A stretch of 64,000 nucleotides of DNA from Candidatus Aenigmatarchaeota archaeon. Lineage in GTDB: Archaea; Aenigmatarchaeota; Aenigmatarchaeia; PWEA01. Positions within the stretch are counted from its first letter, which is position 1, and the number at the start of each line of letters is the position of its first letter. This document shows positions 1 to 64,000 of this stretch, in pieces. The stretch spans positions 6,895 to 70,894 of the forward strand of contig PWHK01000020.1 of assembly GCA_003554845.1 (NCBI GenBank), in the 5' to 3' direction. A program made the position numbers and the translations under genes. The notes under the pieces were generated by a model. The model saw only the letters and a list, made by a program, of their open reading frames with translations, was not told where the DNA came from and did not search any database.

Positions 1-76
1 CAAGATACTTTTTACCACCATCCTTCTTCGGGGACATTATAGTATCGCATTCATCACAGTATTCCATTGTAATCAT
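1..76 (-). CDS. partial CDS (N-terminal fragment) of a zinc-ribbon protein, possibly RNA polymerase subunit M/TFS-like
   Basis: Reverse strand from ATG at 74-76 reads MITMEYCDECDTIMSPKKDGGKKYL, a CxxC zinc-ribbon start that runs off the window edge. Resembles the RpoM/TFS N-terminal ribbon. Identity is tentative. Confidence 0.3.
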   Translation of the reverse strand, partial: MITMEYCDECDTIMSPKKDGGKKYL

Positions 77-141
77 CTCAAAGATATAAGTGGCTTATAC
101 CTTTCTTTAAATCATATTTAAATGTTTTGGTTGCCGGAGTA

Positions 142-714
142 TCAGGCCGTCAAAAGTTCTGCAAATCTCAAACTACCGAGTTTTATCCATCCAAGGTAGG
201 GAATCCTCAGTATCTTTTTTCCATGTATATGTTGATCAAGAACTATTTCGCCTGTGCCTTGACATTGATCACAAACAGGGTTGTTGTCTCCCTTGGTGAT
301 ATACATGTTTTCAACATCTACATCTTCATGGTAACCTCTCATATCACTCTCTCTTATATCATCAAAATCTTCCCACGTCTGTATATCAAAGGTTTCCTCG
401 GTTCTCCTTGATTTTAAAACTATTCTGTGTATTATAGGTGTTGGTTTCCATCCATCAAAAACTATTATATCACCGGGACTGTAGTCCTGGGATCCACTGA
501 CAAAGACTATATCACCAGGGTAAAGAACAGGCTTCATCGAATCAGATTCAACAGTTACAACTGGATAGTCTGTTGAAAGGGCAGACGAAAGACCTGCATT
601 GAGCACTATAGCAAGCAGTACACCCAGGGCAAGGTATATTATCCATCCCAGTGGTCCCTCGGTAACATCATTCCACCATTCTTTTACGTCTTCAAGCTCC
701 GCCAATTGATTCAC
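142..714 (-). CDS. signal peptidase I (archaeal Sec11/SPC18 type)
   Basis: N-terminal TM segment then SDSMKPVLYPGDIVFV and GDIIVFDG motifs typical of type I signal peptidase. Confidence 0.75.
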   Translation of the reverse strand: MNQLAELEDVKEWWNDVTEGPLGWIIYLALGVLLAIVLNAGLSSALSTDYPVVTVESDSMKPVLYPGDIVFVSGSQDYSPGDIIVFDGWKPTPIIHRIVLKSRRTEETFDIQTWEDFDDIRESDMRGYHEDVDVENMYITKGDNNPVCDQCQGTGEIVLDQHIHGKKILRIPYLGWIKLGSLRFAELLTA

Positions 715-1282
715 CTTCCTTTATAGCAGATGCTATAAGATGTGAAATTCTTATAGGCTCCGGTGTAATGCTGTTTGAAACACACATTTTAAGGACCTCC
801 CTTGTTTTTTTCTCTGTTATGCCTACGTGCTGGAAGTATAAATTCCCTCGGTCCATAGACAGTTCCTTGAGATCACCAGCCTTCTCTATACATTCCCATC
901 TTCTATCGAAATCCTGTAGACCCTTCATGGCCTTCCTGAAACTTTCAAAGTTTGTATTTTTACGTGTAACAACAACCACAGGAAGCCCTGTTCTCCTGTG
1001 AACCTCCTTTATATCGATGGTATTAAAACCAGCAAAAGTTATTCCATCGAGCATTATAACACGCAGTTGATCTCTGTGTTTGGTTTCCTGTGATGCCCTT
1101 GATATTACCCCAGTGGCATCAAATCCATCTACTGTTATCTCCTCGACCAGTACCCCATCAAGGTACGGTTTTCCACCTCTAACTACACTACCCACAACGG
1201 GTATCTTCTTATCACAGTCATCAAAGGAAGAATCGTCCCAACCTAAAATCCTTATTTCCCCTTTAACCTCTCTTATAGTCAT
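692..1282 (-). CDS. UPF0215/DUF99 family protein
   Basis: 196 aa protein whose composition and length match the archaeal DUF99 family. Sits next to rpoL. Confidence 0.45.
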   Translation of the reverse strand: MTIREVKGEIRILGWDDSSFDDCDKKIPVVGSVVRGGKPYLDGVLVEEITVDGFDATGVISRASQETKHRDQLRVIMLDGITFAGFNTIDIKEVHRRTGLPVVVVTRKNTNFESFRKAMKGLQDFDRRWECIEKAGDLKELSMDRGNLYFQHVGITEKKTREVLKMCVSNSITPEPIRISHLIASAIKEGESIGGA

Positions 1283-1310
1283 CGAAAATCAAACCAACAG
1301 AAAAGAAGGA

Positions 1311-1583
1311 TTAAAATTCTCCTATCTGCTTCTTGATCTCTTCGGCCTCTGTTTTTATTTTTTCAGCAGCCTTCACGACCTCTTCTACAGGATTTCCTTC
1401 CTTTGTTTCAACAAGTAGGCTTATGTTGTCAAGGTATGTATGTCCCTTTCTGTATTCTGCCTTTCCAATCTCTGTGCCTGAATCCCAGATGTTTTGTCGG
1501 AGAAGGTTCACGAGAGAAAATCCTTCCTCTTCAAACTCAAGGTTAAGCTTGTTCTTTCCCTTTCCTCTAATCTTTATGCTCAT
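1311..1583 (-). CDS. rpoL: DNA-directed RNA polymerase subunit L (Rpb11 homolog)
   Basis: 90 aa. The LNLEFEEEGFSLVNLLRQ ... HTYLDNISLLVE pattern matches the RpoL/Rpb11 fold signature. Confidence 0.55.
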   Translation of the reverse strand: MSIKIRGKGKNKLNLEFEEEGFSLVNLLRQNIWDSGTEIGKAEYRKGHTYLDNISLLVETKEGNPVEEVVKAAEKIKTEAEEIKKQIGEF

Positions 1584-1622
1584 GTTATCACAGACTTATT
1601 TTAAGAACAATACTTTTAAAGG

Positions 1623-2576
1623 TTATTCAAAACCAAAGATATCTCCAACTTCGTCTTTATTGAGTACAGGCTGCCTGAATCCTGTTCTATGTTCGACTGC
1701 TATCCTTGGACAGGCTGTATTTACAAGACAGTCCACGTCTATACCTTCCAGTTTATCCTTTGTTATCTCGTCCATAACAAAGATGTATACATCCTTACCA
1801 CAGTCCAAAAGTTTTTTCCTTAGTTCAAAGGCCACGTCTGGCATCGACTGTCCTTTTTTTGTAGTAATAACAATTCCAAAGCTTTCTGCTTGTCTTGCAT
1901 TCTCCTTTGCAACTATCTGTTGCCTTTTGAACCGGTCGAAGTCCAACTTCAACAAATTTTTCTCTTCGAAGTCCAGTCTAAAAATAGGTTTATCCGTCTT
2001 GAGAGCAAGCCCCAGGGGATGGAACTTCCCAGAACCAATATATACATAGCAGTCCACTTTGTCCTCGACCGAAAGAGCTGAAGAAACATCACATCCCAGT
2101 ATCTGTCCCTTTTCTGTTCTTTTTCCTTCTCCCAGAAAAATCTCAAACCCCTTGGACTCGAGGAAACCTCTGGCCTTTTCCAGGGAATGTAAAAAGTTGG
2201 CCGTGGTTAAAAGACCTATTTTTCTGTAGTCCCCAAGAACACCAAGAGACGACTTTAAAACAGGTACTGGATCCATATCGTAGTACCATGGAAAGTACAT
2301 GGTCTTGACTTCCTCGTCTCTGCAGAACCTTGTATGTCCTATGTGGACAAGGAGATCACATCCCAAGTTCCTTGCTTCTATGTCCTTTATATCACAGGCA
2401 CCGTAGCATGGTTCAAGAGAAGCAACCACTTCGACTTCATCATCAAGCCTGTCTTCCAAAACCTTTATCTTCTTTTTGAGTCCATCAGGAACCTGGAGAA
2501 AAACCCTATCTGGATTTTCATCGAGAATTTTGGATATTATATTCCCGATCCGTTCTTGTTCATCCAAATAGATCAC
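1623..2576 (-). CDS. dph2: diphthamide biosynthesis enzyme Dph2 (2-(3-amino-3-carboxypropyl)histidine synthase)
   Basis: 317 aa. LQVPDGLKKK ... CYGACDIKDIEARNLGCDLLVHIGHT matches archaeal Dph2 conserved Cys/His blocks. Confidence 0.8.
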   Translation of the reverse strand: MIYLDEQERIGNIISKILDENPDRVFLQVPDGLKKKIKVLEDRLDDEVEVVASLEPCYGACDIKDIEARNLGCDLLVHIGHTRFCRDEEVKTMYFPWYYDMDPVPVLKSSLGVLGDYRKIGLLTTANFLHSLEKARGFLESKGFEIFLGEGKRTEKGQILGCDVSSALSVEDKVDCYVYIGSGKFHPLGLALKTDKPIFRLDFEEKNLLKLDFDRFKRQQIVAKENARQAESFGIVITTKKGQSMPDVAFELRKKLLDCGKDVYIFVMDEITKDKLEGIDVDCLVNTACPRIAVEHRTGFRQPVLNKDEVGDIFGFE

Positions 2577-3237
2577 CTATCAACGGAAGGTAAGACATTT
2601 CACTTAAAACAGGCCACATGTACGGCATAAGAAGAAGTACCATAAGTAAAATTACAACTACTATCAGTCCCTGTTTGCTTCCCCCCTCACGAAAACCGAA
2701 GGCTATACCTGCAACCATGCCTCCTATATGGGCTACATGTGCAACGTTTCCATGGCCTCCTGTCATGAAGTTTATCACTTCGGATATGGCGATAAATATA
2801 CCTATAAGGGCAAGTGGAAGAGGCAATGGAATAGGATAAGGTATAAAGTCAAAGGGTGCAAGTATTATTGCTGTTCCCATTATCGCAAAGACTGCTCCTG
2901 ATGCTCCTATAACTATCTGTGACATTGGATATGTGAATAGAACAAATAGATTTCCTACTATTCCACCGATAAAAAATATAATAAGAAAGGTTCTCGGTGA
3001 TAGCTGGTCTTCGAGGGCACGACCAAAGAAAAAAAGTGCGATGGAGTTCAATGCAAGGTGAACAGAATTCCCATGGAGAAAAATCGATGTTACAAGTGTC
3101 CATACTCTACCCTGGGTTAAATTTTCACCTGAAAATCCAAATTCATCAAAGACTGCATCTGTATCGAAGTAAAACCACACGGCAGTAGATATAACTAAAA
3201 TAACTATTATCATGAGATACGTAATTTTCGGTCTCAT
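2560..3237 (-). CDS. rhomboid family intramembrane serine protease
   Basis: Polytopic membrane protein with GASGAVFAIMG (GxSG) and a downstream His in a TM helix. Confidence 0.75.
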   Translation of the reverse strand: MRPKITYLMIIVILVISTAVWFYFDTDAVFDEFGFSGENLTQGRVWTLVTSIFLHGNSVHLALNSIALFFFGRALEDQLSPRTFLIIFFIGGIVGNLFVLFTYPMSQIVIGASGAVFAIMGTAIILAPFDFIPYPIPLPLPLALIGIFIAISEVINFMTGGHGNVAHVAHIGGMVAGIAFGFREGGSKQGLIVVVILLMVLLLMPYMWPVLSEMSYLPLIGDLFG

Positions 3238-3241
3238 GAGA

Positions 3242-5353
3242 CTACCTCATTCTTTCCAGCAGAAGCTTTTTCTCTATCCTTGCCACTGTATTCTTTACCT
3301 GACCTATTTTCTCGGGTCTTACTAAAACTGCATCGACGCCGTTTTCTATAAGTTTCCTGAGAAATCTTTTGTCGGATATATCCGAAACTGCTACCTTCCT
3401 ACCTGAATCTCTGCACGTATCGCAGAACTCTTCGATCGAACTCCAGAAAATATCGGAACCGAAAACAGTTGCTCTGTTTTCATGACCAAAGAAAAGGTTA
3501 ACCAGATCTTCGAAATCAAGAAGGAAAAAGTCTGCACTGGAATACTGGATCCCATCGACGGAAAGAAGGGACTCAGGTGTATCAACAACAAGACCTATCC
3601 CAACACCATCGGAAAGATTGAGCGAATCTATCTTCTTTTTGAGATCTTTGGAGTCCTGGGCAGAAATCAAAACATTTATGTTTCCAGGATTCCTGCCAAT
3701 AGATCCGAGAACCTCCGATAGTTTCTCCATCCCACCACTGGAACCATCGGGCTTAAGCCAAAGGTCCTTGTTCTGTGGATATCTTGAAAGTTTATCCGAA
3801 AAATCCCTTTCACGGGACATACCAAATCCCATACTGGATCTTCCTGTATCACGTAAAACAACTACACAGCCTTCTGCTTCTTCGGGTTCAGGCTTGAAGT
3901 CTTCGGAGTCCGTTAAAACCATCAACTCTGTGGCAGTTATCGAATCTATGTTCTGTGTCATAAGATTGTCTTCCTGTCTGTTTTCTTCCCAGTTCGAACC
4001 ATCCGATTCAAAGCCTCCTGTGACCTCGGAAAAAACAAGCCCCTGGAAAGCATCAATATATACATTTTCATCCTCTGAAAGCGATCCACCGTTTGAATCG
4101 TCAATAACAACGAAGGGTATATCCAGTTCCCTGGCGATCTTTGCCTGATGTGAAGAGTAACCACCCGAATTCGACAGAATAGCCTCAGGACTCCTTGTCA
4201 AAATCTCAAAAACCGAGGCCATATTCTTCAAGAGTACCTTACTATCTGAACTTCTCTCGGACCTTGTTATCTCACCTGAAACCTTACCCGGACTTACCCC
4301 AAGTCCCTCGCATATGATATCATCATGTGATCTACCATCGTCCCGGGGAGATCTATTCTTAAGGGTCGTAATATCAAGTACAAAAATATCTCCGTTTCTC
4401 GAACAGGCCTCTATCATTACAGACGAACCAAACCTTGAAGCTACCTTTCTTATCCTGGACATAAACTCATCGGCCTCCCTTCTATCAAGGACAGGTCTGT
4501 TCTTTTTACTGGAGGGAGAAGGCTGTCTTTCTATCTTTCCTGTAGATGGATTTTTCTCCTGCATCCATTCCCTGGTATTTGTCCTCTTATCCACAAGGGA
4601 TCCGTTTCTATCAAAGAAATACATGTCAGGACTGACTTCCCCTTCAAACATAAGATTACCAAAACCATAGACACCTTCAAGAACGGACCTCTCGGGGTTA
4701 CAAGGGTCCATTTCAAGGTACGAAAACGTCTTGTCTGGGACTATCATCTTCTGGACAAGAACACCTAGGGGTACATCATGTGGATAACCTCTCTTCTCTC
4801 TGTAGTATATTGCCTCTGGACTGTAAAAGCTCTTCCAGACCTCCTTAACCTCCTTTACCAGGTTGTCGATGCCCTTGATATTGAGTGTGGTTCTGTATAT
4901 GGAAGGCGATGAATTTCCATTTCTCTTGGGAGAAGATCTCACGACGACAGGTGGATTGTCCCTACCTGCCTTTATCAGTTCCATGGCTTTGCGTCCTGCC
5001 TTTTTGGCTTCAGAAGATATAACAAAATTCTTGTACGCCTCCTCAAGTTCTTTCTTCAAATTAACAGAAATGTTTACGTTTTCGAAGAGATCCATTATCT
5101 CTCTGCTAGAGTCCTTTAGATCGTTTTTATCCTCTATTCTTGTCCTAGCAAGAATAGAAAGTATCTTTTGGTGAAGACCGTTTCTTTCGAGAAAGTTTCT
5201 GAAAGCCTCGTTTGTTACAACAAAACCCTGTGGGACCCTGGAAGTATCAGAAACTGCGGCCAGAGAAGCTGCTTTACTCCCTGCTATGTCCTCATCCTGT
5301 GCATCATCAAGAGAAAGTATATTCTTCATACTATCAATACTTTGGGTTATCAA
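3242..5353 (-). CDS. PEP-utilizing enzyme family protein (PEP synthase / pyruvate phosphate dikinase-like)
   Basis: N-terminal PPDK-type nucleotide-binding start (GSKAASLAAV ... VPQGFVVT) and central phosphohistidine mobile domain GGYSSHQAKIARELDIPFVV. Confidence 0.6.
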   Translation of the reverse strand: MITQSIDSMKNILSLDDAQDEDIAGSKAASLAAVSDTSRVPQGFVVTNEAFRNFLERNGLHQKILSILARTRIEDKNDLKDSSREIMDLFENVNISVNLKKELEEAYKNFVISSEAKKAGRKAMELIKAGRDNPPVVVRSSPKRNGNSSPSIYRTTLNIKGIDNLVKEVKEVWKSFYSPEAIYYREKRGYPHDVPLGVLVQKMIVPDKTFSYLEMDPCNPERSVLEGVYGFGNLMFEGEVSPDMYFFDRNGSLVDKRTNTREWMQEKNPSTGKIERQPSPSSKKNRPVLDRREADEFMSRIRKVASRFGSSVMIEACSRNGDIFVLDITTLKNRSPRDDGRSHDDIICEGLGVSPGKVSGEITRSERSSDSKVLLKNMASVFEILTRSPEAILSNSGGYSSHQAKIARELDIPFVVIDDSNGGSLSEDENVYIDAFQGLVFSEVTGGFESDGSNWEENRQEDNLMTQNIDSITATELMVLTDSEDFKPEPEEAEGCVVVLRDTGRSSMGFGMSRERDFSDKLSRYPQNKDLWLKPDGSSGGMEKLSEVLGSIGRNPGNINVLISAQDSKDLKKKIDSLNLSDGVGIGLVVDTPESLLSVDGIQYSSADFFLLDFEDLVNLFFGHENRATVFGSDIFWSSIEEFCDTCRDSGRKVAVSDISDKRFLRKLIENGVDAVLVRPEKIGQVKNTVARIEKKLLLERMR

Positions 5354-5378
5354 TTAAATAACTTAGGAGGGTCCCAAA

Positions 5379-5915
5379 TCAAGAGTATTTATCAAGACCC
5401 TTGATCGTACATGAACATGGAAGTTTGTGCATTGCTCTTCTGAGCGTCTCTCTTGCAACGTCGAGATTGTTTTCAGGTACCCGTATAAGCATAAACTCCT
5501 GTCCTTTGTTCAACCTTGCTGCCCTTCCTATTGGGTTTCCAAAGGCCTTGGTCATACCTTCCTGAAATCTGTCTGCTCCTGCACCTGTAGCAAGAGGATT
5601 TTCACGAAGTACGTGGTGTGGATAAACAAGGAGCTTTAAAAAGTAGTTCTTCTCCCCGAGATTGTCCTTAAGGTACTTATTGGCATTCATTCTGGCAGCT
5701 TCTATAGCATTATGCCTTATCTGTATATCCCTATCAACAGCAAGCCTTAGTTCTATCCTGTAGTCGTCCTTGTTCTTCAGATCGCCGTTCTCGAAGTCCC
5801 TGGTCTTTATGGCAGGAACTCCCTTGATGTAACTCTTACGAGGTCTTCTCTGACTTACCCTTGTGTAGGGTTTGTTGTCCTTGTCACGGTAACATCTTCC
5901 TGGTCTTAGTCCCAT
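5379..5915 (-). CDS. rpl10e: 50S ribosomal protein L10e (uL16)
   Basis: MGLRPGRCYR ... start and full-length similarity to archaeal L10e. TATA-like tatttaaata about 30 nt upstream. Confidence 0.9.
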   Translation of the reverse strand: MGLRPGRCYRDKDNKPYTRVSQRRPRKSYIKGVPAIKTRDFENGDLKNKDDYRIELRLAVDRDIQIRHNAIEAARMNANKYLKDNLGEKNYFLKLLVYPHHVLRENPLATGAGADRFQEGMTKAFGNPIGRAARLNKGQEFMLIRVPENNLDVARETLRRAMHKLPCSCTIKGLDKYS

Positions 5916-5962
5916 AATTTCACCTTCAACTATTTTTAGGAGGTATATTTAAATATTTTGTC

Positions 5963-6445
5963 TCACTGGTTGTCATACTCTTCTACTTCATTGTCTATGA
6001 TCTCAAGGGCTATACCTGCCTTCTGGAATATCCTTTTCGTATCATCGGATGTATGGTAGTCCTTCCTACAGACAACTCTTTTTATACCGGCATTGATTAT
6101 CATCTTTGCACACGTATAACAGGGTGTCATCTTACAGTAGATTGTTGCTCCCTCGAGAGAAACACCTATTCTGGCCGCCTGAACTATGGCATTCTGTTCG
6201 GCATGTGTAGTTCTCACACAGTGCTTGCTACTTGTACCGTCCTTGTGTGTAACCTCCTTCATCTCGTGGCCTATTTCATCACAGTGTGGTAGTCCAGAAG
6301 GAGCACCTACGTAGCCTGTTGTCAGTATTCTCTTGTTGTTTGCTATAACACAGCCACTTCTTCCACGGTCACAAGTAGCCCTTTCAGCAACTACATCGGA
6401 TACCTTCAGAAAGTATTCGTCCCAGGACGGTCTTTTGTGTGTCAT
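5963..6445 (-). CDS. dCMP deaminase (cytidine/deoxycytidylate deaminase family)
   Basis: HAEQNAI ... PCYTCAKMIINAGIKRV zinc-binding deaminase motifs. Confidence 0.8.
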   Translation of the reverse strand: MTHKRPSWDEYFLKVSDVVAERATCDRGRSGCVIANNKRILTTGYVGAPSGLPHCDEIGHEMKEVTHKDGTSSKHCVRTTHAEQNAIVQAARIGVSLEGATIYCKMTPCYTCAKMIINAGIKRVVCRKDYHTSDDTKRIFQKAGIALEIIDNEVEEYDNQ

Positions 6446-6450
6446 TTATA

Positions 6451-7686
6451 TCAAAACGGTGTCAACCAGTCAGATATTTTCTCTCCGATGGTTTTACTTT
6501 CTCTCTCTTCCTTCTCCTTCTTTTTCATCTTCTTTACATTTTTCATTATTATCTTTTCTGCTTCGTCGACTGCATCGGCATCGTTTCCAACTCCAACGGA
6601 TATTCCAACACCGACTACAATTATACTACTTCCCTCGGGTGATCTCATTACAGACTTCTTTACCGCCTTCTTTACATCAGGGATTGCTTCGTATATCTCC
6701 TTCTTCATAGGTCTTACAACATCCTCCATGGGATCTTGATTTATCCCTATTGACTCGATTGTTATATCGTTCTCAACTGCTATATCCTCTATCCAATGTC
6801 TTTCTGCATTTCCCCTTGGTCCCATCGCAAAACCTATTCCCTCGACAACACTGCCCCTCTCTTCTCCCTTGAGCATTCCCTTTGCATCTATAGGTATTAT
6901 CTTATCTATGTCGTTTTCTTCAGTTATACTTTCGACTGCTTCATGAACTTCACCGAGGACTGCAGCGGGACCGTTTGGCTTTATTATAAACACCTTTCTT
7001 CTCTCTATATCCTTTTCTGCACAGACCTGATCCTCTGCGATCTCCTCTACATCGGCATCTCCTATAAGAGATGCAGCACAAAGTGGTCCTATCGAATCAC
7101 CGACGGGTTCTTCGTTTGCAAAGCACATAACACTTTCCTTTAGCATCTTTATCTGTTTCTCTATAAACGGCATCTGCATCTTCAGGATCATTCCTATCTG
7201 AAGGTTCTTCGTTTCCTTCACCAGTTCGAGCATATGTCTTACTATCTTGGATATCTGCTGGACCGCTGTAGCGTGTACAGTTGCTGCAGCAAGGCTCTTC
7301 TTTTTGTTTCCCTCTAGTTCAGATATATCACCTATAAACTGCCTGTATCTTTCGTCATGTATATCATACATCTGCTTTATCTTTTTCATAACTCCAGAGG
7401 GATCTGTCTGTTCCGGTGGAACTGTAAACATATCTACAATTCTATCGAAGTTTTCTCTGAGCTTCTTTGAAGAAAGTTCGCTCTTCTTTTCTAGATGATC
7501 GACAAGATCCTTTCTTGCTTCATCGGACATGGATTCAAACTTTACAACCTTCTCCTGGAGTTTCTGGACCAGCTGATAGATCATAAGCTTTGGGTAGAAC
7601 ATGAAGAATGTTATGATTAAAGCAAACCAGAGAATCCTCGTCCACCAGTCTCCGTTTCCAAAGAACTGGGCCAACATCTCTAACAT
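6451..7686 (-). CDS. hypothetical membrane-anchored protein (possibly DUF1512-like)
   Basis: 411 aa. N-terminal TM helix then a charged soluble domain. No confident family match from sequence alone. Confidence 0.4.
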   Translation of the reverse strand: MLEMLAQFFGNGDWWTRILWFALIITFFMFYPKLMIYQLVQKLQEKVVKFESMSDEARKDLVDHLEKKSELSSKKLRENFDRIVDMFTVPPEQTDPSGVMKKIKQMYDIHDERYRQFIGDISELEGNKKKSLAAATVHATAVQQISKIVRHMLELVKETKNLQIGMILKMQMPFIEKQIKMLKESVMCFANEEPVGDSIGPLCAASLIGDADVEEIAEDQVCAEKDIERRKVFIIKPNGPAAVLGEVHEAVESITEENDIDKIIPIDAKGMLKGEERGSVVEGIGFAMGPRGNAERHWIEDIAVENDITIESIGINQDPMEDVVRPMKKEIYEAIPDVKKAVKKSVMRSPEGSSIIVVGVGISVGVGNDADAVDEAEKIIMKNVKKMKKKEKEERESKTIGEKISDWLTPF

Positions 7687-7735
7687 AATACCCCGAGGTT
7701 AACTTTATCGCTTTTGTTTTTAAAGGTTTACATGC

Positions 7736-8428
7736 CTATCCGAGATTTTCCTTGATCTTCCGAAGAAAACCTATAACTGTATTGGCCTCTCTACTTGATA
7801 TCATAGCCCTTCCAAATATGTTTTTAAGAGAAAGGCCAAGGGGACCTCTTCTGTAATCCTCTATATCCACCCCTTCAACTATAGAGTCAAGGTTTTCCAT
7901 AAGAACCCTTTTCTGATCCTTTCCTGCAAGCTTGTATGTTTCGCTGCCATGGGAACCACTGAGTTCGTAGAGAAGTATTGCAACTGCATGGGAAAGATTG
8001 AAAACAGGGTATTCGCCGTTGGCCGGTATATGGCAAAGAAAATCAGCCTCGGCGATCTCATCGTTTCTCAGACCCTTCGACTCAGGACCAAAAACAAGCG
8101 CAACCTTCCCTTCGACGCCCTGGAGTTTATCTCTAAGAGCAACAGGGGTTATTGCATTCCGGAGTACATTGTACCCACCGCCTGTCTCCGATGAGGTCGA
8201 AACAACCAGATCGTATCTGTCCCAGTCTATCCTATCCACTGTTTTGGCTCCACCAAGAACATCCTTTGCATGTTTGGCCCTGTGTTCTGCCTCGTCTTCT
8301 ATCTCACAGGGATCAACAAGAACAAGATTTTTAAATCCGAAGTTCTTCATGGCCCTGGCCACGGCTCCTATATTTCCAGGCGTCTCCGGCCTTACCAACA
8401 CCACCGTTAGATCGTATTTTACATCCAT
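7736..8428 (-). CDS. SpoU/TrmH family RNA 2'-O-methyltransferase (TrmJ-like)
   Basis: LVRPETPGNIGAVARAMKNFGF start and C-terminal SPOUT knot region. Confidence 0.7.
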   Translation of the reverse strand: MDVKYDLTVVLVRPETPGNIGAVARAMKNFGFKNLVLVDPCEIEDEAEHRAKHAKDVLGGAKTVDRIDWDRYDLVVSTSSETGGGYNVLRNAITPVALRDKLQGVEGKVALVFGPESKGLRNDEIAEADFLCHIPANGEYPVFNLSHAVAILLYELSGSHGSETYKLAGKDQKRVLMENLDSIVEGVDIEDYRRGPLGLSLKNIFGRAMISSREANTVIGFLRKIKENLG

Positions 8429-8485
8429 ACAAAAACCAGGACATCAGAAAATTGTTTCTTTTACTTTTTAACTTTACAGTTCCGG

Positions 8486-9262
8486 TTGCGCAAAGGGGTA
8501 AAATATATCGTACAGAAATGGACGATGTACCCCATGGACAGAGTATTTAAACCACCGGTACCAAAAAACCAGTATATGGAAAGAGGCACTAATACCTCCA
8601 TACTTCTGGCAGTTATAGCTGCATCCCTGCTTTTGTTTGGAGGGATACTCAGAGACATAGGCGAAGATATCCCACTAGAAGAAGGAATGGGAATCCTGAG
8701 GAGAGTGAAGAATCTTCTGTCCGACTCCATAAGAAATGGAGTAACAGTTAGAAGGGATCTGAAGTTCAATGGGTCGGTAGAACACAACGAAGCCTTTGTT
8801 TTTGAAGAGGTGGGCCCTGAAGAGATAGGTTTGGAGTACTACCCAGAGGAAACCGATGTATCCGTAGACGGAAAGAGGATAGCCGTTGAAGGCCAGAGGA
8901 CAAACATCAGGATCAAAAAATTCCGAGGCTCACTTGAAATAAGCAACGAAACCGTTACTCTGGTGGGTGACACAGAATTATTTTCATCAGATACCACGGC
9001 CATGGAGAACGGTTTCATGGAAGTTTCCGTAAATGGAACGTACGAAACAGTGGATATTGTAAACATAAGGATAAACGAACTCGACTATGGTTCACCTGTT
9101 GGTGTGTTTGACATCGGTAGATCAATCACCACAACTCTCAATGGAAACCCGACAACTGTACATGCCTTTTATGGAAATATGAGTATACAGCCTGGTAAAT
9201 CTACTCTGTCGGGTGATGCAAGCAGAATAAGACTGGGTAACCATACCATCAGTGCAAGTTAA
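8486..9262 (+). CDS. hypothetical N-terminally anchored extracellular protein; start probably at ATG 8576 (MERGTNTSILLAVIAASLLLFGG)
   Basis: Open frame with an internal TATA-like box tatttaaacc about 25 nt before ATG 8576. Hydrophobic N-terminus and several N-x-S/T sites. Confidence 0.4.
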   Translation: MRKGVKYIVQKWTMYPMDRVFKPPVPKNQYMERGTNTSILLAVIAASLLLFGGILRDIGEDIPLEEGMGILRRVKNLLSDSIRNGVTVRRDLKFNGSVEHNEAFVFEEVGPEEIGLEYYPEETDVSVDGKRIAVEGQRTNIRIKKFRGSLEISNETVTLVGDTELFSSDTTAMENGFMEVSVNGTYETVDIVNIRINELDYGSPVGVFDIGRSITTTLNGNPTTVHAFYGNMSIQPGKSTLSGDASRIRLGNHTISAS

Positions 9263-9697
9263 TCATCTGTCTTCTTCCTTGATTCTTTCTTCAATCTCTG
9301 AATCAAGTTCATCCCTTGTAACAACATCCTTGCTCTTTGAAAACATCTTTCTGAGAGGCCATGTTATTACTTTGAGTACCTTTGTTATGGTACCCATGAA
9401 GATATATCCTATGTATAGTACGAGTGCAAAGAGACCGTAGGATATAAGTGATTCAATACCTATTGCCATGCTTGTACCAAAGAAGTTGTTTGCAAAGATC
9501 GGAAATACTGCTCCTGCAACAAAAACGAGCATCCCATGGAAGGCTATCTTTAGCGATTTGTATATAAGGTAGACAAATATAACAAAAACAACAACAGGCA
9601 TGAAGCTATATAGATCTACACCAAAACCCATGAACTGCTCCGGAAGAACCGAAGATATAAGAGATACAACAAAATCAATTAGGCCCGATAGTGGCAT
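9263..9697 (-). CDS. hypothetical polytopic membrane protein
   Basis: 144 aa with about 4 predicted TM helices. Confidence 0.4.
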   Translation of the reverse strand: MPLSGLIDFVVSLISSVLPEQFMGFGVDLYSFMPVVVFVIFVYLIYKSLKIAFHGMLVFVAGAVFPIFANNFFGTSMAIGIESLISYGLFALVLYIGYIFMGTITKVLKVITWPLRKMFSKSKDVVTRDELDSEIEERIKEEDR

Positions 9698-9742
9698 AAA
9701 GAAGACTACTCTTCTACAAATAAAAATGTTCAGTTGGTGGTT

Positions 9743-10327
9743 CTACGATATAAGTAACACGTAAAGTGTTTCCCATGGTATCTTTTTCTCTGCCTTAACT
9801 TCTACTTGGAACCCTCTATCGGAAAAAAGAGATCTTGTCTTTTCAATGTCTGTAAGAGAAGAAACAAGAAGGAGAATTCTTCCGTCTTTGGAAAGATAGT
9901 TTCCGACATCTTCAGAAAACCTCCTTATGACATCTAAACCATCCTCTCCCCCAAACCACTGCTCGCTTCCTTCAATCTGTTCTTCGTCCTCGTTGCCTGG
10001 AAGATACGGTGGGTTAAAAACCACGAGGTCGAACTCACCGTCCACATTCTCAAAGAGATCGCTACACACAAACTCCACGTTTCGGAGACCATTTTTCGAA
10101 GCATTTTCAGCGGCAAGGTTAATTGCTTCTTTGTTTATATCAACCCCAACAACTTCTTTACATCTCTTTGCAGCAACCATGGACAGAATTCCAGTTCCTG
10201 TACCCATGTCCAATACTCTGTCTTCCTTCCTGAGTTCATCCCCGAGGACTTTTACAAGGAGAAATGTATCCTCTCTTGGAACATAGACCTCAATGGAAAG
10301 ATCGAGATCAAGGCCAAAGAAATCCAT
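9743..10327 (-). CDS. HemK/Mtq2-like N5-glutamine (NPPY) methyltransferase
   Basis: VLDMGTGTGIL SAM-binding motif and NPPY catalytic motif. Confidence 0.7.
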   Translation of the reverse strand: MDFFGLDLDLSIEVYVPREDTFLLVKVLGDELRKEDRVLDMGTGTGILSMVAAKRCKEVVGVDINKEAINLAAENASKNGLRNVEFVCSDLFENVDGEFDLVVFNPPYLPGNEDEEQIEGSEQWFGGEDGLDVIRRFSEDVGNYLSKDGRILLLVSSLTDIEKTRSLFSDRGFQVEVKAEKKIPWETLYVLLIS

Positions 10328-10333
10328 AAAACA

Positions 10334-11137
10334 TTACACTCCCGTTGACTCTATAACTGCAGCAATCACAAGGACAACAAACCCTATAAAAAGAAACAGG
10401 AAGGAATCCGTCATTAATTTTGTAGCCGCGGACTTGTCTTCCCATTTTACGATGGACCTGACTTCATGTGAAAGAAAGAATCCCGAAAGCCCTGCAATTA
10501 TGTATGCTGCAATCTCAAGTATTCCATGTGGAAGATAGGAAAGGGCTACAATAGGAACGTCGGCTATGCCCTTCGAAACTTCAGACATGAATATTCCGAG
10601 TATAGATGCATTCCACACAAGTATAAACACCATACCTGCGGTGAGGAAAAAGGAGAGTAGGAAGGTTGCAAAAAAGACAGATATATTGTTTGTTATTATC
10701 TCAGTGAAAAAACCAGGTGAAAAAACCCTCCCTGTAACCACATCAGGCCTTATTGAGCCTATTACTTCATACTGAACACCAAAGGCCTCGGGTATAAACA
10801 CACTTGTAAAACCAAACGCAAGTGTTGCACCAAGGAAAAACATCAGATAAACCTTGAGTTCTGTATTGTGTCTTTCGAGCAGATCAAAATAGCTTTTGAG
10901 ATCCCCCTTCTCTTCGAAGAAGTCTTCCTCGTCTTCGAGATACTTTATGAGCGGGTACGATGCAACTAAAGAAGTCAGGACCACTGCTATAAGACCTGTA
11001 AGACCCACCCCTGCAATCTTGAAGGGTACAAAGTAGTATGCTATAACTATAGAGATAAGACAAAAGACAAAGGAAATTAAAAAACACGAACATAGATGGT
11101 TTTCTCTTTCCTGTTCAATCCAAAGTTTTTCAAGCAT
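10334..11137 (-). CDS. hypothetical integral membrane protein
   Basis: 267 aa with about 6-7 TM helices. Confidence 0.4.
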   Translation of the reverse strand: MLEKLWIEQERENHLCSCFLISFVFCLISIVIAYYFVPFKIAGVGLTGLIAVVLTSLVASYPLIKYLEDEEDFFEEKGDLKSYFDLLERHNTELKVYLMFFLGATLAFGFTSVFIPEAFGVQYEVIGSIRPDVVTGRVFSPGFFTEIITNNISVFFATFLLSFFLTAGMVFILVWNASILGIFMSEVSKGIADVPIVALSYLPHGILEIAAYIIAGLSGFFLSHEVRSIVKWEDKSAATKLMTDSFLFLFIGFVVLVIAAVIESTGV

Positions 11138-11140
11138 TTT

Positions 11141-11395
11141 TTACTCCTCCAGATCTATTTTTTCCTCGACGCCGAGTCTTTTTATTCTTCCGTTTTTTGA
11201 AAGAACCACGCTCAAGGTTGCCCTATCAACTGCGTTTTTCTTCATATTGAAAACTTTGCCACATTCATAACATTCGACATCCGATTCCATATCAATTCCA
11301 TACCATCCCGATTCGGCAACAGGTGTACCGCAACCTGGACAAACTGCCACGGCCATGTCAAAAAAGGTCACAGACTCGGATTCAGACGTAGACAT
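11141..11395 (-). CDS. small zinc-ribbon protein
   Basis: CPGCGTP ... CYECGK, two CxxC pairs. Confidence 0.45.
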   Translation of the reverse strand: MSTSESESVTFFDMAVAVCPGCGTPVAESGWYGIDMESDVECYECGKVFNMKKNAVDRATLSVVLSKNGRIKRLGVEEKIDLEE

Positions 11396-11397
11396 CT

Positions 11398-12006
11398 TTA
11401 TTCCTCCAATACCATGCGTATTTTTCTAACAACTTCTTTTCTCGTGCTCCCGAGAGAACCACTGTTGTCAACGAAGACGTTGTAATATTTTTCATCTGTA
11501 ATATCTATACCGTATTTCTCTCTGTAGGTTTTAATATCTTCGGCGTTTCTTTCAAGCAGTCTCTTCTTTGCGTATTCTGGTTCCGTGTTCTCCCTCTTTG
11601 CAAGTCTGTCGACTGCAACATCTTCAGAGCAACTGACCAAAATTCTGACATCTGATATGTCACATAGAAGGGCTCCTGTAAGTCTTCCCTCCAGAACAGT
11701 TTTTTCCTTTGTGTAGGCAAGGCCTAGAACCTTTCTATCCCACATCAGATCAGGATCTGGACCTACATCTGGATTTCTATGTTTTTCAAAAAACTCAGTA
11801 AGATCGAGATCCATTTCACTGGCCTTTCTTCGGAAAAAGGTACCCGATGAAACCATATCCATCTCAAACTCCTCGGAAACAATTTCGGCCACTGTGGTGC
11901 TTCCAACACCGACGAGACCCGAAACAGTGAATACACTACTAGCCGGCGAACCATGTTCTTCTCTTAATTTGTCTTCGTATTCTTTAAGCCTTCTAACACA
12001 GGTCAT
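11398..12006 (-). CDS. cmk: cytidylate kinase (archaeal type)
   Basis: VSGLVGVGSTTVAEIVSEEF ... VSSGTFFR matches the archaeal CMP kinase lysine-less P-loop and the following VSAGDIFR-like motif. Confidence 0.75.
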   Translation of the reverse strand: MTCVRRLKEYEDKLREEHGSPASSVFTVSGLVGVGSTTVAEIVSEEFEMDMVSSGTFFRRKASEMDLDLTEFFEKHRNPDVGPDPDLMWDRKVLGLAYTKEKTVLEGRLTGALLCDISDVRILVSCSEDVAVDRLAKRENTEPEYAKKRLLERNAEDIKTYREKYGIDITDEKYYNVFVDNSGSLGSTRKEVVRKIRMVLEE

Positions 12007-12112
12007 ATTCTATCTATTTACATTGTCCTTGTCAAGTATAAAAATCAGGCCTTCGGAAAAGTTTTAAATAACTACTCGATGAATATTTTGATACTTTAGG
12101 AGGTAGATTTCA

Positions 12113-12301
12113 TTGATAATTAAGCTCAGAGATCTTGCAAAGTGTAAAAGATGTGGCTCATCAAATACGATTGCTGAAATGGTCGTTCCTTCCAGAAGGT
12201 TTGATGACCTCAGAGGCAGTGACATGGAAGAAACTGTGGAAGTTATGTGCAAGGAATGTGGAAAGATAGATAGAAGAGATCAAAAAATAGAGATAGAGTA
12301 A
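12113..12301 (+). CDS. small zinc-ribbon protein (TTG start, SD-like aggagg upstream)
   Basis: CKRCGSS ... CKECGK. Confidence 0.4.
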   Translation: MIIKLRDLAKCKRCGSSNTIAEMVVPSRRFDDLRGSDMEETVEVMCKECGKIDRRDQKIEIE

Positions 12302-12314
12302 TCACTGTTTACGT

Positions 12315-13571
12315 TTGCTCTTGGGTGTGCAGATGAAAGAGATAGATATCAAAAATCCAAATACAGATATCAGCGAGATTCCTCGGCATCCTAAACACAG
12401 CAACTGGGGTCCCAAGGAATCGGTAATATACAACACCAGAATATCAGGGGATCCAAAGGGACGTTCAGCTTTGGATATATGGAAGGATAAGAAAGGCAGT
12501 GACGGTCTTGAAAAGGAGGAAAATGACTTCCTTATGTTTCTGGCGGAGAGAGGCCATATATCTGCATTTTACAGGGCGAACGTAGGAATTACATACGAGT
12601 TACCAAGACATTCGACCCTTTTCCTGTGCTCCTTTGACCACCCAAAGTACATGCAACAGTCACAAAGATACACAAAGGCAAAGAGTTTCATAAGCTATAC
12701 CGATTCTTCTGAAGTCAAGGATATTTTTTCAAAACAAAGCCAACTTTACAGGGAAATGATACAAAACAAGTCTGTTCCAAAGGAAGACGCAAGATACATT
12801 TTACCATTGGGCACGGCAGCAACACATATACACCAGAATACAAATTTAGCAGGCCTTATGAACATATACCGTGTCATTGGGTCTGAAAACGCACAAATAC
12901 CACAAATAACAGTGGATGCATTCAGAAGTGCGGTGAAAAAACTCGGCGATACAAGCCCTGCCCTCTTCAATGAAGAAATAATGGATGCACTTGTAAAGGC
13001 CGACAAGGGTTATCCTGTTGCCAATATGTTCTCCAAGAAAAATATTTGGGTAGACGAAGTTCTGGAGAATCACGACAAAGAAGATGCCGTATCATCATTT
13101 GAATACAGTGTAAGCGACGAACTAAAGGAGAAGGCAGATGAGTTCAACGACGAAGCACTCAGCTTTCTGAACCTCACTAACAACACAGAAAGGGTAGAAG
13201 GGTATATAACCTCCATGTCTATATCGGCATGGCATCAGTTTATGAGAAACGACACCGTAAAAAATTCCGTTGAATCAGTATACAGTGCCGCCGAAAGAGG
13301 AGAGATGATCTTGCCACCATCTATACGGGGATCCAGATTCGAAGAAGAGTACATCGACCTTTTCAATGAGTCACTTGATCTCTACAGAAAGATTAAAGGA
13401 CAAAACAAAAGAAAGGCTTTAGAAGTATTGCCACATGCACTGGGAATCGGTGTTGCCTTCAGTCTCGATGGTTTCAATACAACAAAGGGTTTCCTGCCCG
13501 ATAGAACACAGGATGCTGCACAGTGGGAAATAAGAAATATCGCCAGGAAAATAGCAGGTAGGAAGACCTAG
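12315..13571 (+). CDS. hypothetical protein with a possible ThyX-like (RH ... SQRY) motif
   Basis: 418 aa. ELPRHSTLFLCSFDHPKYMQQSQRY loosely recalls the flavin-dependent thymidylate synthase signature, but the spacing is atypical. Confidence 0.3.
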   Translation: MLLGVQMKEIDIKNPNTDISEIPRHPKHSNWGPKESVIYNTRISGDPKGRSALDIWKDKKGSDGLEKEENDFLMFLAERGHISAFYRANVGITYELPRHSTLFLCSFDHPKYMQQSQRYTKAKSFISYTDSSEVKDIFSKQSQLYREMIQNKSVPKEDARYILPLGTAATHIHQNTNLAGLMNIYRVIGSENAQIPQITVDAFRSAVKKLGDTSPALFNEEIMDALVKADKGYPVANMFSKKNIWVDEVLENHDKEDAVSSFEYSVSDELKEKADEFNDEALSFLNLTNNTERVEGYITSMSISAWHQFMRNDTVKNSVESVYSAAERGEMILPPSIRGSRFEEEYIDLFNESLDLYRKIKGQNKRKALEVLPHALGIGVAFSLDGFNTTKGFLPDRTQDAAQWEIRNIARKIAGRKT

Positions 13572-14029
13572 TCCAGTAGGAAACTTTCATCCTTGAACTG
13601 ATTGAACTCCTCATCAGGCTCCCTTTCGTTTATTGCACTGGACATATCATCACGAAGGCTACTCAAACTTCTGTAATATTTTCTTATGGCATGATCTTCT
13701 CTGTCTTCATCCTCTTCTATATCCAAAAACCCATCGGGAAGCTCCTCCATCGCTCTTCTGTAGTCAAGTAGATCCTGATCAATTTCTATCTTACCATGTC
13801 CTGTATCCCTTCTTCCCTTGAATGGTATACAACACCTCGAAACTTCAATTCTGTTGCCTCTATCCTTCCTGTACTCGATATTCCAGCCCTCACTTTTTCT
13901 CTGTATTATCAAACCATGCTTTTTTTCAGGATCGGTGACATAGACGCTCTCAAGAAAATTATTGTCGTCACAGGAACTATACTGCTTCTTTATACCTTCT
14001 GTGATGGCATCATCGACGTCCTTCCTCAT
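13568..14029 (-). CDS. hypothetical acidic protein
   Basis: 153 aa ORF. Convergent with the upstream gene. Confidence 0.4.
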   Translation of the reverse strand: MRKDVDDAITEGIKKQYSSCDDNNFLESVYVTDPEKKHGLIIQRKSEGWNIEYRKDRGNRIEVSRCCIPFKGRRDTGHGKIEIDQDLLDYRRAMEELPDGFLDIEEDEDREDHAIRKYYRSLSSLRDDMSSAINEREPDEEFNQFKDESFLLD

Positions 14030-14150
14030 TGATTGGAGATTATATTTAATTTAACCACCTTGTAGTAACAGTTACAAATAAATTATTTATATCTTTACTT
14101 TGTGATCTCTGAACTTTTAATAACTGAAATAAAACTATTAATGGGGTAGT

Positions 14151-15206
14151 ATGGTTGACGGTAGAAAAAGACTGCAGTGGGATTTCGACATAAATCTTGG
14201 TTTCGACCACGCTGCATCCGCCGAGTTTTCTCGAATAAGAAACACATACCATCCCGTAGAAAAAACTTTTCGGCATGCAACAAAAGATGAGAGCTACAGA
14301 GATATAATAAGACGCGCTACCGAGGTCGATCGGAACATAGAAAAAGAACTGGGAAAATCCTACGACCCTGGTAAAAGCTTTTTTGATAAACTGAGTTATA
14401 GAACACATAGATTTTTCAGTGGACTTTTCGATTCATACAGCGACGAAGTATTCTCAATGCTCATGGAAAAGGCACCATACAGAAAGGGTGCTGCGATGAA
14501 TACAGTCTGTGAAAATGCCGTAGAATGCTTCGAAGACAGCCCCGAAGTCTACATAGATATCATAGAAGAAGAATACACAGACTGCAGAAATGTATCCCAT
14601 ATAGCCCTTGGAATTAAAAACGAAGCAGACACAAGGTCTTTGGAGGTTCTACAAGAACCAGAAACCAAAAAGCTCATTGACCGGTACAGAGACCAGACAA
14701 CTCCCTCAGTTCTTGATGTAAGGCTTATTTCATTGGAACCGGAGAGATCGTTTGAAAACATCGGGAAAATCATAGACCTAAACAACGAGATAATAGATAG
14801 GAACTACCGCCCAGACCCAATGCTTGAATCTGTACCTAGGATGACAAACAAGGTATTTGAACTGGAGTTCGACAGTATCCACAAGTTCATTGAAAACACA
14901 AGTTCCATGCAAAAATTTACAGGAAGCCTGGATAGATTCCTTTCGGAAGAAGACGGAAAAAGGGCCGAGGATGCTGTTGAAAATGCAGCAAGACTCACAA
15001 AAGAGGACCTGGATCCCTACGAGAAGAGATCCATTGAGATGGCATCTGTTGCCCTGCCATATCACATGGACAAGGTAACGGAAATGATGCACAACAAATA
15101 CAAGGATTCCACAAGGTATTCAAAAAAGAACAAACTGTCGGAGATGGACTGGAGAGAAACTGTTGAAAAAATAGTCAATGAAAGCGACCACCCAAGGGCC
15201 TTTTAA
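14151..15206 (+). CDS. hypothetical protein
   Basis: 351 aa ORF with balanced composition and no recognizable motif. Confidence 0.45.
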   Translation: MVDGRKRLQWDFDINLGFDHAASAEFSRIRNTYHPVEKTFRHATKDESYRDIIRRATEVDRNIEKELGKSYDPGKSFFDKLSYRTHRFFSGLFDSYSDEVFSMLMEKAPYRKGAAMNTVCENAVECFEDSPEVYIDIIEEEYTDCRNVSHIALGIKNEADTRSLEVLQEPETKKLIDRYRDQTTPSVLDVRLISLEPERSFENIGKIIDLNNEIIDRNYRPDPMLESVPRMTNKVFELEFDSIHKFIENTSSMQKFTGSLDRFLSEEDGKRAEDAVENAARLTKEDLDPYEKRSIEMASVALPYHMDKVTEMMHNKYKDSTRYSKKNKLSEMDWRETVEKIVNESDHPRAF

Positions 15207-15465
15207 ATTGAAGGGTCCAAATGGATTCGAAGTATAAATTTTTTTCGTCCTAAAATCTCAGTATGATAAGAATATCCGACGAAAATAAACTTTTCTACAG
15301 CCGCATAGAAAAGAAATGCAAAGACATGGAAGAAGATCTCGAAAAAATGAAAAAAAAGATTGTATTCCGTGGGACACAAACTCGATAGTCTCGAAATCTA
15401 CTTCGAGGAGTTCGACGGAATTTCCAGAGAGATAAATGAAAAAATGGATTATATTTAGCAAAACT

Positions 15466-15882
15466 TTACATGCTGGATTCGTCGAGCTCTCTATTACATA
15501 GAAGATCTGCTCTGCTTATTATTTCATGGTCACGGTTTCTGTGAACAAAAACAACACCATCGAACTTTTTTGTCAATTCCTTTGTTCTTCTGTAAAGTGG
15601 TTTTATATTTTTGCTTTTAACCCTCCAGTTTCCCTGTAGCTGGTTAACCAAAAGATTGCTGTCTGAATTTACCTGGAGTCTGCCTGCAGTATAGTTTTCA
15701 GCCATTTCCAAAGCGTTTATAACTGCAATATACTCGGCCTGATTGTTGGTCTTATTTCCCAGAAACTCCGATTTTTCCTGGAGTGTGTTTCCTTCGTCGT
15801 TGGTTATAACATAGGCCGCAGAAGCAGGACCTGGATTACCACGTGAGGCTCCGTCTGTATATATCTTCAGATCAAACGACAT
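15466..15882 (-). CDS. rnhA: ribonuclease HI
   Basis: MSFDLKIYTDGASRGNPGPASAAYVI (DxE ... D RNase H fold start). Start taken at the internal Met of the listed ORF. Confidence 0.7.
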   Translation of the reverse strand: MSFDLKIYTDGASRGNPGPASAAYVITNDEGNTLQEKSEFLGNKTNNQAEYIAVINALEMAENYTAGRLQVNSDSNLLVNQLQGNWRVKSKNIKPLYRRTKELTKKFDGVVFVHRNRDHEIISRADLLCNRELDESSM

Positions 15883-16330
15883 GTTCCAAAACACCCCTTG
15901 CAAAATCCCTTGCATCCTTTAAATCATTTTTGTCTGGTCTTCCTCTGTGAACTCCTCCTATAAGTCTGAGGGGTCCATAGATATCATACCCCCGGCAGTT
16001 AAATGATCCCAAAAACTCGAAACCCGCTTCTTTAAGCCTTCTTTCCATATCTCGATTGAAACTATGTACCACAGGAAATGAAGGCATCCCGCTTGTAGAA
16101 ACTATAAAGGCCTTTTTACCATCTCCATTGATACAATCAACCATATCCTGGATTTCTCTATGAAAACCACCGTAGTATATTCCCGATGCAAAACCTATCA
16201 GGTCATACCTGTCTGTATCCTCTACTTCATGGAGTTCCATAGCCTGGCAGCCTATCACACTGCAGATTTCATCAACTATTTTTTTAGTATTGCCTCTGTG
16301 AACAGACTTGTATATAACAACAGAATCCAT
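15872..16330 (-). CDS. flavodoxin-like fold protein
   Basis: VVIYKSVHRGNTKKIV start typical of the flavodoxin/NAD(P)H-FMN reductase family. Confidence 0.55.
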   Translation of the reverse strand: MDSVVIYKSVHRGNTKKIVDEICSVIGCQAMELHEVEDTDRYDLIGFASGIYYGGFHREIQDMVDCINGDGKKAFIVSTSGMPSFPVVHSFNRDMERRLKEAGFEFLGSFNCRGYDIYGPLRLIGGVHRGRPDKNDLKDARDFARGVLEHVV

Positions 16331-16334
16331 ATTA

Positions 16335-17150
16335 TCACAAATTTGAAAGAGATCTTAAAATGGTTTTAGCAGCCAGATGCGCAGTTCTGTTGTTCAACTT
16401 CTTTGAAGTAATCTCACAGACATCCATACCAACGACTTCCCCTTTAAAAACTTCGTCTATAATTTCAAAGACCTCCACAGGAGAAAGGCCGTTTTCCTCG
16501 GGAAAGCCAACATGGGGAGCAAAGCTCGGATCAAAAACGTCCATATCCACCGAAAGATAAAACGGTCCGTCTGCCTTCTTTATCTGTTTTTTTATTCTGT
16601 CTAGGTCATTATAATCCTTTCCGACGTCCTGATCCTCTGTATAGCTTCTGCACCCGACCTGTATGAGTTCTATATCCATATCAAATAAACCAGAAGCCCA
16701 TGTGTTATGGGCAAATCTATTTCCCTGATAGTCTTCGGCCATATCCAGATGGGCATCCATCTGCACTACCGTTCGGGGCTTGAGTTCCTGGACCACGGGA
16801 AGTGTCACAGAATGCTCGCCTCCTATAAAAACAAAAAATAGATCTGAGTTTCTGTCCTGGACATCCTCCAAGGTATCCTTTACTCTTTCTGATGTTCTGT
16901 CGAAGGATCCTGGAACCCAGTCTATATCACCGATATCCGAGATCTTCAGATCCCCGAAGGGATTGCTTTTCTTCTCAGGAATATAGCTTATTCTTGTCTT
17001 GAGGGCTTCTCTAACTGTAACAGGTCCGAAACGCTGGTTGCCCTCTGCAAGGGCCGTGGAATCAAAGGGAATACCCAGAAAGCATACATCGGCCTCATCA
17101 AGAGAATATCCAGTGGTAAACGAACTACGCGTATAAAGCATATCATCCAT
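16335..17150 (-). CDS. speB: agmatinase / arginase-family ureohydrolase
   Basis: GGEHSVT, DAHLD, SVDMDVFDP manganese-binding motifs. Confidence 0.75.
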   Translation of the reverse strand: MDDMLYTRSSFTTGYSLDEADVCFLGIPFDSTALAEGNQRFGPVTVREALKTRISYIPEKKSNPFGDLKISDIGDIDWVPGSFDRTSERVKDTLEDVQDRNSDLFFVFIGGEHSVTLPVVQELKPRTVVQMDAHLDMAEDYQGNRFAHNTWASGLFDMDIELIQVGCRSYTEDQDVGKDYNDLDRIKKQIKKADGPFYLSVDMDVFDPSFAPHVGFPEENGLSPVEVFEIIDEVFKGEVVGMDVCEITSKKLNNRTAHLAAKTILRSLSNL

Positions 17151-17192
17151 TTTATCGTCCAGAAAACTGTTTTAAAGGAAAGTTAATAACCT

Positions 17193-17516
17193 TTACTCTT
17201 CTGCCTTGGATTGAAGATCCATGAGGAATTTTACATACTCCTTGGATTCCTCGATTAGATGTTTTCTATCTTCCTCCATCTCCTTCTGGGAAGAAAAACC
17301 ATCTCCCTGTAAGTTAACAGCAATATCATCGGTCTCTATACTTAATTCGTAGGACTTCTCCTCTTCGTCATGGAACTCTGAAAACTTATCTCCATAAACT
17401 ACACCTCTGACACAGTTACGTATATACTCGCTTCTATTCATATCCAGAGACTCTGCGCTCTGGTCTATATCCTTCTCAAACTTCTCATCGAGACGGAGGC
17501 TTATCTTGTTACCCAT
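17193..17516 (-). CDS. ribbon-helix-helix (CopG-like) putative transcription regulator
   Basis: N-terminal ISLRLDEKFEKDID ... NRSEYIRNCV fits a beta-alpha-alpha RHH pattern. Acidic tail. Confidence 0.45.
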   Translation of the reverse strand: MGNKISLRLDEKFEKDIDQSAESLDMNRSEYIRNCVRGVVYGDKFSEFHDEEEKSYELSIETDDIAVNLQGDGFSSQKEMEEDRKHLIEESKEYVKFLMDLQSKAEE

Positions 17517-17589
17517 ACCATATTAACTAAACACTAAAGCTTAAATGTATTTATGAAATGGTTAAAAATAAAAAGAAGAAGAAAAATTC

Positions 17590-17979
17590 CTACTTTTTCT
17601 CTTTGAGAAGCTTGTCGCCCATGACTTCCCAGTATTCTACTTCATCTCCCTCTTCGAGATCATCACTGTAGTCATCTGGAATAGCCATCTCAAAGGTTTC
17701 GTAGGATCCTAGATCCATAAGTTGCACAGAATTACTGGTAACCGAGATAACCTGGCCGACCTTTTTGTCTATTATCGGTACCTTGATCTTTGCATCCGAG
17801 GGCTTTACTATCTGTCTCTTCTTTCCGTCAACAATTCCCTTTGTTCTTAGCCTTACCTTTGTAGATCCGTGCTTCCCGGCGGAGGATGTTTTTCTCTTCG
17901 TTGCTACACACGGTTCTCCATCGATTACTATGTAGTCGCCTTCCTTTACGTTCTTTATCTGGTCTTGTTTTGTTGGCAT
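17590..17979 (-). CDS. eif5a: translation initiation factor 5A (aIF-5A)
   Basis: SAGKHGSTK hypusination loop. Full-length match to archaeal aIF-5A. Confidence 0.9.
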   Translation of the reverse strand: MPTKQDQIKNVKEGDYIVIDGEPCVATKRKTSSAGKHGSTKVRLRTKGIVDGKKRQIVKPSDAKIKVPIIDKKVGQVISVTSNSVQLMDLGSYETFEMAIPDDYSDDLEEGDEVEYWEVMGDKLLKEKK

Positions 17980-17984
17980 AGTAG

Positions 17985-18185
17985 CTACCTCGTTACAAGC
18001 TCAACATCCTCTTTCTTTACTGTTACCCTTCCTGTATGCTTTGTAGCAGTTACTGCATCCTTTGCAAGATCCTCGGCTATATTCTCAACAACATCCCTGA
18101 GCTCTCTAACAGCCTCGTCGGAAACTCTTTCGGCTCCAGAACTCTTTGCAATCCTTTTTAGCGGTGCTAATGGTAATTCGCTCAT
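17985..18185 (-). CDS. archaeal histone (HMf-like)
   Basis: 66 aa. ELPLAPLKRIAK ... AERVSDEA ... histone-fold consensus. Confidence 0.9.
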   Translation of the reverse strand: MSELPLAPLKRIAKSSGAERVSDEAVRELRDVVENIAEDLAKDAVTATKHTGRVTVKKEDVELVTR

Positions 18186-18252
18186 ATTTTCACCTCTTTG
18201 TATTGTTTTAACAGAAACCCTTAAAAAACTTAGCCTTTGGAGACCACAAAGC

Positions 18253-19419
18253 TCATATAAGCTTCCTTGCTGACTTTATCATCTTGGGTCTCTTCAACAA
18301 AAGCTTTCCCAGCTTAGAGAGATTTCTACCCTGTGAAAAGTCCATTAGATCTTCTCCTTTTAGTTTTTCTGCAAGATAATTGAGATCTCCGTCGTCCAAA
18401 TCCTCCAAGACCTCTCTTAACTTCTCGACTCTTCTGAGGCTCCTACCCCTCTCTTCCCACCATATCTGGTTGTATTTCTGTAGATTTTTATGGCTTGTAT
18501 CTTCCTCGTCTAGTGCCATGGATATAACCTTTGATGCAATTATCCCTCCTCTTATTCCTTCGCGTATACCACCACCGTGTATTGGATTAACCTGATTGGC
18601 TGCATCCCCGACTGCAAGGAAGTTATCGGCGACCATGTCATCAAGTAGACCGCCGACGGGGATCATACCCGAGTTGACCTCGGTGATAGAAGCCTTGTTG
18701 AACCTTCCATTGTTTTCTATAAACCTATCGAGATAGTATTTTGCAGTTTTGTCTATATCACCTGCTATCCCTATACCAACGTTTGCCTTGCTTTCACCCT
18801 TTGGAAATATCCAAACATATCCACGTGGAGCAACTTCGTCTCCAAAGTAAAGTTCGAGCTTTCTGTCGTCCTTTAGATCAAGATTAACCATTTCATACTG
18901 ATACCCTGAATCGACTATATGTAATTTCGAAGGCTTCTTGACTCCTGCCTTTTTCGCTATAGGGGATTCAACCCCCCCGGCGGCGACAACCATCCTGGAC
19001 TCCACCTCTTTTCTCTCACCTTCGATATCAACTACGACTCCCTTGTTTTCCGGTAGTAGATCAACTACTTCTGCCTTTGCACGGATCTCGGCACCGGCCT
19101 TCGCAGCCCTCTCTGCCATCCACTTGTCGAACATTTTTCTTTCAAGTGTCCAGCCTACTGTCTCGCCTGAATCTATCGTAACACCATCTCCATTTGGAGA
19201 GAAGACCAATGCACCATCTATAGGTTGCATCTTACAGTTGTCGGGTACATCAAGATTCAGATTATCCATGGCGTAGGAAGAAATTCCTTCTCCGCATCTC
19301 TTCGGAGCACCTATCTCTTGTCTCTTCTCGTATACAGCTACACTGTAACCCTTTTCTGCAAGCTCATTGGCAACGGAACATCCAGCGGGACCGGCTCCTA
19401 CAACGACAACGTCCTTCAT
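18253..19419 (-). CDS. geranylgeranyl reductase (digeranylgeranylglycerophospholipid reductase family)
   Basis: VVVVGAGPAGCS FAD motif and RCGEGIS motif. Overlaps the downstream ferredoxin start by 4 nt. Confidence 0.85.
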   Translation of the reverse strand: MKDVVVVGAGPAGCSVANELAEKGYSVAVYEKRQEIGAPKRCGEGISSYAMDNLNLDVPDNCKMQPIDGALVFSPNGDGVTIDSGETVGWTLERKMFDKWMAERAAKAGAEIRAKAEVVDLLPENKGVVVDIEGERKEVESRMVVAAGGVESPIAKKAGVKKPSKLHIVDSGYQYEMVNLDLKDDRKLELYFGDEVAPRGYVWIFPKGESKANVGIGIAGDIDKTAKYYLDRFIENNGRFNKASITEVNSGMIPVGGLLDDMVADNFLAVGDAANQVNPIHGGGIREGIRGGIIASKVISMALDEEDTSHKNLQKYNQIWWEERGRSLRRVEKLREVLEDLDDGDLNYLAEKLKGEDLMDFSQGRNLSKLGKLLLKRPKMIKSARKLI

Positions 19420-19598
19420 TCTTTATCACCCACAGTTATAGCACCAACGGGACATATCTTTTCACATTTTCCACAGTTTATACACTTCTCCTCGTCAATT
19501 TTTACACCGTTCTCTGTAAGTTTCAGAGCATCGACAGGACAAACTCCAACACATCCACCACACCTCAAACACTTCCTTCTTTCTATATCCCATGTCAT
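19416..19598 (-). CDS. 4Fe-4S ferredoxin
   Basis: Two CxxCxxCxxxCP clusters in 60 aa. Confidence 0.8.
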   Translation of the reverse strand: MTWDIERRKCLRCGGCVGVCPVDALKLTENGVKIDEEKCINCGKCEKICPVGAITVGDKE

Positions 19599-19630
19599 AA
19601 CAAACAGTACCTCATATGTGTTTTTATCTA

Positions 19631-20935
19631 TTACGGTTCCAATCTATCAGGAGTTCTCGGGAACAAAACAACCTCCTTTATGTTTTCTATACCGAGTATA
19701 CTGGCAACAAACCTATCGAGACCCATACCGAAACCCCCGTGCGGAGGCATACCGTATCTGAAAGCATCGAGGTAGAACTGCATATTGCTTGTATCCATAC
19801 CTTGGTCCTTTATCCTTTTCTCGAGAAGATCCAGGTCGTGTATCCTCTGTCCTCCTGAAGACAGCTCCCAAGATCTGTAGTTCAGATCAAATGTCTGTGA
19901 ATACTTTTTATCACCGGGATCAGGTCTGTAGTAAAACGACTTTGTGTTTGAGGGCCAGCGTTTTATAAAGTAAAAGTCGTGTCCTTGGTTTTCCATTCTC
20001 TCGGAAACCTTTCTCATGGCCTTTATTCCTATATCCTCTCCCCACTCCACTTTTTCTCCTTCCTCTTCAGCTATCTCCAGAGCTTCGTCATAGGTTATCC
20101 TCTTAAGTGGAAGTTCAGGAACTTCTATATCTATACCTAGTTTATCCAACTTGTCTCCTGCTGTCTTAACTACAAACTCAACCATATCACGTACAACCTC
20201 CTCATGTACCTTCATCACATCCTCCTGGTCATCAATAAAAGACATCTCCATGTCCACAGACCAAGACTCTGTGAGGTGTCTAGGAGTTCTACTCTTCTCT
20301 GCACGCCACTGGGGTGTTATCTCGTAAACCCTTTCTGCACCACCGGCCTGCATAAGTTGTTTGTAGAGCTGTGCAGACTGAACCAGGAACGCCTCCCTTT
20401 CGTAATATATTATAGGGAAAACCTCTGCACCACCCTCGGTACCAGAAACTGTTATTTTTGGTGTGTGGATCTCCATAAATCCTCTTTTTTCCAAACAGTT
20501 TCTTGCTCCACGGCATGCAGCATCTCTTATATCAAATATGGCCATCCTGTCCTTCTTCCTGAGATCCATGAACCTGTTATCGAACCTTGTATCGATATTT
20601 GCATCCTGTTTACCCCTCGGATCAAGGGGAAGTGGCTTCTTCGATTTGGATATAACTTCAAATGCATCGGGATGGATCTCTACTCCACCTGGAGCCTGAC
20701 TGTTTTCCACAACCAAACCCTCAACTGAAACAACGGATTCTCTAGGCGTGCTATCAACTACATCGAGAATGCTTTTATCTGTCTCATCATCCTTGACTGT
20801 TATCTGAATTTCACCCTTTCTATCGGAAACCACAAGAAACTTTATGCTACCGAGATCCCTCTTTTCACGTAGCCAGCCCTGAACCTTTACCTTGTCTGAT
20901 CCCCCTCCGACGTCCGAAGTATAAGTTCTATCCAT
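19631..20935 (-). CDS. aspS: aspartyl-tRNA synthetase (archaeal class II, possibly non-discriminating)
   Basis: Class II motifs FRAE-like QWRAEKSRTPRHLTE and GMGLDRF. Size 434 aa. Confidence 0.75.
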   Translation of the reverse strand: MDRTYTSDVGGGSDKVKVQGWLREKRDLGSIKFLVVSDRKGEIQITVKDDETDKSILDVVDSTPRESVVSVEGLVVENSQAPGGVEIHPDAFEVISKSKKPLPLDPRGKQDANIDTRFDNRFMDLRKKDRMAIFDIRDAACRGARNCLEKRGFMEIHTPKITVSGTEGGAEVFPIIYYEREAFLVQSAQLYKQLMQAGGAERVYEITPQWRAEKSRTPRHLTESWSVDMEMSFIDDQEDVMKVHEEVVRDMVEFVVKTAGDKLDKLGIDIEVPELPLKRITYDEALEIAEEEGEKVEWGEDIGIKAMRKVSERMENQGHDFYFIKRWPSNTKSFYYRPDPGDKKYSQTFDLNYRSWELSSGGQRIHDLDLLEKRIKDQGMDTSNMQFYLDAFRYGMPPHGGFGMGLDRFVASILGIENIKEVVLFPRTPDRLEP

Positions 20936-20945
20936 TTTGAAAACC

Positions 20946-21191
20946 TCATAGGTTGTAAAAAAATACAGAAAAAACTGCCCATATCAGTATGAAAGGAACT
21001 ATGCCGTTGGACATCCACCACTTGAGACCTCCGTGGTCTTCAACCGTATACTTTGAAATATTACCTGTGACAAGTAAAACCGCCAGGGCAACGCCCAGTG
21101 CATGCAGAGGTTGTCCGGTGAAGTTTGAAAGATATCCTGCAATTGCTCCTGCAATCGAATGAGCAGCGGTAATTATCTTTTCGTCGTCCAT
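20946..21191 (-). CDS. small membrane protein
   Basis: 81 aa with 2 TM helices. Confidence 0.35.
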   Translation of the reverse strand: MDDEKIITAAHSIAGAIAGYLSNFTGQPLHALGVALAVLLVTGNISKYTVEDHGGLKWWMSNGIVPFILIWAVFSVFFYNL

Positions 21192-21275
21192 GTTATCCCC
21201 ACAAATTAGGCTACACTGATTTTTATAGTTTGTACTTAAATAATTTATTTAAACCTCGATGGACAACTCGAAGAT

Positions 21276-21887
21276 ATGAAAAACGCTCTCCTGTTTTTCC
21301 TTTTTCTGTTCCTAGTCCTTCCGTATTTAGGAAGCGTTGCCTCTGCGGAATTCTTCAGCAACGATCTCACCATAACCGTAGAATCGACTTCACGTCCGCA
21401 GATAGTTACAACGGCCTGCACAGGCCACGGAGAAAAAAGAATAGAAAAAACTGTCGATGAATGGGGCCACTGCAGAATAGATGTATCCAACGCCGGGAAC
21501 ACCTATCTTGATATAAACATCACCTCAAACTTCGGAGGTGGAGAAGAGGACTGGTTTACTTGGAAGTTCGAATGTCCAAATCCCATAGGAGACTGCAAAG
21601 ATGAACAGGGAAAAAATCCCATGATAACGGACATAGAACTTGAACCTGGAGAAGACACCCACTTCTTTCTAAATACATCCCTAGGGCTTACCGGAAAATC
21701 TTCTGTAGTAGATCTTGGAATGGTCCATGAAGACGAAGAAGAGCATATAGACAGTGTCACCGTTATAACAGAAGACGATCCGGAAGGAAGGTACGGTCCC
21801 TTTTTAGCACCAGTCTATACAGATATATCCGTTGTATTTCTCATAGTTACATCCTCTCTTATCGCAGCATTAACAAAAATCAGATAG
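21276..21887 (+). CDS. secreted protein with Sec signal peptide and C-terminal TM anchor
   Basis: MKNALLFFLFLFLVLPYLGSVASA signal. C-terminal GPF ... ISVVFLIVTSSLIAALTKIR anchor reminiscent of archaeosortase-type C-terminal tails. Confidence 0.45.
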   Translation: MKNALLFFLFLFLVLPYLGSVASAEFFSNDLTITVESTSRPQIVTTACTGHGEKRIEKTVDEWGHCRIDVSNAGNTYLDINITSNFGGGEEDWFTWKFECPNPIGDCKDEQGKNPMITDIELEPGEDTHFFLNTSLGLTGKSSVVDLGMVHEDEEEHIDSVTVITEDDPEGRYGPFLAPVYTDISVVFLIVTSSLIAALTKIR

Positions 21888-22541
21888 ATCCCCCTGGTTT
21901 CTCTCCTCGATTATCCTCTGTGAGGTTACCCAGCTCCTTCTCACAGTTTCCGGAAAGGTTCCTTCTTGATCTATAACTCTACGGAGAAACTTCTTGGTTC
22001 TCTCGTCACTGGGATATCCGTTTCCTATGACCCACCCGGTTCTCTTTTCTATGCTGGAAACAGATCTATCCCTTGTAACCTTTGCAAGAACAGATGCTGC
22101 AGAAACGACTACATGGTTTTCGTCGGCGCGGTTCTCGGAAACTATTTCTACATCCTTGAGATCATCACAAAGAAGCCCACGTATAACCCTCTCCACCTTT
22201 TCTGTTCTGGCCTCCATTGCATCGATTATAACCTTATCCGGTCTCAGAGCATCTATAAGGCCTGCCATTCTCTCTGATTCTATCATGTTCAAACTTCTGT
22301 TTACCATCTCCTCGTCTATCTTCTTTGCACTTATCTTAACCACGGCAAAGTCCTCGGCAATTCCCTTTATCTTTTCTTCAAGGCTTTCCCTCTTCTTCCG
22401 TGTCAGTTTTTTGGAGTCCTTTACACCCATCCTCTTGAGTTCGTCTTCTCTTCCTTCTTCGATGACCACTGCACCTATACACAGAGGACCAACTACGGCC
22501 CCTCTACCGGCCTCGTCTACGCCAAGAACTAGCTTCACCAT
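21870..22541 (-). CDS. rnhB: ribonuclease HII
   Basis: MVKLVLGVDEAGRGAVVGPL start. The listed ORF extends further upstream into the tRNA gene, so it is trimmed to the internal Met at 22541. Confidence 0.85.
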   Translation of the reverse strand: MVKLVLGVDEAGRGAVVGPLCIGAVVIEEGREDELKRMGVKDSKKLTRKKRESLEEKIKGIAEDFAVVKISAKKIDEEMVNRSLNMIESERMAGLIDALRPDKVIIDAMEARTEKVERVIRGLLCDDLKDVEIVSENRADENHVVVSAASVLAKVTRDRSVSSIEKRTGWVIGNGYPSDERTKKFLRRVIDQEGTFPETVRRSWVTSQRIIEERNQGDLSDFC

Positions 22542-22611
22542 GAAGAGAAGTTCCAGTTCCAAGCTTATAAAATTGGAAGTTCCTGGATAGTTGTCCGACG
22601 CAACCGCAAGA

Positions 22612-22618
22612 TTTAAAT
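22612..22618 (+). promoter_or_regulatory. TATA-like box (TTTAAAT) about 24-30 nt upstream of the tRNA
   Basis: Sequence atttaaatta seen directly upstream of the tRNA 5' end at archaeal promoter spacing. Confidence 0.4.
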
Positions 22619-22641
22619 TAGCTTTCGTTAAAGATAGGTAC

Positions 22642-22719
22642 AGCGGGGTAGAGCAGCCTGGAGTGCTCGTCGGGCTCATAACCCGGAGGTCGGTGGTTCA
22701 AATCCACCCCCCGCTACCA
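22642..22719 (+). tRNA. initiator tRNA-Met (anticodon CAT at 22677-22679) with encoded CCA
   Basis: Manual fold gives a 7-bp acceptor stem (AGCGGGG/CCCCGCU), D-stem GAGC/GCUC, anticodon stem with three G-C pairs, loop CUCAUAA, and T-arm GGUGG-UUCAAAU-CCACC. The A1:U72 pair and GGG/CCC anticodon stem are archaeal initiator hallmarks. Confidence 0.85.
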
Positions 22720-22727
22720 TTTTTATT
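22720..22727 (+). terminator. T-tract (TTTTTATT) immediately after the tRNA 3' end
   Basis: Oligo-T run seen directly after the CCA. Archaeal terminators are typically T-rich tracts. Confidence 0.35.
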
Positions 22728-22748
22728 CTAAAAACAACAAATTTATAC

Positions 22749-23300
22749 ATGCTCACTGATGAACAAGGCGAAAAGCTGGTAGGGTACGCTCGTGAGGTCC
22801 TCGAAAGCTATATCAGAGATGAGGGGCTACCCGAAGCCCGGGAAGAAGACTTTATGGATGAGAAAAAAGGCGTGTTCGTAACCCTGAAGAAGAACGATGA
22901 GTTAAGAGGGTGTGTCGGTCTACCACTTCCCAGATTCCCATTGCGTGAAGCCGTTAAGAAAGCTGCACGGCTTTCTGCGGACGACAGGAGATTCCCACCT
23001 ATAGATGAAAAAGAGCTCCGTAACATAACCATAGAGGTTACAGTACTCACCGAACCAGAAACAGTAGATGCCGACAGCCCAGATGACTATATCAAAAAAG
23101 TAGAAGTTGGAAAGCACGGACTCATTATAAGCAAGGGTGGTAGAGAAGGGCTACTTCTGCCACAGGTTCCTATCGAACAGAACTGGTCCTGTACAGAATA
23201 CCTTGAAGGGCTCTGCAGAAAGGCAAGGCTGGATTCAGATGCATGGAAGAGAAAATCGACGGAGATAAAGAGATTTGAAGGCCAGATTTTCAGAGAATAG
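22749..23300 (+). CDS. AMMECR1 domain protein
   Basis: LRGCVG and the surrounding conserved AMMECR1 core. Confidence 0.75.
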   Translation: MLTDEQGEKLVGYAREVLESYIRDEGLPEAREEDFMDEKKGVFVTLKKNDELRGCVGLPLPRFPLREAVKKAARLSADDRRFPPIDEKELRNITIEVTVLTEPETVDADSPDDYIKKVEVGKHGLIISKGGREGLLLPQVPIEQNWSCTEYLEGLCRKARLDSDAWKRKSTEIKRFEGQIFRE

Positions 23301-23392
23301 ATTCCATAACCACACTATATGTGTTATTTATCGACAAGCATTGAGATAACCTTTATATATAACACATATCAATTGATATCATACGTGGTAAA

Positions 23393-23665
23393 ATGATCGA
23401 AATAGCATTCATTCTTGTCTGCCTCCTAACTCCTGTACTTGCAAAGTACGCAGGAATAATGGAGAAGGCAAAAAGAGGATTTTCGTTGATCGCTGGAGCA
23501 GGTGTACTTTACCTGCTCGCAAACTCATTTGCCAGAACACACCTAGTAGTCGACGAAGCAGCAGAGCTGGCAACCTGGGGCTCCTACCTATTTGGTCTGA
23601 TAGGATGGATCTTTGTACTTGTAGGAGTTTTGATGGTAGTTTACAAGATAGCGATCAAAGAATAG
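23393..23665 (+). CDS. small membrane protein
   Basis: 90 aa with 3 TM helices. Confidence 0.4.
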   Translation: MIEIAFILVCLLTPVLAKYAGIMEKAKRGFSLIAGAGVLYLLANSFARTHLVVDEAAELATWGSYLFGLIGWIFVLVGVLMVVYKIAIKE

Positions 23666-23693
23666 AGATGTAAAAAGTCTCTAAACCCTTTTC

Positions 23694-24530
23694 TTATTTT
23701 TTATCCTTAACTAGACAGTCTAGGCATATCTTCCACTTTCTTGGCGCAAAGGGAAGTACCTTTCTCTTATCCAAAAACTCCACCTCCTTTCCATATGCTT
23801 CAGCGGACTCCAGTATATTCTCTTCTGCCTCTGTGTAGAGATCCTCCTCGTTGCTCCATGTATAATAGTTTATTATACCCTCTTCCTTCAGACACCTAAC
23901 TGCAAGATCAAGAAACTCATTCGAATCCCTCGGGAGAGGCATCAGGACCCTGTCACAGGTTCCAAAGTAGTCAGGACATATATCTTTCACATCTCCCTCC
24001 AAGGGAACTACTTTACCATCAAGTTTGTTCAGATCCACATTTTCTTCGAGATACTGGTAGGCATCAGGATTGAGTTCAACTGCATAGATTTTTTCTACAT
24101 CCTTCTGCTTGGCTATAACCACAGGAAAGGGGCCTACTCCTGCAAACATAGCCATGATGACCTCACCGTTTTCTACCTGTTCTACTATCCTCTGCCTCTC
24201 CTTTGCTTCTCTCTCAGAAAAATACATCTCCGTGGGATCCAACCTGAACCTACAGCCATGCTCCTTGTGTAAAGTTTCTGTATCGCCATCGCCGGCTATA
24301 AGCTCGTAGTCCCTTGTACGGAACTCCCCCTTTCTTCCCGACAGTTCCCTGAGAACAGTTTTTATATGTTTGTTTATCTCCATAAGTTTTTCTCCTATGA
24401 GTCCCTTTCTGTGTTCCAGTTCGTCGGGAACCTCTATTATAGCAATATCTCCTATTACCTCAAACGACTTGACCAGGTGATCAAGCTCCTTCTCTTTCAG
24501 TTCATCTTCTAAAGCTTCCTTGAGATCCAA
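23694..24530 (-). CDS. tRNA (guanine37-N1)-methyltransferase Trm5/Taw2 class (Met-10+ domain)
   Basis: AMFAGVGPFPVVIAK ... ELNPDAYQYLEENVDLN Met-10+ motifs. Confidence 0.7.
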   Translation of the reverse strand: MDLKEALEDELKEKELDHLVKSFEVIGDIAIIEVPDELEHRKGLIGEKLMEINKHIKTVLRELSGRKGEFRTRDYELIAGDGDTETLHKEHGCRFRLDPTEMYFSEREAKERQRIVEQVENGEVIMAMFAGVGPFPVVIAKQKDVEKIYAVELNPDAYQYLEENVDLNKLDGKVVPLEGDVKDICPDYFGTCDRVLMPLPRDSNEFLDLAVRCLKEEGIINYYTWSNEEDLYTEAEENILESAEAYGKEVEFLDKRKVLPFAPRKWKICLDCLVKDKK

Positions 24531-25978
24531 AACGAAACACCTTCGAAAATATCCACTACTTTACGCACGAGGTCCTCGAAAAACATAACCAAACTACCGG
24601 AATCGCCTATGATTATATCTTCCCCTATCTCTATCTCAACCCTGTGGTCCCTTACAGTGTGGTTGAGATCAATCCCACTGAGATTGAATCTCTGGCTGTT
24701 TATATCCTTTAGGCAGTTTTCAAACTCTGTTCTGTTTTCGCTGTAGCATGGCCTTAAATCCACCAGGTTCTCCATTATCTTCGCCTTCTCGTCGGCACTT
24801 TCTATATTTCTATCGATCTCCCAAAGTTTTTCGTAGATGTCTCTCAGTGACCCGACGCCTTCCTTTTCAACCTGGTTTCTAACTATAAGTTCTGAAAAAG
24901 CGTATCCGAACTCCCTCATACCACGGAACTCGTCTCTCCGTGGAGACCAGTATTTTATCCAGGCGTCGTCCTCTGTATAGTAGTCCCACAGTTCATCAGA
25001 AGACGACCTCGGATTGATTCTGTACCTTTTACCGTTTTCCTCGTAGTAAACCACATCTCCAAAAACCTCGGATCTGGGTGAACCAATGGCCTCGGAGGTA
25101 AGAACCTCTACAAACTGCGCCTTTCCCTCGTCGTAGTATGCAGTCTCTGTATTATCCCACTTGAGTGTCCTGGAGTTGAAGGCATGGACAGTTTCGTGTA
25201 GGAGTGTCTTTAACTTATCTGTTTTTCCGAGGCTTTTGCGTATTGTAACAAGACCACACGTCTCATACGTACCGTCGCTCCATGGACTGAACTCCTGGTC
25301 GTATGTAGTATCATCAAGAAGAACAACAGGAATTCTCTCATGGGGATTCGAAACCCCTGTGATATACTCCACAAGAGCCACAAGATCATCGGCCCCATCG
25401 AAGCTGTAGTTCCCGAAGTACCGATAGTTTTCCGTGTCTTCTCCCAGGTCAGAAAAATGGCCACATAGCCACAGATGCCCGTGGCCTCTGAACTTAAGCG
25501 ACCCATCCGAATACTGTGACTGGAACCCAAGGGGCTCGTTCCAGGAGAGTATATTGGAATCTTGGACAACTGCAGTTGTCTCCTTTCCCTCGAAACCAAA
25601 AAGATCCACGTCGAACTTCATCGGACCGCCGAAACTTTCAGAAACTCCGTCCCGAGACCTCCACATCATCTGTACATCATGCTCCTTCCTCGGAAGTACA
25701 GAATCCACGCTAATAACAGCTCTACCGTCCTCGTAGTAGTAAGAAGCATCTCCAACTGTACTGTCGACACCAACAATATCTATATCTTCTTCCTGACCAA
25801 TGGTAATCCTCGTTCCACCGACAGGATCTTCTGACCCGACAACAAAGGAAGAATTAACTAAAACAGACTCTTCATCCAGATCGATCCTGTGTAGAACCGA
25901 AGCTTCCGATGAAGATGAAAATAAAAGGAAGACTGATAAAAACACAAGAAAAACGCAGACATACCCTATAGATTCCAT
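24509..25978 (-). CDS. secreted protein with HExxH motif (putative metallopeptidase-like)
   Basis: N-terminal signal/TM segment, LLHETVHAF motif, 489 aa. Confidence 0.4.
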   Translation of the reverse strand: MESIGYVCVFLVFLSVFLLFSSSSEASVLHRIDLDEESVLVNSSFVVGSEDPVGGTRITIGQEEDIDIVGVDSTVGDASYYYEDGRAVISVDSVLPRKEHDVQMMWRSRDGVSESFGGPMKFDVDLFGFEGKETTAVVQDSNILSWNEPLGFQSQYSDGSLKFRGHGHLWLCGHFSDLGEDTENYRYFGNYSFDGADDLVALVEYITGVSNPHERIPVVLLDDTTYDQEFSPWSDGTYETCGLVTIRKSLGKTDKLKTLLHETVHAFNSRTLKWDNTETAYYDEGKAQFVEVLTSEAIGSPRSEVFGDVVYYEENGKRYRINPRSSSDELWDYYTEDDAWIKYWSPRRDEFRGMREFGYAFSELIVRNQVEKEGVGSLRDIYEKLWEIDRNIESADEKAKIMENLVDLRPCYSENRTEFENCLKDINSQRFNLSGIDLNHTVRDHRVEIEIGEDIIIGDSGSLVMFFEDLVRKVVDIFEGVSFWISRKL

Positions 25979-26047
25979 ACAATCAATAGTTACAAACGGA
26001 GATAAAAAACTTCATGATATTTAAAGTTCCAGAGACCTACTTCCCCT

Positions 26048-26788
26048 ATGATAACTCTTGTAGGCCTTGGTCTCATAGACCAGAAAGACATAAGTCTCAG
26101 GGGAATCGAAGCCATAGAAGGAGCCGACAGAATCTTTATGGAAAACTATACCTCCAGGTGGAAAGGAGAGAAAGGGATCAAAGATCTTGTCAAGAAAGAG
26201 ATAGAAACTGTGGAAAGAAACGAACTGGAAGAAGGTTCCGACAAGATACTTAGTATGGCCAAAGAAGGAAATGTAGTTGTACTTATACCCGGAGATCCTC
26301 TTGTGGCGACAACCCACGTTGAGCTCCTCATACATGCAAAGAAGATGGGTATACAAACGGAGGTCGTACATTCATCTTCCATATACTCGGCCGTGGCCGA
26401 AACAGGTCTACAGATATACAAGTTCGGAAAGACTACCACCATACCCATACCACAAAAAAACTACAGACCTGTGTCACCATATGAAGTGATAGATGAAAAC
26501 AAAGAGAAGGGTCTCCACACACTTGCTCTCCTGGATATCAAGGAAAGGGCCATGGAAGTAGAAGAAGCACTGAGGTATCTCCTGGAGATAGAAGATGAAA
26601 AGGAAGAGGATGTAGTCACAAGAGAAGAAAAGGTCGTTGCGTTCAACATAGGTCCAGAGGGATCGACGACGGCCTACAAAAAAATAAGAAACCTTCTGGA
26701 GGAGGACTTTCCCACTCCTGCAGTGTTGATCTTCACAGGGAGTCTTCACGAAAAGGAGAAAGAGGCCCTGGAGATGTTTTCTATCTGA
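26048..26788 (+). CDS. dph5: diphthine synthase (Dph5)
   Basis: MITLVGLGL ... ENYTS start and PGDPLVATTH ... IYKFGKTTT blocks match the tetrapyrrole-methylase-fold Dph5. Confidence 0.85.
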   Translation: MITLVGLGLIDQKDISLRGIEAIEGADRIFMENYTSRWKGEKGIKDLVKKEIETVERNELEEGSDKILSMAKEGNVVVLIPGDPLVATTHVELLIHAKKMGIQTEVVHSSSIYSAVAETGLQIYKFGKTTTIPIPQKNYRPVSPYEVIDENKEKGLHTLALLDIKERAMEVEEALRYLLEIEDEKEEDVVTREEKVVAFNIGPEGSTTAYKKIRNLLEEDFPTPAVLIFTGSLHEKEKEALEMFSI

Positions 26789-26792
26789 AGGT

Positions 26793-27041
26793 GTGTGCAT
26801 GGAAACAGAAAAAATACTCAAGGAGGAAACAGACAAGTGGCTGTCCAGATTGAAGAGTAAAGAAGTGAACTCTTTGGGTAAAAAGGGCGACATGATCAAA
26901 GAAAATATAGAAGCATACACGGAGGATACAGAACACTTTCTAGAGAAGGAGGACCTTGTACGGGCGTTTGAAGCCGTTGTCTGGGCATGGAGCTGGCTGG
27001 AGATAGGCGAAGAACTGGGAAAAGTAGAGAGATCCGAATGA
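26793..27041 (+). CDS. hypothetical small protein
   Basis: 82 aa ORF immediately after dph5. Confidence 0.3.
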   Translation: MCMETEKILKEETDKWLSRLKSKEVNSLGKKGDMIKENIEAYTEDTEHFLEKEDLVRAFEAVVWAWSWLEIGEELGKVERSE

Positions 27042-27095
27042 TTTTCTCGAAGCATAAATATCTTTACCTAGAATTATTTCTTATCGAGTAAAACC

Positions 27096-27467
27096 TTGGA
27101 CTGTGAGGTGAATATCATCGAAAAAAAGAATTATATAAAAAATCACCCAGGAGAAGATGCTACCGAAGATGAATGGATAGAGATGTACAAGCAACATATC
27201 AATAGAGAAAAAAACGAGGGTATGGAAGGCTTTGTTACAGCCTACGAACTACTCGGAGAAGACAGACACAGATGGTTAAAAAGGATCTTAGGGACAAACA
27301 AGAAAATGGAGAAACCTCCCGAAGAACACAGAGAAGAGGAGGATATTTACAGGATACAAAATGAAACTGGAAAGTACGGAGAAATACTGTCTGAGAATGA
27401 AAGAAAGCATCCTGGAGAAGGGGTTTCTGACGATATCTGGTTAGAAAGATACGATGGATCTAGGTAG
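27096..27467 (+). CDS. hypothetical K/E-rich protein (HPGE ... EDEW motif)
   Basis: 123 aa. Shares the HPGEDATEDEWIEMYK motif with the small ORF at 27541. Confidence 0.4.
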   Translation: MDCEVNIIEKKNYIKNHPGEDATEDEWIEMYKQHINREKNEGMEGFVTAYELLGEDRHRWLKRILGTNKKMEKPPEEHREEEDIYRIQNETGKYGEILSENERKHPGEGVSDDIWLERYDGSR

Positions 27468-27543
27468 TTTTACTACTTTAGAGTTACAAATAACCACAAC
27501 CTTTAAATAGTAGGAAAGTTAATTACTACTTGGTGACAAAATG
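27468..27543 (+). repeat. copy A of a ~75-bp duplicated promoter/5' cassette (TATA ctttaaatag)
   Basis: Near-identical to 28589-28664 (tactttagagttac ... acctttaaatagtaggaa.gttaattactacttggtgacaaaatg). Ends at an ATG. Confidence 0.7.
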
Positions 27544-27684
27544 TACAAAAATTCAAACGGTGTGGTGGAACATCCCGGTGAAGGAGCCTCAGATGAAGAG
27601 TGGAGGGAGAAGTACAGGGAGTTCAAGGAAATCGAGAAAGAGGAACTAGAAAGGTCCTATGTAGGACTAAAAACAGAAAGGTGA
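27541..27684 (+). CDS. small ORF (47 aa) MYKNSNGVVEHPGEGASDEEWREKYREFKE ...
   Basis: Starts at the ATG of repeat copy A. Shares the HPGE ... EEW ... Y motif with the N-terminus of the 27096 ORF. Not in the supplied track because it is under 60 aa. Confidence 0.3.
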   Translation: MYKNSNGVVEHPGEGASDEEWREKYREFKEIEKEELERSYVGLKTER

Positions 27685-27689
27685 AAAAA

Positions 27690-28571
27690 ATGTCAAAGAA
27701 AAAGGTACTAGAGGCTTTGTCAAACGCCAACAAAGGAAATGCATACCTTGGACAAAGGCTTTCGGAAAACGTAGAAAGAATGGCAGTGGCCGAGATAAGC
27801 AAGGACGAGGCAGAGAAATTCAAAGAAAAAAGTCAGAAAGACGCAGCAGGGCTTGTAGATCAGATAGGCAGAGAACAGACCATTAGAGGAGACAAACTAG
27901 ATGGAGAAGGTTTTGCATCAGAAGGCGAAGAATATTTCAACAGGTTCAATCAATCAGACCTCGAAGGTCCAGCAGAGACTATTCTAGAAGAACTGGACAG
28001 GCTTATGGACAAGGCTGAAGAAGAAGACATAGAAATATTCGAAGAGTTGAAGGAGGATCTCAAAGAAAGATATACTACAAGCAGACTGATCTCAAACAAG
28101 TACGAAGATACACTGGAGAAGTACGACCAAGGACAGATAACCACAGGGGAGTTCTTTGATCAAATGGAAGAATACAAAGGAAGCACAGACAAAGAACTCG
28201 GAAAGGAAATTGGAAAGGCACTCATGAGATCGCTGGATGCAGGAGAGTACAAACGTCTTCTCGACAAGGCATTCATAGACGAAGAAAATGGCTACACAGA
28301 AGAACAGATGGAGGTCCTAGGAGGAATAAGAAACCTGTACAAGATAGGGGAAGAACTGGGAGTATACAATCTGGATAGTGACATAGAATCCTTTGAAGGC
28401 CAAAAGAACTGGATTTCATACGGCATTGGAAGTAGAAGTGGAAAAAGATGGACAGAAGGAGAGGAAGAATTTCTCAAAAAGAACTACGAAGACAAGTCGG
28501 TGGAAGACCTTGCGACTTTGATGGGAAGAACAGTAGGTGCCGTTGAAGCAAGATACGGATCCATGGAGTAA
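27690..28571 (+). CDS. hypothetical acidic K/E-rich protein
   Basis: In-frame ATG (MSKKKVLEAL) 6 nt after the small ORF stop. The listed ORF start at 27600 would overlap the small ORF. Confidence 0.45.
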   Translation: MSKKKVLEALSNANKGNAYLGQRLSENVERMAVAEISKDEAEKFKEKSQKDAAGLVDQIGREQTIRGDKLDGEGFASEGEEYFNRFNQSDLEGPAETILEELDRLMDKAEEEDIEIFEELKEDLKERYTTSRLISNKYEDTLEKYDQGQITTGEFFDQMEEYKGSTDKELGKEIGKALMRSLDAGEYKRLLDKAFIDEENGYTEEQMEVLGGIRNLYKIGEELGVYNLDSDIESFEGQKNWISYGIGSRSGKRWTEGEEEFLKKNYEDKSVEDLATLMGRTVGAVEARYGSME

Positions 28572-28588
28572 AGCAACCCTTCTTTTTC

Positions 28589-28664
28589 TTTTATTACTTT
28601 AGAGTTACGAACAACCCAAACCTTTAAATAGTAGGAATGTTAATTACTACTTGGTGACAAAATG
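28589..28664 (+). repeat. copy B of the duplicated promoter/5' cassette
   Basis: See copy A. Ends at the ATG of the 28662 ORF. Confidence 0.7.
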
Positions 28665-29114
28665 ACTAAAACAGAAGATGGCCTCATAAAAACATTGTAC
28701 AATAATACTAATTCTAAATATGGGGATTTCGATGACAACTACAACGTTTCTGACTTTCTCATGAATGTCGGAGCAGGACCAATAGGGTTTCTCCATGGTC
28801 TTTCCGGAGAAACCGAGAAGGTAGGGCTTGAGAAAATGTACGATGAAGGAAATGCTTCTCTTTACATGGACGAGAAAGCGGAGAAGGAATGGGGAGAAAT
28901 TGTAGATTCCATGACAGAAGAAATACTGGAGGAAGGTATGGATGAACTTACAAAACTATACAGAAACACAGAGGACAGTGGAATAAAGGAAAGGATATAT
29001 GATATAGTAGAAGAAGAGACAGGAGAGGCCAAGGATATTCTAGAGGAAGAGAAATCATATGATATTGACAACTACGAAGATACCAACGGACCCATCTGCG
29101 ATATAGACTACTGA
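28662..29114 (+). CDS. hypothetical acidic protein
   Basis: 150 aa ORF driven by promoter copy B. Confidence 0.45.
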   Translation: MTKTEDGLIKTLYNNTNSKYGDFDDNYNVSDFLMNVGAGPIGFLHGLSGETEKVGLEKMYDEGNASLYMDEKAEKEWGEIVDSMTEEILEEGMDELTKLYRNTEDSGIKERIYDIVEEETGEAKDILEEEKSYDIDNYEDTNGPICDIDY

Positions 29115-29126
29115 TCAGGTGATAAC

Positions 29127-30332
29127 ATGTCTAAAAAGAGTAAAACCTTTGGAGAAGATTTCAACTCTGTAGGGGAGGCTTTGGAGAGAGAAGGAAGGTT
29201 CTTGATGGCTCTTGATATGGCAAACTACGAAATGGAAGGCCTTGACTTTGACCTCCCCGGTGGATTCCTCAGGGAAGTTTACAGAGAAACCGAAGATACA
29301 CTCGATGAAATCAAAGACATCCAGTTCGAACGCGGAGACAGAGAATATCTGAAGTCTACAACAGCGGACAACGAAAGAGCATTTGACCTATACAACAAAG
29401 AAGTAATGGATAGAACAAGAAAGGTAGTTGAAGGAGAGGACCATCTCCTTCCCAAGAATGAAGTTTCAGATCTCTACAGTATTTTGGATAGGTCCATGAA
29501 CATTCAGAGAAAAAATCTGAGAAGCCACAGAAGGGCCAGGGATCTATATAGAAGAGGTCTTATGACGAGAAAGGAGTTTTTCAGGGAGATGGCAGGCAAG
29601 TCCACCCATAACGGAAAGGAAACCTTTGAAGAAGCAAAGAAGGGAATAGGTAAAAACATACTCCTCAAAACACATGCTCTATCAAAAAAACTCGACGAGA
29701 CCGACGAAAGAATCGAAGATGTTGAATCATATGTAGATGACCTAAAGAAGATAAGAGACAGACTTGGTATAGATAAAGACTACTCGGAAGTCATGTCGGG
29801 GATGTGGATGAACAAAGAAATAGAACGTAATGAAGATGGCCAAGTGGTTGGCTGGAAGTTGGATCTTCCAGAAGATGATGGAGAAAAAGAATACCATATA
29901 GAAAAATTTCTTTCCGAGGAGATGGAGCAGAAGTACGAGGAAGACCTCTCTGGAAAATTAAACTACAAAGACTTCGATAGTTTTTTATCAGAAGAACTGA
30001 ATACCGTTCCTGGAAAATACAGTTTCTCAACGATTCCAATGCACGGAGAAGCACTGGATATAATTTCGTATATGATAGACATAGATGAAGACGAGTGGAC
30101 AGAAAGCAGATCGGAAGAATATAAAAAGGGAATGCTGTACACAGAAAAGAATCTGGAAGATATAAAGAAGGGTCTCGAAGACAAAGAGGACGGGGAATAC
30201 AGAAACGAAAGGGTGGTCGGTGGACTGAAATGCTTGGAGGATGGTTCATACAAAAACTTCAAGGTAGAAGAACTGGAGGGTAGATACGGTCTATGGATGA
30301 ACTCCGAGGCATACGGAGAAGGCGAGGATTAG
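29127..30332 (+). CDS. hypothetical acidic protein
   Basis: 401 aa, E/K/D-rich. 12 nt after the previous stop. Confidence 0.45.
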   Translation: MSKKSKTFGEDFNSVGEALEREGRFLMALDMANYEMEGLDFDLPGGFLREVYRETEDTLDEIKDIQFERGDREYLKSTTADNERAFDLYNKEVMDRTRKVVEGEDHLLPKNEVSDLYSILDRSMNIQRKNLRSHRRARDLYRRGLMTRKEFFREMAGKSTHNGKETFEEAKKGIGKNILLKTHALSKKLDETDERIEDVESYVDDLKKIRDRLGIDKDYSEVMSGMWMNKEIERNEDGQVVGWKLDLPEDDGEKEYHIEKFLSEEMEQKYEEDLSGKLNYKDFDSFLSEELNTVPGKYSFSTIPMHGEALDIISYMIDIDEDEWTESRSEEYKKGMLYTEKNLEDIKKGLEDKEDGEYRNERVVGGLKCLEDGSYKNFKVEELEGRYGLWMNSEAYGEGED

Positions 30333-30383
30333 TACTTTTAATACTTTTATATTATCAGACCTTAAAGAGTATTTGAGATTGGC

Positions 30384-30944
30384 ATGCCAATAGAGATAAG
30401 CGAGGAACTTCTTTACGACCTGGTCTTCAGAGCAATACTAAAGGTTCCGGAATGTGGTCCAGATGGCGGATGGGGTTGCCTAACAGGAGAACCAACACAC
30501 GACCTCATATTTGCATTCTTTCTGCCCCATATAGTTCTATTTATATTTCTATTTGTCATAATGGGTGCCGCTACCCCCGGTTCGAATGGTAAGAAGGGTA
30601 TACAGGTACTGTTTTCCATAGGAGTATACATATTTCTAATATACACAGGGTACTATGGACTTCTGGCATCTTGGCTTGTGATATGGATGGCACTGACCGT
30701 TTTCATAGGACTGGCCTACTTTTTCATGGCCAAGATACTTCCAAGTCCTGATAAAACCGCCAAGATAGGAAAACACGTAGGTGGATATGTTAAAAAATCA
30801 TGGGACAGAGATAAGAAACTCAGGAAGATAGACAGAGACATCCAAGAAATAAATAACCTCATAAGAGAAAATCCGGGGAACACAAGACTTCCAAAGCTCC
30901 TGGCAGAGCTGAAGATGGAAAGAAACAAAATTCAATCCAGATGA
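30384..30944 (+). CDS. hypothetical membrane protein with basic coiled-coil tail
   Basis: 186 aa, 3-4 TM helices. Confidence 0.45.
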   Translation: MPIEISEELLYDLVFRAILKVPECGPDGGWGCLTGEPTHDLIFAFFLPHIVLFIFLFVIMGAATPGSNGKKGIQVLFSIGVYIFLIYTGYYGLLASWLVIWMALTVFIGLAYFFMAKILPSPDKTAKIGKHVGGYVKKSWDRDKKLRKIDRDIQEINNLIRENPGNTRLPKLLAELKMERNKIQSR

Positions 30945-30954
30945 GGTATAAAAA

Positions 30955-31422
30955 ATGACAACAGTTGCACATATAATGGACGGCTCATTCCTGTTGCCCT
31001 TCCTTTTCACACTTGCGGTTGTCTACGGACTTCTCTCTATGATGGGAGACGAAAAGGAAGGTCTCTTTGGTAAAAACTCTGTAAACATGATAATAGCACT
31101 GGTTTTTGCCGTTTTTGCAGCCGGTTACGAACCCTTTGTAGTGTTCTTCTTCTCTTACTTCGGAATCATACTGTGGGCCTTCGTAGGACTTTTCTTTCTT
31201 GCCTTTTTCAAAAAGGTGCTGTCTACAGGTAAGAAGGACAAGAAGGAGAAGGCTATATACGCCGGTGTCATCCTGCTGGTTTTTGCAAGTATAGCAGGTC
31301 TAGGAACGATATATGCCCCTGAGTTCGAAATACCTGTCCTGGGAACACAGAACTTTGTAGTGGTATTAGGTCTTTTCTTAGTACTGTACGTGATCTACAA
31401 CACACTCACCATCGACGAGTAG
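30955..31422 (+). CDS. small polytopic membrane protein, paralog family member 1 (LPFLFTLAVVYGLLS)
   Basis: Shares the N-terminal LPWLL-T-FA-VYG-LSQ block with the next three genes. Confidence 0.5.
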   Translation: MTTVAHIMDGSFLLPFLFTLAVVYGLLSMMGDEKEGLFGKNSVNMIIALVFAVFAAGYEPFVVFFFSYFGIILWAFVGLFFLAFFKKVLSTGKKDKKEKAIYAGVILLVFASIAGLGTIYAPEFEIPVLGTQNFVVVLGLFLVLYVIYNTLTIDE

Positions 31423-31465
31423 TTGAAACTTTAAATAAGTAACACATAAACAATAAAGTGGTAAC

Positions 31466-31963
31466 ATGTCAGAAAGTCTCATAGGACAGATGATACAGAA
31501 TCTCGAAGGTCTTGGTTTTTTTGCATATCTTCTACCATGGCTTCTTACTCTTGCAATAGTTTTCGGTATACTGGAGCATTATGACATGCCTGAATCAACC
31601 TCGGCCAGAGGCGTAATAGCAATAGTTGCTGCCTTTACTGTGCTTCCTGTAGGTGGTCTAATAGCCCCGTTTCTAAAGGACATGGTAACAGGACTCGTGG
31701 CCATAGGTGTTGGAATACTTGTTGCAGTAATATTTATTGAGCTCCTTGGGTACAAGGTAAGCGACACACAGAACATATTCCTTAAGCATCCTATGAGCTT
31801 CGGAGTTATAATGATAATACTCGCTGTTATGGTTTTCGTCGGTGCAGGTGGAATGGAACTCATAGGAGTTTCCATAAACGTTACAAGTGAGCTCGTAACC
31901 CTACTGGCATTCCTTGCTGTAATATCACTTGGAGTATGGTTTATAGCTGCAAAGGAAGGGTAG
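31466..31963 (+). CDS. small polytopic membrane protein, paralog 2
   Basis: FFAYLLPWLLTLAIVFGILEHYDMPESTSARGVIAIV. Confidence 0.5.
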   Translation: MSESLIGQMIQNLEGLGFFAYLLPWLLTLAIVFGILEHYDMPESTSARGVIAIVAAFTVLPVGGLIAPFLKDMVTGLVAIGVGILVAVIFIELLGYKVSDTQNIFLKHPMSFGVIMIILAVMVFVGAGGMELIGVSINVTSELVTLLAFLAVISLGVWFIAAKEG

Positions 31964-32013
31964 GATATAAAAAGACTTAAAAAGATTAGGATAGAACAAT
32001 AGGTTGTGAAAAG

Positions 32014-32556
32014 ATGGAAGGAGTTGCAGTCGACTTTTTTGGCACAGGTGTAGCAGACGAGTTCTTCGTATATGCCCTTCCATGGCTTCTTGTCTTTGCT
32101 CTTGTCTACGGAATACTTTCACAGTTGGGCAAGGACGGTATGCCTAATAGCAACTCTACAAGGGCTGTTATATCCGTTGTACTTGCATTCTTCTCGCTTC
32201 TATTTGCACAGCCACTTATGATGTTCCTACAGGCTATAGGAGGAAGTGCAATAGTCATACTCACAGGATTTCTCTTCTTCTTCATACTTCTGGAGCTCAC
32301 AGGAACAGAAGGTGGTGCAATGGATTTTATAGGGGAACATCCAGGTAAGTTCGGATTGGTTCTTCTTGTAATAATAGTAACACTGTTTATTGGTTCGGGG
32401 GGTATAGAGATGATGGGACTTGATGGTATAACCCCGCCGCTGAACCCTGCCACGACATTTTTCCTTGTGGTAGTTGCAGTATCGATCTGGTGGATGGTCC
32501 ATGGAGGAAATGGAGAGGATAATAAAAACGAAACACCCGGAGAAGGACCACGATGA
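32014..32556 (+). CDS. small polytopic membrane protein, paralog 3
   Basis: FFVYALPWLLVFALVYGILSQLGKDGMPNSNSTRAVISVV. Confidence 0.5.
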   Translation: MEGVAVDFFGTGVADEFFVYALPWLLVFALVYGILSQLGKDGMPNSNSTRAVISVVLAFFSLLFAQPLMMFLQAIGGSAIVILTGFLFFFILLELTGTEGGAMDFIGEHPGKFGLVLLVIIVTLFIGSGGIEMMGLDGITPPLNPATTFFLVVVAVSIWWMVHGGNGEDNKNETPGEGPR

Positions 32557-33107
32557 TGACTGAAACCATTACAGGAATAGCCTTGATGGCACAAACAGGC
32601 CCCGTCGAAGAAATATCACAGTTTATAGGAATAGATTTCTTCTCGCTTGTACTTCCATGGCTCCTTACATTTGCAATAGTATACGGTGTATTGAGCCAGT
32701 TGGGTGGCAAAGGAAAGAGTGGAATGCCTGAAAACGACGCCGCAAGGGCTATAATAGGAATTGTAATGGCATTTATAATAGCCCCTGTTCTTTCACCGTA
32801 TGTTATACAACTTGCTGCACTATCTGCTGGTTTCATAGCACTGATAGCAGGCGTGCTTATACTTGTAATATTTGTCGAAGTAGCAGGATTCGACAAAGAG
32901 AAAGGAACGCACGGAGGAAAGTTCTTCGGAAAGTACTCGAGCATGACAGGACTTATAATTGCAATACTTGCTGTACTGGTATTCATTGGATCCGGGGCAC
33001 CCGAAGCACTCGGACTGAACCTTCCACCCTACATATCACAGAACTACCCGCTTCTGTTTTTCCTTGGATTCATGGTTATCATAGTATGGTGGATGGTCGA
33101 CGAATAG
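32553..33107 (+). CDS. small polytopic membrane protein, paralog 4
   Basis: FFSLVLPWLLTFAIVYGVLSQLGGKGKSGMPENDAARAIIGIV. Overlaps the previous gene by 4 nt. Confidence 0.5.
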   Translation: MMTETITGIALMAQTGPVEEISQFIGIDFFSLVLPWLLTFAIVYGVLSQLGGKGKSGMPENDAARAIIGIVMAFIIAPVLSPYVIQLAALSAGFIALIAGVLILVIFVEVAGFDKEKGTHGGKFFGKYSSMTGLIIAILAVLVFIGSGAPEALGLNLPPYISQNYPLLFFLGFMVIIVWWMVDE

Positions 33108-33116
33108 CCTAAGAAA

Positions 33117-33887
33117 TTATTCTACAGATTCACGATGGCCGTCGCTGTATTCTTCATCATCGGATGATTCATTGTCCCTGCGTTTGTTCTTTGTTATCTT
33201 CGGGAGAAACTCCTTGAAGGCCTTTTCCAGTGAACTCACCCTCGATCCAATACCTTCAAGACGGGAAGAAACATCGTCTATATCATATTCTATTTCTTCT
33301 AAATTATCATCCTGCCTTTCCTTTATACTATCTATCTCATCTCTGAGATCCTCTATCTCAGCAACTATCTCTTCTCTCCCCTCCATAAACTTCTCAAGAT
33401 CCTTCTCCACATTAGACCACTTTTCATCTATTATCTCCTCTACAAGTATCTCGAGCTCTATCTCCTCCTCTTCGGTCATGAAAGCCTCGGTTTGTGGAGA
33501 CGGGGGAGTCCTGCTACCACGCTGTCCACCTCCCTGGTTTGAAAAAGACGAAGACGGCTGGGGAGCAACAAATGTATTTTCAGAAAAATCGTTGGCTGGC
33601 TCAGACCTATCAGCAGGAGCCTCTTCGTCAAGTTTCGGTGATCTGCGGGCAACCTGTGATTCACCAGTAGAACTTGAAACCTTGTTTTTGAGTACCTTGT
33701 TCATGCTCCTCTCTATCCTGTCGTTCGGATACCCCATACTCTTGAGTTCATTTATTATCTCCATCTCCGAATAGCCCTGGGAAGCAAGCCTCCTGACCTC
33801 TCCACTAGGCGATCCTAAACCAGAAGAATCAAAACTATCGTCCTTGTCACTTTCTCCGTCCTTACTCTTACCAAAACCAAGAACCAT
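33117..33887 (-). CDS. hypothetical acidic coiled-coil protein
   Basis: 256 aa. Ser-rich N-terminus and strongly acidic coiled-coil C-terminus. Confidence 0.4.
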   Translation of the reverse strand: MVLGFGKSKDGESDKDDSFDSSGLGSPSGEVRRLASQGYSEMEIINELKSMGYPNDRIERSMNKVLKNKVSSSTGESQVARRSPKLDEEAPADRSEPANDFSENTFVAPQPSSSFSNQGGGQRGSRTPPSPQTEAFMTEEEEIELEILVEEIIDEKWSNVEKDLEKFMEGREEIVAEIEDLRDEIDSIKERQDDNLEEIEYDIDDVSSRLEGIGSRVSSLEKAFKEFLPKITKNKRRDNESSDDEEYSDGHRESVE

Positions 33888-33892
33888 GTTAC

Positions 33893-34294
33893 CTACTTCC
33901 TCTTTTGAAGCTCTTCTTTAATAAGTCTTTTCACTTCGTCCTCGGTAACAAACTCCGTTTCCATAGGTGAAAGAAGGTTTATGAAATTCTTTACCTCTTC
34001 GAACTCGGCCCTCCTGGGAACATCCTCAAGTCTATCCTTTATCTTTGGTATCTTGTTCTCTATCTTGAGTATTCTCATGAGAAGTTCATCCAGACCGTCC
34101 TTTACCTTTTCTATATCGTCTCTTTCCCTGTCCTCGAGATCCATTATTCTGTCCTCGAGGGATCTCAATGCAGTTTCCACAGACTTGTTTTCCCTTTCAA
34201 CGTCTCTCAGCCGCCTTGAATTGCCCTTGACCCTTTCGAGAAGCTCCCGTACAATTTCCCTGAGACCTTGATCATCCGCCTCACCAAAAGCCAT
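33893..34294 (-). CDS. hypothetical coiled-coil protein
   Basis: 133 aa. Heptad-like charged pattern. Confidence 0.4.
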   Translation of the reverse strand: MAFGEADDQGLREIVRELLERVKGNSRRLRDVERENKSVETALRSLEDRIMDLEDRERDDIEKVKDGLDELLMRILKIENKIPKIKDRLEDVPRRAEFEEVKNFINLLSPMETEFVTEDEVKRLIKEELQKRK

Positions 34295-34305
34295 AGTATC
34301 AGTTT

Positions 34306-34333
34306 ACTTTATTAGAACTTTACTTAATAAAGT
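34306..34333. promoter_or_regulatory. inverted repeat ACTTTATTA-N10-TAATAAAGT in the divergent intergenic region
   Basis: Perfect 9-bp arms seen directly, between the divergently transcribed 33893-34294 (-) and 34393 (+) genes. Confidence 0.35.
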
Positions 34334-34392
34334 TAGAGGGAAACGAAACTTTTAGAAACTACCCCTACAAAAGATAAACATAGGACCATGCT

Positions 34393-36675
34393 GTGGTTAA
34401 AATGCCATGTGATTATGAATACAACGAAAAGGAAAACAAGATAGAAGTAAACTGTTCGGGCTGTATATACGGCAGTAGCGTTGCCGACTACGAAGAATGC
34501 ATGGCAAATACAATCGACAAGATTCTCAAAGTCAAGGGAGTAGAGTCGGTGGTATTCAAGAACAGCCGTGAGTACGAGTACCCCTACGAACAGACAAGAA
34601 TTCTAGTGGAAATAGCAGAGGTTCTGGAAGACATAATGAAAGACAAGGGACTGAGGAAGCTTGAACGTATGGATGCACCGGGCTGTAGCCAGTACTTCAG
34701 GGAAAAATACTCTGAGCTCCAGAACATTGTACTTGAGGAGTTCACTAAGGATCCCATAGGAACTTACATAAGGCTGAAGAGGAAGTTGAGGCACATCCGT
34801 ATTCAGATGAAAGAAAACAAGGGTGGTCCCCAGAACAACTGCAGAAAGAAATACCTCGAAGAGATACTCATACCGATAAAAGAAGAGATAGAAAACACAA
34901 GGATGATACAGGGTGTAAAGGACCAGCTCTCCGGATACCGGCCCGGGAGAAGGGATGCATACAGAGAACTTTTCTATCCTTCCGTAAGGCCAAACTTCAT
35001 GCGAACAAAGTATATGAGACAGGCCCCTGAAAGTGGAAAGAAGTTGGAGCACTACAACATAGGAAGTTCCGATGTGGACATATACGATCTCCCGGATGAA
35101 ACAAGACCCATGTACCACTTTTCTCCACCGGAGTTCAAACTCGAAGAGGAGGAGTACAAGATACTAGACGAGGCTCAGAGATACCTCAGTGAACACAGAC
35201 CACAGACAACAGAATTTGCCGACTCAAAGAGAACAAGAGAAGTATTTTCTTCTATAGGAAGAGATCTTGTAAAGGATATAGCAAGAAGGAAGAGTGTCGA
35301 TCTTGAAAACGAACAGGTAGAAAGACTAACATCTATACTCGGTAGATACACAGGAGGACTGGGCATACTCGAGGCCATACTCGAAGACGAAAGAATACAG
35401 GACATATACGTGAACTCTCCCATAGGCAGCAAGCCTATATTTGTAAACCATGGAGATTACGGCGAGTGCAAGACAAACATAATTCCAACACAGGACGATG
35501 CAGAAAGCTGGGCAACAAAGTTAAGGCTTTCAAGTGGAAGGCCACTGGACGAGGCCAATCCTGTCCTTGATTCATCTGTAGAAGTACCCGGTGGAAGTGC
35601 AAGAATTACAATAATAGCTCCGACGCTCTCTCCACAAGGAATGGGCTTTGCAATAAGAAGACACAGAGAGGACCCGTGGACATATCCCCTCTACCTGAAG
35701 CCCGATGTAGGCTACTTCAGTCCACTCTTCACCGGTCTGATGAGTTTTGTAATAGACGGTGGAAGAAGTTTTCTTATAGGAGGTGGCAGAGGATCGGGTA
35801 AGACTTCACTCCTTGGAGCTTCCCTCATGGAAATGAAAAAGGACTGGAGAATAATAACAAGCGAAGACACTCTAGAACTTCCTGTAAACAGACTCAGGGA
35901 GCTGGACTACGACGTACAGAACCTAAAATCAAGGTCTGTTATAACACAGGTCGAAACCGAACTTCCTGCATCCGAGGCAATAAGAACAGCCCTCCGTCTT
36001 GGTGACTCTGCTCTCATAATGGGTGAAGTCAGGTCAAAGGAAGCAAAGGCACTCTACGAAGCCATGCGTATAGGAGCCATGGCAAAGACTGTAGCAGGAA
36101 CCATACATGGTGAATCGGCATACGGTCTCTTCGACCGTGTTGTAAACGATCTCAACGTACCGAAGACATCGTTCAAGGCCACCGATCTAATTGTAATATG
36201 TAATAGGATAAAGAGCGCCTCAGGACTCCATGAAATGAGGAGGGTAACAAATGTGACAGAGGTCAGAAAACACTGGTCCGATGATCCAAGGGCAGAAGGA
36301 GGATTTGTTCCCCTAATGGAATATTCGGCAGAAGACGACGAACTAAAGCCTACAAATACACTCCTAAACGGCGAGTCTGAAATTCTCAATAGAATATCTT
36401 CCCAGGTAAAGGACTGGGCAGGAAGGTGGGACAGAGTCTGGGACAATATAGAACTCAGGGCTAAGGTCAAGGAGGCCGTAACGGACTATGCCCTAAAGAC
36501 AGGGAACGAAGAGATTATGGAAGCTCCCTTTGTTGTAAAGAGTAACAGTAAGTTCCGACTTACCATGGACGAAGTAAAGAATGAGATCGGGTATATAGAT
36601 CCTGACGAAACATTCGATAGATGGGAAAAATGGCTCAAGGAGCAGATAAAGACAGGTGAGTTCAAGAATGCCTAA
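34393..36675 (+). CDS. type II/IV secretion-system ATPase (FlaI/ArlI / GspE / TadA family) with long N-terminal extension
   Basis: Walker A GGGRGSGKTS, the following TSEDTLEL box, and Walker B ALIMGEVR, all in the C-terminal half of a 760 aa protein. GTG start. An ATG at 34402 is also possible. Confidence 0.8.
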   Translation: MVKMPCDYEYNEKENKIEVNCSGCIYGSSVADYEECMANTIDKILKVKGVESVVFKNSREYEYPYEQTRILVEIAEVLEDIMKDKGLRKLERMDAPGCSQYFREKYSELQNIVLEEFTKDPIGTYIRLKRKLRHIRIQMKENKGGPQNNCRKKYLEEILIPIKEEIENTRMIQGVKDQLSGYRPGRRDAYRELFYPSVRPNFMRTKYMRQAPESGKKLEHYNIGSSDVDIYDLPDETRPMYHFSPPEFKLEEEEYKILDEAQRYLSEHRPQTTEFADSKRTREVFSSIGRDLVKDIARRKSVDLENEQVERLTSILGRYTGGLGILEAILEDERIQDIYVNSPIGSKPIFVNHGDYGECKTNIIPTQDDAESWATKLRLSSGRPLDEANPVLDSSVEVPGGSARITIIAPTLSPQGMGFAIRRHREDPWTYPLYLKPDVGYFSPLFTGLMSFVIDGGRSFLIGGGRGSGKTSLLGASLMEMKKDWRIITSEDTLELPVNRLRELDYDVQNLKSRSVITQVETELPASEAIRTALRLGDSALIMGEVRSKEAKALYEAMRIGAMAKTVAGTIHGESAYGLFDRVVNDLNVPKTSFKATDLIVICNRIKSASGLHEMRRVTNVTEVRKHWSDDPRAEGGFVPLMEYSAEDDELKPTNTLLNGESEILNRISSQVKDWAGRWDRVWDNIELRAKVKEAVTDYALKTGNEEIMEAPFVVKSNSKFRLTMDEVKNEIGYIDPDETFDRWEKWLKEQIKTGEFKNA

Positions 36676-38731
36676 GGACCCGAAAAAGGGGGATGGTTAT
36701 CCCAAGGAAGAAGGTCTGAGGATGCCTGAAAACAAGGAGAGGAGTTTCAAATCGAGGGAATATGAGACATTTCTAGAAGAGGAAAGAGAGCAGAAAAAAC
36801 TTTCGATATATGAAAAAATGTGCAATATTTCTGAGAATATAATCGTTGTGGAACCAGACGAGGAAAAGAAGAAGGAGATAGAACGATCAATAAACATGAC
36901 GTATATGAACATCACTCCGGCGGGCGCCTATTCCTTTGCTATCTTATTCGGAACCGCCATCTTTGTTATTTCGATAATGCTGATGATACTCGGTATTGCT
37001 TCGATGGTATTCGGCATTCTCATGTTCGTACTGGGTGCCGTTTCTATATATCTTCTTTCAGAATATCCCAACTCACAGGCCAGGTTATTCCGTGTAAAGG
37101 CAGCCGATCAGATAATGCTTGCTATAATCTATATGGTTATCTACATGAGAACTTCCCCTAATCTCGAAGGAGCCATAAAGTTTACTGCTAAGCATCTTGG
37201 TGAACCACTATCCATGGACTTCAAAAAACTACTATGGGATGTAGAAACAGGTAACTATATATCGATGAGAGAAGCCCTTGGAGACTATCTCGAAAAGTGG
37301 GAAGACAACAAGGCATTTGTAGAATCAGTCCAGATAATTCAGGACTCCATGCAACAGACAGGAGAAAAAAGGAAGAGAATGCTCGACGAAGCAATAAACA
37401 CTATGATGACAGGATCCAGGGAGATGATGAAAAACTACTCGAATAAACTCGAGCTTCCTGTGCTCGTAATACATGCCCTTGGTATAATGCTTCCTATCAT
37501 GGTCCTAATAATGTTTCCTATAATAATGCTGATGTTAGAAGAAACCATAAGACCTGCGTTCCTTATAATAGGATACAACATTGTCCTGCCTCTCATAATA
37601 TACCTAACAGGAAAAAGAACTCTGGAGTACAGGCCCATGGGATTTTCGGAGCCGGATATATCAAAACATCCTGATCACATTCCCTCTGGAATGATAAACA
37701 TCGGAGGTAAGGAGATAAAGATATGGCCTATATCTGTTCTTCTGTCGGTTCCTGTAATACTTATAGGAATATACCTGGTCAATTTCTATGGAGGTGGGGA
37801 CATATCAACCCAACTCTACACATCTCTATTCATAACCCTTGGAATAGCCCTGGGCCCTTCGACCTACTTCTATCTGGACTCAAGTGCCAAGCTGAAGCTA
37901 AGAAAGGAGGTGAAGGACATAGAAGATGAGTTTTCAGAATCTCTTTTCTCTCTGGGCAACATACTCAATCTCGGCAAGCCCATGGAAAGAGCTTTGGAAG
38001 AAACTGCAGTAAAAAATAAAGACATGGACATATCAAATATGTTCGAAATAGTTGTAAACAATATCAAAAAAGGTGGCATGAACATAAGAAGAGCCTTTTT
38101 TGACAATAAGTATGGGGCTGTGTGGCATTATCCATCGAATCTCATAATATCCGTCATGAAAATAGTTATGGATGCAGCAGAGAAGGGCTCGGATGTAGTT
38201 TCCAGATCAACTATATCCATATCAAAGTATCTACAGCAGCTCGATGAGATAGAAGAAGATCTTAAGAACATGCTCTCGTCTGAAACCACTTCCATGCAGT
38301 TTCTGGGAACATTTTTGGGGCCCTTCGTAGCAGGAGTTTCTGTGGCCATGGCTGCTATAATGATATCAATATTCCACGGCGTGGGTGGTTCATTGGATGC
38401 ACTGGCAGGACCAAGGACTTCACCAGGAGTAGGTGGAATCGGCGGGATGGGGCTCAATGAAGGTCTGGTAGGTGGATGGGGCTCGGCGGAAAATATGATA
38501 CCTATACCATGGATACAGGTAGTCGTAGGTCTCTACGCTATTCAGACATCCTACCTTCTATCGATGCTGACATCCGGTATAGAAAACGGACCGGGTGATG
38601 AGATCAAAAAAAGACGTAATGCAGCCATAATGATTTTGATAGGTGTAGTAGTTTACGGTCTTTCGATAGCCGTTGTTTGGGAGATCTTCGGAGGACAGAT
38701 TTCAGGACTTCTGTCTGCTACTATAAACTAA
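36656..38731 (+). CDS. polytopic membrane platform protein (FlaJ/TadC-like, T2SS-F-like) - tentative
   Basis: 691 aa with about 9-10 TM helices and cytoplasmic loops. Overlaps the ATPase gene by 20 nt. Assignment rests on genomic context and topology. Confidence 0.5.
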   Translation: MSSRMPKDPKKGDGYPKEEGLRMPENKERSFKSREYETFLEEEREQKKLSIYEKMCNISENIIVVEPDEEKKKEIERSINMTYMNITPAGAYSFAILFGTAIFVISIMLMILGIASMVFGILMFVLGAVSIYLLSEYPNSQARLFRVKAADQIMLAIIYMVIYMRTSPNLEGAIKFTAKHLGEPLSMDFKKLLWDVETGNYISMREALGDYLEKWEDNKAFVESVQIIQDSMQQTGEKRKRMLDEAINTMMTGSREMMKNYSNKLELPVLVIHALGIMLPIMVLIMFPIIMLMLEETIRPAFLIIGYNIVLPLIIYLTGKRTLEYRPMGFSEPDISKHPDHIPSGMINIGGKEIKIWPISVLLSVPVILIGIYLVNFYGGGDISTQLYTSLFITLGIALGPSTYFYLDSSAKLKLRKEVKDIEDEFSESLFSLGNILNLGKPMERALEETAVKNKDMDISNMFEIVVNNIKKGGMNIRRAFFDNKYGAVWHYPSNLIISVMKIVMDAAEKGSDVVSRSTISISKYLQQLDEIEEDLKNMLSSETTSMQFLGTFLGPFVAGVSVAMAAIMISIFHGVGGSLDALAGPRTSPGVGGIGGMGLNEGLVGGWGSAENMIPIPWIQVVVGLYAIQTSYLLSMLTSGIENGPGDEIKKRRNAAIMILIGVVVYGLSIAVVWEIFGGQISGLLSATIN

Positions 38732-38779
38732 AGGAGCAAAACAATAAAAACAAGGTAAAATAAGGTTTATCTGGACCCT

Positions 38780-40009
38780 ATGAAACCTCTAAACGACCAG
38801 AAAGGATCTTCTGTCCTTATTATAATAGTAGTCGGGGTAATAATTATACTCATAGCAGGCAGCCTTGCGACTGTGATGATGAGTCGTATTGCCCAGGACG
38901 TGCTTGGACAAAGTGTCATGTGTGATACTTTTTGTGAGATGCAGTCCACTGTAGAAGAAGTGACAACACTGGATTTTATGCCAAGTCATGGTCCAACCGG
39001 TACATTCATTTTTACACTGGGGTTGGGACCGGCGGGATTAGCTGGATCCAAAGTATGGAACTGGATAGTAGGAGAAGTAGGAAGAGATAGAGAAGATGTT
39101 GCAAGGGATCTGGCAATAGATTACCTAATCCGACCCGAAGGCATGGGTTGTTACTGTGGCGTGTCCGATGCCAGAGGAAAGTATATACACTTTCTGACAC
39201 CCGGTCCTAGCTCAACCAGGCCACATGTGGCCGAGTTCCACCTAACAGAACAGACTCCGGAAAAACATCTCCAAGAAGAGATAATAGATACAGATGGAAA
39301 CACTATATTCAAACACGGTGGTTATGGCCAAAAAAGTAACTGTGAAGATGAACTTAGTAAGATAGATGAACTTGACAACGGTGAGTACTTGGCCGAACTC
39401 GATATATATCCCGGATGTATAATACTTTCAACCACCGATGACAACTGTGCAATATGGGCATTCGATGAAACCTTCGCAATAACCAACGAAGAAGGAAAGT
39501 CCATAAGGGAACAGGCCGAAGAACAGGATAAAATCATATTCGCTAGCACGATAAGGTCCGATGACCCCGTAAACAGCCTGGGTATTGCAGAAGAGATAGA
39601 GGCAAGTGGCAGACACGACTCCCAGAGGATGCTCCTCGAGCATTACGAAGAGGGTATACACCCCTTCCAGGTTTACTTACCTGTGGTCTGTAAATCAGAG
39701 GAAAGAACTGAAAGACGTGTCCAGGATCCACTTGACAGGGCATGTAGAGAACAGTGCCATGACGGAAACACACTTCTATGGGCTTCCAGGTGTTTCGAAG
39801 GACCAGAAGATGCCGGAGAAATCTACCGTCCTCTGGAGGAAGATTTTCTTCCGGAAGACTATGATGAAACCAGGGACCTGTGCCCTGTGGAAGACGATGA
39901 AAATGAAGAGGAAGAAAGTAACGACGAAGATCGTGGTTATCCCTTCTGCCTCTGTAACACTCCCCGAAGTTATTCATGGGAACTAGATGAAGAATACACA
40001 GAGATATGA
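38780..40009 (+). CDS. class III (prepilin-like) signal peptide protein, large cysteine-rich paralog 1
   Basis: MKPLNDQKG|SSVLIIIVVGVIIIL. Shares GCYCGV, HDSQRMLL, PVVCKS, RACREQC and PFCLC ... YSWE motifs with 40033 and 41282. Confidence 0.55.
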   Translation: MKPLNDQKGSSVLIIIVVGVIIILIAGSLATVMMSRIAQDVLGQSVMCDTFCEMQSTVEEVTTLDFMPSHGPTGTFIFTLGLGPAGLAGSKVWNWIVGEVGRDREDVARDLAIDYLIRPEGMGCYCGVSDARGKYIHFLTPGPSSTRPHVAEFHLTEQTPEKHLQEEIIDTDGNTIFKHGGYGQKSNCEDELSKIDELDNGEYLAELDIYPGCIILSTTDDNCAIWAFDETFAITNEEGKSIREQAEEQDKIIFASTIRSDDPVNSLGIAEEIEASGRHDSQRMLLEHYEEGIHPFQVYLPVVCKSEERTERRVQDPLDRACREQCHDGNTLLWASRCFEGPEDAGEIYRPLEEDFLPEDYDETRDLCPVEDDENEEEESNDEDRGYPFCLCNTPRSYSWELDEEYTEI

Positions 40010-40032
40010 TATCTTGAATTTTTGTGATGTAA

Positions 40033-41136
40033 ATGATTGACGAAAAAGGCAGTTCATTTCTATTCATAATAGTTGTAGCTATAATCTTATCTCTGATCGT
40101 TGGTTCTTTAATTACAGGTGCATTTGCTATGACAGTAAGGACTGTGGTCGGAACCGATCTTTCCTGTCCGACCTTCTGTGCAGTTCAAGCAGACATAGAG
40201 GAATACAGCATGGCAGATATAATGCTACCATCCGTACTACCATTCATAGAGGAAAGCTCGGATGGAATTGCCCATAAAGTAGCAGACTGGATAATACAGC
40301 CAGAAGGACTCGGTTGTTACTGTGGTGTCAAAGAAAGAAGTGGAAGATACATTCATTTTCACACAGGTCCTCCTGGAGAAAGGTCAATAAGAGAACTTCA
40401 CTTGACGGATCAGGACCCACACATACATCTCGACTATCATGTCGGGGATTCCGATGGAAACACATTATTCGACCACAGCTTCGACAAGAGCAACTGCGAG
40501 GAAGACATAAACAGTTTAAAAGAGGTACAGTACTACCAAGACGTCGGCTGTGTAATCGTGGTTAACTCCGACGGAGGATACTGCTCTATACATGTAATAG
40601 GAGAAGGTTCGGTTATAGAAAACAACATAGGTGAAAGTATACAGGATCAGGTTGAAATCAGGGAAACATTAACGACAAACTACGACGAAAACGATCCTAT
40701 TTCGTTTTTTGAAATCGGCGACAGATACAACGTACCTCGATTTGTACATGAAGAAGGAGATATTCTAACATACACGATAGGAGGCCAGCCCTACCAGCAC
40801 GACTCCCAGAGGATGCTCCTCCGGGACTACGACGAATACCTAGGAGCTAAGTTCGCTCTCTATGCTCCTGTTGTCTGCAGAACCTCGGTAGCAGAAGGAC
40901 AGGAAGTTCAGACAAAACTTGATGAAAAATGCAGAGAACAGTGCAAAGAAGACAGGAAGATTTTTCTGTCTTCTGCATGCCATGATATTCCCAGGGAAGG
41001 ATACAAACCGCTACGTGATGAACACCACGAAGAAGACACTTTCTGTGAAAAGGAGGGTAAAGGTCCGTACTGCAGATGTATGCACGAGAAACGGTACTAC
41101 TGGGAGGTAGACGAGGATTATTCGAGAGAAAACTAA
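40033..41136 (+). CDS. class III signal peptide protein, large cysteine-rich paralog 2
   Basis: MIDEKG|SSFLFIIVVAIIL. Same conserved Cys framework. Confidence 0.55.
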   Translation: MIDEKGSSFLFIIVVAIILSLIVGSLITGAFAMTVRTVVGTDLSCPTFCAVQADIEEYSMADIMLPSVLPFIEESSDGIAHKVADWIIQPEGLGCYCGVKERSGRYIHFHTGPPGERSIRELHLTDQDPHIHLDYHVGDSDGNTLFDHSFDKSNCEEDINSLKEVQYYQDVGCVIVVNSDGGYCSIHVIGEGSVIENNIGESIQDQVEIRETLTTNYDENDPISFFEIGDRYNVPRFVHEEGDILTYTIGGQPYQHDSQRMLLRDYDEYLGAKFALYAPVVCRTSVAEGQEVQTKLDEKCREQCKEDRKIFLSSACHDIPREGYKPLRDEHHEEDTFCEKEGKGPYCRCMHEKRYYWEVDEDYSREN

Positions 41137-41168
41137 AAAATAAAAAACAAAATATATTGAATGATACC

Positions 41169-41282
41169 ATGGAAGCAAATATTTCGGTCCTGCTCTGGGT
41201 GATGGTAGCTTTTGTCCTATTTGCACTTTTGGTTGTATTTACTGCCATGTTCTTTGCCGATACATTTGGGATTTTGATATAA
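41169..41282 (+). CDS. small hydrophobic ORF (37 aa, MEANISVLLWVMVAFVLFALLVVF ...)
   Basis: Single TM helix. Its TAA stop overlaps the ATG of the next gene (TAATG). Confidence 0.3.
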   Translation: MEANISVLLWVMVAFVLFALLVVFTAMFFADTFGILI

Positions 41283-42571
41283 TGAAAAACAACATGATCA
41301 ATCAAAAGGGAGCATCGGTAGTTGCCCTGTTTGTAATAATAATTATAATGGTGAGTGCATGGGTTTTAATACAAAGTATAGGCCCCATAACCAGAGCTTC
41401 TATGGAAACCGAGGTATCATGTCCCCTCTTCTGTGATATACATTCAGGCGTGGAGGAATACTCTAGATGGGCATGGTGGCCTGGGTGGCTAGGAGGAAGT
41501 GTAAGCTGGTCCGATATATTTACGAACGAACTCAGAAAAAACATGGTGGAGCCTAAATCAATGGGCTGTTACTGTGGTGTCCAGGAAGAAAGGGGGAAGT
41601 TTATTCACTTCCAGGGAACTACCAGCAGTCTATATGAATTCCACATGACCGATCAGGATCCACTAATGCATCTTCGTATGAAAGCCGATCCGTTTGATCA
41701 CAGACCATCTGATGAATCAACGGTTGAATCATGCCGGTTAGTTGTAGAAAACTACGGAGAACAGTTCAGCCCACCTGTATATGATCCAACCGATCTTCAC
41801 AAGGTTCAGGGATGTATAATTGTTTCTGAATCACCAGGCTGTGCAGTATGGGTATTTGGAGAAGGTTTTTCGATAAGAAGAGATTCAGAGAATTCTATCT
41901 GGGAACAGGCACAGGAACAGGAAAGAGACATAGAAGCCTTTTCCATAGATAGAGGAGAAGACCCTGTTTCAGATCTAAATATAGGCGAAACTATACATGT
42001 CTCGAGTTCAAAGGACCCCTCTCAGAGAATGCTCCTCCGGGAATATGAAAGCGGCGACCGAGATTTCAATCTCTCTACATCCGTGGTATGTAAAAGCATT
42101 GAAACAGCTAAAACAATGCCCACAGATCAACTGGACAGGGCTTGCAACGAATACTGTTCGGACAAGGGTCTCTTCTTTCTAAACTCTGCTTGTCTACAAG
42201 AAAAAAGAAGGGGTTACAATACTCTCCCTGAAGAGTACATAGAACAAGAGAGGAGTGATCTCTGCCCTGAAACAGGAGAACTCCCCTTCTGCCTCTGTGC
42301 TGGTGAAAAGGAATACTACTGGGAAACATACTGGGAAGATTTTTATACAATAACGGTAGAAACCCAGGGTAGTGGAACCGTTGATATCAACCCCGATCTA
42401 GACGAATACTACAGAGGTCAGGGAGTATTACTGGAAGCAGAGGCGGACAACGAATGGGAGTTCAGCCACTGGGAAGGCAACTATCCCACTGGACAAAAAG
42501 AAGATTCGGAGATAACGATAACAGTAGATGGTAACATGGTGCTTAGTGCTGTATTTGAATCAGAGCATTGA
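41282..42571 (+). CDS. class III signal peptide protein, large cysteine-rich paralog 3 (extra C-terminal domain)
   Basis: MKNNMINQKG|ASVVALFVIIII. Carries GCYCGV, PSQRMLL, VVCKS, RACNEYC and PFCLC ... YYWE motifs. Confidence 0.55.
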   Translation: MKNNMINQKGASVVALFVIIIIMVSAWVLIQSIGPITRASMETEVSCPLFCDIHSGVEEYSRWAWWPGWLGGSVSWSDIFTNELRKNMVEPKSMGCYCGVQEERGKFIHFQGTTSSLYEFHMTDQDPLMHLRMKADPFDHRPSDESTVESCRLVVENYGEQFSPPVYDPTDLHKVQGCIIVSESPGCAVWVFGEGFSIRRDSENSIWEQAQEQERDIEAFSIDRGEDPVSDLNIGETIHVSSSKDPSQRMLLREYESGDRDFNLSTSVVCKSIETAKTMPTDQLDRACNEYCSDKGLFFLNSACLQEKRRGYNTLPEEYIEQERSDLCPETGELPFCLCAGEKEYYWETYWEDFYTITVETQGSGTVDINPDLDEYYRGQGVLLEAEADNEWEFSHWEGNYPTGQKEDSEITITVDGNMVLSAVFESEH

Positions 42572-42633
42572 GATCCCTCATTAGATTAAAACTTATAACA
42601 CATAGCCAACATGTATAATATGAGGATGTTTGC

Positions 42634-42816
42634 ATGGAAAGAAATTCTAAATATATCTTTTCCAGTGGTGAGATAAGCATACAGGTCGTAATCATAATAA
42701 TACTCATGTTGATAGGACTCACTGTTGTCCTTATAATATCATCCGGTGTCGGTGGTTTTGGAACAAATGTATCATCGAATATAATGGGATATCTAGCAGA
42801 TGCTATAGGTGCATGA
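42634..42816 (+). CDS. small pilin-like protein (60 aa)
   Basis: Short polar N-terminus then a long hydrophobic helix. Confidence 0.35.
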   Translation: MERNSKYIFSSGEISIQVVIIIILMLIGLTVVLIISSGVGGFGTNVSSNIMGYLADAIGA

Positions 42817-42818
42817 AA

Positions 42819-42971
42819 ATGGAATACGATAAAAAAGGTTTTATAAGTATAATTATGCTTCTGATCATAGCACTTGTGGCACTATCGGTGGGTCTTATGC
42901 TTATACATGCCTTTTGGGGAGGCGGAGGAGGCTTGTTGAATCTACTCATTCAGAGACTCCAAATGGTATAG
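42819..42971 (+). CDS. small pilin-like ORF (about 50 aa, MEYDKKG|FISIIMLLIIALV)
   Basis: Translated by hand. KKG-hydrophobic class III-like start. Not in the supplied track (under 60 aa). Confidence 0.3.
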   Translation: MEYDKKGFISIIMLLIIALVALSVGLMLIHAFWGGGGGLLNLLIQRLQMV

Positions 42972-42979
42972 GTGAAAAA

Positions 42980-43126
42980 ATGTCTATATTCAACGATACG
43001 CTTATAATTTTTCAAAAAAACACAAAGATAATATTCGCCTTAATAGTTTTTGCCCTTCTTATAGGTATACTTTACTACACAATAAATCCTCTGATAGACA
43101 CGTTAATGGGGGCTATAGGTTATTGA
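42980..43126 (+). CDS. small membrane ORF (48 aa)
   Basis: MSIFNDTLIIFQKNTKIIFALIVFALLIGILYY ... Confidence 0.3.
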   Translation: MSIFNDTLIIFQKNTKIIFALIVFALLIGILYYTINPLIDTLMGAIGY

Positions 43127-43127
43127 T

Positions 43128-43844
43128 ATGAACATAATCAACAAGAAGGGTTCAAGATCGCAGAGCGAGTTCATATTTCTTGCAATAAAGGCAGTAATAG
43201 GTATCTTGGCTATAGGTGTTATTGCATTGAGTGTCAGGGGCATGGAGACAGGCTGTAGTACACATGACGAAAATCCATCGGCATGTATAAGCAATACAGA
43301 ATGCAGACCTGCGGTCAGAAGAGAAAAAAGCACATTTTCTATACCTGTTGATATTATGCGGTCTGTAGATATAGTCTATCATACAGAAATAACCGGCGAT
43401 ATAGAATGTCGGGATTCCATAAGGACTCCCAACAACAGATACCACGCCGCAGAGGATGCTCAGTGTGTCTGTCCTGTTGGGTGGGAAGTAATTTTAGACA
43501 GAGAAGATCAGTACTATGGAGTCTGTAGGCTACCAGGAACCAACAACTATCACCCATGTGAGTATCCACCCGACGGCGAACGACAGGAAACAGAATTCAA
43601 AGACATGTGTGAAGATGGAGATAGATACCACGGAGAAGTCTGGATCGACGGAACAGATGAAGAAGCTCCAAATATGTGCTGCGATGATGGAGATACAAAA
43701 GAGTGTGACTCCGATAACATAGATGAAAAATGTGGTGATCTGGTCTGTATTGAAATAGAGGTTGAAGTCGAAGACGGAGAAGAGGAAGAAATCACTTTCT
43801 GGATAGATGAAGAGAGTGTACCTGATATAGAATACATAATTTAA
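43128..43844 (+). CDS. class III signal peptide protein, cysteine-rich mid-size paralog A
   Basis: MNIINKKG|S ... GCSTHDENPSACISNTECRPAV and YHGEVW ... CCDDGDTKEC shared with 43872. Confidence 0.5.
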   Translation: MNIINKKGSRSQSEFIFLAIKAVIGILAIGVIALSVRGMETGCSTHDENPSACISNTECRPAVRREKSTFSIPVDIMRSVDIVYHTEITGDIECRDSIRTPNNRYHAAEDAQCVCPVGWEVILDREDQYYGVCRLPGTNNYHPCEYPPDGERQETEFKDMCEDGDRYHGEVWIDGTDEEAPNMCCDDGDTKECDSDNIDEKCGDLVCIEIEVEVEDGEEEEITFWIDEESVPDIEYII

Positions 43845-43871
43845 AATACACAAAATAAAAAATGAAGCAGA

Positions 43872-44528
43872 ATGTTTTCAAAAAAAGGTACTGCTAAATC
43901 ACAGGAAGAAACACTTTGGTTTATAATCAAGATAGCTATAGTAATCATAGGATTTGTAATTCTAATTGTTGCTTTTCTTAGGATGGAGGCAGGCTGTAGC
44001 AGGCATGATGAAAATCCATCGGCATGTATAAGCGACGAGAGCTGTAGACCTGCAGTTAAAGAGGTGGACTCAGGATGGGACATATATGCATCACTGTATG
44101 GATCATACCGAACGGAAGTGGTGGGTAAGATAGAGTGCAAAGAATCCGTAAGAAAACCTGATACAAGACACCACGCAGCCCATGATGGAAAATGTATATG
44201 CCCGGGTTTCTGGGAAGAAATTATAGACAGAAATCATGACTACTTCGGTGTATGCTATACTGATTACAATGGAGAAGAAATGTACTATCCTTGTCAGTAT
44301 GGCCTAAATGTTCAGGTCGAGGAAATAAAGGACAGTTGCGAAAGCGTTGAAAAATACCACGGAGAAGTATGGGGCTCCGGTTGGAATACCCCCGATAGAT
44401 GTTGCGATGACGGCGAAGTAAAGAAATGTAATATACTCAACAGTGGTGAAACTTGCGCAGACTATACATGCAGATCTGGCCCAGCCAAGCATCAGGTTGT
44501 CGATATCCAGTACTACTGGCAGCCATAA
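43872..44528 (+). CDS. class III signal peptide protein, cysteine-rich mid-size paralog B
   Basis: MFSKKG|T ... GCSRHDENPSACISDESCRPAV and YHGEVW ... CCDDGEVKKC. Confidence 0.5.
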   Translation: MFSKKGTAKSQEETLWFIIKIAIVIIGFVILIVAFLRMEAGCSRHDENPSACISDESCRPAVKEVDSGWDIYASLYGSYRTEVVGKIECKESVRKPDTRHHAAHDGKCICPGFWEEIIDRNHDYFGVCYTDYNGEEMYYPCQYGLNVQVEEIKDSCESVEKYHGEVWGSGWNTPDRCCDDGEVKKCNILNSGETCADYTCRSGPAKHQVVDIQYYWQP

Positions 44529-44572
44529 ACTGCAGTGCACCTTTCAAAAAGATTTAAACAAACACAACAAAG

Positions 44573-44995
44573 TTGTATACGATGAACACCCCAGCAAAGG
44601 GCATAGGCGTAGGAAAATCCCTTACGTTAATACTGATACTGGTTATTCTCTTGTTTACAACCGTCTTAATAGGTGATATATTTACATCCGTGCTTGGTAT
44701 GGGCGTAGGAGATGAGTTCCACATTACAATGGGAGAATTATCTGTATCCTACACTACATCTAGCTCTTTTCAGGAAAAAACTGTTATAGAAGAAAATCTT
44801 CCGATGGCCTGCGAAAAAGTTGTATTTAGAAACAGCACACTAAAGGCCTACCTGGAACATGATGAATTTTACTTTATACCATATACCACACAAGAAATGG
44901 ATAAAGACTTTGAGGTGGAATGTGATTCCTTTGGTAGGGTAAAGTTTATTGACGGAAGGATAGAATCATCTAGCCCTGTCGCTGGAACATTTTAA
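44573..44995 (+). CDS. pilin-like protein (140 aa)
   Basis: MYTMNTPAKG|IGVGKSLTLILILVILLF. Confidence 0.45.
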   Translation: MYTMNTPAKGIGVGKSLTLILILVILLFTTVLIGDIFTSVLGMGVGDEFHITMGELSVSYTTSSSFQEKTVIEENLPMACEKVVFRNSTLKAYLEHDEFYFIPYTTQEMDKDFEVECDSFGRVKFIDGRIESSSPVAGTF

Positions 44996-44997
44996 TT

Positions 44998-45888
44998 ATG
45001 GTGCATAAAATGAAAAACAAAGGAACAACCGGAGGAGACTACATATGGCAGATACTGTTTGTTATAGTAACGATAACCTATCTTGGTGCCTTTTATGTTA
45101 TATTTATAGCCGGTTCAACAGTAGATGTCGAAGGTTTTGAAAGAACCCAGGGAAGACTACAGAGTTCCGCTGCCCACACCAGACTTTTGTCACATCCCGA
45201 TTTTATTTCTACAGGAGAGATCGGCGTATTCGATGAATCACTTCTCAATTCCAAGAACGGCACAGAGAAGCTAGAAGAACTCTACAACCCATCGCTCTGG
45301 ATTTATGTAGAGATAGAAAACATGGAAAACGACGATAAATACATATTTGGTACACCCGGGCCCCTGAAAGCAACGGAAGGATGGTTGACTGAGGATGGGA
45401 ATATGGATACATGGGAAGATGAAGAAATGAGTTCCTGGGATCACGTGGTCGGTAGATACAGTACATTAGTAAACATAGACACCGGCGACGGATTCGATCT
45501 AGCTAAACTATATCTTTACTTCCGGCAGATACCCGACCCTATGATAAAGTTAAAGGAGGGTATTCATATAGCCAGGGAAGAAGGAAGCCATACAGTTACA
45601 CTTTTGCACCCAATCGCGATATGCTGGGAGTACGACTACACGCTATCGGGAAGATACTGCTCAGAAGACGAAGATTCCTTTTCAATAGACGTAAGCCACT
45701 CAGATAAAATAAAGGGTAGTTTTGGTGGATACATGCACCTGAAAGACGTAGAGTTGAAGGCATTCAACGAGGAAGAGGAAAAGTTCGAGATAGACCCGCC
45801 CGGTAGGTTCACGGATGGAAAAATAGACATAGAACTTGCTCATACCGGCGGTAAAACGGTAGAATATGAAATAGTTGACAGATGGTAA
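44998..45888 (+). CDS. pilin-like protein (296 aa)
   Basis: MVHKMKNKG|TTGGDYIWQILFVIVTITYLGAF. Confidence 0.45.
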   Translation: MVHKMKNKGTTGGDYIWQILFVIVTITYLGAFYVIFIAGSTVDVEGFERTQGRLQSSAAHTRLLSHPDFISTGEIGVFDESLLNSKNGTEKLEELYNPSLWIYVEIENMENDDKYIFGTPGPLKATEGWLTEDGNMDTWEDEEMSSWDHVVGRYSTLVNIDTGDGFDLAKLYLYFRQIPDPMIKLKEGIHIAREEGSHTVTLLHPIAICWEYDYTLSGRYCSEDEDSFSIDVSHSDKIKGSFGGYMHLKDVELKAFNEEEEKFEIDPPGRFTDGKIDIELAHTGGKTVEYEIVDRW

Positions 45889-46420
45889 AATGAAAAAATT
45901 AATCGGTAGAAAGGGTGGCTTTATGGTCTTGTTAGCCACGCTTATATTCACCGCCGTGTTCTTAATTACTCTGTTTATAGTCGGTCCCTTTATAGGAGGG
46001 GCGCAGATGGAAATAGAAGTAATGTCAGAAAATCCCGCCGGATTCAGCATAGAGAAAAACACACTTCTCAGAACCAATGAAACAAAAAGAAAACTTATGG
46101 CTTTTGGTGAGGGAGATGAATCAGTAGACGAATCCATCGCCAGGACAAGCGACAAATTCGGTGGGACCTATTCGGATTCCCATATACTACTTTTTAGGTT
46201 CGAAAAGGATGATGATGTAGAGATAGTCGGTTTTTCGTGTTCGGATGGATGTGGATACATAGAAGGATATGAAGAAGAGATGGATATTATCTTAAAAAAT
46301 TCAGAAGTAGTAGCACCGAGACCCATAATGTTACCAAAAGGCAAGATGGGATCCTCATATTCTGTCTACTTCAACCCCGAGGAAATGGCCGCACGGGTTA
46401 TGCAAGGCACACAATATTAA
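45875..46420 (+). CDS. pilin-like protein (181 aa)
   Basis: GRKG|GFMVLLATLIFTAVFLITLFIV. Overlaps the previous gene by 14 nt. Confidence 0.45.
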   Translation: MTDGKMKKLIGRKGGFMVLLATLIFTAVFLITLFIVGPFIGGAQMEIEVMSENPAGFSIEKNTLLRTNETKRKLMAFGEGDESVDESIARTSDKFGGTYSDSHILLFRFEKDDDVEIVGFSCSDGCGYIEGYEEEMDIILKNSEVVAPRPIMLPKGKMGSSYSVYFNPEEMAARVMQGTQY

Positions 46421-46427
46421 TGATAAA

Positions 46428-46985
46428 ATGTTAGGAAACAAGGGATTGAAAATTACGATATTAGTTTTCTCGGCAGTATTGATAGGCGTTACCTTAGCAA
46501 CAGCGGTAGTTGTGGGTGTAATGACGTACCACGGAGAGGAACAGTCCTGGTTCGGACAGGGTGAAAGAGTTACAGCAAAGGTCCAGTACGATCATGCACT
46601 GGGTGCAGTAGAAGATTCGTTTTTACTGGGTATATACTGGGGTATACAGGAATCAGGCAATGACTGGGAAAATGCAGAAGAATCCATCGAGGAAGAAATA
46701 GAAGAAAAAATAAAGCATTATTTGGATAGGATAGAAGGTTTTTACGAAGGTAGTTATGATACGCAACCCATCTATCTTGAAACAAGAATACGGATCGATG
46801 ATGTTGAAATTGAATTATACTTAGACGAAGAAACCATAGACAGTGTAAAGATGTCAGGTAATATGACTTCCTACAGGAACCAGCCCTCGATAGCAATATC
46901 CGATGATTTTTACATCGAAGAAAACTTCCAGGAAAACTACTCAACGCTCTATGATATGTCAAATAATCCATTAGAAAATATGTAA
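46428..46985 (+). CDS. pilin-like protein (185 aa)
   Basis: MLGNKG|LKITILVFSAVLIGVTLA. Confidence 0.45.
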   Translation: MLGNKGLKITILVFSAVLIGVTLATAVVVGVMTYHGEEQSWFGQGERVTAKVQYDHALGAVEDSFLLGIYWGIQESGNDWENAEESIEEEIEEKIKHYLDRIEGFYEGSYDTQPIYLETRIRIDDVEIELYLDEETIDSVKMSGNMTSYRNQPSIAISDDFYIEENFQENYSTLYDMSNNPLENM

Positions 46986-47020
46986 ATTTTATAAGAAAGG
47001 GAGGGTCATTTAACATTAAG

Positions 47021-48001
47021 ATGAAGGAAAAGGGGTTCATGTTTGGAATAACACCGGTCGTTCTTTTAATCCTAGGTGGTTTGGTCGTGCTTGTATTTTC
47101 CGTGGGATCGGGAACCTTTTTGGAAATTTCTGAAGGTCTTATAGATGTAGGAGAGGAGGAGGCAAGAAGGGTCCACAGGAGATTTAAATATCCTATCTTG
47201 AGACATGAACTTCCAGAGGAAGGATTTCCCGATGAAGGATCGGGACAGGTTGTGACCTCCTGTAGATCCATAGGATCAGAGGGTTCTTATCAACTACAGG
47301 ACTCTATAGAATGCCCTGATCACGAACCAATCGAAGAGTTCAGGGGAACGCTGGATGGCCGTGGACATGAAATATCCGATCTAAATGTACCTCTATTTGA
47401 AATGATATCATCGGAGGGCACTGTGAAAAACATTAGAGTTTCAGGGGTGGATATACATCAAGAAGACTCCGCAGGCGGTCTTTCGGTGACAAACCAAGGA
47501 ACAGTTGAAAGGGTACATGTTTCCGGAACAGTTCAGGGCGGAAGCTATGTTGGTGGCCTTACTGGAATAAACAGTGGAAATATAAGGAAATCTTCCTCCA
47601 CGGCAGACGTAGGTGGAACAATCAATGTAGGAGTACTGGTAGGACAACATACCTCCGGCTCCGTAATAAATTCATATACGATCGGTTCTGTAAAAGGCAT
47701 ATCAAATGTAGGCGGATTAATAGGTTCTGGAAGTGGAGAAGTAGATAAAACATATGCAGCCAGTTATGTAGATGGTTCTACCAATGTACAAGGGTTGGTA
47801 GGATCTGGTTCTGCCAATTCAGTTAAAAACTCCTTCTGGAGCACTGACACATCTGGAATTCTCCCTGAAGAAATTTCTGGGAGTATTATAGGAACGCCGA
47901 AAGTCGACGAAGCCATGGAAGACAAGGAAATCTATGTTTCCACGAGAACGGATGGTCTAGAAGAGCCATGGGACTTCGATGAAATATGGACCATGGGGTA
48001 A
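47021..48001 (+). CDS. pilin-like protein with GLUG-type glycine-rich repeats
   Basis: MKEKG|FMFGITPVVLLILGG. Then about four ~27-aa repeats containing GGLTG / GGLIG / QGLVG, ending FWSTDTSG, as in GLUG-motif surface proteins. Confidence 0.55.
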   Translation: MKEKGFMFGITPVVLLILGGLVVLVFSVGSGTFLEISEGLIDVGEEEARRVHRRFKYPILRHELPEEGFPDEGSGQVVTSCRSIGSEGSYQLQDSIECPDHEPIEEFRGTLDGRGHEISDLNVPLFEMISSEGTVKNIRVSGVDIHQEDSAGGLSVTNQGTVERVHVSGTVQGGSYVGGLTGINSGNIRKSSSTADVGGTINVGVLVGQHTSGSVINSYTIGSVKGISNVGGLIGSGSGEVDKTYAASYVDGSTNVQGLVGSGSANSVKNSFWSTDTSGILPEEISGSIIGTPKVDEAMEDKEIYVSTRTDGLEEPWDFDEIWTMG

Positions 48002-48002
48002 A

Positions 48003-48164
48003 ATGAACTACATTCTTTCAAAAAAAGGGCTACAGTTCCATATTCTACTTTACATAATACTGGGACTTATCGTACTAACTATCATCGCTACCCAAGCACT
48101 AACCACAGAAGGATTCTTCGATGGGTTTTCCGATCTACTTAGGGAGATTATATTTTCAAGCTAA
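48003..48164 (+). CDS. small pilin-like protein (53 aa)
   Basis: MNYILSKKG|LQFHILLYIILGLIVL. Internal Met of the listed ORF chosen as start. Confidence 0.35.
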   Translation: MNYILSKKGLQFHILLYIILGLIVLTIIATQALTTEGFFDGFSDLLREIIFSS

Positions 48165-48208
48165 GTTAAACCATAAGTTTTAAATCAGACAGTCGATAAG
48201 GTTTAACC

Positions 48209-48466
48209 ATGAAAATCAAGTCCGGGAAGAGATTAAAGCCTCTGTACCTCGGAGCTCTGGTTTTAAGTTTGATAGTGATCCTTTCCATAATAGTTTTAAG
48301 CCTGGATATAACAGAGGGGCCCACCAAAGAAGATGAACTAAGCCGTTCTTGTGTAGGCTACCTCCAGAGAAACTGTTGCAGTAATCCAGAAATAGGTCGG
48401 TGCCAAGAGTTTGAAAACGAATTATGGACACACCAAGAAGATCCGTTTGATATATGTTGTGAATAA
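48209..48466 (+). CDS. small cysteine-rich membrane-anchored protein (85 aa)
   Basis: N-terminal TM helix and 7 Cys in the C-terminal 40 aa. Confidence 0.4.
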   Translation: MKIKSGKRLKPLYLGALVLSLIVILSIIVLSLDITEGPTKEDELSRSCVGYLQRNCCSNPEIGRCQEFENELWTHQEDPFDICCE

Positions 48467-48469
48467 ATA

Positions 48470-48781
48470 ATGTCAACTAAAAAAGGCTTAGGAGGCTCAA
48501 TTAGAATCGTCGTAGTATCAATAATCGTACTTGTTATTTTGTTCCTTGTTGCCACTTTTTTTGTCACAGGAAGTGAAGAACTGACGGAAATGGGGTTCCG
48601 CGGAAAGACCGAACTGGCCTGCCATAGATTCGAAACCAGGGGATGCTGCATAAACTACGATGAAGAGGATCCCGGACAGTGTGCTGTAGACAAGATATGG
48701 GAAGGCTACAACGAAGAAGAAATGGACGAAGAAGAATTAGAAAAACTGGAGGAAGTCGACTGGGAAGAAAAATGCTGCTGA
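48470..48781 (+). CDS. small cysteine-rich pilin-like protein (103 aa)
   Basis: MSTKKG|LGGSIRIVVVSIIVLVILF. Acidic Cys-rich tail ending CC. Confidence 0.45.
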   Translation: MSTKKGLGGSIRIVVVSIIVLVILFLVATFFVTGSEELTEMGFRGKTELACHRFETRGCCINYDEEDPGQCAVDKIWEGYNEEEMDEEELEKLEEVDWEEKCC

Positions 48782-48790
48782 GGGGATAAA

Positions 48791-49060
48791 ATGATTTCAA
48801 AAAAAGGTCTTGCGCTTCCGGTTACGATAATAATAGTCTTAGTTATATCCATTATAGTTCTGCTTATACTGATTACATTCATGGGATGGGGATGGGAAAC
48901 GGGGCCTATAAACCAGACACAGGAAGGAATAGACGAACAGTACGAAGAACAAGACCCTCTAGGAGATATATTCAACTCGACGCAAAATCACCACAGGACA
49001 TCAAAACACACACACAGGCCTGGTATACATACGGTGGAGGAATGGTTGGATGCTCGATAA
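48791..49060 (+). CDS. pilin-like protein (89 aa)
   Basis: MISKKG|LALPVTIIIVLVISIIVLL. Confidence 0.45.
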   Translation: MISKKGLALPVTIIIVLVISIIVLLILITFMGWGWETGPINQTQEGIDEQYEEQDPLGDIFNSTQNHHRTSKHTHRPGIHTVEEWLDAR

Positions 49061-49358
49061 AAGGGGTATAGAGCTTTCAATAAGGTTAATAGTTATTCTG
49101 CTTATCTCCACAATAGTACTTCTAGCAGTTCTCGTATTTTTCGGCAATGTGTGGGATACAAGTCCATTTGAACATGCCATGGGAAACTTAACGGAACAGC
49201 AGTCAGATCTAGGCAGTAAAAATCTCGGTGGTTTTGGAAGGATGGTGCGCCTGCCGGGATTTTCAGAGACATTGGAAAGATCAATGCTTCCTTTGAACCC
49301 GGGCTTCGAGCATGGGAGGCTCGAGTCCTACCAGACTAGACCACAGGCGCATATTTAG
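49050..49358 (+). CDS. pilin-like protein (102 aa)
   Basis: MLDKRG|IELSIRLIVILLISTIVLL. Overlaps the previous gene by 11 nt. Confidence 0.45.
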   Translation: MLDKRGIELSIRLIVILLISTIVLLAVLVFFGNVWDTSPFEHAMGNLTEQQSDLGSKNLGGFGRMVRLPGFSETLERSMLPLNPGFEHGRLESYQTRPQAHI

Positions 49359-49377
49359 AGCATCTTCTTGATCCTAT

Positions 49378-50229
49378 TTACTCCAGATCCGTACATGTCC
49401 TTCCGTAATGAAAAAGATATTCCTGGGCATAACCTGCATAATCTCCAAAGTAGTTCCTCATATTTTCCGATAGGATCTCGTAGTTCTTGGAATACTTTTC
49501 GCGGTACTCCTGTTTGACTATTCTCCTTACCCAAGTATCCACAGGGAAAGACTCGAGGAAGCCCAGAGAAAAAAGAAGTACACAGTCGGCTACCTTGTCT
49601 CCAACACCAGGAAGAACCTTAAGTTTTTCCTTTGCTTCGGTGTAGTCCATGGAACGGAGATTCTCCGGATCCACGGCACCGTCTCTTACCATCTCAGATG
49701 TTTTTTTGACGTACCCTGCTCTGTACCCTATGTTAAGATTTCTCAACTCATCTTCCGGTACATCTGCAAGAACCCCCGGTCCTGGAAACTGATTATACTC
49801 TCGGCCAAGTTCCAAAGGCTGTCCGTACTTCGCCCTGATATCCATTTGGATCCTCAATATCCTCGGTATCTGCATTTGGGACGATGTTATATATGATATG
49901 AGACACGGAAAGAACTCATCTCTTACAATACGGAGACCGTGGTTTACAGCAACAGCCCTTTCCATGAACCCGTCCTTGTTTATACATCTGTAAATTTCAT
50001 CCAAAGGATCGTCGAGCCTTAGTACATCTACAGGATCTACCCTGTTTCCAAGGCAGTCGTACATAAGCCTATCACCTTCCTGCCATACCTTCAAAATACC
50101 GCCGTTTCTCACTGTAAAGTACTTTTGCACACCTTCCTCCTCTGTTTTGCTCCATGAAAATGTCTGTCCGCATTCAAGCGTCTGTCTCAGGCTAAAGGGA
50201 ATATCTGTGAGATCCAGTATTTCAGTCAT
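49378..50229 (-). CDS. 8-oxoguanine DNA glycosylase (Ogg-type, HhH-GPD)
   Basis: N-terminal LECGQTFSW block and HhH-GPD motif LKVLPGVGDKVADCVLLF. Start trimmed to the internal Met MTEILDL. Confidence 0.65.
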   Translation of the reverse strand: MTEILDLTDIPFSLRQTLECGQTFSWSKTEEEGVQKYFTVRNGGILKVWQEGDRLMYDCLGNRVDPVDVLRLDDPLDEIYRCINKDGFMERAVAVNHGLRIVRDEFFPCLISYITSSQMQIPRILRIQMDIRAKYGQPLELGREYNQFPGPGVLADVPEDELRNLNIGYRAGYVKKTSEMVRDGAVDPENLRSMDYTEAKEKLKVLPGVGDKVADCVLLFSLGFLESFPVDTWVRRIVKQEYREKYSKNYEILSENMRNYFGDYAGYAQEYLFHYGRTCTDLE

Positions 50230-50449
50230 CCATATCACCTGCCTTTCTAAATACCCCGTCGGAATCCTTTGGTATAGGCCGCGAGCATCGGTTTGTCTTC
50301 TCCTTGTAGGTCCTGCCGCAGTTGTGACATCTGACCCTTTTCTCCGCCTTGGACTTCTGTTTGAACCCACAAACAGGACAGCTATGGTAAAAGACTCTTT
50401 TCTTCATCGAACATAGTTTGGACTTCATGTCTAAAAAGTTATGTGGCAA
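50222..50449 (-). CDS. small zinc-ribbon protein
   Basis: CPVCGF ... CHNCGR. A start at the internal Met MKKRVFY is also possible. Confidence 0.4.
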   Translation of the reverse strand: MPHNFLDMKSKLCSMKKRVFYHSCPVCGFKQKSKAEKRVRCHNCGRTYKEKTNRCSRPIPKDSDGVFRKAGDMDD

Positions 50450-50981
50450 AACAACAGCATATTTAAATTGCTATACGAAAGAATTGATCATGTCGAAGCT
50501 GTACCTTGATATAGAAACCACAGGCCTCAGCAGGGAAAGAAATGAAGTTACAGTCGTCGGGGCCTACGACGGAGATAAAGTATACCAACTTGTAAAGGGA
50601 AGGAACCTCAGCCATAAGAGCATAGAAGATCTACTCTGTCTTGCCGAGGAAATAGTTACGTACAACGGAAAACGCTTCGATATACCCTTTCTGGAACACA
50701 ACTACGATCTAAATATAGACATCGACCACAGGGATCTGATGTATCTTGGATGGAAGTGTGATCTCAAGGGAGGTCTTAAGGCAATAGAGAAGAAGTTAGG
50801 CATAGGAAGAGATTCCGGGGTATGTGGTGGATCAGAAGCAGTCAGACTCTGGAAAAGGTACAAAAACAAGGACTGTCGAGAATCACTTAGAAAACTTCTT
50901 ATGTACAACAGAGAGGACGTAGTGAATCTGGTAGAGGTGGAGAAGGTTATATTAAAGAGACTGGAAAAACAAAATTCCTGA
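50418..50981 (+). CDS. RNase H-like fold 3'-5' exonuclease family protein (DEDD-type); start probably ATG 50490
   Basis: LYLDIETTGL Exo I-like motif. TATA-like atttaaatt about 25 nt before ATG 50490. Confidence 0.45.
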   Translation: MDFMSKKLCGKTTAYLNCYTKELIMSKLYLDIETTGLSRERNEVTVVGAYDGDKVYQLVKGRNLSHKSIEDLLCLAEEIVTYNGKRFDIPFLEHNYDLNIDIDHRDLMYLGWKCDLKGGLKAIEKKLGIGRDSGVCGGSEAVRLWKRYKNKDCRESLRKLLMYNREDVVNLVEVEKVILKRLEKQNS

Positions 50982-50987
50982 GAAGAG

Positions 50988-51371
50988 ATGGGTCAAAAAA
51001 ACAGAGGCATTTACTTTCTTTTGATTCAGCTAAATCAAAAAAAGAATATAAAAGTAGGTAGCCTTGGACGCTTCGAGTTTCAGCCCGGAAAATACTGTTA
51101 CGTCGGATCCGGAATGAACAACCTTGATAAAAGAGTAGAAAGACATCTGTCCGACGACAAGAAAAAACACTGGCACATAGACTATTTTCTCGACAAAGCA
51201 GAGGTCGTGGCAACAGTAAAGATACGAACGGACAAGGAAAGTGAATGTTTACTAAACAGGGCCATATCTATTCTGAGCGAAGAGACTCCGGTTGAAAATT
51301 TTGGGTCTTCGGACTGTGGATGTAAGTCACATCTCCATCTAATGGAAGGGTTGCATGATATCAAGGCTTAA
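50988..51371 (+). CDS. DUF123 (GIY-YIG-like nuclease superfamily) protein
   Basis: GIYFLLIQL ... GKYCYVGSG ... RVERHL pattern typical of archaeal DUF123. Confidence 0.55.
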   Translation: MGQKNRGIYFLLIQLNQKKNIKVGSLGRFEFQPGKYCYVGSGMNNLDKRVERHLSDDKKKHWHIDYFLDKAEVVATVKIRTDKESECLLNRAISILSEETPVENFGSSDCGCKSHLHLMEGLHDIKA

Positions 51372-51395
51372 ATACTTTACTGACTTTATAATGGA

Positions 51396-51713
51396 ATGTT
51401 GTACACAAAGAAGAAAGGAGGTGAAAAAATGGACCAAGAAGATGTAAAAAATTCCAATATATACTCTCTACAGGAATTCAAGGATGCTGTACAGGATCCC
51501 TTTTCCACCGACGTCGGTGCCGTTGCCATGAACTTCACTCCCAAAAACTGCAAGGAAAGGTTCTACAAGGCAATTGTTCTCGAGGGTGAATATCTTTTAG
51601 ACGAAGCAGAAAAGGAATACAGGTCTGTACTCGACGAGGTCAAAGGATGCGACGAAGACATAGAGTTCATGGCCAGCTACAGATTGAACAAACTATCCGG
51701 AATAAAGGATTGA
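51396..51713 (+). CDS. hypothetical protein
   Basis: 105 aa ORF. Confidence 0.35.
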   Translation: MLYTKKKGGEKMDQEDVKNSNIYSLQEFKDAVQDPFSTDVGAVAMNFTPKNCKERFYKAIVLEGEYLLDEAEKEYRSVLDEVKGCDEDIEFMASYRLNKLSGIKD

Positions 51714-51773
51714 AAAGACCAAATACCTGTAAATATTTAAAAAGGTAGTTGTCTAAGATAAGAAGGGGATAGT

Positions 51774-52319
51774 GTGTTAAGGAAATTAAAAGAAAGTTTT
51801 TTCTCGGCTTCTCGAAAAAGCGGAAGCTCGACAGATAGTCCTTACCCTAGGATAGACGACAGTGCATGGGTTGCTCCTGATGCTGTACTCATAGGTGATG
51901 TAGAGATAGGAGAAAACAGCTCTGTCTGGCCGGGTACTGTAATACGAGCAGACATAGGAAAGGTCGTCATAGGAAAAAATACAAACATACAGGACAATGT
52001 CGTTATTCATCCGAACTCTAAGAACGGTGTTAGGATAGGCGACAACGTCACTGTAGCCCACGGAACAGTACTCGACGGGTGTGATGTAGACGACAACGCA
52101 TTGATAGGAATAAACGTCACGGCTCTGCACCACAGCAAGATAAGAAGAAACAACATAATCGGAGCCGGTAGTTTGCTTCCACCTGGAACAGAGACAGAAC
52201 CCAACTCGGTATACAGCGGAAGTCCTGTCGAAAAGGTAAGAGAGCTTCAGGATCAAGACAGAGAAGTTACAGAAAAGATGGCAAGAAGCTATATAAGCCT
52301 CAAGGGAGAATACCAGTAA
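51774..52319 (+). CDS. gamma-carbonic anhydrase-like hexapeptide-repeat protein
   Basis: WVAPDAVLIGDVEIGENSSVWPGTVIRAD left-handed beta-helix repeats with His ligands. Confidence 0.75.
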   Translation: MLRKLKESFFSASRKSGSSTDSPYPRIDDSAWVAPDAVLIGDVEIGENSSVWPGTVIRADIGKVVIGKNTNIQDNVVIHPNSKNGVRIGDNVTVAHGTVLDGCDVDDNALIGINVTALHHSKIRRNNIIGAGSLLPPGTETEPNSVYSGSPVEKVRELQDQDREVTEKMARSYISLKGEYQ

Positions 52320-52343
52320 CGCTGTATCCCTCGCTGATGGCCT

Positions 52344-53366
52344 ATGGGTGTGGATATCGCGGATCTCATTGAACCTGAAGAATCTTCTTTAGATGCATTC
52401 AAAGGCAGGACCTTTGCAGTCGATTCACTTAATATGATGTACCAGTTTCTTTCGATAATAAGACAACCAGACGGAGAACCGCTTAAAGACTCAAAGGGGA
52501 GGGTAACGTCCCACCTTTCAGGTCTATTCTACAGAACTGCAAAGCTTGTGGAATATGAAATAAAACCATTCTACGTCTTCGACGGAAAACCCCCTGAATT
52601 CAAAAAAACTGTAAACAGGGAAAGAAGGAAGAGAAGAGAAAAAGCAAAGGAGAAACACAAGGAAGCCCTTAGAGAAGGAAAAAAGAAAAAGGCAAAGAAG
52701 TATGCCATGCAGTCGGTAACTGTCCAGGAAGAAATGGTACAGCAGTCAAAGGATTTGCTTGACGCCATGGGAATACCCTGGATACAGGCCCCGGGTGAAG
52801 GAGAAGCACAGGCTGCATTTATGGCAAAGGGAGGTGATGCCTGGGCAGTAGGAAGCCAGGACTTTGATTCGCTTCTATTCGGCGCTCCTGTTCTCGTAAG
52901 AAACCTAACAATCACCGGAAAAAGAAAGCTCCCAAATAAAAAAGAGTATGTGGAGATAAGGCCAGAGAAGATTGAACTCGGAAAAATACTAGATGGTTTG
53001 GGGATTAGTAGGGAGCAACTAGTTATAATGGGAATACTGGTAGGGACTGACTATGCTCCAGGTGGAGTAAAGGGTATAGGACCTAAGAATGCTTTAAAGA
53101 TAGTAAAGAAACATGGAGATCTCCGCTCTGTGATAAAAGAAGTCGACTGGTCATTTGAAAAGGATCCAGAAGACATAATGAATCTCTTCATGAATCCATC
53201 CGTTACAGAAAACTACAGTTTGGAATGGCATGAACCCAGAGAGGATGACATTAAGAAGTTTCTATGTGACGAACATGACTTCTCCGAAAACAGAATCAAA
53301 AAACCCATAGAGAAACTGAAGAAAAATAGAAATTCAGGGACACAGTCAAGGCTTGATTCCTTCTAG
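52344..53366 (+). CDS. fen: flap endonuclease 1 (FEN-1)
   Basis: XPG-N/XPG-I domains (MGVDIADLI ... AVDSLNMMYQFL ... GEGEAQAA ... ). Confidence 0.9.
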   Translation: MGVDIADLIEPEESSLDAFKGRTFAVDSLNMMYQFLSIIRQPDGEPLKDSKGRVTSHLSGLFYRTAKLVEYEIKPFYVFDGKPPEFKKTVNRERRKRREKAKEKHKEALREGKKKKAKKYAMQSVTVQEEMVQQSKDLLDAMGIPWIQAPGEGEAQAAFMAKGGDAWAVGSQDFDSLLFGAPVLVRNLTITGKRKLPNKKEYVEIRPEKIELGKILDGLGISREQLVIMGILVGTDYAPGGVKGIGPKNALKIVKKHGDLRSVIKEVDWSFEKDPEDIMNLFMNPSVTENYSLEWHEPREDDIKKFLCDEHDFSENRIKKPIEKLKKNRNSGTQSRLDSF

Positions 53367-54605
53367 ATCGAGTTTAACGCCAAGTAAGTCGTACACAATT
53401 TTTTCGATATCATCTCCCATACTTCCGAGGTCTCTGTTGATTTTTCTTATCTCCTCTTCTTTCTTTTTCAGTCTTTGTCTGAGTTCTTCGATTTCTTCGT
53501 TCTTTCTTTTTACTTTGTTATTGATAGAACTGACTTTGTCTTCTATGGAGAGACTTTCAATGGACTTCTCTGCATCTTCTATCTCTTGTTTGAGTTTGGT
53601 TATGGACTCTATGCAGTCCTTTATATCGGAAAGATCTGTTTTATTAAGCTCAGATTCCAGCCTTTGGGTCTCGTCTTCAGAAAAATCAAGTTCGTTTCCA
53701 TCAAGACTACTTTCGAGTCTTCCAACTGTATCTCTTAGGAATAAAAGATCATTGTCCCTTGTTGCAGTCTCCACAGGTGATTTAATATAACCTTCAAGCA
53801 TCTCTTCTCTTCCACCGTCGATTCCAAAATACTTCATCTTCTTGAAGCCTCTCTTCAGGGGAGCAATAGAGGTTCGGATTCTGTTCTCCTGTTTCTTTAT
53901 CCTTTTTTCTAGATCAGTAATTTTTTCTTTCTTGGACTCTATGGCTTCTGTATCCTCGGATATTCTGATATTCTTCAGTCTATTTTTCAGATTTTCCCTC
54001 TCTCTCAGGCTATCCTCCAGCTTCCGTTCTATATTTTTCTTTTCTTCAAACAGATCCGGAAGCCTTCTTCTTTTCTCAGACATCTCTCTGTACTTTCTGA
54101 CTACAGAAACCGTCCTTTCTAGGTCTTCGTCCACGTCTAACCTGTTTTCCAGGTCTTTCATACTGTCCACTATGTTCTTTGTAGCATCGGGCTGGGCCTT
54201 GCTAAGTACAACAAGACTCTTCTTGACCTTGTCTGATATCTTATCGAGCTCGGATGATTTCTCCGAAAGAAAACGTTTCATTTTGGAATATCCTTCCTCA
54301 TCCGGAACTTCGAAGTGGTCTATAAAACTCCGGAGTCTTCCGATTAAAACCTTTCTGTTCGAAACAGCCATCTTTCTCAGCCTTGGAGAAATATCATCCG
54401 GAACTTCTGTATCCTCGAATCTATCCAGAGAATTCCCAAGACTTTCCACAAAACCGTCTATCCGAGAATATATATAATCCACGTCACTCCACTCTAAGTC
54501 CTCGAGACCCTCCAGCTCGTTGTAGAACCAGTCTTCAAACTCCTGGAAAACAACGGATTCCTCTCTTTCCTGGTCGTCGGACAGGAAACCAAACAATGGA
54601 GACAT
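53346..54605 (-). CDS. hypothetical long coiled-coil protein
   Basis: 419 aa, highly charged heptad-rich. Chosen over the antisense 211-aa low-complexity ORF. Confidence 0.45.
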   Translation of the reverse strand: MSPLFGFLSDDQEREESVVFQEFEDWFYNELEGLEDLEWSDVDYIYSRIDGFVESLGNSLDRFEDTEVPDDISPRLRKMAVSNRKVLIGRLRSFIDHFEVPDEEGYSKMKRFLSEKSSELDKISDKVKKSLVVLSKAQPDATKNIVDSMKDLENRLDVDEDLERTVSVVRKYREMSEKRRRLPDLFEEKKNIERKLEDSLRERENLKNRLKNIRISEDTEAIESKKEKITDLEKRIKKQENRIRTSIAPLKRGFKKMKYFGIDGGREEMLEGYIKSPVETATRDNDLLFLRDTVGRLESSLDGNELDFSEDETQRLESELNKTDLSDIKDCIESITKLKQEIEDAEKSIESLSIEDKVSSINNKVKRKNEEIEELRQRLKKKEEEIRKINRDLGSMGDDIEKIVYDLLGVKLDLEGIKP

Positions 54606-54627
54606 ATCTAAAACTTCTTTTCTGAAC

Positions 54628-55278
54628 TCAAAAACCTTTCTCTCCCTTCAGCTCAACGAAACGGTAACCCCTTTCCTTTCTTATAGTCTCGACACTGTTC
54701 TCATCTGTCTTCTCTACGACAACCAGATTGTGTAGAACTGCACCCGAAACAGGACATACTATCCTACCACCAACCTTCAGCTGATCGATCCATTCGTCCT
54801 GTATCCTCGGTGAAACTGCAGTACATATTATACCATCGTATGGAGCATACTCACCTAAACCCCAGGAACCATCCCCAACAAAAACATGTACATTTTCCTT
54901 ACCTACATCCCTCAGTTTCTTCCGTGCCTTTTCTGCCAGATCATCCACCAGCTCGACCGTGTACACCTTACCCGACTCTCCAACTACATCAGACAGTACA
55001 GCAGACTGCCATCCTGATCCCGTTCCTATCTCAAGCACCCTATCTCCTTCCTTCACTTCCAAATATTCTGTCATCTTAGCCACGACCGAGGGCTGCGACA
55101 CTGTCTGACCATGGCCTATAGAAAGAGGTAAATCCAGATATGCCCGTTCAACCTCATCATCCGGAACAAAGAGGTGTCTTGGAGCTCTTCTTATGGCCTT
55201 CTCAACATGGTCTGATGTAAGATTACCTTTGGCCTTCATACGTTCAATTAAAGAATCGATGTCCTCTTGTTTGTTCAT
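54628..55278 (-). CDS. pcm: protein-L-isoaspartate O-methyltransferase
   Basis: GQTVSQPSVVA and VLEIGTGSGWQSAVL motifs. Confidence 0.85.
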   Translation of the reverse strand: MNKQEDIDSLIERMKAKGNLTSDHVEKAIRRAPRHLFVPDDEVERAYLDLPLSIGHGQTVSQPSVVAKMTEYLEVKEGDRVLEIGTGSGWQSAVLSDVVGESGKVYTVELVDDLAEKARKKLRDVGKENVHVFVGDGSWGLGEYAPYDGIICTAVSPRIQDEWIDQLKVGGRIVCPVSGAVLHNLVVVEKTDENSVETIRKERGYRFVELKGEKGF

Positions 55279-55316
55279 AGAAAACCTTTTAATTATCGCT
55301 CCACATAAAGTTTTCT

Positions 55317-56171
55317 ATGTCGATGCCCGATGTCGATGAGACCGTAAGGAAGATAAAGGATCTTGAAATACAGGGTGCACAGACAATAGCCAGGGAGAGT
55401 TTAACGGTTCTTTCTAAGATAGTCGAAGAGGAAGGCTTCAGTGATAGATTCAACAAAGCAGCAGAAAAGCTAAAAAATGCACGGCCGACTGGTGTCTCCG
55501 CCCATAACTGTATAGACTTTGTAAAGAGAAGAGGTGAAATCGAAGCCATAGATGCAACCATAGACTATCTCAACACAGCAAAGGACGATGCAGGCAGGAT
55601 AGCTGCAGACATGGTGGAGGATGAATCCATAATACTTACACACTGCCACTCCTCTGCTGTAATATCAGCCTTCGAGAAGATGATGGATCTCGATAGAAAC
55701 TTCAGGGTCATAGTCACAGAAACAGAACCAAAGTTACAGGGAGTTAAAACCGCAAAGGAACTCCACGACATGGGCGTTCCCGTTAACTATATAGTAGATG
55801 CAGCAGCCGGTCTCTACATGTGGGCTGCAGACTACGTCTTTGTAGGCGTGGACTCGATCAAACCGTCGGGTGTGTTGAACAAGATAGGAACATATCTGCT
55901 ATCATTGGCTGCCGCCGAAGACGACGAAACAGAGTTCTGGTTTTTGGCCACGAAGGACAAGTTCGACTACGACAACTTTTCAACTCTGGAAGAAAGATCA
56001 CCCGACGAAATACAGGAACACGAGCATCTAGAAAAGAAGCATGAGCTTGTACTTGAAAACCCTGCCTTTGACATAACACCCTGGTCGAAGATAGACAAAC
56101 TAATAACAGAGGACGGTGCAATGAAAAAACATGAAATAATGGAAGAGTTAAAAGGAAGGTTTACAATATAA
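55317..56171 (+). CDS. ribose-1,5-bisphosphate isomerase (e2b2/eIF-2B alpha-beta-delta family)
   Basis: ILTHCHSSAVISAF ... VTETEPKLQGVKTAKEL ... GVDSI ... NKIGTYLL matches the archaeal R15P isomerase of the AMP pathway. Confidence 0.8.
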   Translation: MSMPDVDETVRKIKDLEIQGAQTIARESLTVLSKIVEEEGFSDRFNKAAEKLKNARPTGVSAHNCIDFVKRRGEIEAIDATIDYLNTAKDDAGRIAADMVEDESIILTHCHSSAVISAFEKMMDLDRNFRVIVTETEPKLQGVKTAKELHDMGVPVNYIVDAAAGLYMWAADYVFVGVDSIKPSGVLNKIGTYLLSLAAAEDDETEFWFLATKDKFDYDNFSTLEERSPDEIQEHEHLEKKHELVLENPAFDITPWSKIDKLITEDGAMKKHEIMEELKGRFTI

Positions 56172-56177
56172 CAAGAG

Positions 56178-57449
56178 ATGAAGCATATGAACTTTATAGA
56201 CACAGAATACGAACCAAAGAAAAACGATCTTATCTGCCTTTTCAAAATAGAACCATCAGAAGGCTTTAGTTTCGAAGAAGCCGCATCCAACATAGCCAAG
56301 GAGTCAAGCGTAGGAACATGGACACATATAGGAACAGTAAACGAAAGGGCCAAGAGAATAAAGGCAAGAGTATATGATATAGATAAACCATACGCAAAGA
56401 TAGCATATCCCAAGGAACTCTTCGAACTCGATAGCGTACCACAACTGCTCTCTTCTGTAGGCGGAAATATATTCGGAATGAAGCTTCTCAAAAGTCTAAG
56501 GCTCGAGGACATAAAATTTCCGCCTGGGATGGTGGACCAGTTCGATGGACCCCAGGTAGGTCTAAGCGGAATAAGGGACCTCTTTTCTGTAAAGGAAAGG
56601 CCTATGCTTGGAACAATTGTTAAACCAAAGCTAGGTCTGGACTCAAAGGGACACGCAGAGGTCGCCTACAAAGCATGGAAGGGTGGTCTTGATATTGTCA
56701 AAGACGATGAAAACCTTACATCGATGACTTTCAACACGTTCCGCAGAAGGATAGATGAAACAATGAAACTCAAGGAAAGGGCCGAAGAAGAAACAGGTGA
56801 AAGAAAGGAGTATATGGGAAATATAACAGCTCCTGTATCGGAGATGAAGGAAAGGGCCGATTACTTGATAGAAAAGGGAAGCAACTACGTTATGATAGAT
56901 ATAATAACAACAGGATGGAGTGCTCTACAAGAGATGCGTGACTACCTCGAAGGAAAGGATACTGTAATACACTGCCACCGCGCAGGACACGCCGCCTTTA
57001 CAAGGAGCAAGAAACACGGCATAAGTATGCTCACAGTAGCCAAACTCACAAGACTCATAGGAGGAGATCAACTACACATAGGCACAGCCGGTGTAGGGAA
57101 GATGGAAGGCGATGAAAAAAAAGTTCTCAGGATAGAGGAGTCTATAGAATCAAAGAAAATCAATGAAGAAAGAGGAAGGCTTGGTCAGGACTGGAAAAAT
57201 ATAAAGAAGGTCTTTGCTGTTGCATCCGGTGGTCTTCAACCAGGTAACATGCCTGGACTTGTTGGGAGAATGGGTAAGGACATTGTTGCACAGTTCGGCG
57301 GAGGCTGCCATGGACATCCCGATGGAACAGAGGCAGGTGCAAGGGCAATAAGACAAGCATGCCGAGCCGTTATAAACGAAGAAAATCTAGACGAAGCTGC
57401 AAAGGAAAACAGCGAACTGAGGAGGGCTCTCGAAAAATGGGGTCAATAA
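56178..57449 (+). CDS. rbcL: ribulose-1,5-bisphosphate carboxylase/oxygenase large subunit, type III
   Basis: VKPKLGL, KDDENLTS, GNITAP, HCHRAGHAAFTR, GGGCHGHPDG active-site blocks. Confidence 0.9.
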   Translation: MKHMNFIDTEYEPKKNDLICLFKIEPSEGFSFEEAASNIAKESSVGTWTHIGTVNERAKRIKARVYDIDKPYAKIAYPKELFELDSVPQLLSSVGGNIFGMKLLKSLRLEDIKFPPGMVDQFDGPQVGLSGIRDLFSVKERPMLGTIVKPKLGLDSKGHAEVAYKAWKGGLDIVKDDENLTSMTFNTFRRRIDETMKLKERAEEETGERKEYMGNITAPVSEMKERADYLIEKGSNYVMIDIITTGWSALQEMRDYLEGKDTVIHCHRAGHAAFTRSKKHGISMLTVAKLTRLIGGDQLHIGTAGVGKMEGDEKKVLRIEESIESKKINEERGRLGQDWKNIKKVFAVASGGLQPGNMPGLVGRMGKDIVAQFGGGCHGHPDGTEAGARAIRQACRAVINEENLDEAAKENSELRRALEKWGQ

Positions 57450-57694
57450 TAAACATAGGATGGATAGGAGCTCTGCTGCTTTTGGCTGCATGGATGCCCG
57501 AAACGATAACGACAATGAAAAGCGAGAGTCTTGAAGCACTGAACCCCAAGTTTATATTCTTCAGCTTTCTCGGATCGGTTTCACTTGCGCTCCATTCCTA
57601 CAGAATAGGCGACATGGCCTTTCTCTTTATGAACACAACTCTGTCTATAGTTGTTGCCATAGAACTCGCAGTTTATTTTTATAAATCAAACTAA
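57437..57694 (+). CDS. small membrane protein (85 aa) between rbcL and the AMP phosphorylase gene
   Basis: MGSIINIGWIGALLLLAAW ... with 3 TM helices. Overlaps the rbcL stop by 13 nt. Confidence 0.35.
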   Translation: MGSIINIGWIGALLLLAAWMPETITTMKSESLEALNPKFIFFSFLGSVSLALHSYRIGDMAFLFMNTTLSIVVAIELAVYFYKSN

Positions 57695-57704
57695 CTCTTT
57701 AGTT

Positions 57705-59189
57705 GTGTTAGCCATGGAAGCAAAGGTAAAGACCTTGGACATAAGAGCAGGCAAGCCCGTTGTAATTCTCAACCACAGGGATGCTGCAGAAAACTCCATA
57801 TTTCTCGGTGATAGGATATGCATAAACCACAGAGGAACAAAGGGGATGGCAATAGTCGATACATCAAAGGAGGTTCCAAGAAACCATGTTGTTCTCTTCG
57901 ACGAAACAAAGGAAAACCTATGTGTGAAAGAAGGGGAAACTGTAGTTGTAGAAAGTACAATAAAACCCGACTCCATTGAACACATAAAGAAAAAGATTGA
58001 TGGGGATTCTCTGAACTACGATGAAACCCTTTCCATAGTAAAGGATGCTGTAGATTTTCGTCTGACAGATTCAGAACTCATGGCCTACACAGTTGCAATA
58101 GAGATGTCAGAATTCTCTCTGGAAGAGGCAAAGGATCTGACAAAGGCAATGGTAGAAACAGGGGAACAGATTGATGTAGAAAATGCAGTCGATAAGCACT
58201 GCATAGGTGGAGTTCCCGGAAATAGAACAACGCCGCTTATAGTTTCAATTATTGCAGCAGCCGGATACAAAATGCCGAAGACCTCATCAAGAGCCATAAC
58301 CTCACCGGCAGGAACTGCAGATACCATGGAGGTCATCACGGATGTAGAGCATGATCTCGAAGATATAAAGAAAATAGTTGAAAAAACAAACGGCTGTTTT
58401 TCATGGGGAGGATCACTGAACCTCGCCCCTGCAGACGATGAGTTCATAAGGGTAAGAGACTCTCTGAACCTGGATCCACTTGAGCAGCTTCTCTCTTCTG
58501 TTCTTGCAAAGAAAAAGGCCGTGGGTGCAGAGACAGTTCTCATAGATATACCAATGGGAGATGGAACAAAGGTGGATGGTGACAAAGAGGCGACAGAACT
58601 ATCAAAGTACTTTGAACAACTCGGCCAGGAGCTTGATATGGATGTATTCACACTTATATCAGACGGCTCAAGTCCCATAGGAAAGGGTGTAGGTCCTGCC
58701 CCTGAAGCAAGGGATGTCCTGAAGATACTTAAATCAAATGGAAAGGAAGGTCCAGAGGATCTAAAAGATAAGTCCATCAAAATGGCAGATCTTATACTTG
58801 AAAGGGTTAATTCGAAGATGTCAGCAGAGAATATACTCACAAGTGGCGATGCATATGAAAAGTTCAAGGAGATAGTCAAGGAACAAGGAGGTGGAATAGT
58901 GGACCCAGAGGACGTAGAACTTGCAAAAAACAGAGAAACCATCGTGGCCGAGGAAGGAGGACGTGTAGATGACATATGCAACAAGTATGTAAATAAGATT
59001 GCAAAGGTTGCCGGGTGCTCAAAGGAAAAGAAGTCAGGCCTGTATCTACATAAAAAGAAGGATGATCCAGTGGAGAAAGGAGACAATCTCATAACCATAT
59101 ATTCAGAAAGTCCCAAGAGGCTTGAAAGGGCAGTTTCCATTGCAAAACAGGACAAAGTCTATACCTTCAAGTCGTTACTGTCAAAATAA
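57705..59189 (+). CDS. deoA: AMP phosphorylase (thymidine phosphorylase family, DeoA-like)
   Basis: 494 aa. N-terminal extension plus the pyrimidine-nucleoside phosphorylase core (DKHCIGGVPGNRTT ... TSSRAITSPAGTADTMEV). Confidence 0.8.
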   Translation: MLAMEAKVKTLDIRAGKPVVILNHRDAAENSIFLGDRICINHRGTKGMAIVDTSKEVPRNHVVLFDETKENLCVKEGETVVVESTIKPDSIEHIKKKIDGDSLNYDETLSIVKDAVDFRLTDSELMAYTVAIEMSEFSLEEAKDLTKAMVETGEQIDVENAVDKHCIGGVPGNRTTPLIVSIIAAAGYKMPKTSSRAITSPAGTADTMEVITDVEHDLEDIKKIVEKTNGCFSWGGSLNLAPADDEFIRVRDSLNLDPLEQLLSSVLAKKKAVGAETVLIDIPMGDGTKVDGDKEATELSKYFEQLGQELDMDVFTLISDGSSPIGKGVGPAPEARDVLKILKSNGKEGPEDLKDKSIKMADLILERVNSKMSAENILTSGDAYEKFKEIVKEQGGGIVDPEDVELAKNRETIVAEEGGRVDDICNKYVNKIAKVAGCSKEKKSGLYLHKKKDDPVEKGDNLITIYSESPKRLERAVSIAKQDKVYTFKSLLSK

Positions 59190-59226
59190 AAAGAAAGGGA
59201 AGAATGGGCTTGGTTTGGCTCAATGA

Positions 59227-59517
59227 CTACTTCTTCATCAGAATGTCTATCGAGCTAACGTTGATCTCATCGCCTTCGTCTGTTTCGATTTCTTCTGTTC
59301 CGGTTTCGATGCTTTCAATTACAGCATCTTCCTCGAACCTGTTCCTGGTTATCTCTGCAACGTCGACGGCCCTTGAGATTGCCTTGCCCCTTGCCTTGAT
59401 GTGAATCTCGTCCATACCATCGTTGAACTGTGTAACACATGCAAGAACATAACTCATGGGCGGTTTATTTCCTACAAAAATCACGTTGTCGTCTGCTTCT
59501 TCTGCCATCAAATTCAC
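59227..59517 (-). CDS. albA: chromatin protein Alba
   Basis: [46 protein letters not shown] matches the Alba core. Confidence 0.85.
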
Positions 59518-59640
59518 CTCCGTTTTTGTTCTGTTGTTTCAGATCTTTGAATTCTAGTATTTTTGAACACTATCTTCGCTTCCAGTTTAGTTGTTTAATC
59601 CACGAAAGTATTTAAAAGTTTTAGGAACAGCCACAGAGAC

Positions 59641-59976
59641 CTAATTGAGGCATGCAGGACAGTTTTCGGGTCCACCTGGAACAATATCGGAACAGTCATG
59701 CCATTCGCCACCGACCTGTACACATACATCGGCATTGGAAACAGGAGAATCTTCGGGTGCATCGCAGCTAAGGCCTGTTAGTTCACTTGACCAACTGCCT
59801 TCGTTGCAGTACTGAAAAGTAGAGACTGGACCACAACACATATTTATCTTGTTTCTGTCTTCTATGGCTCCTGTCTCAAAACCTCCCATAAAGAAGGCAA
59901 CCAGTGCTAGAAGAACTATGACGGCTACTGCAAGTATTACAAGCATGTTTACAGGAAGTGATATACCCTTTTTCAT
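59641..59976 (-). CDS. class III signal peptide (pilin-like) cysteine-rich protein, distal paralog 1
   Basis: MKKG|ISLPVNMLVILAVAVIVLL. Eight Cys in the C-terminal domain. Confidence 0.5.
   Translation of the reverse strand: MKKGISLPVNMLVILAVAVIVLLALVAFFMGGFETGAIEDRNKINMCCGPVSTFQYCNEGSWSSELTGLSCDAPEDSPVSNADVCVQVGGEWHDCSDIVPGGPENCPACLN
59700..59810. repeat. 111-nt segment identical to 60098-60208 (inside the paralogous pilin-like genes)
   Basis: Seen directly: identical string gccattcgccaccgacctgtacacatacatcggcattggaaacagg ... ccttcgttgcagt in both genes. Confidence 0.8.
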
Positions 59977-60038
59977 ACTGTCACCGAAGTAAAACTTAGA
60001 CTGATCTACTTAAAATATTATCCCATGCTCTGGAAAAA

Positions 60039-60380
60039 CTAGTTCATACAGGCAGGACAATTACCTGGCCCTCCGGGTATAACAGACGAACAGTCGTGCC
60101 ATTCGCCACCGACCTGTACACATACATCGGCATTGGAAACAGGAGAATCTTCGGGTGCATCGCAGCTAAGGCCTGTTAGTTCACTTGACCAACTGCCTTC
60201 GTTGCAGTGGTTAAAGGTTACTACAGAACTACAGCATCTACTTACAACAGTCTGCTCGTCCACAGCTCCTGTCTCGAAGCCTCCCATAAAGAAGGCAACT
60301 AGTGCTAGAAGAACTATAACGGCTACTGCAAGTATTACAAGCATGTTTATAGGAAGGGTAACACCTTTTTTTGAATTCAT
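60039..60380 (-). CDS. class III signal peptide (pilin-like) cysteine-rich protein, distal paralog 2
   Basis: MNSKKG|VTLPINMLVILAVAVIVLL. Shares identical DNA blocks with 59641-59976. Confidence 0.5.
   Translation of the reverse strand: MNSKKGVTLPINMLVILAVAVIVLLALVAFFMGGFETGAVDEQTVVSRCCSSVVTFNHCNEGSWSSELTGLSCDAPEDSPVSNADVCVQVGGEWHDCSSVIPGGPGNCPACMN
60098..60208. repeat. second copy of the 111-nt identical segment
   Basis: See 59700-59810. Confidence 0.8.
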
Positions 60381-60486
60381 TCAACCACTAGACTAAATCT
60401 ATCGACATGTTTATTTAAAAGTTTCCTTTGTAGGTGCTCAATGAGAAGTATTCAATAGTTAAATACCTTGAAAATAATAATGTACT

Positions 60487-60693
60487 GTGGATGGGGGGTC
60501 AGGGGTCTAGCCTGTCTCTTTAAGGCGTGGAGCGTGCGTTCCATAAGGTCCTTGAGGCCGGAGGAGCGTATGTGAGACGGACGGTAAAACACACGGGAGA
60601 AATCCGCGAATCGCGCCGTTTGGACAAGGCAACGGTGAGGAAGGTAGCCATGACCCTAATAACTTCCCTCCACACTTTTCCCAACCGAAAAAC
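60487..60693 (+). ncRNA. GC-rich structured RNA candidate, possibly signal recognition particle RNA
   Basis: A ~200-nt island of high GC in an AT-rich genome. TATA-like aaaataataa about 20 nt upstream. Contains AGGCCGGAGGAGCG and GGAAGGUAGCC segments resembling SRP RNA helix-8 strands. The 5' GCGUGGAGCG can pair with 3' CCCUCCACAC. Confidence 0.35.
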
Positions 60694-60719
60694 TTTTATA
60701 TATCACACCAAGAGAGTGA

Positions 60720-61280
60720 ATGGCGATGATAAACGAACAGATAGATGAACCACTTATAAGAGAAGTTATGTGCAAGAATCTGAACTATGCAGGACCCGAG
60801 GATTCTGTCTGTGATATAGCCAAGACCCTGAGGGAAGGAAACAGAGGATCGGTTGTAATAAAGAAAGACGATGAAGTTCTCGGAATAATAACAAACTCGG
60901 ACATAGTAAACAAGTTTGTTGTAGGCGGAAAGGGAAACAAGGCCAAGGAAATAATGACAACCAACATGGTAACCATATCACCCGATATGGACATACAGGA
61001 CGCTGCAATGGTCATGGTAAAAAAGGGAATAGAAAGACTTGTTGTAATGGAAGGAGACGAAGTTTTAGGTGTAATTTCCCAGAACGATATCATGGAGGTA
61101 AGACCAAGCCTCTACCTGGATATATCACAGGGAATAAAGTTCGGTGCTGAAACAACAGATATGGACTTTGAAAGTATGGATGTTGGGCAGTGTGAATCCT
61201 GTGAAAACTACTCCGAAAATCTAAAGGAGGTCAATGGGAACCTTGTATGCCCTGAGTGCCAGGAAGAAGAGGGCATTTAG
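60720..61280 (+). CDS. CBS-domain pair protein with C-terminal zinc ribbon
   Basis: Two CBS repeats (VVIKKDDEVLGIITNSDIV; VVMEGDEVLGVISQNDIM) and C-terminal CESC ... CPEC. TATA-like ttttatatat just upstream. Exact start uncertain. Confidence 0.7.
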   Translation: MAMINEQIDEPLIREVMCKNLNYAGPEDSVCDIAKTLREGNRGSVVIKKDDEVLGIITNSDIVNKFVVGGKGNKAKEIMTTNMVTISPDMDIQDAAMVMVKKGIERLVVMEGDEVLGVISQNDIMEVRPSLYLDISQGIKFGAETTDMDFESMDVGQCESCENYSENLKEVNGNLVCPECQEEEGI

Positions 61281-61660
61281 TTTAATTTCTTCGATTCTCC
61301 GTGTAAGAGAGCAAGTCCTATAAACGCGGAAAGGACTCCTATAAAGAAGTTAACTCCAATGGGCATGAAAATCAGCAGAGATATTCCCATAAAGAGAAAG
61401 GCAATTCCGAAGGCTATTTTACCCTTGTTGAAACCCATTTCCTGATCCATGATACTATCTCTGAAATCTTCTATGTCCCTGTCTTCTAGAAACTCTCTGG
61501 CCTCATCCAGTCTGTCCTGATCTATGTCAAGGAAAAGCCTTCCTCTGTATTCACAGTCCGGGCAGACGTATCCACGCTCCATTCCTATCAGCGCAAGAAA
61601 GTTGGTTCTATCGGTTTCTATTTTCTCAGAACCACAGACAGGACATATTCTCATAACCAT
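61277..61660 (-). CDS. zinc-ribbon protein with C-terminal transmembrane helices
   Basis: CPVCGS ... CPDCEY and two C-terminal TM helices. Confidence 0.45.
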   Translation of the reverse strand: MVMRICPVCGSEKIETDRTNFLALIGMERGYVCPDCEYRGRLFLDIDQDRLDEAREFLEDRDIEDFRDSIMDQEMGFNKGKIAFGIAFLFMGISLLIFMPIGVNFFIGVLSAFIGLALLHGESKKLN

Positions 61661-61726
61661 AACTTATCTCTAGATGAATATAACCCTTCCCTTAAATGTT
61701 TTAAACCAAATCGACAAATATCAGAT

Positions 61727-62386
61727 ATGCTAAAGGAAAAAATAAATAATTTTTACAGAAAAAAGGAGAAGAGCAGGCAGAGAAGCTACTTCTATGCCTC
61801 TGAAGTATCGGACTGCAAAAGAAAGATATACTTCAAGGTAAAGGGGGCTGAAAAGAAGGATCTGGACCCGGAGACCAACAGAAAGTTTGAAAGGGGAAAC
61901 CTCATACATCAGGAGCTTACATCGGCGCTTTATTCTACAGGTGTGGTTACAGCCTCGGAAATAGATATGCCAAAGGGATCTATATTTCGAGGAAGGGCCG
62001 ACGCCATTGTATCCATAGGCGACGAAAACTATGTCGTGGAGATAAAATCGGCCAGTCCGTATACATTCAAGACATTGAACGGTCCCAGAGAATCATGGAA
62101 AAAACAGATCCAGATATACCTACATCACTTCGATATAGACAGTGGAATAATACTTGTAGAATGTAAAGGAACACAGAGGCTAAAGGAGTTCATTGTAGAG
62201 CGTGACGACGCTGCTATCGAGAAACTGGAGGAAGAGTTCGAGGAACTCATGGAGATGATAAAAAACGATAAGGTTCCCAAAAAACCCAATAAGAAGAAAT
62301 GGAAGTTCGACAAGTGCAAATACTGCCTCTACGAAAAAGCCTGCCGGGAAGCAGAAAACAGTCTCAAAAACTTCACAGGTGCATGA
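61727..62386 (+). CDS. Cas4-like PD-(D/E)XK nuclease (DUF83/RecB family) with 4-Cys cluster
   Basis: GRADAI (motif II Asp) and VEIK (ExK) motifs. N-terminal Cys plus C-terminal C-x2-C-x5-C (CKYCLYEKAC), as in Cas4. Confidence 0.6.
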   Translation: MLKEKINNFYRKKEKSRQRSYFYASEVSDCKRKIYFKVKGAEKKDLDPETNRKFERGNLIHQELTSALYSTGVVTASEIDMPKGSIFRGRADAIVSIGDENYVVEIKSASPYTFKTLNGPRESWKKQIQIYLHHFDIDSGIILVECKGTQRLKEFIVERDDAAIEKLEEEFEELMEMIKNDKVPKKPNKKKWKFDKCKYCLYEKACREAENSLKNFTGA

Positions 62387-62804
62387 TATCTCCCCGAGGG
62401 TACTAGCAAGCGGCAGGTTCGATCTACTCCACCCGGGACATATATTCTATCTCAAAGAGGCAAGGGATCTATCCCAGGAAGGAGAGCTTTGGGTCATAAT
62501 ATCCAACGACAGTAACACAGAGTCCTGTGTGCTCTCGGATGCGAAGAGAAAGAACAAGGTTGAATCGCTGGGAATAGCAGACAGGGTAATCATAGGCAGG
62601 GAAAATATCGATATGCTTGCTACACTGAGAGAGATTAAGCCCGATATATTAGCACTGGGATACGACCAAAGGCCGGAGGATCTCGGAAAGACTCTGGGTA
62701 GATACAAAGGAAACGTATCTGTACGGAGAACTGAACCACTGGACCCGGAGAAATATTCATCGAGAAAAATTAAAGAGCTTTTGGACTTGATCCAAGACCC
62801 TTGA
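62379..62804 (+). CDS. ribL: FAD synthase RibL-type cytidylyl/adenylyltransferase
   Basis: GRFDLLHPGHIFYLKEA (HxGH nucleotidyltransferase motif). About 140 aa, like archaeal RibL. Confidence 0.75.
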   Translation: MHDISPRVLASGRFDLLHPGHIFYLKEARDLSQEGELWVIISNDSNTESCVLSDAKRKNKVESLGIADRVIIGRENIDMLATLREIKPDILALGYDQRPEDLGKTLGRYKGNVSVRRTEPLDPEKYSSRKIKELLDLIQDP

Positions 62805-63624
62805 TGAACTGGTGGATACTTTTTCCCATATTTCCTGGACTGTAGCCTCCTTCGAGAACACAGAATGTAGGTATTTCCAACTCACCGAGCCTTTTCCCTA
62901 CAGTTCTATAGAATTCAGTAGAAAGATCTATTTGAGACCCCAAGGGATCTTCTTCGTGCGTATCAAAGCCTGCAGAAACCGCTAAAATGTCAAAGTCTTC
63001 TTTCCCCTTGAGCATAGTATCCAACACTTCAAGATATTCCTCCTCTGATGTTCTGTTCCTAAAGACATGATTATGGCAGTTGTCATATGACTCCGTTCCT
63101 GTTCCAGGATAACCCGGACCATGGAGTGAAATATATTCAACGTGGTCGCTGCCTCTGAATATATCCTCGGTTCCATTTCCATGGTGTCTGTCTATATCAA
63201 CAATAAGCACCCTTCCAACAACACTGGAAACAGCAACGGATATGCTGTTAAAATAGCAAAACCCTCCTACATTATCGGTGGTTGCATGGTGACCTGGTGG
63301 TCTCATAAGAGAAAATCCATTGATATCAGCGGCCTTTATAGCACCACCTGCAGATAGGCGCGCATAGTAGTATATATTTTCGTAGTCCGGACAGTCCACG
63401 CTTGAAAAACTTCCACGTTTAACCCTTTTCACAAGACTTTTGTCGTGAACCCTCAGAAGATCCTCTTCTCTGCACATATCTGGCACGACAAAATCATATC
63501 CTTTATTTCGGAGAAATTCTGCAGCTTTCCTAACTCTTTGGGGTGACTCGGGATGCCCCTTTTTGTAGAAATTAAGACACTCCTGTGTATACACTATCTT
63601 CATATCAGATCCCTCTGCATCCAA
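62770..63624 (-). CDS. histone deacetylase / acetoin utilization (HDAC family) protein
   Basis: DIDRHHGNGTEDIF and surrounding arginase/deacetylase-fold motifs. Confidence 0.75.
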   Translation of the reverse strand: MDAEGSDMKIVYTQECLNFYKKGHPESPQRVRKAAEFLRNKGYDFVVPDMCREEDLLRVHDKSLVKRVKRGSFSSVDCPDYENIYYYARLSAGGAIKAADINGFSLMRPPGHHATTDNVGGFCYFNSISVAVSSVVGRVLIVDIDRHHGNGTEDIFRGSDHVEYISLHGPGYPGTGTESYDNCHNHVFRNRTSEEEYLEVLDTMLKGKEDFDILAVSAGFDTHEEDPLGSQIDLSTEFYRTVGKRLGELEIPTFCVLEGGYSPGNMGKSIHQFIKGLGSSPKAL

Positions 63625-64000
63625 GCACCACGGAGTACGTAGCCAAGTTTTCTGTAGTAGTTTCTTGCACCTATACCCGAAATCACAGCCATCTTTTCTG
63701 TTCCCTGGTCCATGGCAATCCTCTCGGCTTCTCTGAGAAGCCTTTTACCATAACCACTGTGCTGCACCTGTCCATCGTCTTTCTCAATAGGCACTTCGTC
63801 GCCGTAAACATGGAGCTCTCTGATTAAACCTGTATCCTTATCGAGATCCTCCATGAAGGGTTCGTCCGGAATTCGAAGACGGACAAGCGAAGATATAATA
63901 TCTTTATCTGTATCCTCAAAGGAAAGAAAATACTCCTTGCCACCGGAAGCATCGTAGCTTCTACGGACAAGTTCAAAGGAAAGTTCGTCTTTGTCGTAGC
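63600..64000 (-). CDS. partial CDS: C-terminal GNAT domain of Elp3-like radical SAM/acetyltransferase (continues beyond window)
   Basis: QHSGYGKRLLREAERIA ... VISGIGARNYYRKLGY matches the Elp3 C-terminus. The frame stays open to position 64000. Confidence 0.6.
   Translation of the reverse strand, partial: YDKDELSFELVRRSYDASGGKEYFLSFEDTDKDIISSLVRLRIPDEPFMEDLDKDTGLIRELHVYGDEVPIEKDDGQVQHSGYGKRLLREAERIAMDQGTEKMAVISGIGARNYYRKLGYVLRGAWMQRDLI

Follow-up and report, generated by a model that had tools for sequence, protein, structure and literature searches.

A family of five-helix membrane proteins encoded in ordered arrays near a type IV filament ATPase in DPANN archaea

Here we define a large, unnamed family of membrane proteins, which comprises 2459 clusters at 50% identity, together with a conserved module of three parts, in which an array of family genes is found with a coiled-coil pair and with the genes for an ATPase and a TadC-like protein. 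Judged by this neighbourhood, the family proteins are probably membrane parts of a type IV pilus-like machine. The array described here lies at 30955-33107 of a 64,000-nucleotide stretch of Candidatus Aenigmatarchaeota archaeon DNA (hereafter the window).

The array and its family

Four open reading frames make up the array, all on the forward strand: W1 (30955-31422, 155 aa), W2 (31466-31963, 165 aa), W3 (32014-32556, 180 aa) and W4 (32553-33107, 184 aa), of which the first 4 nt are shared with the end of W3. The first-pass annotation had the coordinates, the strand and the 4-nt overlap right. Another open reading frame, W0 (30384-30944, forward strand), precedes them and encodes a 186-aa membrane protein. 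Public annotations carry all five with exactly these sequences and without names.

Paralogy of W1-W4, proposed earlier from a shared N-terminal block, is well above chance both by BLASTP and by the family HMM. W2, W3 and W4 share 34-39% identity over their full length (E 5e-18 to 3e-29), and W1 is the most diverged paralog (E 1e-8 to 4e-4 against the others). All four match the family HMM at E 5e-32 to 1.5e-65, with W2 (E 1.5e-65) the closest to the profile. The block itself, FFxYxLPWLLTFAIVYGILSQLG, is real and is the best-conserved stretch of the family.

Scans of W0 and W1-W4 against Pfam, NCBIfam, PHROGs and PADLOC reached no threshold, and no relative of the family was found in the PDB, whether by sequence or profile search or by Foldseek with an AF2 model (best E 4.4); the earlier description of the family as unrecognised therefore stands. 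Named homologs are all called 'hypothetical protein', and a look-up of the clusters of distant members returned no names. JGI records label two homologs 'MnhB subunit' and bacteriorhodopsin. Both labels are unsupported, as the two homologs, P0281 and P0325, gave no such Pfam match at E <=0.1 and their precomputed Pfam column is empty. A genomics paper on Aenigmarchaeota (PMC8407114) mentions FlaG, FlaI and FlaJ and does not mention the W1-W4 family.

Labelled family members all come from DPANN archaea (Aenigmatarchaeota and Pacearchaeota/Nanoarchaeia). An array holds one to four copies in a conserved order. A W1-like gene occupies position 1 in 34 of the 37 arrays with three genes and in 24 of the 28 with four, and a W2-like gene occupies position 2 in 30 and 26 of these, respectively. 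The paralogs are ancient as well as ordered, which fits distinct subunits of one complex.

Topology and conserved residues

About four transmembrane (TM) helices had been proposed for W1-W4; the AF2 model, hydropathy and K/R counts instead agree on five, and the K/R counts place the N-terminus outside and the C-terminus inside. The model of W2, with five TM helices in this N-out/C-in arrangement, has a pLDDT of 77.8, rising to 93-95 in TM1-TM3. Not one charged or polar residue is conserved in the TM helices of the family. Conservation is confined to apolar residues and Gly/Pro, a pattern that favours a structural role.

Several familiar components of type IV filament machines were considered and rejected as identities. 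Type IV pilins with a class III signal peptide carry a short basic leader that ends in [KR]G, then a single hydrophobic N-terminal helix and a globular extracellular domain; they do not fit, since W1-W4 have acidic N-termini without a KG site, five TM helices and no soluble domain. The class III motif, missing in W1-W4, is present in genes at 38780-49060. The TadC/FlaJ/GspF platform proteins are also polytopic and belong to the same neighbourhood, but the family lacks their cytoplasmic T2SSF helical bundle: no T2SSF Pfam match was obtained, and hhalign against the TadC family of the locus gave a probability of 0.3%. Comparison by hhalign with the ATPase and CC256 families of the locus likewise showed no relation. 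A prepilin peptidase (Peptidase A24: FlaK/PibD/EppA) would be a polytopic protein with two conserved catalytic Asp residues, one of them in a GxGD-type motif. The family has no conserved Asp and no Peptidase_A24 match, and the G-[AS]-G-G motif that follows TM4 contains no Asp.

The upstream gene W0

The N-terminus of W0 is a short segment with a conserved CxxxxxWGC pair. Hydropathy indicates three TM helices; a long, K/E-rich cytoplasmic C-terminal helix closes the protein, and the AF2 model places helices at residues 37-63, 69-87, 93-118, 122-162 and 168-185. The pLDDT of this model is only 59.7, because a word-indexed search with W0 alone returned only 3 proteins. The gene had been called unrelated to the array; it probably represents a fifth, strongly diverged member of the family, since hhalign aligns the two with a probability of 54% (E 1.3e-4, 76 columns, TM1-TM3 in register), whereas controls with the reversed sequence and with TadC gave 4% or less.

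W0 immediately precedes the array in at least 44 of the 74 loci that could be evaluated, a figure that is an undercount as overlapping starts were scored as absent. Lineages without W0 have as their first array member a family protein with a cytoplasmic C-terminal extension of about 100 aa. These long first-position variants carry a cleavable-looking N-terminal signal sequence, consistent with the N-out topology.

Genes between the array and the pilus-like locus

The array is a transcription unit apart from the ATPase, and 9 nt separate its end from the stop codon of the next gene, which is convergent. This gene, CC256 (33117-33887, reverse strand), encodes a cytoplasmic protein that begins with a hydrophobic/basic segment, continues with a UBA/RecX-like three-helix domain and a P/Q/E-rich linker, and ends in a coiled coil. 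Its Pfam matches (UBA, RecX_HTH1) are weak and a PDB profile search returned only generic coiled-coil noise; the architecture is kept across lineages. CC133 (33893-34294, reverse strand), a 133-aa coiled-coil protein, is divergent from the ATPase gene and 99 nt from it.

The FlaI/TadA-type secretion ATPase (34393-36675, forward strand, 760 aa) matches Pfam T2SSE (E 7.7e-14) and, below cut-off, NCBIfam FlaI (E 3.5e-40). Its N-terminal ~290 aa form a conserved region, and identity between the Aenigmatarchaeota and the Pace/Woese-type loci is 42-54%, with many invariant columns along its whole length. A TadC/FlaJ-like polytopic platform protein follows (36656-38731, forward strand, 691 aa); its own Pfam T2SSF match is weak, and the consensus of 48 orthologs matches in two stretches at E 8.7e-12. 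Beyond it, translations of 38780-49060 on the forward strand reveal a run of at least 12 prepilin-like genes with class-III (KG|hydrophobic) N-termini, including large Cys-rich proteins and three candidate pilins of 52-70 aa. No archaellin, FlaF, FlaG or FlaH domain was found.

Conservation of the neighbourhood

Among GTDB species representatives with at least 4.5 kb of downstream sequence, 47 of 59 family loci have a distinctive ATPase of about 750 aa, FlaI/TadA-like, and a TadC-like gene within 4.5 kb. Anchoring on the ATPase gave a similar picture: of 41 metagenome loci offering 4 kb or more of upstream sequence, 30 carry one to four family genes at a distance of 1.0-3.6 kb from the start of the ATPase gene. 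Each of these 30 family-positive loci also has at least one gene of the CC133/CC256 pair between the family and the ATPase, as would be expected of functional coupling rather than passive synteny. The recurrent module, therefore, is the family array, two coiled-coil genes, the ATPase and the TadC-like gene, and it occurs in Aenigmatarchaeota, Pacearchaeota/Nanoarchaeia and a third, unlabelled lineage. The family thus shows the recurrent adjacency to ATPase/TadC genes in several genomes that marks the accessory proteins of type IV filaments, a class of predicted membrane or secreted proteins defined by neighbourhood (Makarova et al. 2016).

Two further features of the module support the link to the pilus locus. 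The outer flanks differ in the three lineages, with TP_methylase-DUF357 and acidic proteins upstream in Aenigmatarchaeota, a Hef helicase/ERCC4 and a PRC-barrel gene in the Pace/Woese-type loci, and rpL15e in the third, and still the core of the module is kept. The acidic-protein genes, which the first-pass annotation had used to frame the position of the array, belong only to Aenigmatarchaeota synteny and lie outside the conserved module. In addition, adjacency survives rearrangement. The window and most loci have the array convergent with the coiled-coil genes and outside the ATPase operon, and gene orientation is sometimes rearranged. At L104, L107 and L110, CC133, CC256 and three family genes are co-directional with short gaps, the family being on the other strand, and L061 and L074 are co-directional in the same order.

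Discussion

The functional link to the pilus ATPase that had been suggested from position in a single genome now has comparative support from both surveys and from three lineages, this support being one of neighbourhood. We consider it slightly less than an even chance that W0 and W1-W4 assemble in the membrane into a hetero-oligomeric scaffold, as part of a type IV filament machine specific to DPANN archaea. Under this proposal the five proteins would be non-redundant subunits of one polytopic membrane complex, and the complex would take part in assembling a pilus-like filament. Contacts would probably form through the strongly conserved outer-leaflet segment G-F-F-x-Y-x-L-P-W/F-L-L-x-F-A-x-V-Y/F-G-x-L of W1-W4. 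In the cytoplasm, K-rich loops may engage the soluble CC133 and CC256, together with the long C-terminal helix of W0 or, in other lineages, of the first array member that takes its place; CC133 and CC256 would in turn adjoin the hexameric ATPase of about 750 aa and the TadC-like platform. The cytoplasmic helical tails of W0 and of the long first-position variants were counted in favour of the scaffold. The array proteins would then be neither enzyme nor ion path; their part would be that of a scaffold, collar or anchor, with PilMNO/GspLM of bacteria and ArlX/ArlCDE of archaella as parallels.

The comparison with PilM/PilN/PilO of type IVa pili, GspL/GspM of type II secretion, ArlX and ArlC/D/E concerns the proposed role only, namely a membrane-anchored scaffold whose cytoplasmic coiled-coil or helical parts join the platform to the ATPase. 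PilMNO, GspLM and the Arl proteins are bitopic: they cross the membrane with one TM helix and carry soluble domains of ferredoxin-like or coiled-coil type, whereas W1-W4 are polytopic, with five TM helices and almost no soluble mass, and no homology was detected. The TM helices and coiled-coil tail of W0 do recall ArlX, which combines TM and coiled-coil parts. Archaeal loci for type IV pili often include additional membrane and coiled-coil proteins peculiar to one lineage (Makarova, Koonin and Albers 2016, PMC4858521), among them a pair of membrane proteins in clade-1 Epd-like loci, arCOG07264/07329 in the Sulfolobus bindosome, arCOG10497/10500 in Thermoproteales and a coiled-coil protein, arCOG07564, in subclade 4F. 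The W family resembles these in being uncharacterised and lineage-restricted, in its conserved position beside a FlaI/VirB11-type ATPase and a TadC/FlaJ platform, and in having a cytoplasmic coiled-coil partner, a likeness of position. It differs from them in forming a tandem array of one to four ordered five-TM paralogs that is DPANN-wide and usually a separate, convergent unit.

The separate transcription unit is also what would be expected if the array encoded an independent membrane complex, possibly with the coiled-coil pair, that serves envelope or membrane organisation or cell division, its adjacency to the ATPase being gene order inherited in compact DPANN genomes. At the level of single loci, linkage to the FlaI-like ATPase was mixed, as 12 of the 59 family-anchored loci have no ATPase, and 11 of the 41 ATPase-anchored loci no family gene, nearby in the available sequence (20-27%). 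The unlinked loci include a complete 833-kb chromosome with W0 and four paralogs beside cysteinyl-tRNA synthetase (CysRS), and an unlinked array is found in CP070662.1. In L092 a single family copy adjoins rpL15e, and the 10 kb around it contain no ATPase. Some loci that lack a nearby ATPase retain an intact array, either with W0 or without it. The PRC-barrel gene directly upstream in Pace/Woese-type loci can be read in the same way, since the archaeal division proteins CdvA and CdpB use the PRC-barrel fold; a link to cell division through CdpA or PRC-barrel proteins was considered and found no direct support. Inherited gene order, however, accounts poorly for a family-coiled-coil-ATPase core that is kept while its flanks vary, for adjacency that outlasts strand inversions, and for the invariable placement of coiled-coil genes between family and ATPase. 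We regard an independent complex as less likely than the scaffold, though a serious rival.

More improbable is the idea that the family is homologous to the N-terminal membrane domain of DUF2070 (PF09843), a predicted membrane protein of archaea, and that its members, standing alone, share a housekeeping membrane function with that domain. DUF2070 gave the only recurring match of the family. Three of W1-W4 match the Pfam profile at E 0.06-0.9, as do 7 of 70 diverse members at E <=0.01 (best 2.1e-6), 4 of 25 members at E <=0.01 and the family consensus at E 3.8e-4. At a cut-off of E 0.1, 3 of 6 further members match, two at E of about 0.006 and one at 0.021. The whole five-TM unit is aligned, always collinearly, to positions ~27-179 of the 561 in the profile, and the window proteins lack the remaining ~380. 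Because the matches recur and are collinear, a remote homology at the level of this domain is possible. On the other hand, all scores (8-19 bits where reported) fall under the whole-protein gathering cut-off of 30 bits, and other polytopic families (DUF2663, TgpA_N) give similarly weak matches. DUF2070 has no assigned function and no known link to pili, and our search of the literature on DUF2070, PF09843 and COG3356 turned up no functional information, so that a relation to this domain and a pilus role are not in competition. As a point against the scaffold, the recurrent weak similarity could nevertheless reflect a different ancestral role.

A small-solute channel, ion-conducting stator or transporter would also be a polytopic, multi-copy membrane protein, and one homolog bears the MnhB label, but we judge this highly improbable given the lack of conserved charged or polar residues in the TM helices, the absence of Pfam matches to transporters, MnhB or rhodopsin, and the empty Foldseek search of the PDB. 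A match to a known transporter family had been named at the outset as evidence against a pilus connection, and none was obtained.

Returning to the membrane scaffold, we put forward, with rather less assurance, the more specific proposal that W0, the five-TM paralogs and CC133/CC256 form a core module, so far unrecognised, of a type IV filament machine specific to DPANN archaea; it would be a hetero-oligomeric collar of polytopic proteins that takes the place of the bitopic scaffolds of PilMNO/ArlX type. Such a machine might serve the attachment of episymbionts to host cells, or the exchange of material with them. Most DPANN archaea are uncultured episymbionts. Contact with the host is a role for which their surface filaments are prime candidates, but the machinery of these filaments has been annotated only as 'FlaI/FlaJ plus hypotheticals'. 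Even if the neighbourhood link should prove to be synteny only, this study describes a DPANN-wide orphan family. The family and the module provide concrete targets and a candidate for a new Pfam or arCOG entry, and they may offer the first functional context for the membrane domain of DUF2070.

Results

Four paralogous genes had been described in tandem on one strand by the first-pass annotation, and our searches agree. The ORFs W1-W4 (155, 165, 180 and 184 aa) occupy 30955-33107 on the + strand, with a 4-nt overlap between those of W3 and W4, as had been noted. W2, W3 and W4 share 34-39% full-length identity (E 5e-18 to 3e-29), W1 is more distant from the others (E 1e-8 to 4e-4), and the family HMM scores all four at E 5e-32 to 1.5e-65. 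The N-terminal motif that they had been said to share proved to be the family's most conserved block. Public annotations of a 76.6-kb contig carry these four and the preceding ORF, W0, with the same sequences as here, all five without names.

Hydropathy and an AlphaFold2 model of W2, built with 101 homologs, indicate five TM helices instead of the four or so first counted. Mean pLDDT of the model was 77.8, with TM1-TM3 at 93-95 and a less confident C-terminal half. Across 264 members, K and R are enriched in loop 1-2, loop 3-4 and the C-terminus and are sparse in the N-terminus, turn 2-3 and loop 4-5. This distribution indicates an N-out/C-in topology, and an external N-terminus is consistent with the signal-peptide-like segment of family variants with a longer N-terminus. 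All well-conserved positions are apolar or Gly/Pro (in W2 numbering L23, P24, W25, L26, A30, V32, Y/F33, G34, L36, I51, A56, F57, G95, F124 and G129). The family conservation analysis revealed no conserved Asp, Glu, His, Lys or Arg inside the membrane, and this speaks against a role as enzyme, protease or ion path.

W0, a 186-aa membrane ORF at 30384-30944 that ends 10 nt upstream of W1, had been taken for an unrelated fifth membrane gene. It has three TM helices by hydropathy, followed by a long K/E-rich helix; its AlphaFold2 model is of low confidence overall, with C-terminal helices at pLDDT 80-89. The family HMM did not detect it. Profile-profile alignment matched W0 to the family over 76 columns (probability 54%, E 1.3e-4), pairing F-F-L-P-H-I-V-L-F-I-F-L of its TM1 with the family's L-P-W-L-L-T-F-A-I-V-Y-G and running on through TM3, while controls (reversed profiles and TadC-like family comparisons) gave probabilities of at most 4%. 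Where W0 is missing from a lineage, the array opens with an unambiguous family member that bears a cytoplasmic helical extension of ~100 aa. Based on this match, its low controls and the extended first gene, W0 is probably a diverged fifth paralog.

With the four paralogs as queries, a word-indexed search returned 129 proteins, all unnamed or 'hypothetical', those with labels being Candidatus Aenigmatarchaeota. An HMM search run exhaustively over 1.84 billion representatives yielded 2459 clusters at E <=1e-3 and 906 at <=1e-10; the matches listed were mostly 155-209 aa, the few shorter ones apparently partial. A profile of the most distant members reached proteins labelled Pacearchaeota, Nanoarchaeia and Nanoarchaeota, and a GTDB scan found 80 loci, the majority in Aenigmatarchaeota MAGs and a few under the labels Nanobdellati, Nanoarchaeota or Micrarchaeota. 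Judged by its labelled members, this large family is therefore restricted to DPANN archaea. Arrays hold two copies in 9 loci, three in 27 and four in 22; a single copy occurs in one lineage. W1-like genes take first position in 34/37 three-gene and 24/28 four-gene arrays, and W2-like genes take second position in 30/37 and 26/28, respectively. This conserved order implies that the duplications are ancient and the copies not interchangeable, the pattern expected for distinct subunits of one complex.

The family had been called unrecognized, and it remains so: nothing matched above threshold in Pfam, NCBIfam, PHROGs or PADLOC, and neither a PDB profile search nor Foldseek against PDB (best E 4.4) found a relative. 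The sole recurring signal was DUF2070 (PF09843), in each case as a collinear match to positions ~27-179 of its 561-position profile. Among the window paralogs three of four matched, as did 7 of 70 diverse members at E <=0.01 (best 2.1e-6), the family consensus (E 3.8e-4) and, among further members, 4/25 at E <=0.01 and 3/6 at E <=0.021. Every reported score lies below the 30-bit cut-off, and we regard the similarity as a lead for remote domain homology, not as membership. Literature searches on DUF2070 gave nothing, and it has no known function.

Downstream of the array lie two genes for soluble coiled-coil proteins on the - strand, CC256 (33117-33887) and CC133 (33893-34294). Divergent from this pair is a FlaI/TadA-type ATPase gene (34393-36675; 760 aa; T2SSE E 7.7e-14), followed by a TadC-like gene (691 aa; T2SSF E 8.7e-12 for the consensus of 48 orthologs) and 12 or more genes whose products have class-III prepilin-like N-termini. 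The locus, in which we found neither archaellin nor FlaF, FlaG or FlaH, is pilus-like and not an archaellum. ATPase identity between phyla is 42-54%, with high conservation over the whole length including the N-terminal ~290 residues. In four compared loci, the orthologous ORF has ~1250 aa versus ~750 aa (L033 12208-15984, L038 12388-16119, L068 7916-11770, L072 12395-16138), which suggests an intein or other large insertion. Common to CC256 orthologs are an N-terminal hydrophobic/basic stretch (consensus MMVLFFGKKK), which may serve in membrane targeting, a three-helix UBA/RecX-like domain, a linker rich in P/Q and a coiled coil with IGSLEKAFKEFLP at its end. The longest-ORF sequences of the ATPase, CC133 and CC256 have no exact copy in the public protein collection, where the five membrane proteins are present; annotated starts of these three probably differ from the first in-frame start.

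Among the products with class-III prepilin-like N-termini, three paralogous Cys-rich proteins (38780-42571; 367-429 aa) share the motifs MGCYCGV, HLTDQDP, SQRMLL and VVCK, with a Flg_new_2/InlB B-repeat domain (E 1.2e-8) at the end of the third. Three ORFs of 52-70 aa (42634-43126) comprise little beyond a prepilin-like N-terminus and one hydrophobic helix and may be unusually short major pilins; similar genes of 34-56 aa follow TadC in L005, L090 and L091. A paralog pair (43128-44528; 238 and 218 aa), also with prepilin-like N-termini, shares a Cys-rich module, GCSxHDENPSACIS...CRPAV, that has no Pfam match. The 326-aa protein at 47021-48001, which combines a prepilin-like N-terminus with Peptidase_M26_N (E 1.7e-8) and GLUG repeats, could be an adhesin of the pilus tip.

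Upstream of W0, three Glu/Asp-rich acidic proteins (27600-30332; 323, 150 and 401 aa) lack a Pfam match. L001 and L003 have comparable unannotated genes in the same place; Pace/Woese-type loci, those of Pacearchaeota/Nanoarchaeia kind, have none there. In Pace/Woese-type loci, the position that W0 has in Aenigmatarchaeota is taken by a PRC-barrel (PF05239) gene of ~95 aa (L007 8777-9052, L008 9093-9422, L090 8189-8467, L091 9122-9409), which immediately precedes the two family genes.

Discussion

A functional link between array and pilus genes had been suggested from position. With the family as anchor, the ATPase lay within 4.5 kb in 47 of 59 evaluable GTDB loci. With the ATPase as anchor (metagenomes, >=4 kb upstream), the family lay 1.0-3.6 kb away in 30 of 41 loci and the coiled-coil pair was present in 36; every family-positive locus had at least one gene of the pair. 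This family/coiled-coil/ATPase core is kept despite different outer flanks in three lineages, namely TP_methylase-DUF357 and acidic proteins in Aenigmatarchaeota, Hef helicase/ERCC4 and the PRC-barrel gene in Pace/Woese-type loci, and rpL15e in the third. In L104, L107 and L110, family genes have switched strand and follow CC133-CC256 immediately, at gaps of 4-54 nt, and in L061 and L074 they are likewise co-directional with the pair. Such adjacency, surviving rearrangement, speaks more strongly for functional coupling than common descent of an operon would. Conserved in both directions and across phyla, the neighbourhood supports a putative functional link of the family to the pilus locus.

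As the most parsimonious model we tentatively propose, at somewhat less than even odds, that W0 and W1-W4 are a putative hetero-oligomeric membrane scaffold of a DPANN-specific type IV filament machine. The cytoplasmic K-rich loops of this scaffold and the W0 tail would touch the coiled coils of CC133/CC256, which would be located at the ATPase/TadC core. It would be analogous in role, not ancestry, to PilMNO/GspLM and to ArlX/ArlCDE. Lineage-specific extra membrane and coiled-coil cytoplasmic proteins of unknown role are common in archaeal T4P loci (Makarova et al. 2016, PMC4858521), and W0-W4 with CC133/CC256 fit this kind of accessory set.

The main rival, an independent membrane complex merely syntenic with the pilus genes, seems to us unlikely, though it deserves weight. 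The array is its own transcription unit in the window and most loci, converging on CC256 with 9 nt between stops, and the partner is missing from the available sequence in 12/59 family-anchored and 11/41 ATPase-anchored loci; both points limit the association. In the 11 ATPase-only loci, no hidden family members emerged from HMM searches of higher sensitivity or from a hydropathy-based screen of small ORFs for multiple TM segments. On the complete 833-kb chromosome CP070662.1, W0 and four paralogs are followed by cysteinyl-tRNA synthetase, and L092 retains one copy next to rpL15e, the ATPase being absent within 10 kb. Against this stands the neighbourhood conserved in both directions and across phyla. 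A DUF2070-like housekeeping role, to which the collinear sub-threshold matches point, is rather improbable and would be compatible with either a filament scaffold or an independent complex. A channel or transporter is very improbable, there being no conserved charged or His residue inside the membrane.

As parts of the proposed scaffold, W0-W4 and their many relatives, an orphan family found across DPANN, would have a testable role in a machine possibly used for contact with hosts.

Follow-up and report, generated by a model that had tools for sequence, protein, structure and literature searches.

A probable type IV filament locus of the coiled-coil-protein-linked type in a halophilic Aenigmatarchaeota genome

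The locus described here raises the question of what an archaeon of the DPANN group builds with a secretion ATPase, a membrane platform and a long run of proteins with prepilin-like N-termini. DPANN archaea make up a large share of archaeal diversity. To our knowledge, every cultivated member needs cell contact with a host, and a filament has never been seen in any Aenigmatarchaeon. The window, i.e. the whole stretch of 64,000 nucleotides that was analysed, stems from a MAG of a tiny, halophilic and probably symbiotic member of the Aenigmatarchaeota (DPANN), in which about 17 candidate subunits are encoded on one contig together with the motor, the platform and a conserved accessory module. 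With a probability of roughly 70 %, we regard the locus as one for the biogenesis of a type IV (pilus-like) filament that belongs to the type linked to coiled-coil proteins, which is conserved in cluster-2 DPANN.

On the + strand, the gene of a FlaI/CpaF/GspE-superfamily ATPase is followed by that of a TadC-like platform, whose ORF start overlaps the ATPase end by 8-20 nt, and by a dense run of 19 ORFs (38780-49358), which lie -61 to +97 nt apart and the smallest products of which have 37-52 aa. This ORF layout matches the earlier note, which had described an ATPase, an overlapping polytopic platform and a tight same-strand gene run, and the secretion ATPase, the TadC-like platform and the run of class III-type N-termini bear out its proposal of a type IV filament-type locus. 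The extent given there (34393-49358) holds for the core and omits conserved parts at 30384-34294 and 59641-60380. The flanks of the locus consist of housekeeping genes, including FEN1, RuBisCO III, AMP phosphorylase and tRNAs, and the synteny around it is chromosomal in relatives.

The ATPase ORF spans 34393-36675, and the start used in public gene calls, 34402, yields a protein of 757 aa (34402..36675, + strand), which was identified by its motifs, Pfam and NCBIfam matches, homologs and solved relatives. It contains a Walker A motif (GGGRGSGKTS), an Asp box (SEDTLEL), a Walker B motif (LIMGEVRS) and a His box (TIHGES). The first 290 aa or so form a conserved extension that carries a Cys cluster, and are followed by an N-domain similar to those of FlaI, CpaF and GspE2 and by the RecA-type ATPase domain. 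The proposed relationship to FlaI, TadA and GspE was recovered by HMM searches, with Pfam T2SSE above its cut-off (7.7e-14, 51.5 bits; cut-off 24.9) and the NCBIfam equivalogs FlaI (3.5e-40, 138 bits; cut-off 550), which is the best NCBIfam match, and TadA (1.3e-33, 116.6 bits; cut-off 373) below theirs. The match to BasE is weak (2e-14, 53 bits; cut-off 1000), and the NCBIfam matches to VirB11, TrbB and ComGA are weak and far below those to FlaI and TadA. The closest solved structures are GspE2 of A. fulgidus (2oap, 4.8e-26), CpaF (1.1e-20) and FlaI (1.2e-15). More than 5700 homologs were found, the best 120 of which are at least 52 % identical and nearly all span at least 97 % of the query; two alignable intein-bearing matches among these 120 have lower query coverage. 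Among the homologs of 750 aa, C18, C21 and C34 are conserved in at least 90 % and C3 in at least 60 %, and C95 and C147 are further conserved cysteines. Some JGI records label homologs of the ATPase as 'flagellar protein FlaI'.

The platform (36656/36668..38731, + strand; 687 aa) is a polytopic protein with 7-9 hydrophobic segments, and was assigned as TadC/FlaJ/T2SS-F-like based on Pfam T2SSF and its homologs. The HMM check of this protein gave a divided result: Pfam T2SSF (PF00482) matches it with 3.5e-5 and 24.2 bits, just under the cut-off of 25.2, whereas PF00482 is precomputed on many full-length proteins among its 115 homologs (35-87 % identical), some of which are named TadB by JGI. 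Relatives number 461 among GTDB species representatives. On these sequence grounds, the platform is very probably a member of the T2SS-F (PilC/TadC/FlaJ) family. An internal duplication with two T2SS-F repeats was considered and not borne out, as a second repeat was not detectable by hhalign (probability 0.9 %), and a PDB sequence search with the platform profile returned no matches.

A motif rule requiring [KR]-G followed by a hydrophobic stretch at the N-terminus was satisfied by 15 of the 19 locus ORFs and by pil111 and pil113, two stand-alone genes described below. A strict version was passed by 11 locus ORFs, corresponding to 11 of 17 locus genes compared to 3 of 76 elsewhere (Fisher p=6e-8), s52 having been left out by the greedy gene call only. 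Of the three matches outside the locus, two correspond to pilin genes that belong to this system. The motif is absent in s68, s60 and s48 and ambiguous in s85, and the polar or mixed stretch between KG and the hydrophobic core is atypical in d238, d218 (12 residues each) and p296 (6 residues). In the aligned c409 family, the G at position -1 is invariant. A class III signal on nearly every product, as had been claimed, is thus supported as an enrichment and overstated as a count.

Among the polytopic ORFs of the window, no A24 prepilin peptidase was found. The candidates for a hidden one turned out to be a rhomboid, SpoIIM, an S26 signal peptidase, the 5-TM mp family described below and one 144-aa ORF, and the mp alignment shows no conserved acidic or GxGD-type motif. 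The families of archaellin (ArlA/B), ArlH, ArlF/G, ArlC/D/E and ArlX gave no matches in the tested window ORFs. Both absences had been noted before from the sequence, and the family searches are in line with them.

The run behind the platform begins with a triad of large paralogous class III proteins on the + strand, c409 (38780-40009), c367 (40033-41136) and c429 (41282-42571), each with 14 invariant cysteines, amid which lies a hydrophobic ORF of 37 aa (41169-41282, + strand). In an AF2 model of c367, a globular domain sits behind an N-terminal helix of 55 residues, as in the general layout of pilins. A structural search with this globular domain returned no matches, so that the term 'pilin' refers here to the N-terminus only. 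Two further paralogs with 14 cysteines, d238 (43128-43844) and d218 (43872-44528), also on the + strand, share a conserved KG and a TM helix, separated by a polar or mixed stretch of 12 residues (9-10 up to the first hydrophobic run); their orthologs are restricted to L004-L006 among the related loci, and neither Pfam nor NCBIfam gave a family match. Five mid-size class III proteins follow (p140, p296, p181, p185 and g326; 44573..48001, + strand), of which p296 alone could be traced to distant loci (relatives in 14 loci by HMM). The cargo proteins, which had been described as lacking recognisable homology, indeed received Pfam or NCBIfam families in two cases only, namely GLUG/M26_N repeats of the beta-helix type in g326 (47021-48001, 326 aa) and an InlB B-repeat-like domain at the C-terminus of c429 (429 aa). 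In the libraries searched, no cargo protein matched any pilin or archaellin family.

Several much smaller proteins are encoded in the same run. The very small hydrophobic proteins s60 (42634-42816), s52 (42813-42971) and s48 (42980-43126), all on the + strand, of which only s52 has the KG motif, have orthologs in L004/L005, and similar ORFs of 40-80 aa follow the platform in most related loci. The distal end comprises five small pilin-like proteins (s61, s85, s103, s89 and s102; 47979..49358, + strand), with six cysteines each in s85 and s103, and the position and sequence of this group are kept in L084/L085. The tail of the last ORF, s102 (49050-49358), is antisense to an intron-bearing tRNA-Gly gene at 49243-49350. 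This tRNA has a 32-nt intron in the T-loop and its spliced form folds as a canonical tRNA-Gly(CCC); an 84-nt tRNA call by ARAGORN and a sub-threshold Rfam match are both accounted for by this intron.

Two tandem stand-alone pilin genes, pil111 (59641-59976) and pil113 (60039-60380), are located on the - strand, 10 kb beyond the span of the earlier note, and this pair is new here. Their products (111 and 113 aa) have an N-terminus in which KG is followed by (I/V)(S/T)LP(V/I)NMLVILAVAVIVLL, and contain 11 and 10 cysteines, respectively. This family was found by HMM in 20 related loci, which usually carry 1-3 copies at their distal end. It is the only pilin family that recurs in distant loci, with up to 56 % identity in loci whose platform is only 37 % identical. 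Both pil111 and pil113 are candidates for the major pilins. A rearrangement at the tRNA gene as the cause of their separation from the locus was not supported, as L084 and L085 have the same downstream border as the window, consisting of small pilins, tRNA-Gly, OGG, an RNase H-like gene and DUF123.

The conserved accessory module lies upstream of the ATPase. It comprises five tandem paralogous 5-TM proteins, mp, on the + strand (30384-30944, 30955-31422, 31466-31963, 32014-32556 and 32553-33107), which share the N-terminal motif LPWLL..A.VYG.L, correspond to no Pfam or NCBIfam family and could only be modelled poorly with AF2 (pLDDT 56, pTM 0.38). Two coiled-coil proteins are encoded on the - strand, divergently from the ATPase. 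The first, cc256 (33117..33887), has weak coiled-coil-type matches and starts with a small helical domain, which an acidic linker connects to a coiled coil at the C-terminus; it contains neither a signal peptide nor a TM segment, and the second, cc133 (33893..34294), is a cytoplasmic protein with weak SMC-like and coiled-coil matches. Family HMMs detected mp copies in 33 related loci, cc256 in 37, including L003, L086 and L087, and cc133 in 36 (L086 3.9e-35, L087 9.2e-31). Among 24 comparable loci, i.e. those with at least 7 kb of upstream sequence and an ATPase adjoining a platform, 18 contain mp genes and 20 have the coiled-coil genes directly upstream of the ATPase, as do L003, L086 and L087. 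The mp genes also adjoin the ATPase in L086 and in L087, the latter of which has no adjacent platform. As some genomes have the ATPase, coiled-coil and mp genes with neither platform nor pilins nearby, the ATPase module may act beyond this operon.

The subunits had been called unusually numerous and large, which does not hold, since the layout is standard for the phylum. In many Aenigmatarchaeota genomes, paralogous 5-TM genes, two divergent coiled-coil genes, the ATPase and the platform are accompanied by 4-11 class III genes, and some of the class III proteins after the platform reach 400-1000 aa. Dozens of Aenigmatarchaeota loci are built in the same way, as is that of a single MAG labelled Nanohaloarchaea (L086), which has this layout with homologous genes for the coiled-coil proteins, mp, the ATPase and the platform. 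Divergence is slower in the motor than in the cargo: for L005, the identity is 76 % in the ATPase and 73 % in the platform compared to 39-63 % for the cargo, and in L006 the corresponding values are 80 % and 69 % compared to 27-36 %.

Whether the gene set might be an already characterised pilus operon had been raised in the earlier note. The locus type is published (PMC11291902, PMC6393860, PMC4858521), and its function is given as uncharacterised in PMC11291902. There, Hamm et al. (2024) reported loci that combine CpaF, TadC and coiled-coil proteins and are conserved in cluster-2 DPANN, Aenigmarchaeota among them (Fig. 4), together with proteomic detection in Ca. Nanohaloarchaeum antarcticus, so the core of ATPase, TadC and coiled-coil proteins is previously described for this group. 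The present locus resembles these loci in its CpaF/FlaI-type ATPase, its TadC platform and its two adjacent coiled-coil proteins in a listed lineage, and cc256 corresponds to the 'CCP' genes in position and type. In contrast, paralogous 5-TM proteins and a long class III run are not mentioned in the legend of that figure and the accompanying text (PMC11291902), and the linkage of the upstream membrane-protein and coiled-coil module to the ATPase appears, from the loci compared, to be new here. In the ATPase clade 4F of Makarova et al. (2016), which occurs in nanoarchaea, the ATPase carries a Cys-rich domain at its N-terminus and is paired with a coiled-coil protein, and no pilins had been identified (PMC4858521). 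The extra Cys-rich ATPase domain, the intracellular coiled-coil partner and stand-alone tandem genes of major pilins (here candidates) are features in common with this subclade, whereas the cognate pilin-like genes are here directly linked to the ATPase and platform, and the pilins match no arCOG02981/PilA-type family in the libraries searched. DPANN 'dark matter' genes with signal peptides adjoining an ATPase and TadC were read as pilins by Makarova et al. (2019) (PMC6393860, Fig. 2A), and the present order of ATPase, TadC and many unannotatable signal-peptide genes is alike. Unlike here, the islands shown there are given as examples, among which the 14-Cys triad, d238/d218 and pil111/pil113 are not described.

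From gene content, motifs, ATPase and platform homology, synteny and evolutionary rates, we infer how such a system would work. According to the type IV pilus paradigm, about 15 proteins with class III-type N-termini would be inserted into the membrane and trimmed after the conserved K/R-G by a PibD/FlaK-type prepilin peptidase encoded elsewhere. The ATPase, as a hexamer on the TadC-like platform, would then extract the subunits via their hydrophobic N-terminal helices, and these would polymerise to give a filament on the cell surface. Its shaft would consist of the small conserved pilins pil111 and pil113, possibly with s89, s102 and s103, while c409/c367/c429, d238/d218, g326 and p296 may be minor or tip subunits of low abundance that present binding modules. 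The surface-protein modules GLUG/M26_N and InlB B-repeat occur in this cargo, and the fast divergence of the large cargo fits the recognition of a partner surface, such as that of a host cell. The model for the cargo of 200-430 aa is taken from bacterial modular minor pilins (S. sanguinis PilB/PilC, and PilY1 with T4aP minor pilins), in which a binding module is grafted onto a pilin-type N-terminus and which are present in few copies at the pilus tip, as described in PMC9934059 and PMC7541494; as neither sequence nor fold is similar and the peptidase motif differs, the comparison is one of analogy rather than membership. The cytoplasmic coiled-coil and the 5-TM proteins would be conserved partners of the ATPase, probably as a basal scaffold or regulatory part.

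Among the characterised archaeal systems, Methanococcus maripaludis Epd and Haloferax volcanii PilA/PilB-C likewise combine an ATPase, a TadC-like platform and class III pilins (PMC3875500, PMC4371748). Their pili function in adhesion, as the present ones may; unlike here, their ATPases have neither the N-terminal extension of 290 aa nor a coiled-coil/5-TM module, and known families (PilA, Class_III signal/DUF361) account for their pilins. The bacterial Tad/Flp pilus differs in that the TadA score of the ATPase is far below its cut-off (116.6 vs 373 bits) and that a single 687-aa platform replaces TadB and TadC, and a Pfam search of the locus found no Flp-family pilin.

A divergent archaellum, i.e. 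a filament for motility, could be suspected because FlaI is the best NCBIfam match of the ATPase (3.5e-40) and because of the JGI naming of some homologs. This reading is extremely improbable: the score reaches 138 of the required 550 bits, the ATPase exceeds FlaI in length by about 230 aa and has GspE2 and CpaF rather than FlaI as its nearest solved relatives by sequence, and archaellin, ArlH, ArlF/G, ArlC/D/E and ArlX are absent from every tested ORF, in agreement with the earlier view that this is not an archaellum. A type IV filament that primarily exchanges nucleic acids or macromolecules with the host, similar to a competence pilus or a conjugation system, is very unlikely as well. The ATPase superfamily also drives machines for DNA uptake and transfer, DPANN archaea rely on hosts for many metabolites, and the ATPase has its weak VirB11, TrbB and ComGA matches; these are, however, far weaker than those to FlaI and TadA, the locus encodes no DNA-binding, nuclease, relaxase or channel (ComEC/Ced-like) proteins, and the cargo bears no sign of nucleic-acid handling.

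More can be said for a short structure within the envelope on which class III surface proteins are anchored or displayed, like the Sulfolobus bindosome (Bas), or for a pseudopilus, instead of a long adhesive pilus. Most cargo proteins are large and globular and have no relationship to pilins, many cargo types are combined in one operon, BasE is matched weakly (2e-14), and class III signals are known to serve non-pilin surface proteins in archaea (PMC4858521). Nevertheless, this reading is unlikely, as the BasE match, with 53 bits compared to a cut-off of 1000, is weaker than those to FlaI and TadA, substrate-binding-protein domains are absent from the cargo and, like ABC-transporter domains, from the locus and its surroundings, and short pilins of about 100-120 aa from one conserved family go with these loci, as would be expected of a filament shaft. 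Within the preferred reading of a type IV filament, a bolder and tentative version would see the invariant unit not in the pair of ATPase and platform but in the long ATPase together with the 5-TM paralogs and both coiled-coil proteins. In this lineage, such a unit may drive the assembly of a host-docking filament, whose tip would be a c409/c367/c429 heterotrimer with a fold absent from the PDB that sets host specificity.

The kind of system is not new, since the locus type was previously described in DPANN archaea; no other candidate surface machine is as conserved in cluster-2 DPANN. The window provides an unusually complete example of it, and its close relatives separate the conserved parts from the fast-evolving ones. 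If the large disulfide-rich proteins are true tip subunits, they would be natural candidates for determinants of host specificity and could serve as targets for antibodies or labelled probes for finding the hosts of Aenigmatarchaeota. If the reading of the 5-TM proteins, coiled-coil proteins and ATPase as one unit is true, it would offer a handle on partner recognition by Aenigmatarchaeota, and would establish modular tip pilins as a new class in archaea, alongside new components of the basal body.

The window is part of the chromosome of a DPANN archaeon that probably belongs to a halophilic branch of Aenigmatarchaeota, such as the one named in a 2025 preprint (10.1101/2025.08.05.668663). The flanks consist of archaeal housekeeping genes, namely FEN1, form III RuBisCO, ribose-1,5-bisphosphate isomerase, AMP phosphorylase, PCMT, OGG and tRNAs. 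Identical copies of the window's ATPase are encoded on contig JAKOPF010000019.1 (MAG GCA_022257675.1) and on an ENA metagenome contig, and among named relatives those closest to it come from MAGs labelled 'Candidatus Aenigmatarchaeota archaeon'. As in the window, the proteomes of the nearest relatives (isolates T1Sed10, B1Sed10, DKSSA and D1M06) are acidic. An archaeal AMP-salvage trio is complete in consecutive genes (55317-59189, + strand): ribose-1,5-bisphosphate isomerase of the IF-2B family, form III RuBisCO and AMP phosphorylase. Three consecutive extremely acidic proteins of 323, 150 and 401 AA without a family match (27600-30332, + strand) are absent from the related loci in other genomes, except that one of the three has a weak counterpart (29 %) in locus L005. 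A 489 AA protein without a Pfam family (24509-25978, - strand) may be a secreted or surface protein, given its N-terminal hydrophobic signal-like segment.

The 757 AA ATPase (34402-36675, + strand) contains the Walker A GGGRGSGKTS, Asp box SEDTLEL, Walker B LIMGEVRS and His box TIHGES motifs and passes the Pfam T2SSE cut-off. The NCBIfam models for FlaI, TadA, VirB11 and BasE match as well, all far under their equivalog cut-offs, and the nearest solved structures are A. fulgidus GspE2, CpaF and FlaI. Identity is at least 52 % in the best 120 of more than 5,700 matches, almost all of which cover 97 % or more of the query, and the conserved region includes a 290 AA N-terminal extension with conserved cysteines. 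Some homologs of this roughly 750 AA ATPase (P0050, P0069 and P0094; 912-1269 AA) carry intein and LAGLIDADG domains (PF14890, PF14528) and are therefore intein-containing versions of it. The overlapping platform gene (36668-38731, + strand) encodes a 687 AA TadC-like protein with seven to nine hydrophobic segments, which scores just below the Pfam T2SSF cut-off that many of its full-length homologs pass. The earlier note had claimed a pilus-type machine and suggested profile searches of both proteins; these results, together with the enrichment of class III N-termini described below, bear the claim out.

The platform gene is followed on the same strand by 19 ORFs (38780-49358) with a spacing of -61 to +97 nt, at the positions read earlier from the sequence. 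A short polar leader ending in K/R-G and a subsequent hydrophobic stretch were found in 15 of the 19, the exceptions being three tiny ORFs without this motif and one ambiguous case. The earlier statement that nearly every product carries a class III signal thus stands as an enrichment, if not to its full extent: under a strict rule, 11 of 17 called locus genes have such N-termini compared to three of 76 elsewhere (Fisher p = 6e-8), and two of these three are pilins belonging to the system. Far from the locus, a 258 AA protein without a family match (8486-9262, + strand) has a possible class III-like start, …MERG followed by TNTSILLAVIAASLLLFGG, if read from an internal Met.

The cargo proteins c409, c367 and c429 are paralogs that persist together as three orthologous genes. 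Each contains 14 invariant Cys and four invariant His as well as the GCYCG and SQRMLL motifs, and G is invariant at the predicted position -1. A second 14-Cys family is the pair d238 and d218. Cargo without recognizable homology had been proposed, which is mostly correct, since only the GLUG/M26_N repeats in g326 and the InlB B-repeat-like domain at the C-terminal end of c429 matched Pfam or NCBIfam. Both features typically occur in surface proteins. With its tail, the last cargo ORF extends in antisense orientation into a tRNA-Gly(CCC) gene (49243-49350, - strand) with a 32-nt non-canonical intron in the T-loop, without which it is a canonical 76-nt tRNA with encoded CCA. ARAGORN reports a wrong size for this gene, and its Rfam score is under the gathering threshold. 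The orthologous tRNA genes of two related loci (L084 17752-17966 and L085 17902-18159) seem to contain extra inserts.

A platform profile search among GTDB species representatives yielded 461 relatives; 80 loci were kept, onto which the window proteins and class III-type N-termini were mapped. Two divergently transcribed coiled-coil genes (33117-34294 in the window) lie directly upstream of the ATPase, and beyond them three to five paralogous genes encode 5-TM proteins of about 160-190 AA (five in the window, 30384-33107, + strand). Among the 24 loci that extend far enough upstream and have the ATPase next to the platform, the coiled-coil genes are present in 20 and the membrane paralogs in 18. 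In related loci, 4-11 genes downstream of the platform and on its strand have class III-type N-termini; they include genes for proteins of 400-1000 AA and for one to three pilins of about 100-120 AA, the latter typically last in the run. The layout is consistent across related loci, for which the earlier note had proposed a synteny check, and is identical in full in L086, from a MAG labelled Nanohaloarchaea. The number and size of the putative subunits were therefore less unusual than the earlier note had held, and its span (34393-49358) was too narrow, as it left out the upstream genes (30384-34294) and two pilin genes at 59641-60380.

In another branch, represented by L003 (CP070801.1) and L087, the ATPase has kept the coiled-coil genes and a membrane paralog as neighbours but the platform lies elsewhere, so that these three components are the most constant unit. 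The five 5-TM paralogs belong to no known family; they are linked to the ATPase and coiled-coil genes across Aenigmatarchaeota-type loci, and the available portions of published descriptions of this locus type do not mention them. In the same two loci (L003 12543-19379, L087 12275-13519), the ATPase is followed by genes for family 2 and PMT-type glycosyltransferases, which may hint at a link of the ATPase module to envelope glycosylation or may be coincidental synteny.

The two pilin genes are arranged in tandem 10 kb downstream of the locus on the opposite strand and encode proteins of 111 AA with 11 Cys (pil111, 59641-59976, - strand) and 113 AA with 10 Cys (pil113, 60039-60380, - strand), with the N-terminus M(NS)KKG(I/V)(S/T)LP(V/I)NMLVILAVAVIVLL. 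An HMM detected this family in 20 of the loci compared; its members usually sit where the pilin run ends distally, with up to 56 % identity where the platform of the locus is only 37 % identical. No other pilin family is conserved phylum-wide in these loci, so this one is the best candidate for the major pilin. Makarova et al. 2016 (PMC4858521) describe major pilins of related systems as often stand-alone and tandemly duplicated. Similar N-termini are encoded by the small distal cargo genes s89, s102 and s103, which have conserved counterparts in L084 and L085.

Orthologs of the window cargo occur only in the closest genomes (L004-L007, L084 and L085), in the same gene order, and sequence divergence of the cargo far outpaces that of the motor. 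Identities in L005 are 76 % for the ATPase and 73 % for the platform compared to 39-63 % for the cargo, and in L006 80 % and 69 % compared to 27-36 %. Cultivated DPANN archaea have a contact-dependent lifestyle. From gene content, homology and synteny we infer a type IV pilus-type filament assembly with a role in adhesion or partner recognition (probability about 0.7), the role being suggested by the faster cargo divergence, the surface-type modules and this lifestyle. On the model of characterised type IV pili, a prepilin peptidase encoded elsewhere would trim the class III proteins after K/R-G, before the ATPase and platform polymerise them via their N-terminal helices to give a filament. 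The shaft would consist of short pilins, with large disulfide-rich proteins as minor or tip subunits, and the coiled-coil and 5-TM proteins would belong to the basal complex.

The chief competing reading, a bindosome-like structure for display or secretion that forms no filament, is rather unlikely. A role in macromolecule exchange finds little support and is improbable. An archaellum, for which there is likewise little support, is very improbable; neither an archaellin, in agreement with the earlier note, nor a known pilin family was matched in the cargo by Pfam or NCBIfam.

A pilus-type filament assembly is also in line with prior bioinformatic descriptions, and the locus thus belongs to a known type. 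Hamm et al. 2024 (PMC11291902) report that two type IV pilus-like loci encoding CpaF, TadC and coiled-coil proteins are conserved in cluster-2 DPANN, among which they name Aenigmarchaeota, and they add proteomic detection in Ca. Nanohaloarchaeum antarcticus. For ATPase subclade 4F, Makarova et al. 2016 (PMC4858521) describe an additional Cys-rich domain at the N-terminus and a partner protein of coiled-coil type, and note its presence in nanoarchaea, where pilins were not identifiable. In Makarova et al. 2019 (PMC6393860), unannotated signal-peptide genes beside the ATPase and TadC in DPANN islands are interpreted as pilins. The literature search turned up no experimental study of a DPANN filament of this kind. 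What is new is the finding, in Aenigmatarchaeota, of cognate pilin-like genes explicitly linked to this type of ATPase, along with the 5-TM paralogs associated with the locus type, a phylum-wide short pilin family and orphan Cys-rich families.

Follow-up and report, generated by a model that had tools for sequence, protein, structure and literature searches.

Three paralogous cysteine-rich proteins with prepilin-like N-termini in a type IV filament locus of an uncultured Aenigmatarchaeota archaeon

Bacterial type II secretion systems and type IVa pili carry minor-pilin tip complexes (GspI-GspJ-GspK and FimU-PilVWX-PilY1, respectively), each regarded as a single heteromeric module for priming or capping the filament, with an extra domain in its largest member. 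To our knowledge, the secretin and the alignment complex are absent from Archaea. Archaeal loci for type IV filaments often contain minor pilins restricted to a lineage, as well as large adhesin-like proteins bearing class III signals, and some of these accessory proteins have conserved cysteines that are thought to form disulfides (PMC4858521; bioRxiv 10.64898/2026.04.22.720090). Our comparison was based on the census of Makarova et al. 2016 (PMC4858521) and on the 'system 2' loci of Sivabalasarma & Albers 2026 (bioRxiv 10.64898/2026.04.22.720090).

The DNA analyzed here is a 64-kb stretch (the window) from an uncultured soda-lake DPANN archaeon, Candidatus Aenigmatarchaeota. An earlier note had singled out three plus-strand open reading frames of 409, 367 and 429 amino acids (aa) as large paralogous pilin-like proteins; all three, here called p1, p2 and p3, were recovered at the same positions and lengths. 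They lie in the following locus:

30384-33107, plus strand: five polytopic membrane proteins, all small, of which at least four look like paralogues by eye (30384-34294 is the conserved part upstream)
33117-34294, minus strand: two coiled-coil proteins (same conserved upstream part)
34393-36675, plus strand: type IV filament secretion ATPase, 760 aa, with a T2SSE domain at about residues 290-700
36656-38731, plus strand: polytopic platform protein, TadC/FlaJ/PilC-like, 691 aa, overlapping the end of the ATPase gene
38780-40009, plus strand: p1, 409 aa, clade 1; leader MKPLNDQKG followed by SSVLIIIVVGVIIILIAG, a hydrophobic helix, 14 cysteines, pI 4.3
40033-41136, plus strand: p2, 367 aa, clade 2; leader MIDEKG followed by SSFLFIIVVAIILSLIVG, 14 cysteines; the copy modeled with AF2
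41169-41282, plus strand: conserved micro-ORF between p2 and p3, 37 aa, single transmembrane (TM) segment (MEANISVLLWVMVAFVLFALLVVFTAMFFADTFGILI)
41282-42571, plus strand: p3, 429 aa, clade 3; leader MKNNMINQKG followed by ASVVALFVIIIIMVSAWV, 14 cysteines
42344-42562, plus strand: add-on domain of p3, PF18998 Flg_new_2, a divergent InlB B-repeat
42634-43126, plus strand: three tiny single-TM proteins of 60, 52 and 48 aa
43128-44528, plus strand: a second cysteine-rich pilin-like paralogue pair (the q pair), 238 and 218 aa, 14 cysteines each
44573-49358, plus strand: about ten more genes with a [KR]G and hydrophobic N-terminus
47021-48001, plus strand: Peptidase_M26_N/GLUG adhesin-type repeat protein, 326 aa, within the preceding run
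59641-60380, minus strand: two stand-alone paralogues of 111 and 113 aa, 8 cysteines each, beginning MKKG and then ISLPVNMLVILAVAVIVL

The genes p1-p3 lie directly downstream of the ATPase and platform genes on the same strand and are followed by at least 13 further genes with a K-G and hydrophobic N-terminus. The ATPase, which carries a long N-terminal extension with a four-cysteine cluster, matches T2SSE in Pfam (E = 7.7e-14) and FlaI and TadA in NCBIfam (E = 3.5e-40 and 1.3e-33), while the platform protein matches T2SSF at E = 3.5e-5 with 24.2 bits, just below the cut-off of 25.2, and its orthologues are also weak T2SSF matches. This arrangement resembles the described archaeal filament loci in its operon with a VirB11-type ATPase bearing a long N-terminal extension and a single TadC/FlaJ-like platform, in its many adjacent pilin-like genes and in its large accessory proteins, some of them cysteine-bearing. 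The micro-ORF is annotated as a 37-aa gene in locus L007 and retains its C-terminal F-x-[DE]-x-FGI motif in L011, L007 and L005; the trio of tiny single-TM proteins, the middle one of which has a K-K-G and hydrophobic N-terminus, comes after the family members in every locus. Several further pilin-like proteins of this organism are likewise rich in cysteine. The two q proteins are 44% identical to each other, and hhalign found no similarity between them and the p family beyond the KKG N-terminus. The 111- and 113-aa paralogues are candidates for the major pilins of the system.

Alignment with MAFFT bears out the paralogy of p1-p3, which share 34-39% identity over their full length (p2 and p3 each 39% to p1) and 82 invariant columns, including 14 of cysteine; a family profile that has p1-p3 among its own members scores them at E = 1e-119 to 1e-131. 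Relative to their orthologues in L011, dN/dS is 0.21 (p1), 0.16 (p2) and 0.16 (p3), a protein identical to p3 exists (P0001) and identical proteins recur on independent assemblies from NCBI, JGI, ENA and Logan. The proteins are thus products of real genes under purifying selection. An artefact, in the sense of non-genes or of chance or low-complexity similarity, has nothing in its favor and is ruled out by the dN/dS of 0.16-0.21, the independent assemblies and the 27 homologous representatives described below. The DNA segment encoding SQRMLL had been described as conserved in all three copies: the 15-mer CAGAGGATGCTCCTC occurs exactly at 39623 (p1) and 40807 (p2) and with one mismatch at 42023 (p3), three matches where 0.01 would be expected by chance.

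A homologue search returned 27 cluster representatives among 1.84 billion proteins, which makes this a very rare family. Unlike the pilins and adhesins of the described archaeal loci, it has named carrier genomes labeled Candidatus Aenigmatarchaeota throughout, with the exception of one short contig in a bacterial bin. Across the recovered loci, the family keeps one slot in the filament operon. Exactly three tandem members are present in L005, L007, L009, L011, L013, L015 and L016, directly after the platform gene in the first three, where upstream genes are present; L017 has two members, L019 one and L020 three, one right after the platform gene and two farther downstream. The ATPase and platform genes also lie directly upstream in L005, L007, L009, L017 and L019. 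Neighbor-joining trees divide the family into three clades, each containing one window copy, and clade corresponds to gene order in the window, L011, L007 and L009. Judging from these trees, the triplication is old, with p1-p3 belonging to three old clades rather than being recent duplicates. Compared with L007, L009 and L005, the ATPase is 76-80% identical but p1-p3 only 33-45%, and p1-p3 keep pace in divergence with the remaining pilin-like proteins, far ahead of the ATPase and platform protein. This low identity, together with an acidic pI (4.3-4.6) and variable add-ons in clade 3, looks like the behavior of surface proteins.

The N-termini of p1-p3 have the form of class III (prepilin) signals of Archaea: after a short, basic leader of 6-10 residues with K-G at its end come at least 18 (about 20) uncharged, hydrophobic residues with a mean Kyte-Doolittle hydropathy of 2.8-3.1. 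In this they resemble the minor pilins and adhesins of archaeal filament loci, which likewise have a short basic leader and then a hydrophobic helix. K-G is retained in nearly all full-length family members. A rule of '[KR]G then uncharged hydrophobic 18-mer' is matched by p1-p3 and 10 other open reading frames at 38780-49358, all on the plus strand, and by five in the rest of the 64 kb. The residues past K-G are SSVLI, SSFLF and ASVVA in p1, p2 and p3, respectively, with Glu5 absent; p1-p3 had no Pfam or NCBIfam match to GspH/I/J/K, PilV/W/X or TadE/F, and at 367-429 aa they far exceed typical pilin size. Prepilin processing stays a prediction because a search for GxGD-type motifs, combined with Pfam scans of membrane proteins, found no prepilin peptidase of the A24/FlaK/PibD type in the window or the recovered loci. 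On the strength of sequence and context, the pilin-like assignment of the earlier note nevertheless holds up, drawing on the K-G leader and helix, the ATPase and platform neighbors and the predicted helix-plus-head shape.

Most of the motif framework proposed for the three proteins is found at the same positions in each, namely CxxFC, P-x-x-x-GCYCGV, [KR][YF]IHF, SQRMLL, VVC[KR][ST], D-x-x-C-x-E-x-C, P[FY]C[LR]C and Y[YS]WE; two elements need correction, since PVVC is absent from p3 (SVVC) and LCP from p2 (FCE). The estimate of about 14 conserved cysteines proved exact, with 14 in each protein and every one in an aligned column. Eight of these make up the core found family-wide, and the other six belong to an inserted mini-domain about 60 residues long. 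All 14 cysteine columns and four histidine columns are invariant among the nine close members, and the 27 cluster representatives retain one cysteine/histidine framework. Family members have 8, 10, 12, 14, 16 or 24 cysteines, with two exceptions (7 and 11), and the count is even in 13/13 cysteine-containing pilin-like proteins of the window versus 17/36 cytoplasmic-type proteins (binomial p = 1.2e-4). Disulfides are favored because the counts are even and because C155 and C184 (p2 numbering) are both missing in P0025, a distant homologue. The suggestion that the heads of p1-p3 are disulfide-rich extracellular domains has thereby gained support, and each probably contains seven disulfides. Two histidines, H108 and H123, are invariant in 33/33 members, while H132 and H148 are kept in 31/33 and are both replaced by leucine in the same two proteins (P0027 and P0030), which suggests a coupled pair. 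A purely structural or adhesive role does not account for these four near-invariant histidines.

An AF2 model of p2, built from 33 sequences (pLDDT 78, pTM 0.74; low confidence at residues 56-75 and around 40-100), has helices at 7-38 and 40-52 followed mostly by strands at 106-359. A long N-terminal helix and a beta-rich head are thus predicted, an architecture like that of pilins. The core shared by 33 members has no match in Pfam, NCBIfam or PHROGs, a profile search of the PDB with the family gave a best E of 0.72 and Foldseek searches with the p2 model gave best E values of 0.37 (PDB) and 0.1 (BFVD). Neither sequence nor structural similarity was found to known pilin, archaellin or minor-pilin families. 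Motifs out of register or a match to a well-described family would have overturned the earlier note; the motifs hold their positions and the core matches no described family. In CS-alpha/beta defensins, a CxxxC in a helix is tied to a CxC in a strand. The family core similarly has CxxxC (C45, C49) where the N-terminal helix ends and CxC (C95, C97) about 45 residues on, but AF2 places C95 and C97 outside strands, in the low-confidence region at 40-100, and the p2 model had no structural match to defensin or toxin folds.

Outside the core, the three clades differ in what they append or insert. The extra C-terminal domain attributed to p3 is indeed present, spanning about 73 aa (residues 355-427), and matches PF18998 over model positions 1-71 of 73 (E = 1.2e-8; 35.2 bits versus a cut-off of 23.6). 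Domains of this type are found on extracellular adhesin-like proteins, both bacterial and archaeal, and by this sequence match the p3 domain is assigned to a known adhesin-type module. The match is confined to the add-on of p3 and its orthologue P0003, with the family core lying outside it, and other clade-3 modules are unrelated: P0011, P0017 and P0018 carry another domain of about 100 aa and P0006 a tail with 10 cysteines. Close to the membrane, clade-1 orthologues (P0002, P0004 and P0005) have, past CxxFC, a hydrophobic hairpin rich in Gly and Ala that spans about 45 residues and survives in p1 just as a shortened remnant (GTFIFTLGLGPAGLAG); Pfam found no PF13488 Gly-zipper_Omp match in p1, and the best in the family, in one or two orthologues, was E = 0.0028. 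In p3, CxxFC is followed by a Trp-rich segment (WAWWPGWLGGSVSW), such an interfacial segment being a feature of clade 3.

Taken against the described systems, p1-p3 are an undescribed family of disulfide-rich surface proteins, new but of a known kind of locus protein. What sets them apart from archaeal filament-locus pilins and adhesins is a fixed, old paralogue trio, an 8 + 6 cysteine framework of their own, four conserved histidines and the lack of sequence or fold likeness to any listed family. As in the bacterial tip complexes, the genes of several distinct pilin-like proteins lie together and the largest protein, p3, has an extra domain; unlike GspI/J/K, p1-p3 are mutually paralogous, no homology to those proteins was detected and a p1-p3 complex is only proposed. 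We consider it somewhat probable that p1-p3 are accessory pilins or adhesins forming a heteromeric part of the filament. In each protein, a prepilin-like N-terminus would lead into a variable segment near the membrane and then into an acidic, beta-rich head with seven disulfides. The N-terminal helix would bring the protein into the membrane, a prepilin peptidase whose gene lies in another part of the genome would trim it after K-G and the ATPase/platform machine would assemble it as an accessory (minor) pilin. The three proteins would interact to form a heteromeric module at the tip or base of the filament, and the rigid, disulfide-stapled heads, with the swappable C-terminal module of p3 (the InlB B-repeat), may touch a surface or host cell.

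A less likely alternative is that p1-p3 are uncleaved, membrane-resident parts of the assembly machine, forming an extracellular collar or stator at the filament base. Their anchor would be the N-terminal helix, aided by the Gly-zipper hairpin or the Trp-rich segment, and their role would be comparable to that of ArlF/ArlG of the archaellum or of bacterial pilus alignment complexes. Members adjoin the platform gene wherever that gene is in the recovered sequence, and their fixed copy number and position-specific clades suggest a defined stoichiometry. Both the clade-1 insertion and the clade-3 Trp segment are close to the membrane and, since they would hinder extraction from it, suit a protein that stays in the membrane better than one carried in the filament; better filament candidates are also present in the tiny K-G proteins and the 111/113-aa pilins. 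However, the K-G and hydrophobic N-terminus of p1-p3 is identical in type to that of their obvious pilin-like neighbors, their divergence is that of pilin-like proteins rather than the much slower divergence of the ATPase and platform, the swappable adhesin-type modules of clade 3 point to a distal, exposed location and no similarity to ArlF/G or known stators was found.

The histidines invite a further reading, which we regard as improbable: the head could be a metal-binding or catalytic ectodomain whose metal or active site consists of the four histidines, with or without cysteines, and which the pilin-like N-terminus merely displays, as the bindosome does with sugar-binding proteins. Their invariance and paired substitution fit such a site, CxxxC and CxC are also typical metal ligands and class III signal proteins outside filaments are known (bioRxiv 10.64898/2026.04.22.720090). 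Yet no enzyme or metalloprotein family or fold was matched, cysteine parity and the paired loss of C155 and C184 point to disulfides and three divergent paralogues kept by a pilus operon make better sense as partners in a structure than as a trio of enzymes. More doubtful still is a thick filament that has one, or all, of p1-p3 as its major subunits. No other pilin-like gene comes earlier after the machinery, the proteins have a pilin-type N-terminus and a predicted helix-and-head shape, and Iho670 of Ignicoccus is reportedly a large pilin of 303 aa; against this, three divergent paralogues are kept side by side, the hydrophobic insertions past helix 1 do not allow the tight packing of helices in a filament core and smaller, more typical major-pilin candidates exist.

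As accessory pilus subunits or adhesins, the reading we prefer, p1-p3 would be a useful addition, yet one to be expected of archaeal pilus loci. A bolder version, which we see as a long shot, would make them a heterotrimer, stapled by disulfides, that caps a pilus specific to DPANN archaea, with two membrane-active elements, the clade-1 hairpin and the clade-3 Trp segment, inserting into or remodeling the host envelope together with the four-histidine site. If true, the family would be the contact device with which these Aenigmatarchaeota attach to a host or open a connection to it.

The window encodes three cysteine-rich pilin-like paralogues, p1, p2 and p3 (copies 1, 2 and 3).

Cysteine-rich pilin-like paralogues in the window
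38780-40009, + strand: p1 (copy 1), ORF of 409 aa
40033-41136, + strand: p2 (copy 2), ORF of 367 aa
41282-42571, + strand: p3 (copy 3), ORF of 429 aa

The three proteins can be aligned end to end, with copies 2 and 3 each sharing 39% identity with copy 1, and the 82 invariant columns of this alignment include all 14 cysteines present in each. The series of motifs described in the earlier note was found at fixed positions, apart from two small exceptions (SVVC for PVVC in copy 3 and FCE for LCP in copy 2). The same note held that the DNA segment encoding SQRMLL is conserved in all three copies; its 15-mer is exact in copies 1 and 2, with one mismatch in copy 3 (three matches versus 0.01 expected). 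It also ascribed an extra C-terminal domain to the third copy; the domain exists and is a known module, the InlB B-repeat (Pfam PF18998). Compared with orthologues in L011, another recovered locus carrying the family, dN/dS was 0.21 for p1, 0.16 for p2 and 0.16 for p3, which marks p1-p3 as coding genes under purifying selection. Independent assemblies from NCBI, JGI, ENA and Logan contain identical proteins. Between p2 and p3, at 41169-41282 (+ strand), is a micro-ORF for a single-TM product of 37 aa; its C-terminal motif, F-x-[DE]-x-FGI-[LA]-[IF], is kept in L011 and two further loci, L007 and L005, and the counterpart in L007 is annotated as a 37-aa gene.

The window matches contigs of a soda-lake sediment metagenome (JGI 3300000557, SL_8KL_010_SED) and the MAG GCA_022257675.1. 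When one genome for each GTDB species was scanned with a 9-sequence alignment, the family turned up in six loci. Five bear the label 'Candidatus Aenigmatarchaeota archaeon'; the other, a contig of 4.9 kb, is assigned to a Syntrophomonadaceae bin, probably through a binning error. A word-indexed search of 5.8 billion clusters returned seven family proteins, and searching 1.84 billion representatives exhaustively with an HMMER profile gave 27 (26 of them at E ≤ 1e-10). Where the source names them, members are called 'hypothetical protein'. A viral or mobile-element origin of the locus was considered and rejected, given the lack of PHROGs matches and the ordinary archaeal housekeeping genes on both window flanks.

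The framework of the family was read from a 33-sequence alignment, with residues numbered as in copy 2. Eight cysteines are family-wide (C45, C49, C95, C97, C155, C173, C184 and C282), Trp357, H108 and H123 are invariant, and 31 of 33 members keep H132 and H148. Eight distant members (243-336 aa) have no residues corresponding to the stretch from C282 to W357; in the long forms it holds all six other cysteines, and it is therefore an inserted mini-domain of ~60 residues. In a profile search of the recovered loci, each full Aenigmatarchaeota locus had exactly three tandem copies; there are two copies in L017 and one in L019, and L020 has three short-form members, one directly after the gene for the platform protein and two further downstream. 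Wherever the upstream genes were recovered, at least one family member lies directly 3' of the platform gene. In neighbour-joining trees, p1, p2 and p3 each fall into a clade of their own (1, 2 and 3), and clade corresponds to gene position in the window, L011, L007 and L009, with L005 and L015 arranged differently. These genomes therefore diverged after the triplication, and the three copies are not interchangeable. Identity to L007, L009 and L005 is 76-80% for the secretion ATPase of the locus but only 33-45% for p1-p3, which have thus diverged fast around a fixed Cys/His frame.

An AF2 model of p2 built from the 33 sequences reached a pLDDT of 78 and a pTM of 0.74, while one built from 9 sequences (pLDDT 62) was too weak for use. 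The model has helices at residues 7-38 and 40-52, a low-confidence linker (56-75) and a mostly beta head, with high confidence at ~100-135, 170-235 and 270-360. Foldseek returned no structural neighbour of this model in PDB (best E 0.37) or BFVD (best E 0.1), and a sequence profile search of PDB gave only noise (MBP fusion constructs, best E 0.72). The core of the family, across 33 members, has no match in Pfam, NCBIfam or PHROGs; the sole domain matches are PF18998 on p3 and its orthologue P0003 and a weak glycine-zipper on orthologues. Judged from the model and its comparison with PDB and BFVD, the head is likely to be a new fold. C-terminal modules differ within clade 3: P0011, P0017 and P0018 carry an unassigned domain of ~100 residues, and P0006 a tail with 10 cysteines.

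Two genes lie directly upstream of p1-p3 on the same strand, one for a secretion ATPase (760 aa) and one for a polytopic protein (691 aa). The former matches Pfam T2SSE (E 7.7e-14) as well as the NCBIfam models FlaI (E 3.5e-40) and TadA (E 1.3e-33), in both cases with a score far short of the equivalog cut-off, and the polytopic platform protein has a borderline match to T2SSF (E 3.5e-5). Downstream follow three tiny single-TM proteins, a second Cys-rich pair and about ten more genes.

Other features of the locus and window
30384-33107, + strand: five consecutive small polytopic membrane proteins, 155-186 aa
33117-34294, - strand: two coiled-coil proteins, 256 and 133 aa, in divergent orientation
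43128-43844 and 43872-44528, + strand: second pilin-like paralogue pair, 14 Cys each, 44% identical, KKG N-terminus
47021-48001, + strand: adhesin-type gene, N-terminus MKEKG followed by FMFGITPVVLLILGG, fused to Peptidase_M26_N/GLUG repeats (E 1.7e-8)
48209-48466 and 48470-48781, + strand: two small proteins at the operon end, 85 and 103 aa, 6 Cys each
59641-59976 and 60039-60380, - strand: stand-alone paralogues, 111/113 aa, 8 Cys each, starting MKKG followed by ISLPVNMLVILAVAVIVL (= MKKG followed by ISLPVNMLVILAVAVIVLLALVAFFMGGF)

An N-terminus was scored as pilin-like if [KR][GA] occurred among the first 25 residues and an uncharged 18-mer with a mean hydropathy of at least 2.0 came no more than 8 residues later. 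This rule matched 18 proteins in the window, of which 13, all on the + strand, lie within 38780-49358; p1-p3 are among these 13, and their N-terminus is of the pilin type. The second Cys-rich pair has no Pfam or NCBIfam match and was rejected as part of the p family, because hhalign aligned only the 8-residue KKG N-terminus (probability 9%). The product of 47021-48001 reads as an adhesin-type domain on a pilin anchor; its L005 orthologue, of 734 aa, has further domains. At least one of the two small proteins at the operon end has a KKG and hydrophobic N-terminus. The five membrane proteins have no family match and are kept 5' of the ATPase in all syntenic loci; by eye, at least four share the motif LPWLLxxAxVYGxLS. 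The coiled-coil pair, which adjoins the ATPase in every locus, the distant L019 included, may encode regulators or cytoplasmic partners of the machine.

The block at ~30384-48001 is syntenic in L005, L007, L009 and L011. Its layout agrees with what has been published on type IV filament loci of the euryarchaeal type in archaea (PMC4858521; bioRxiv 10.64898/2026.04.22.720090): one platform gene, an ATPase extended far at its N-terminus, numerous pilin-like genes, additional membrane proteins and large proteins resembling adhesins. The locus is a complete, conserved and highly divergent type IV filament operon of soda-lake sediment Aenigmatarchaeota, most of which standard annotation leaves hypothetical. 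An archaellum was rejected: archaellin, FlaH, FlaF and FlaG gave no match, and the FlaI model scored 138 against a 550-bit cut-off. No prepilin peptidase was found in the window or the recovered loci, and a scan for sigma-70 promoters and intrinsic terminators, which is not suited to archaea, gave no enrichment. The ATPase extension runs for ~290 residues ahead of the T2SSE domain, and the protein has an N-terminal four-Cys cluster (C6, C21, C24 and C36; 34393-34510, + strand), resembling the variable Cys-rich N-terminal domains of some archaeal secretion ATPases (PMC4858521). Synonymous divergence between the window and L011 (38780-44528) is uneven, being saturated in the ATPase, 1.29 in the platform gene and just 0.38-0.57 in p1, p2 and the first gene of the second Cys-rich pair (43128-43844); either recent recombination of the pilin cassette among related populations or estimation noise could explain this. 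In L019, the distant operon with a single p copy, one downstream protein (13585-15078) has an Amidase_3 (N-acetylmuramoyl-L-alanine amidase) domain; that an archaeal pilus locus encodes an enzyme acting on peptidoglycan would be a hint of a bacterial partner.

Cysteine counts are even (2, 6, 8 or 14) in all 13 Cys-containing pilin-like proteins of the window and in 17 of 36 cytoplasmic-type proteins (binomial p = 1.2e-4), and cysteine content is 3.1% in the former set versus 1.15% in the latter. Family members have 8, 10, 12, 14, 16 or 24 cysteines, with two exceptions (7 and 11), and the only member without C155 also lacks C184. The parity, the content and this joint loss are evidence for disulfides. 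The pairs predicted are C155-C184 and C173-C282, two between C45/C49 and C95/C97, and three inside residues 300-349. Two proteins have Leu in place of both H132 and H148, a pattern suggesting that these histidines act together; they could form a metal site or a buried polar pair.

In our working model, p1-p3 would enter the membrane by the N-terminal helix and be cut after K-G, and the ATPase/platform machine would then build them, as accessory pilins, into a heteromeric module of the filament; external contact would be made by the rigid heads together with the variable C-terminal modules. The main rival is that p1-p3 remain membrane-bound and form a collar or stator around the base of the filament. 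Such a membrane-resident role is the better fit for two segments that follow the CxxFC motif: a ~45-residue Gly/Ala-rich hydrophobic hairpin in clade-1 orthologues, partly deleted in p1 of the window, and, at the same position in clade 3, the Trp-rich segment WAWWPGWLGGSVSW. It is also favoured by the presence of better filament-subunit candidates, namely the middle tiny protein (42813-42971) and the stand-alone 111/113-aa proteins at 59641-60380. Of all candidates for a major pilin in the window, the latter, which lie 10 kb away from the operon, are the most typical. Between them and the operon, at 55317-59189 (+ strand), the translations of three adjacent genes resemble by eye ribose-1,5-bisphosphate isomerase, form III RuBisCO and AMP phosphorylase, which would be the archaeal nucleotide-salvage pathway if these identities are correct.

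DPANN archaea are believed to rely on touching their host cells physically; to our knowledge, the surface molecules behind this contact are almost unknown, and we know of no cultured representative of the Aenigmatarchaeota. By type, p1-p3 belong with the class III signal proteins that archaeal type IV filament loci encode as accessory pilins or adhesin-like proteins, a group described as lineage-specific and often annotated as hypothetical (PMC4858521). As a family they are new, unlike described families or solved folds, with the 8 + 6 cysteines, the four-His framework and the fixed set of three paralogues as features of their own. A genomic survey found type IV pili in Aenigmatarchaeota only in MAGs from thermal habitats (PMC8407114), and the window locus is a divergent type IV system in soda-lake members of the phylum. 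The family offers a profile for finding the operon, a set of candidate host-contact proteins, a probable new fold and a defined Cys/His framework. Nothing is overturned, since an archaeal pilus locus is expected to carry accessory pilins and adhesins peculiar to its lineage; p1-p3 are not surprising, and their use lies in being a candidate device for host contact in a DPANN lineage that is uncultured.
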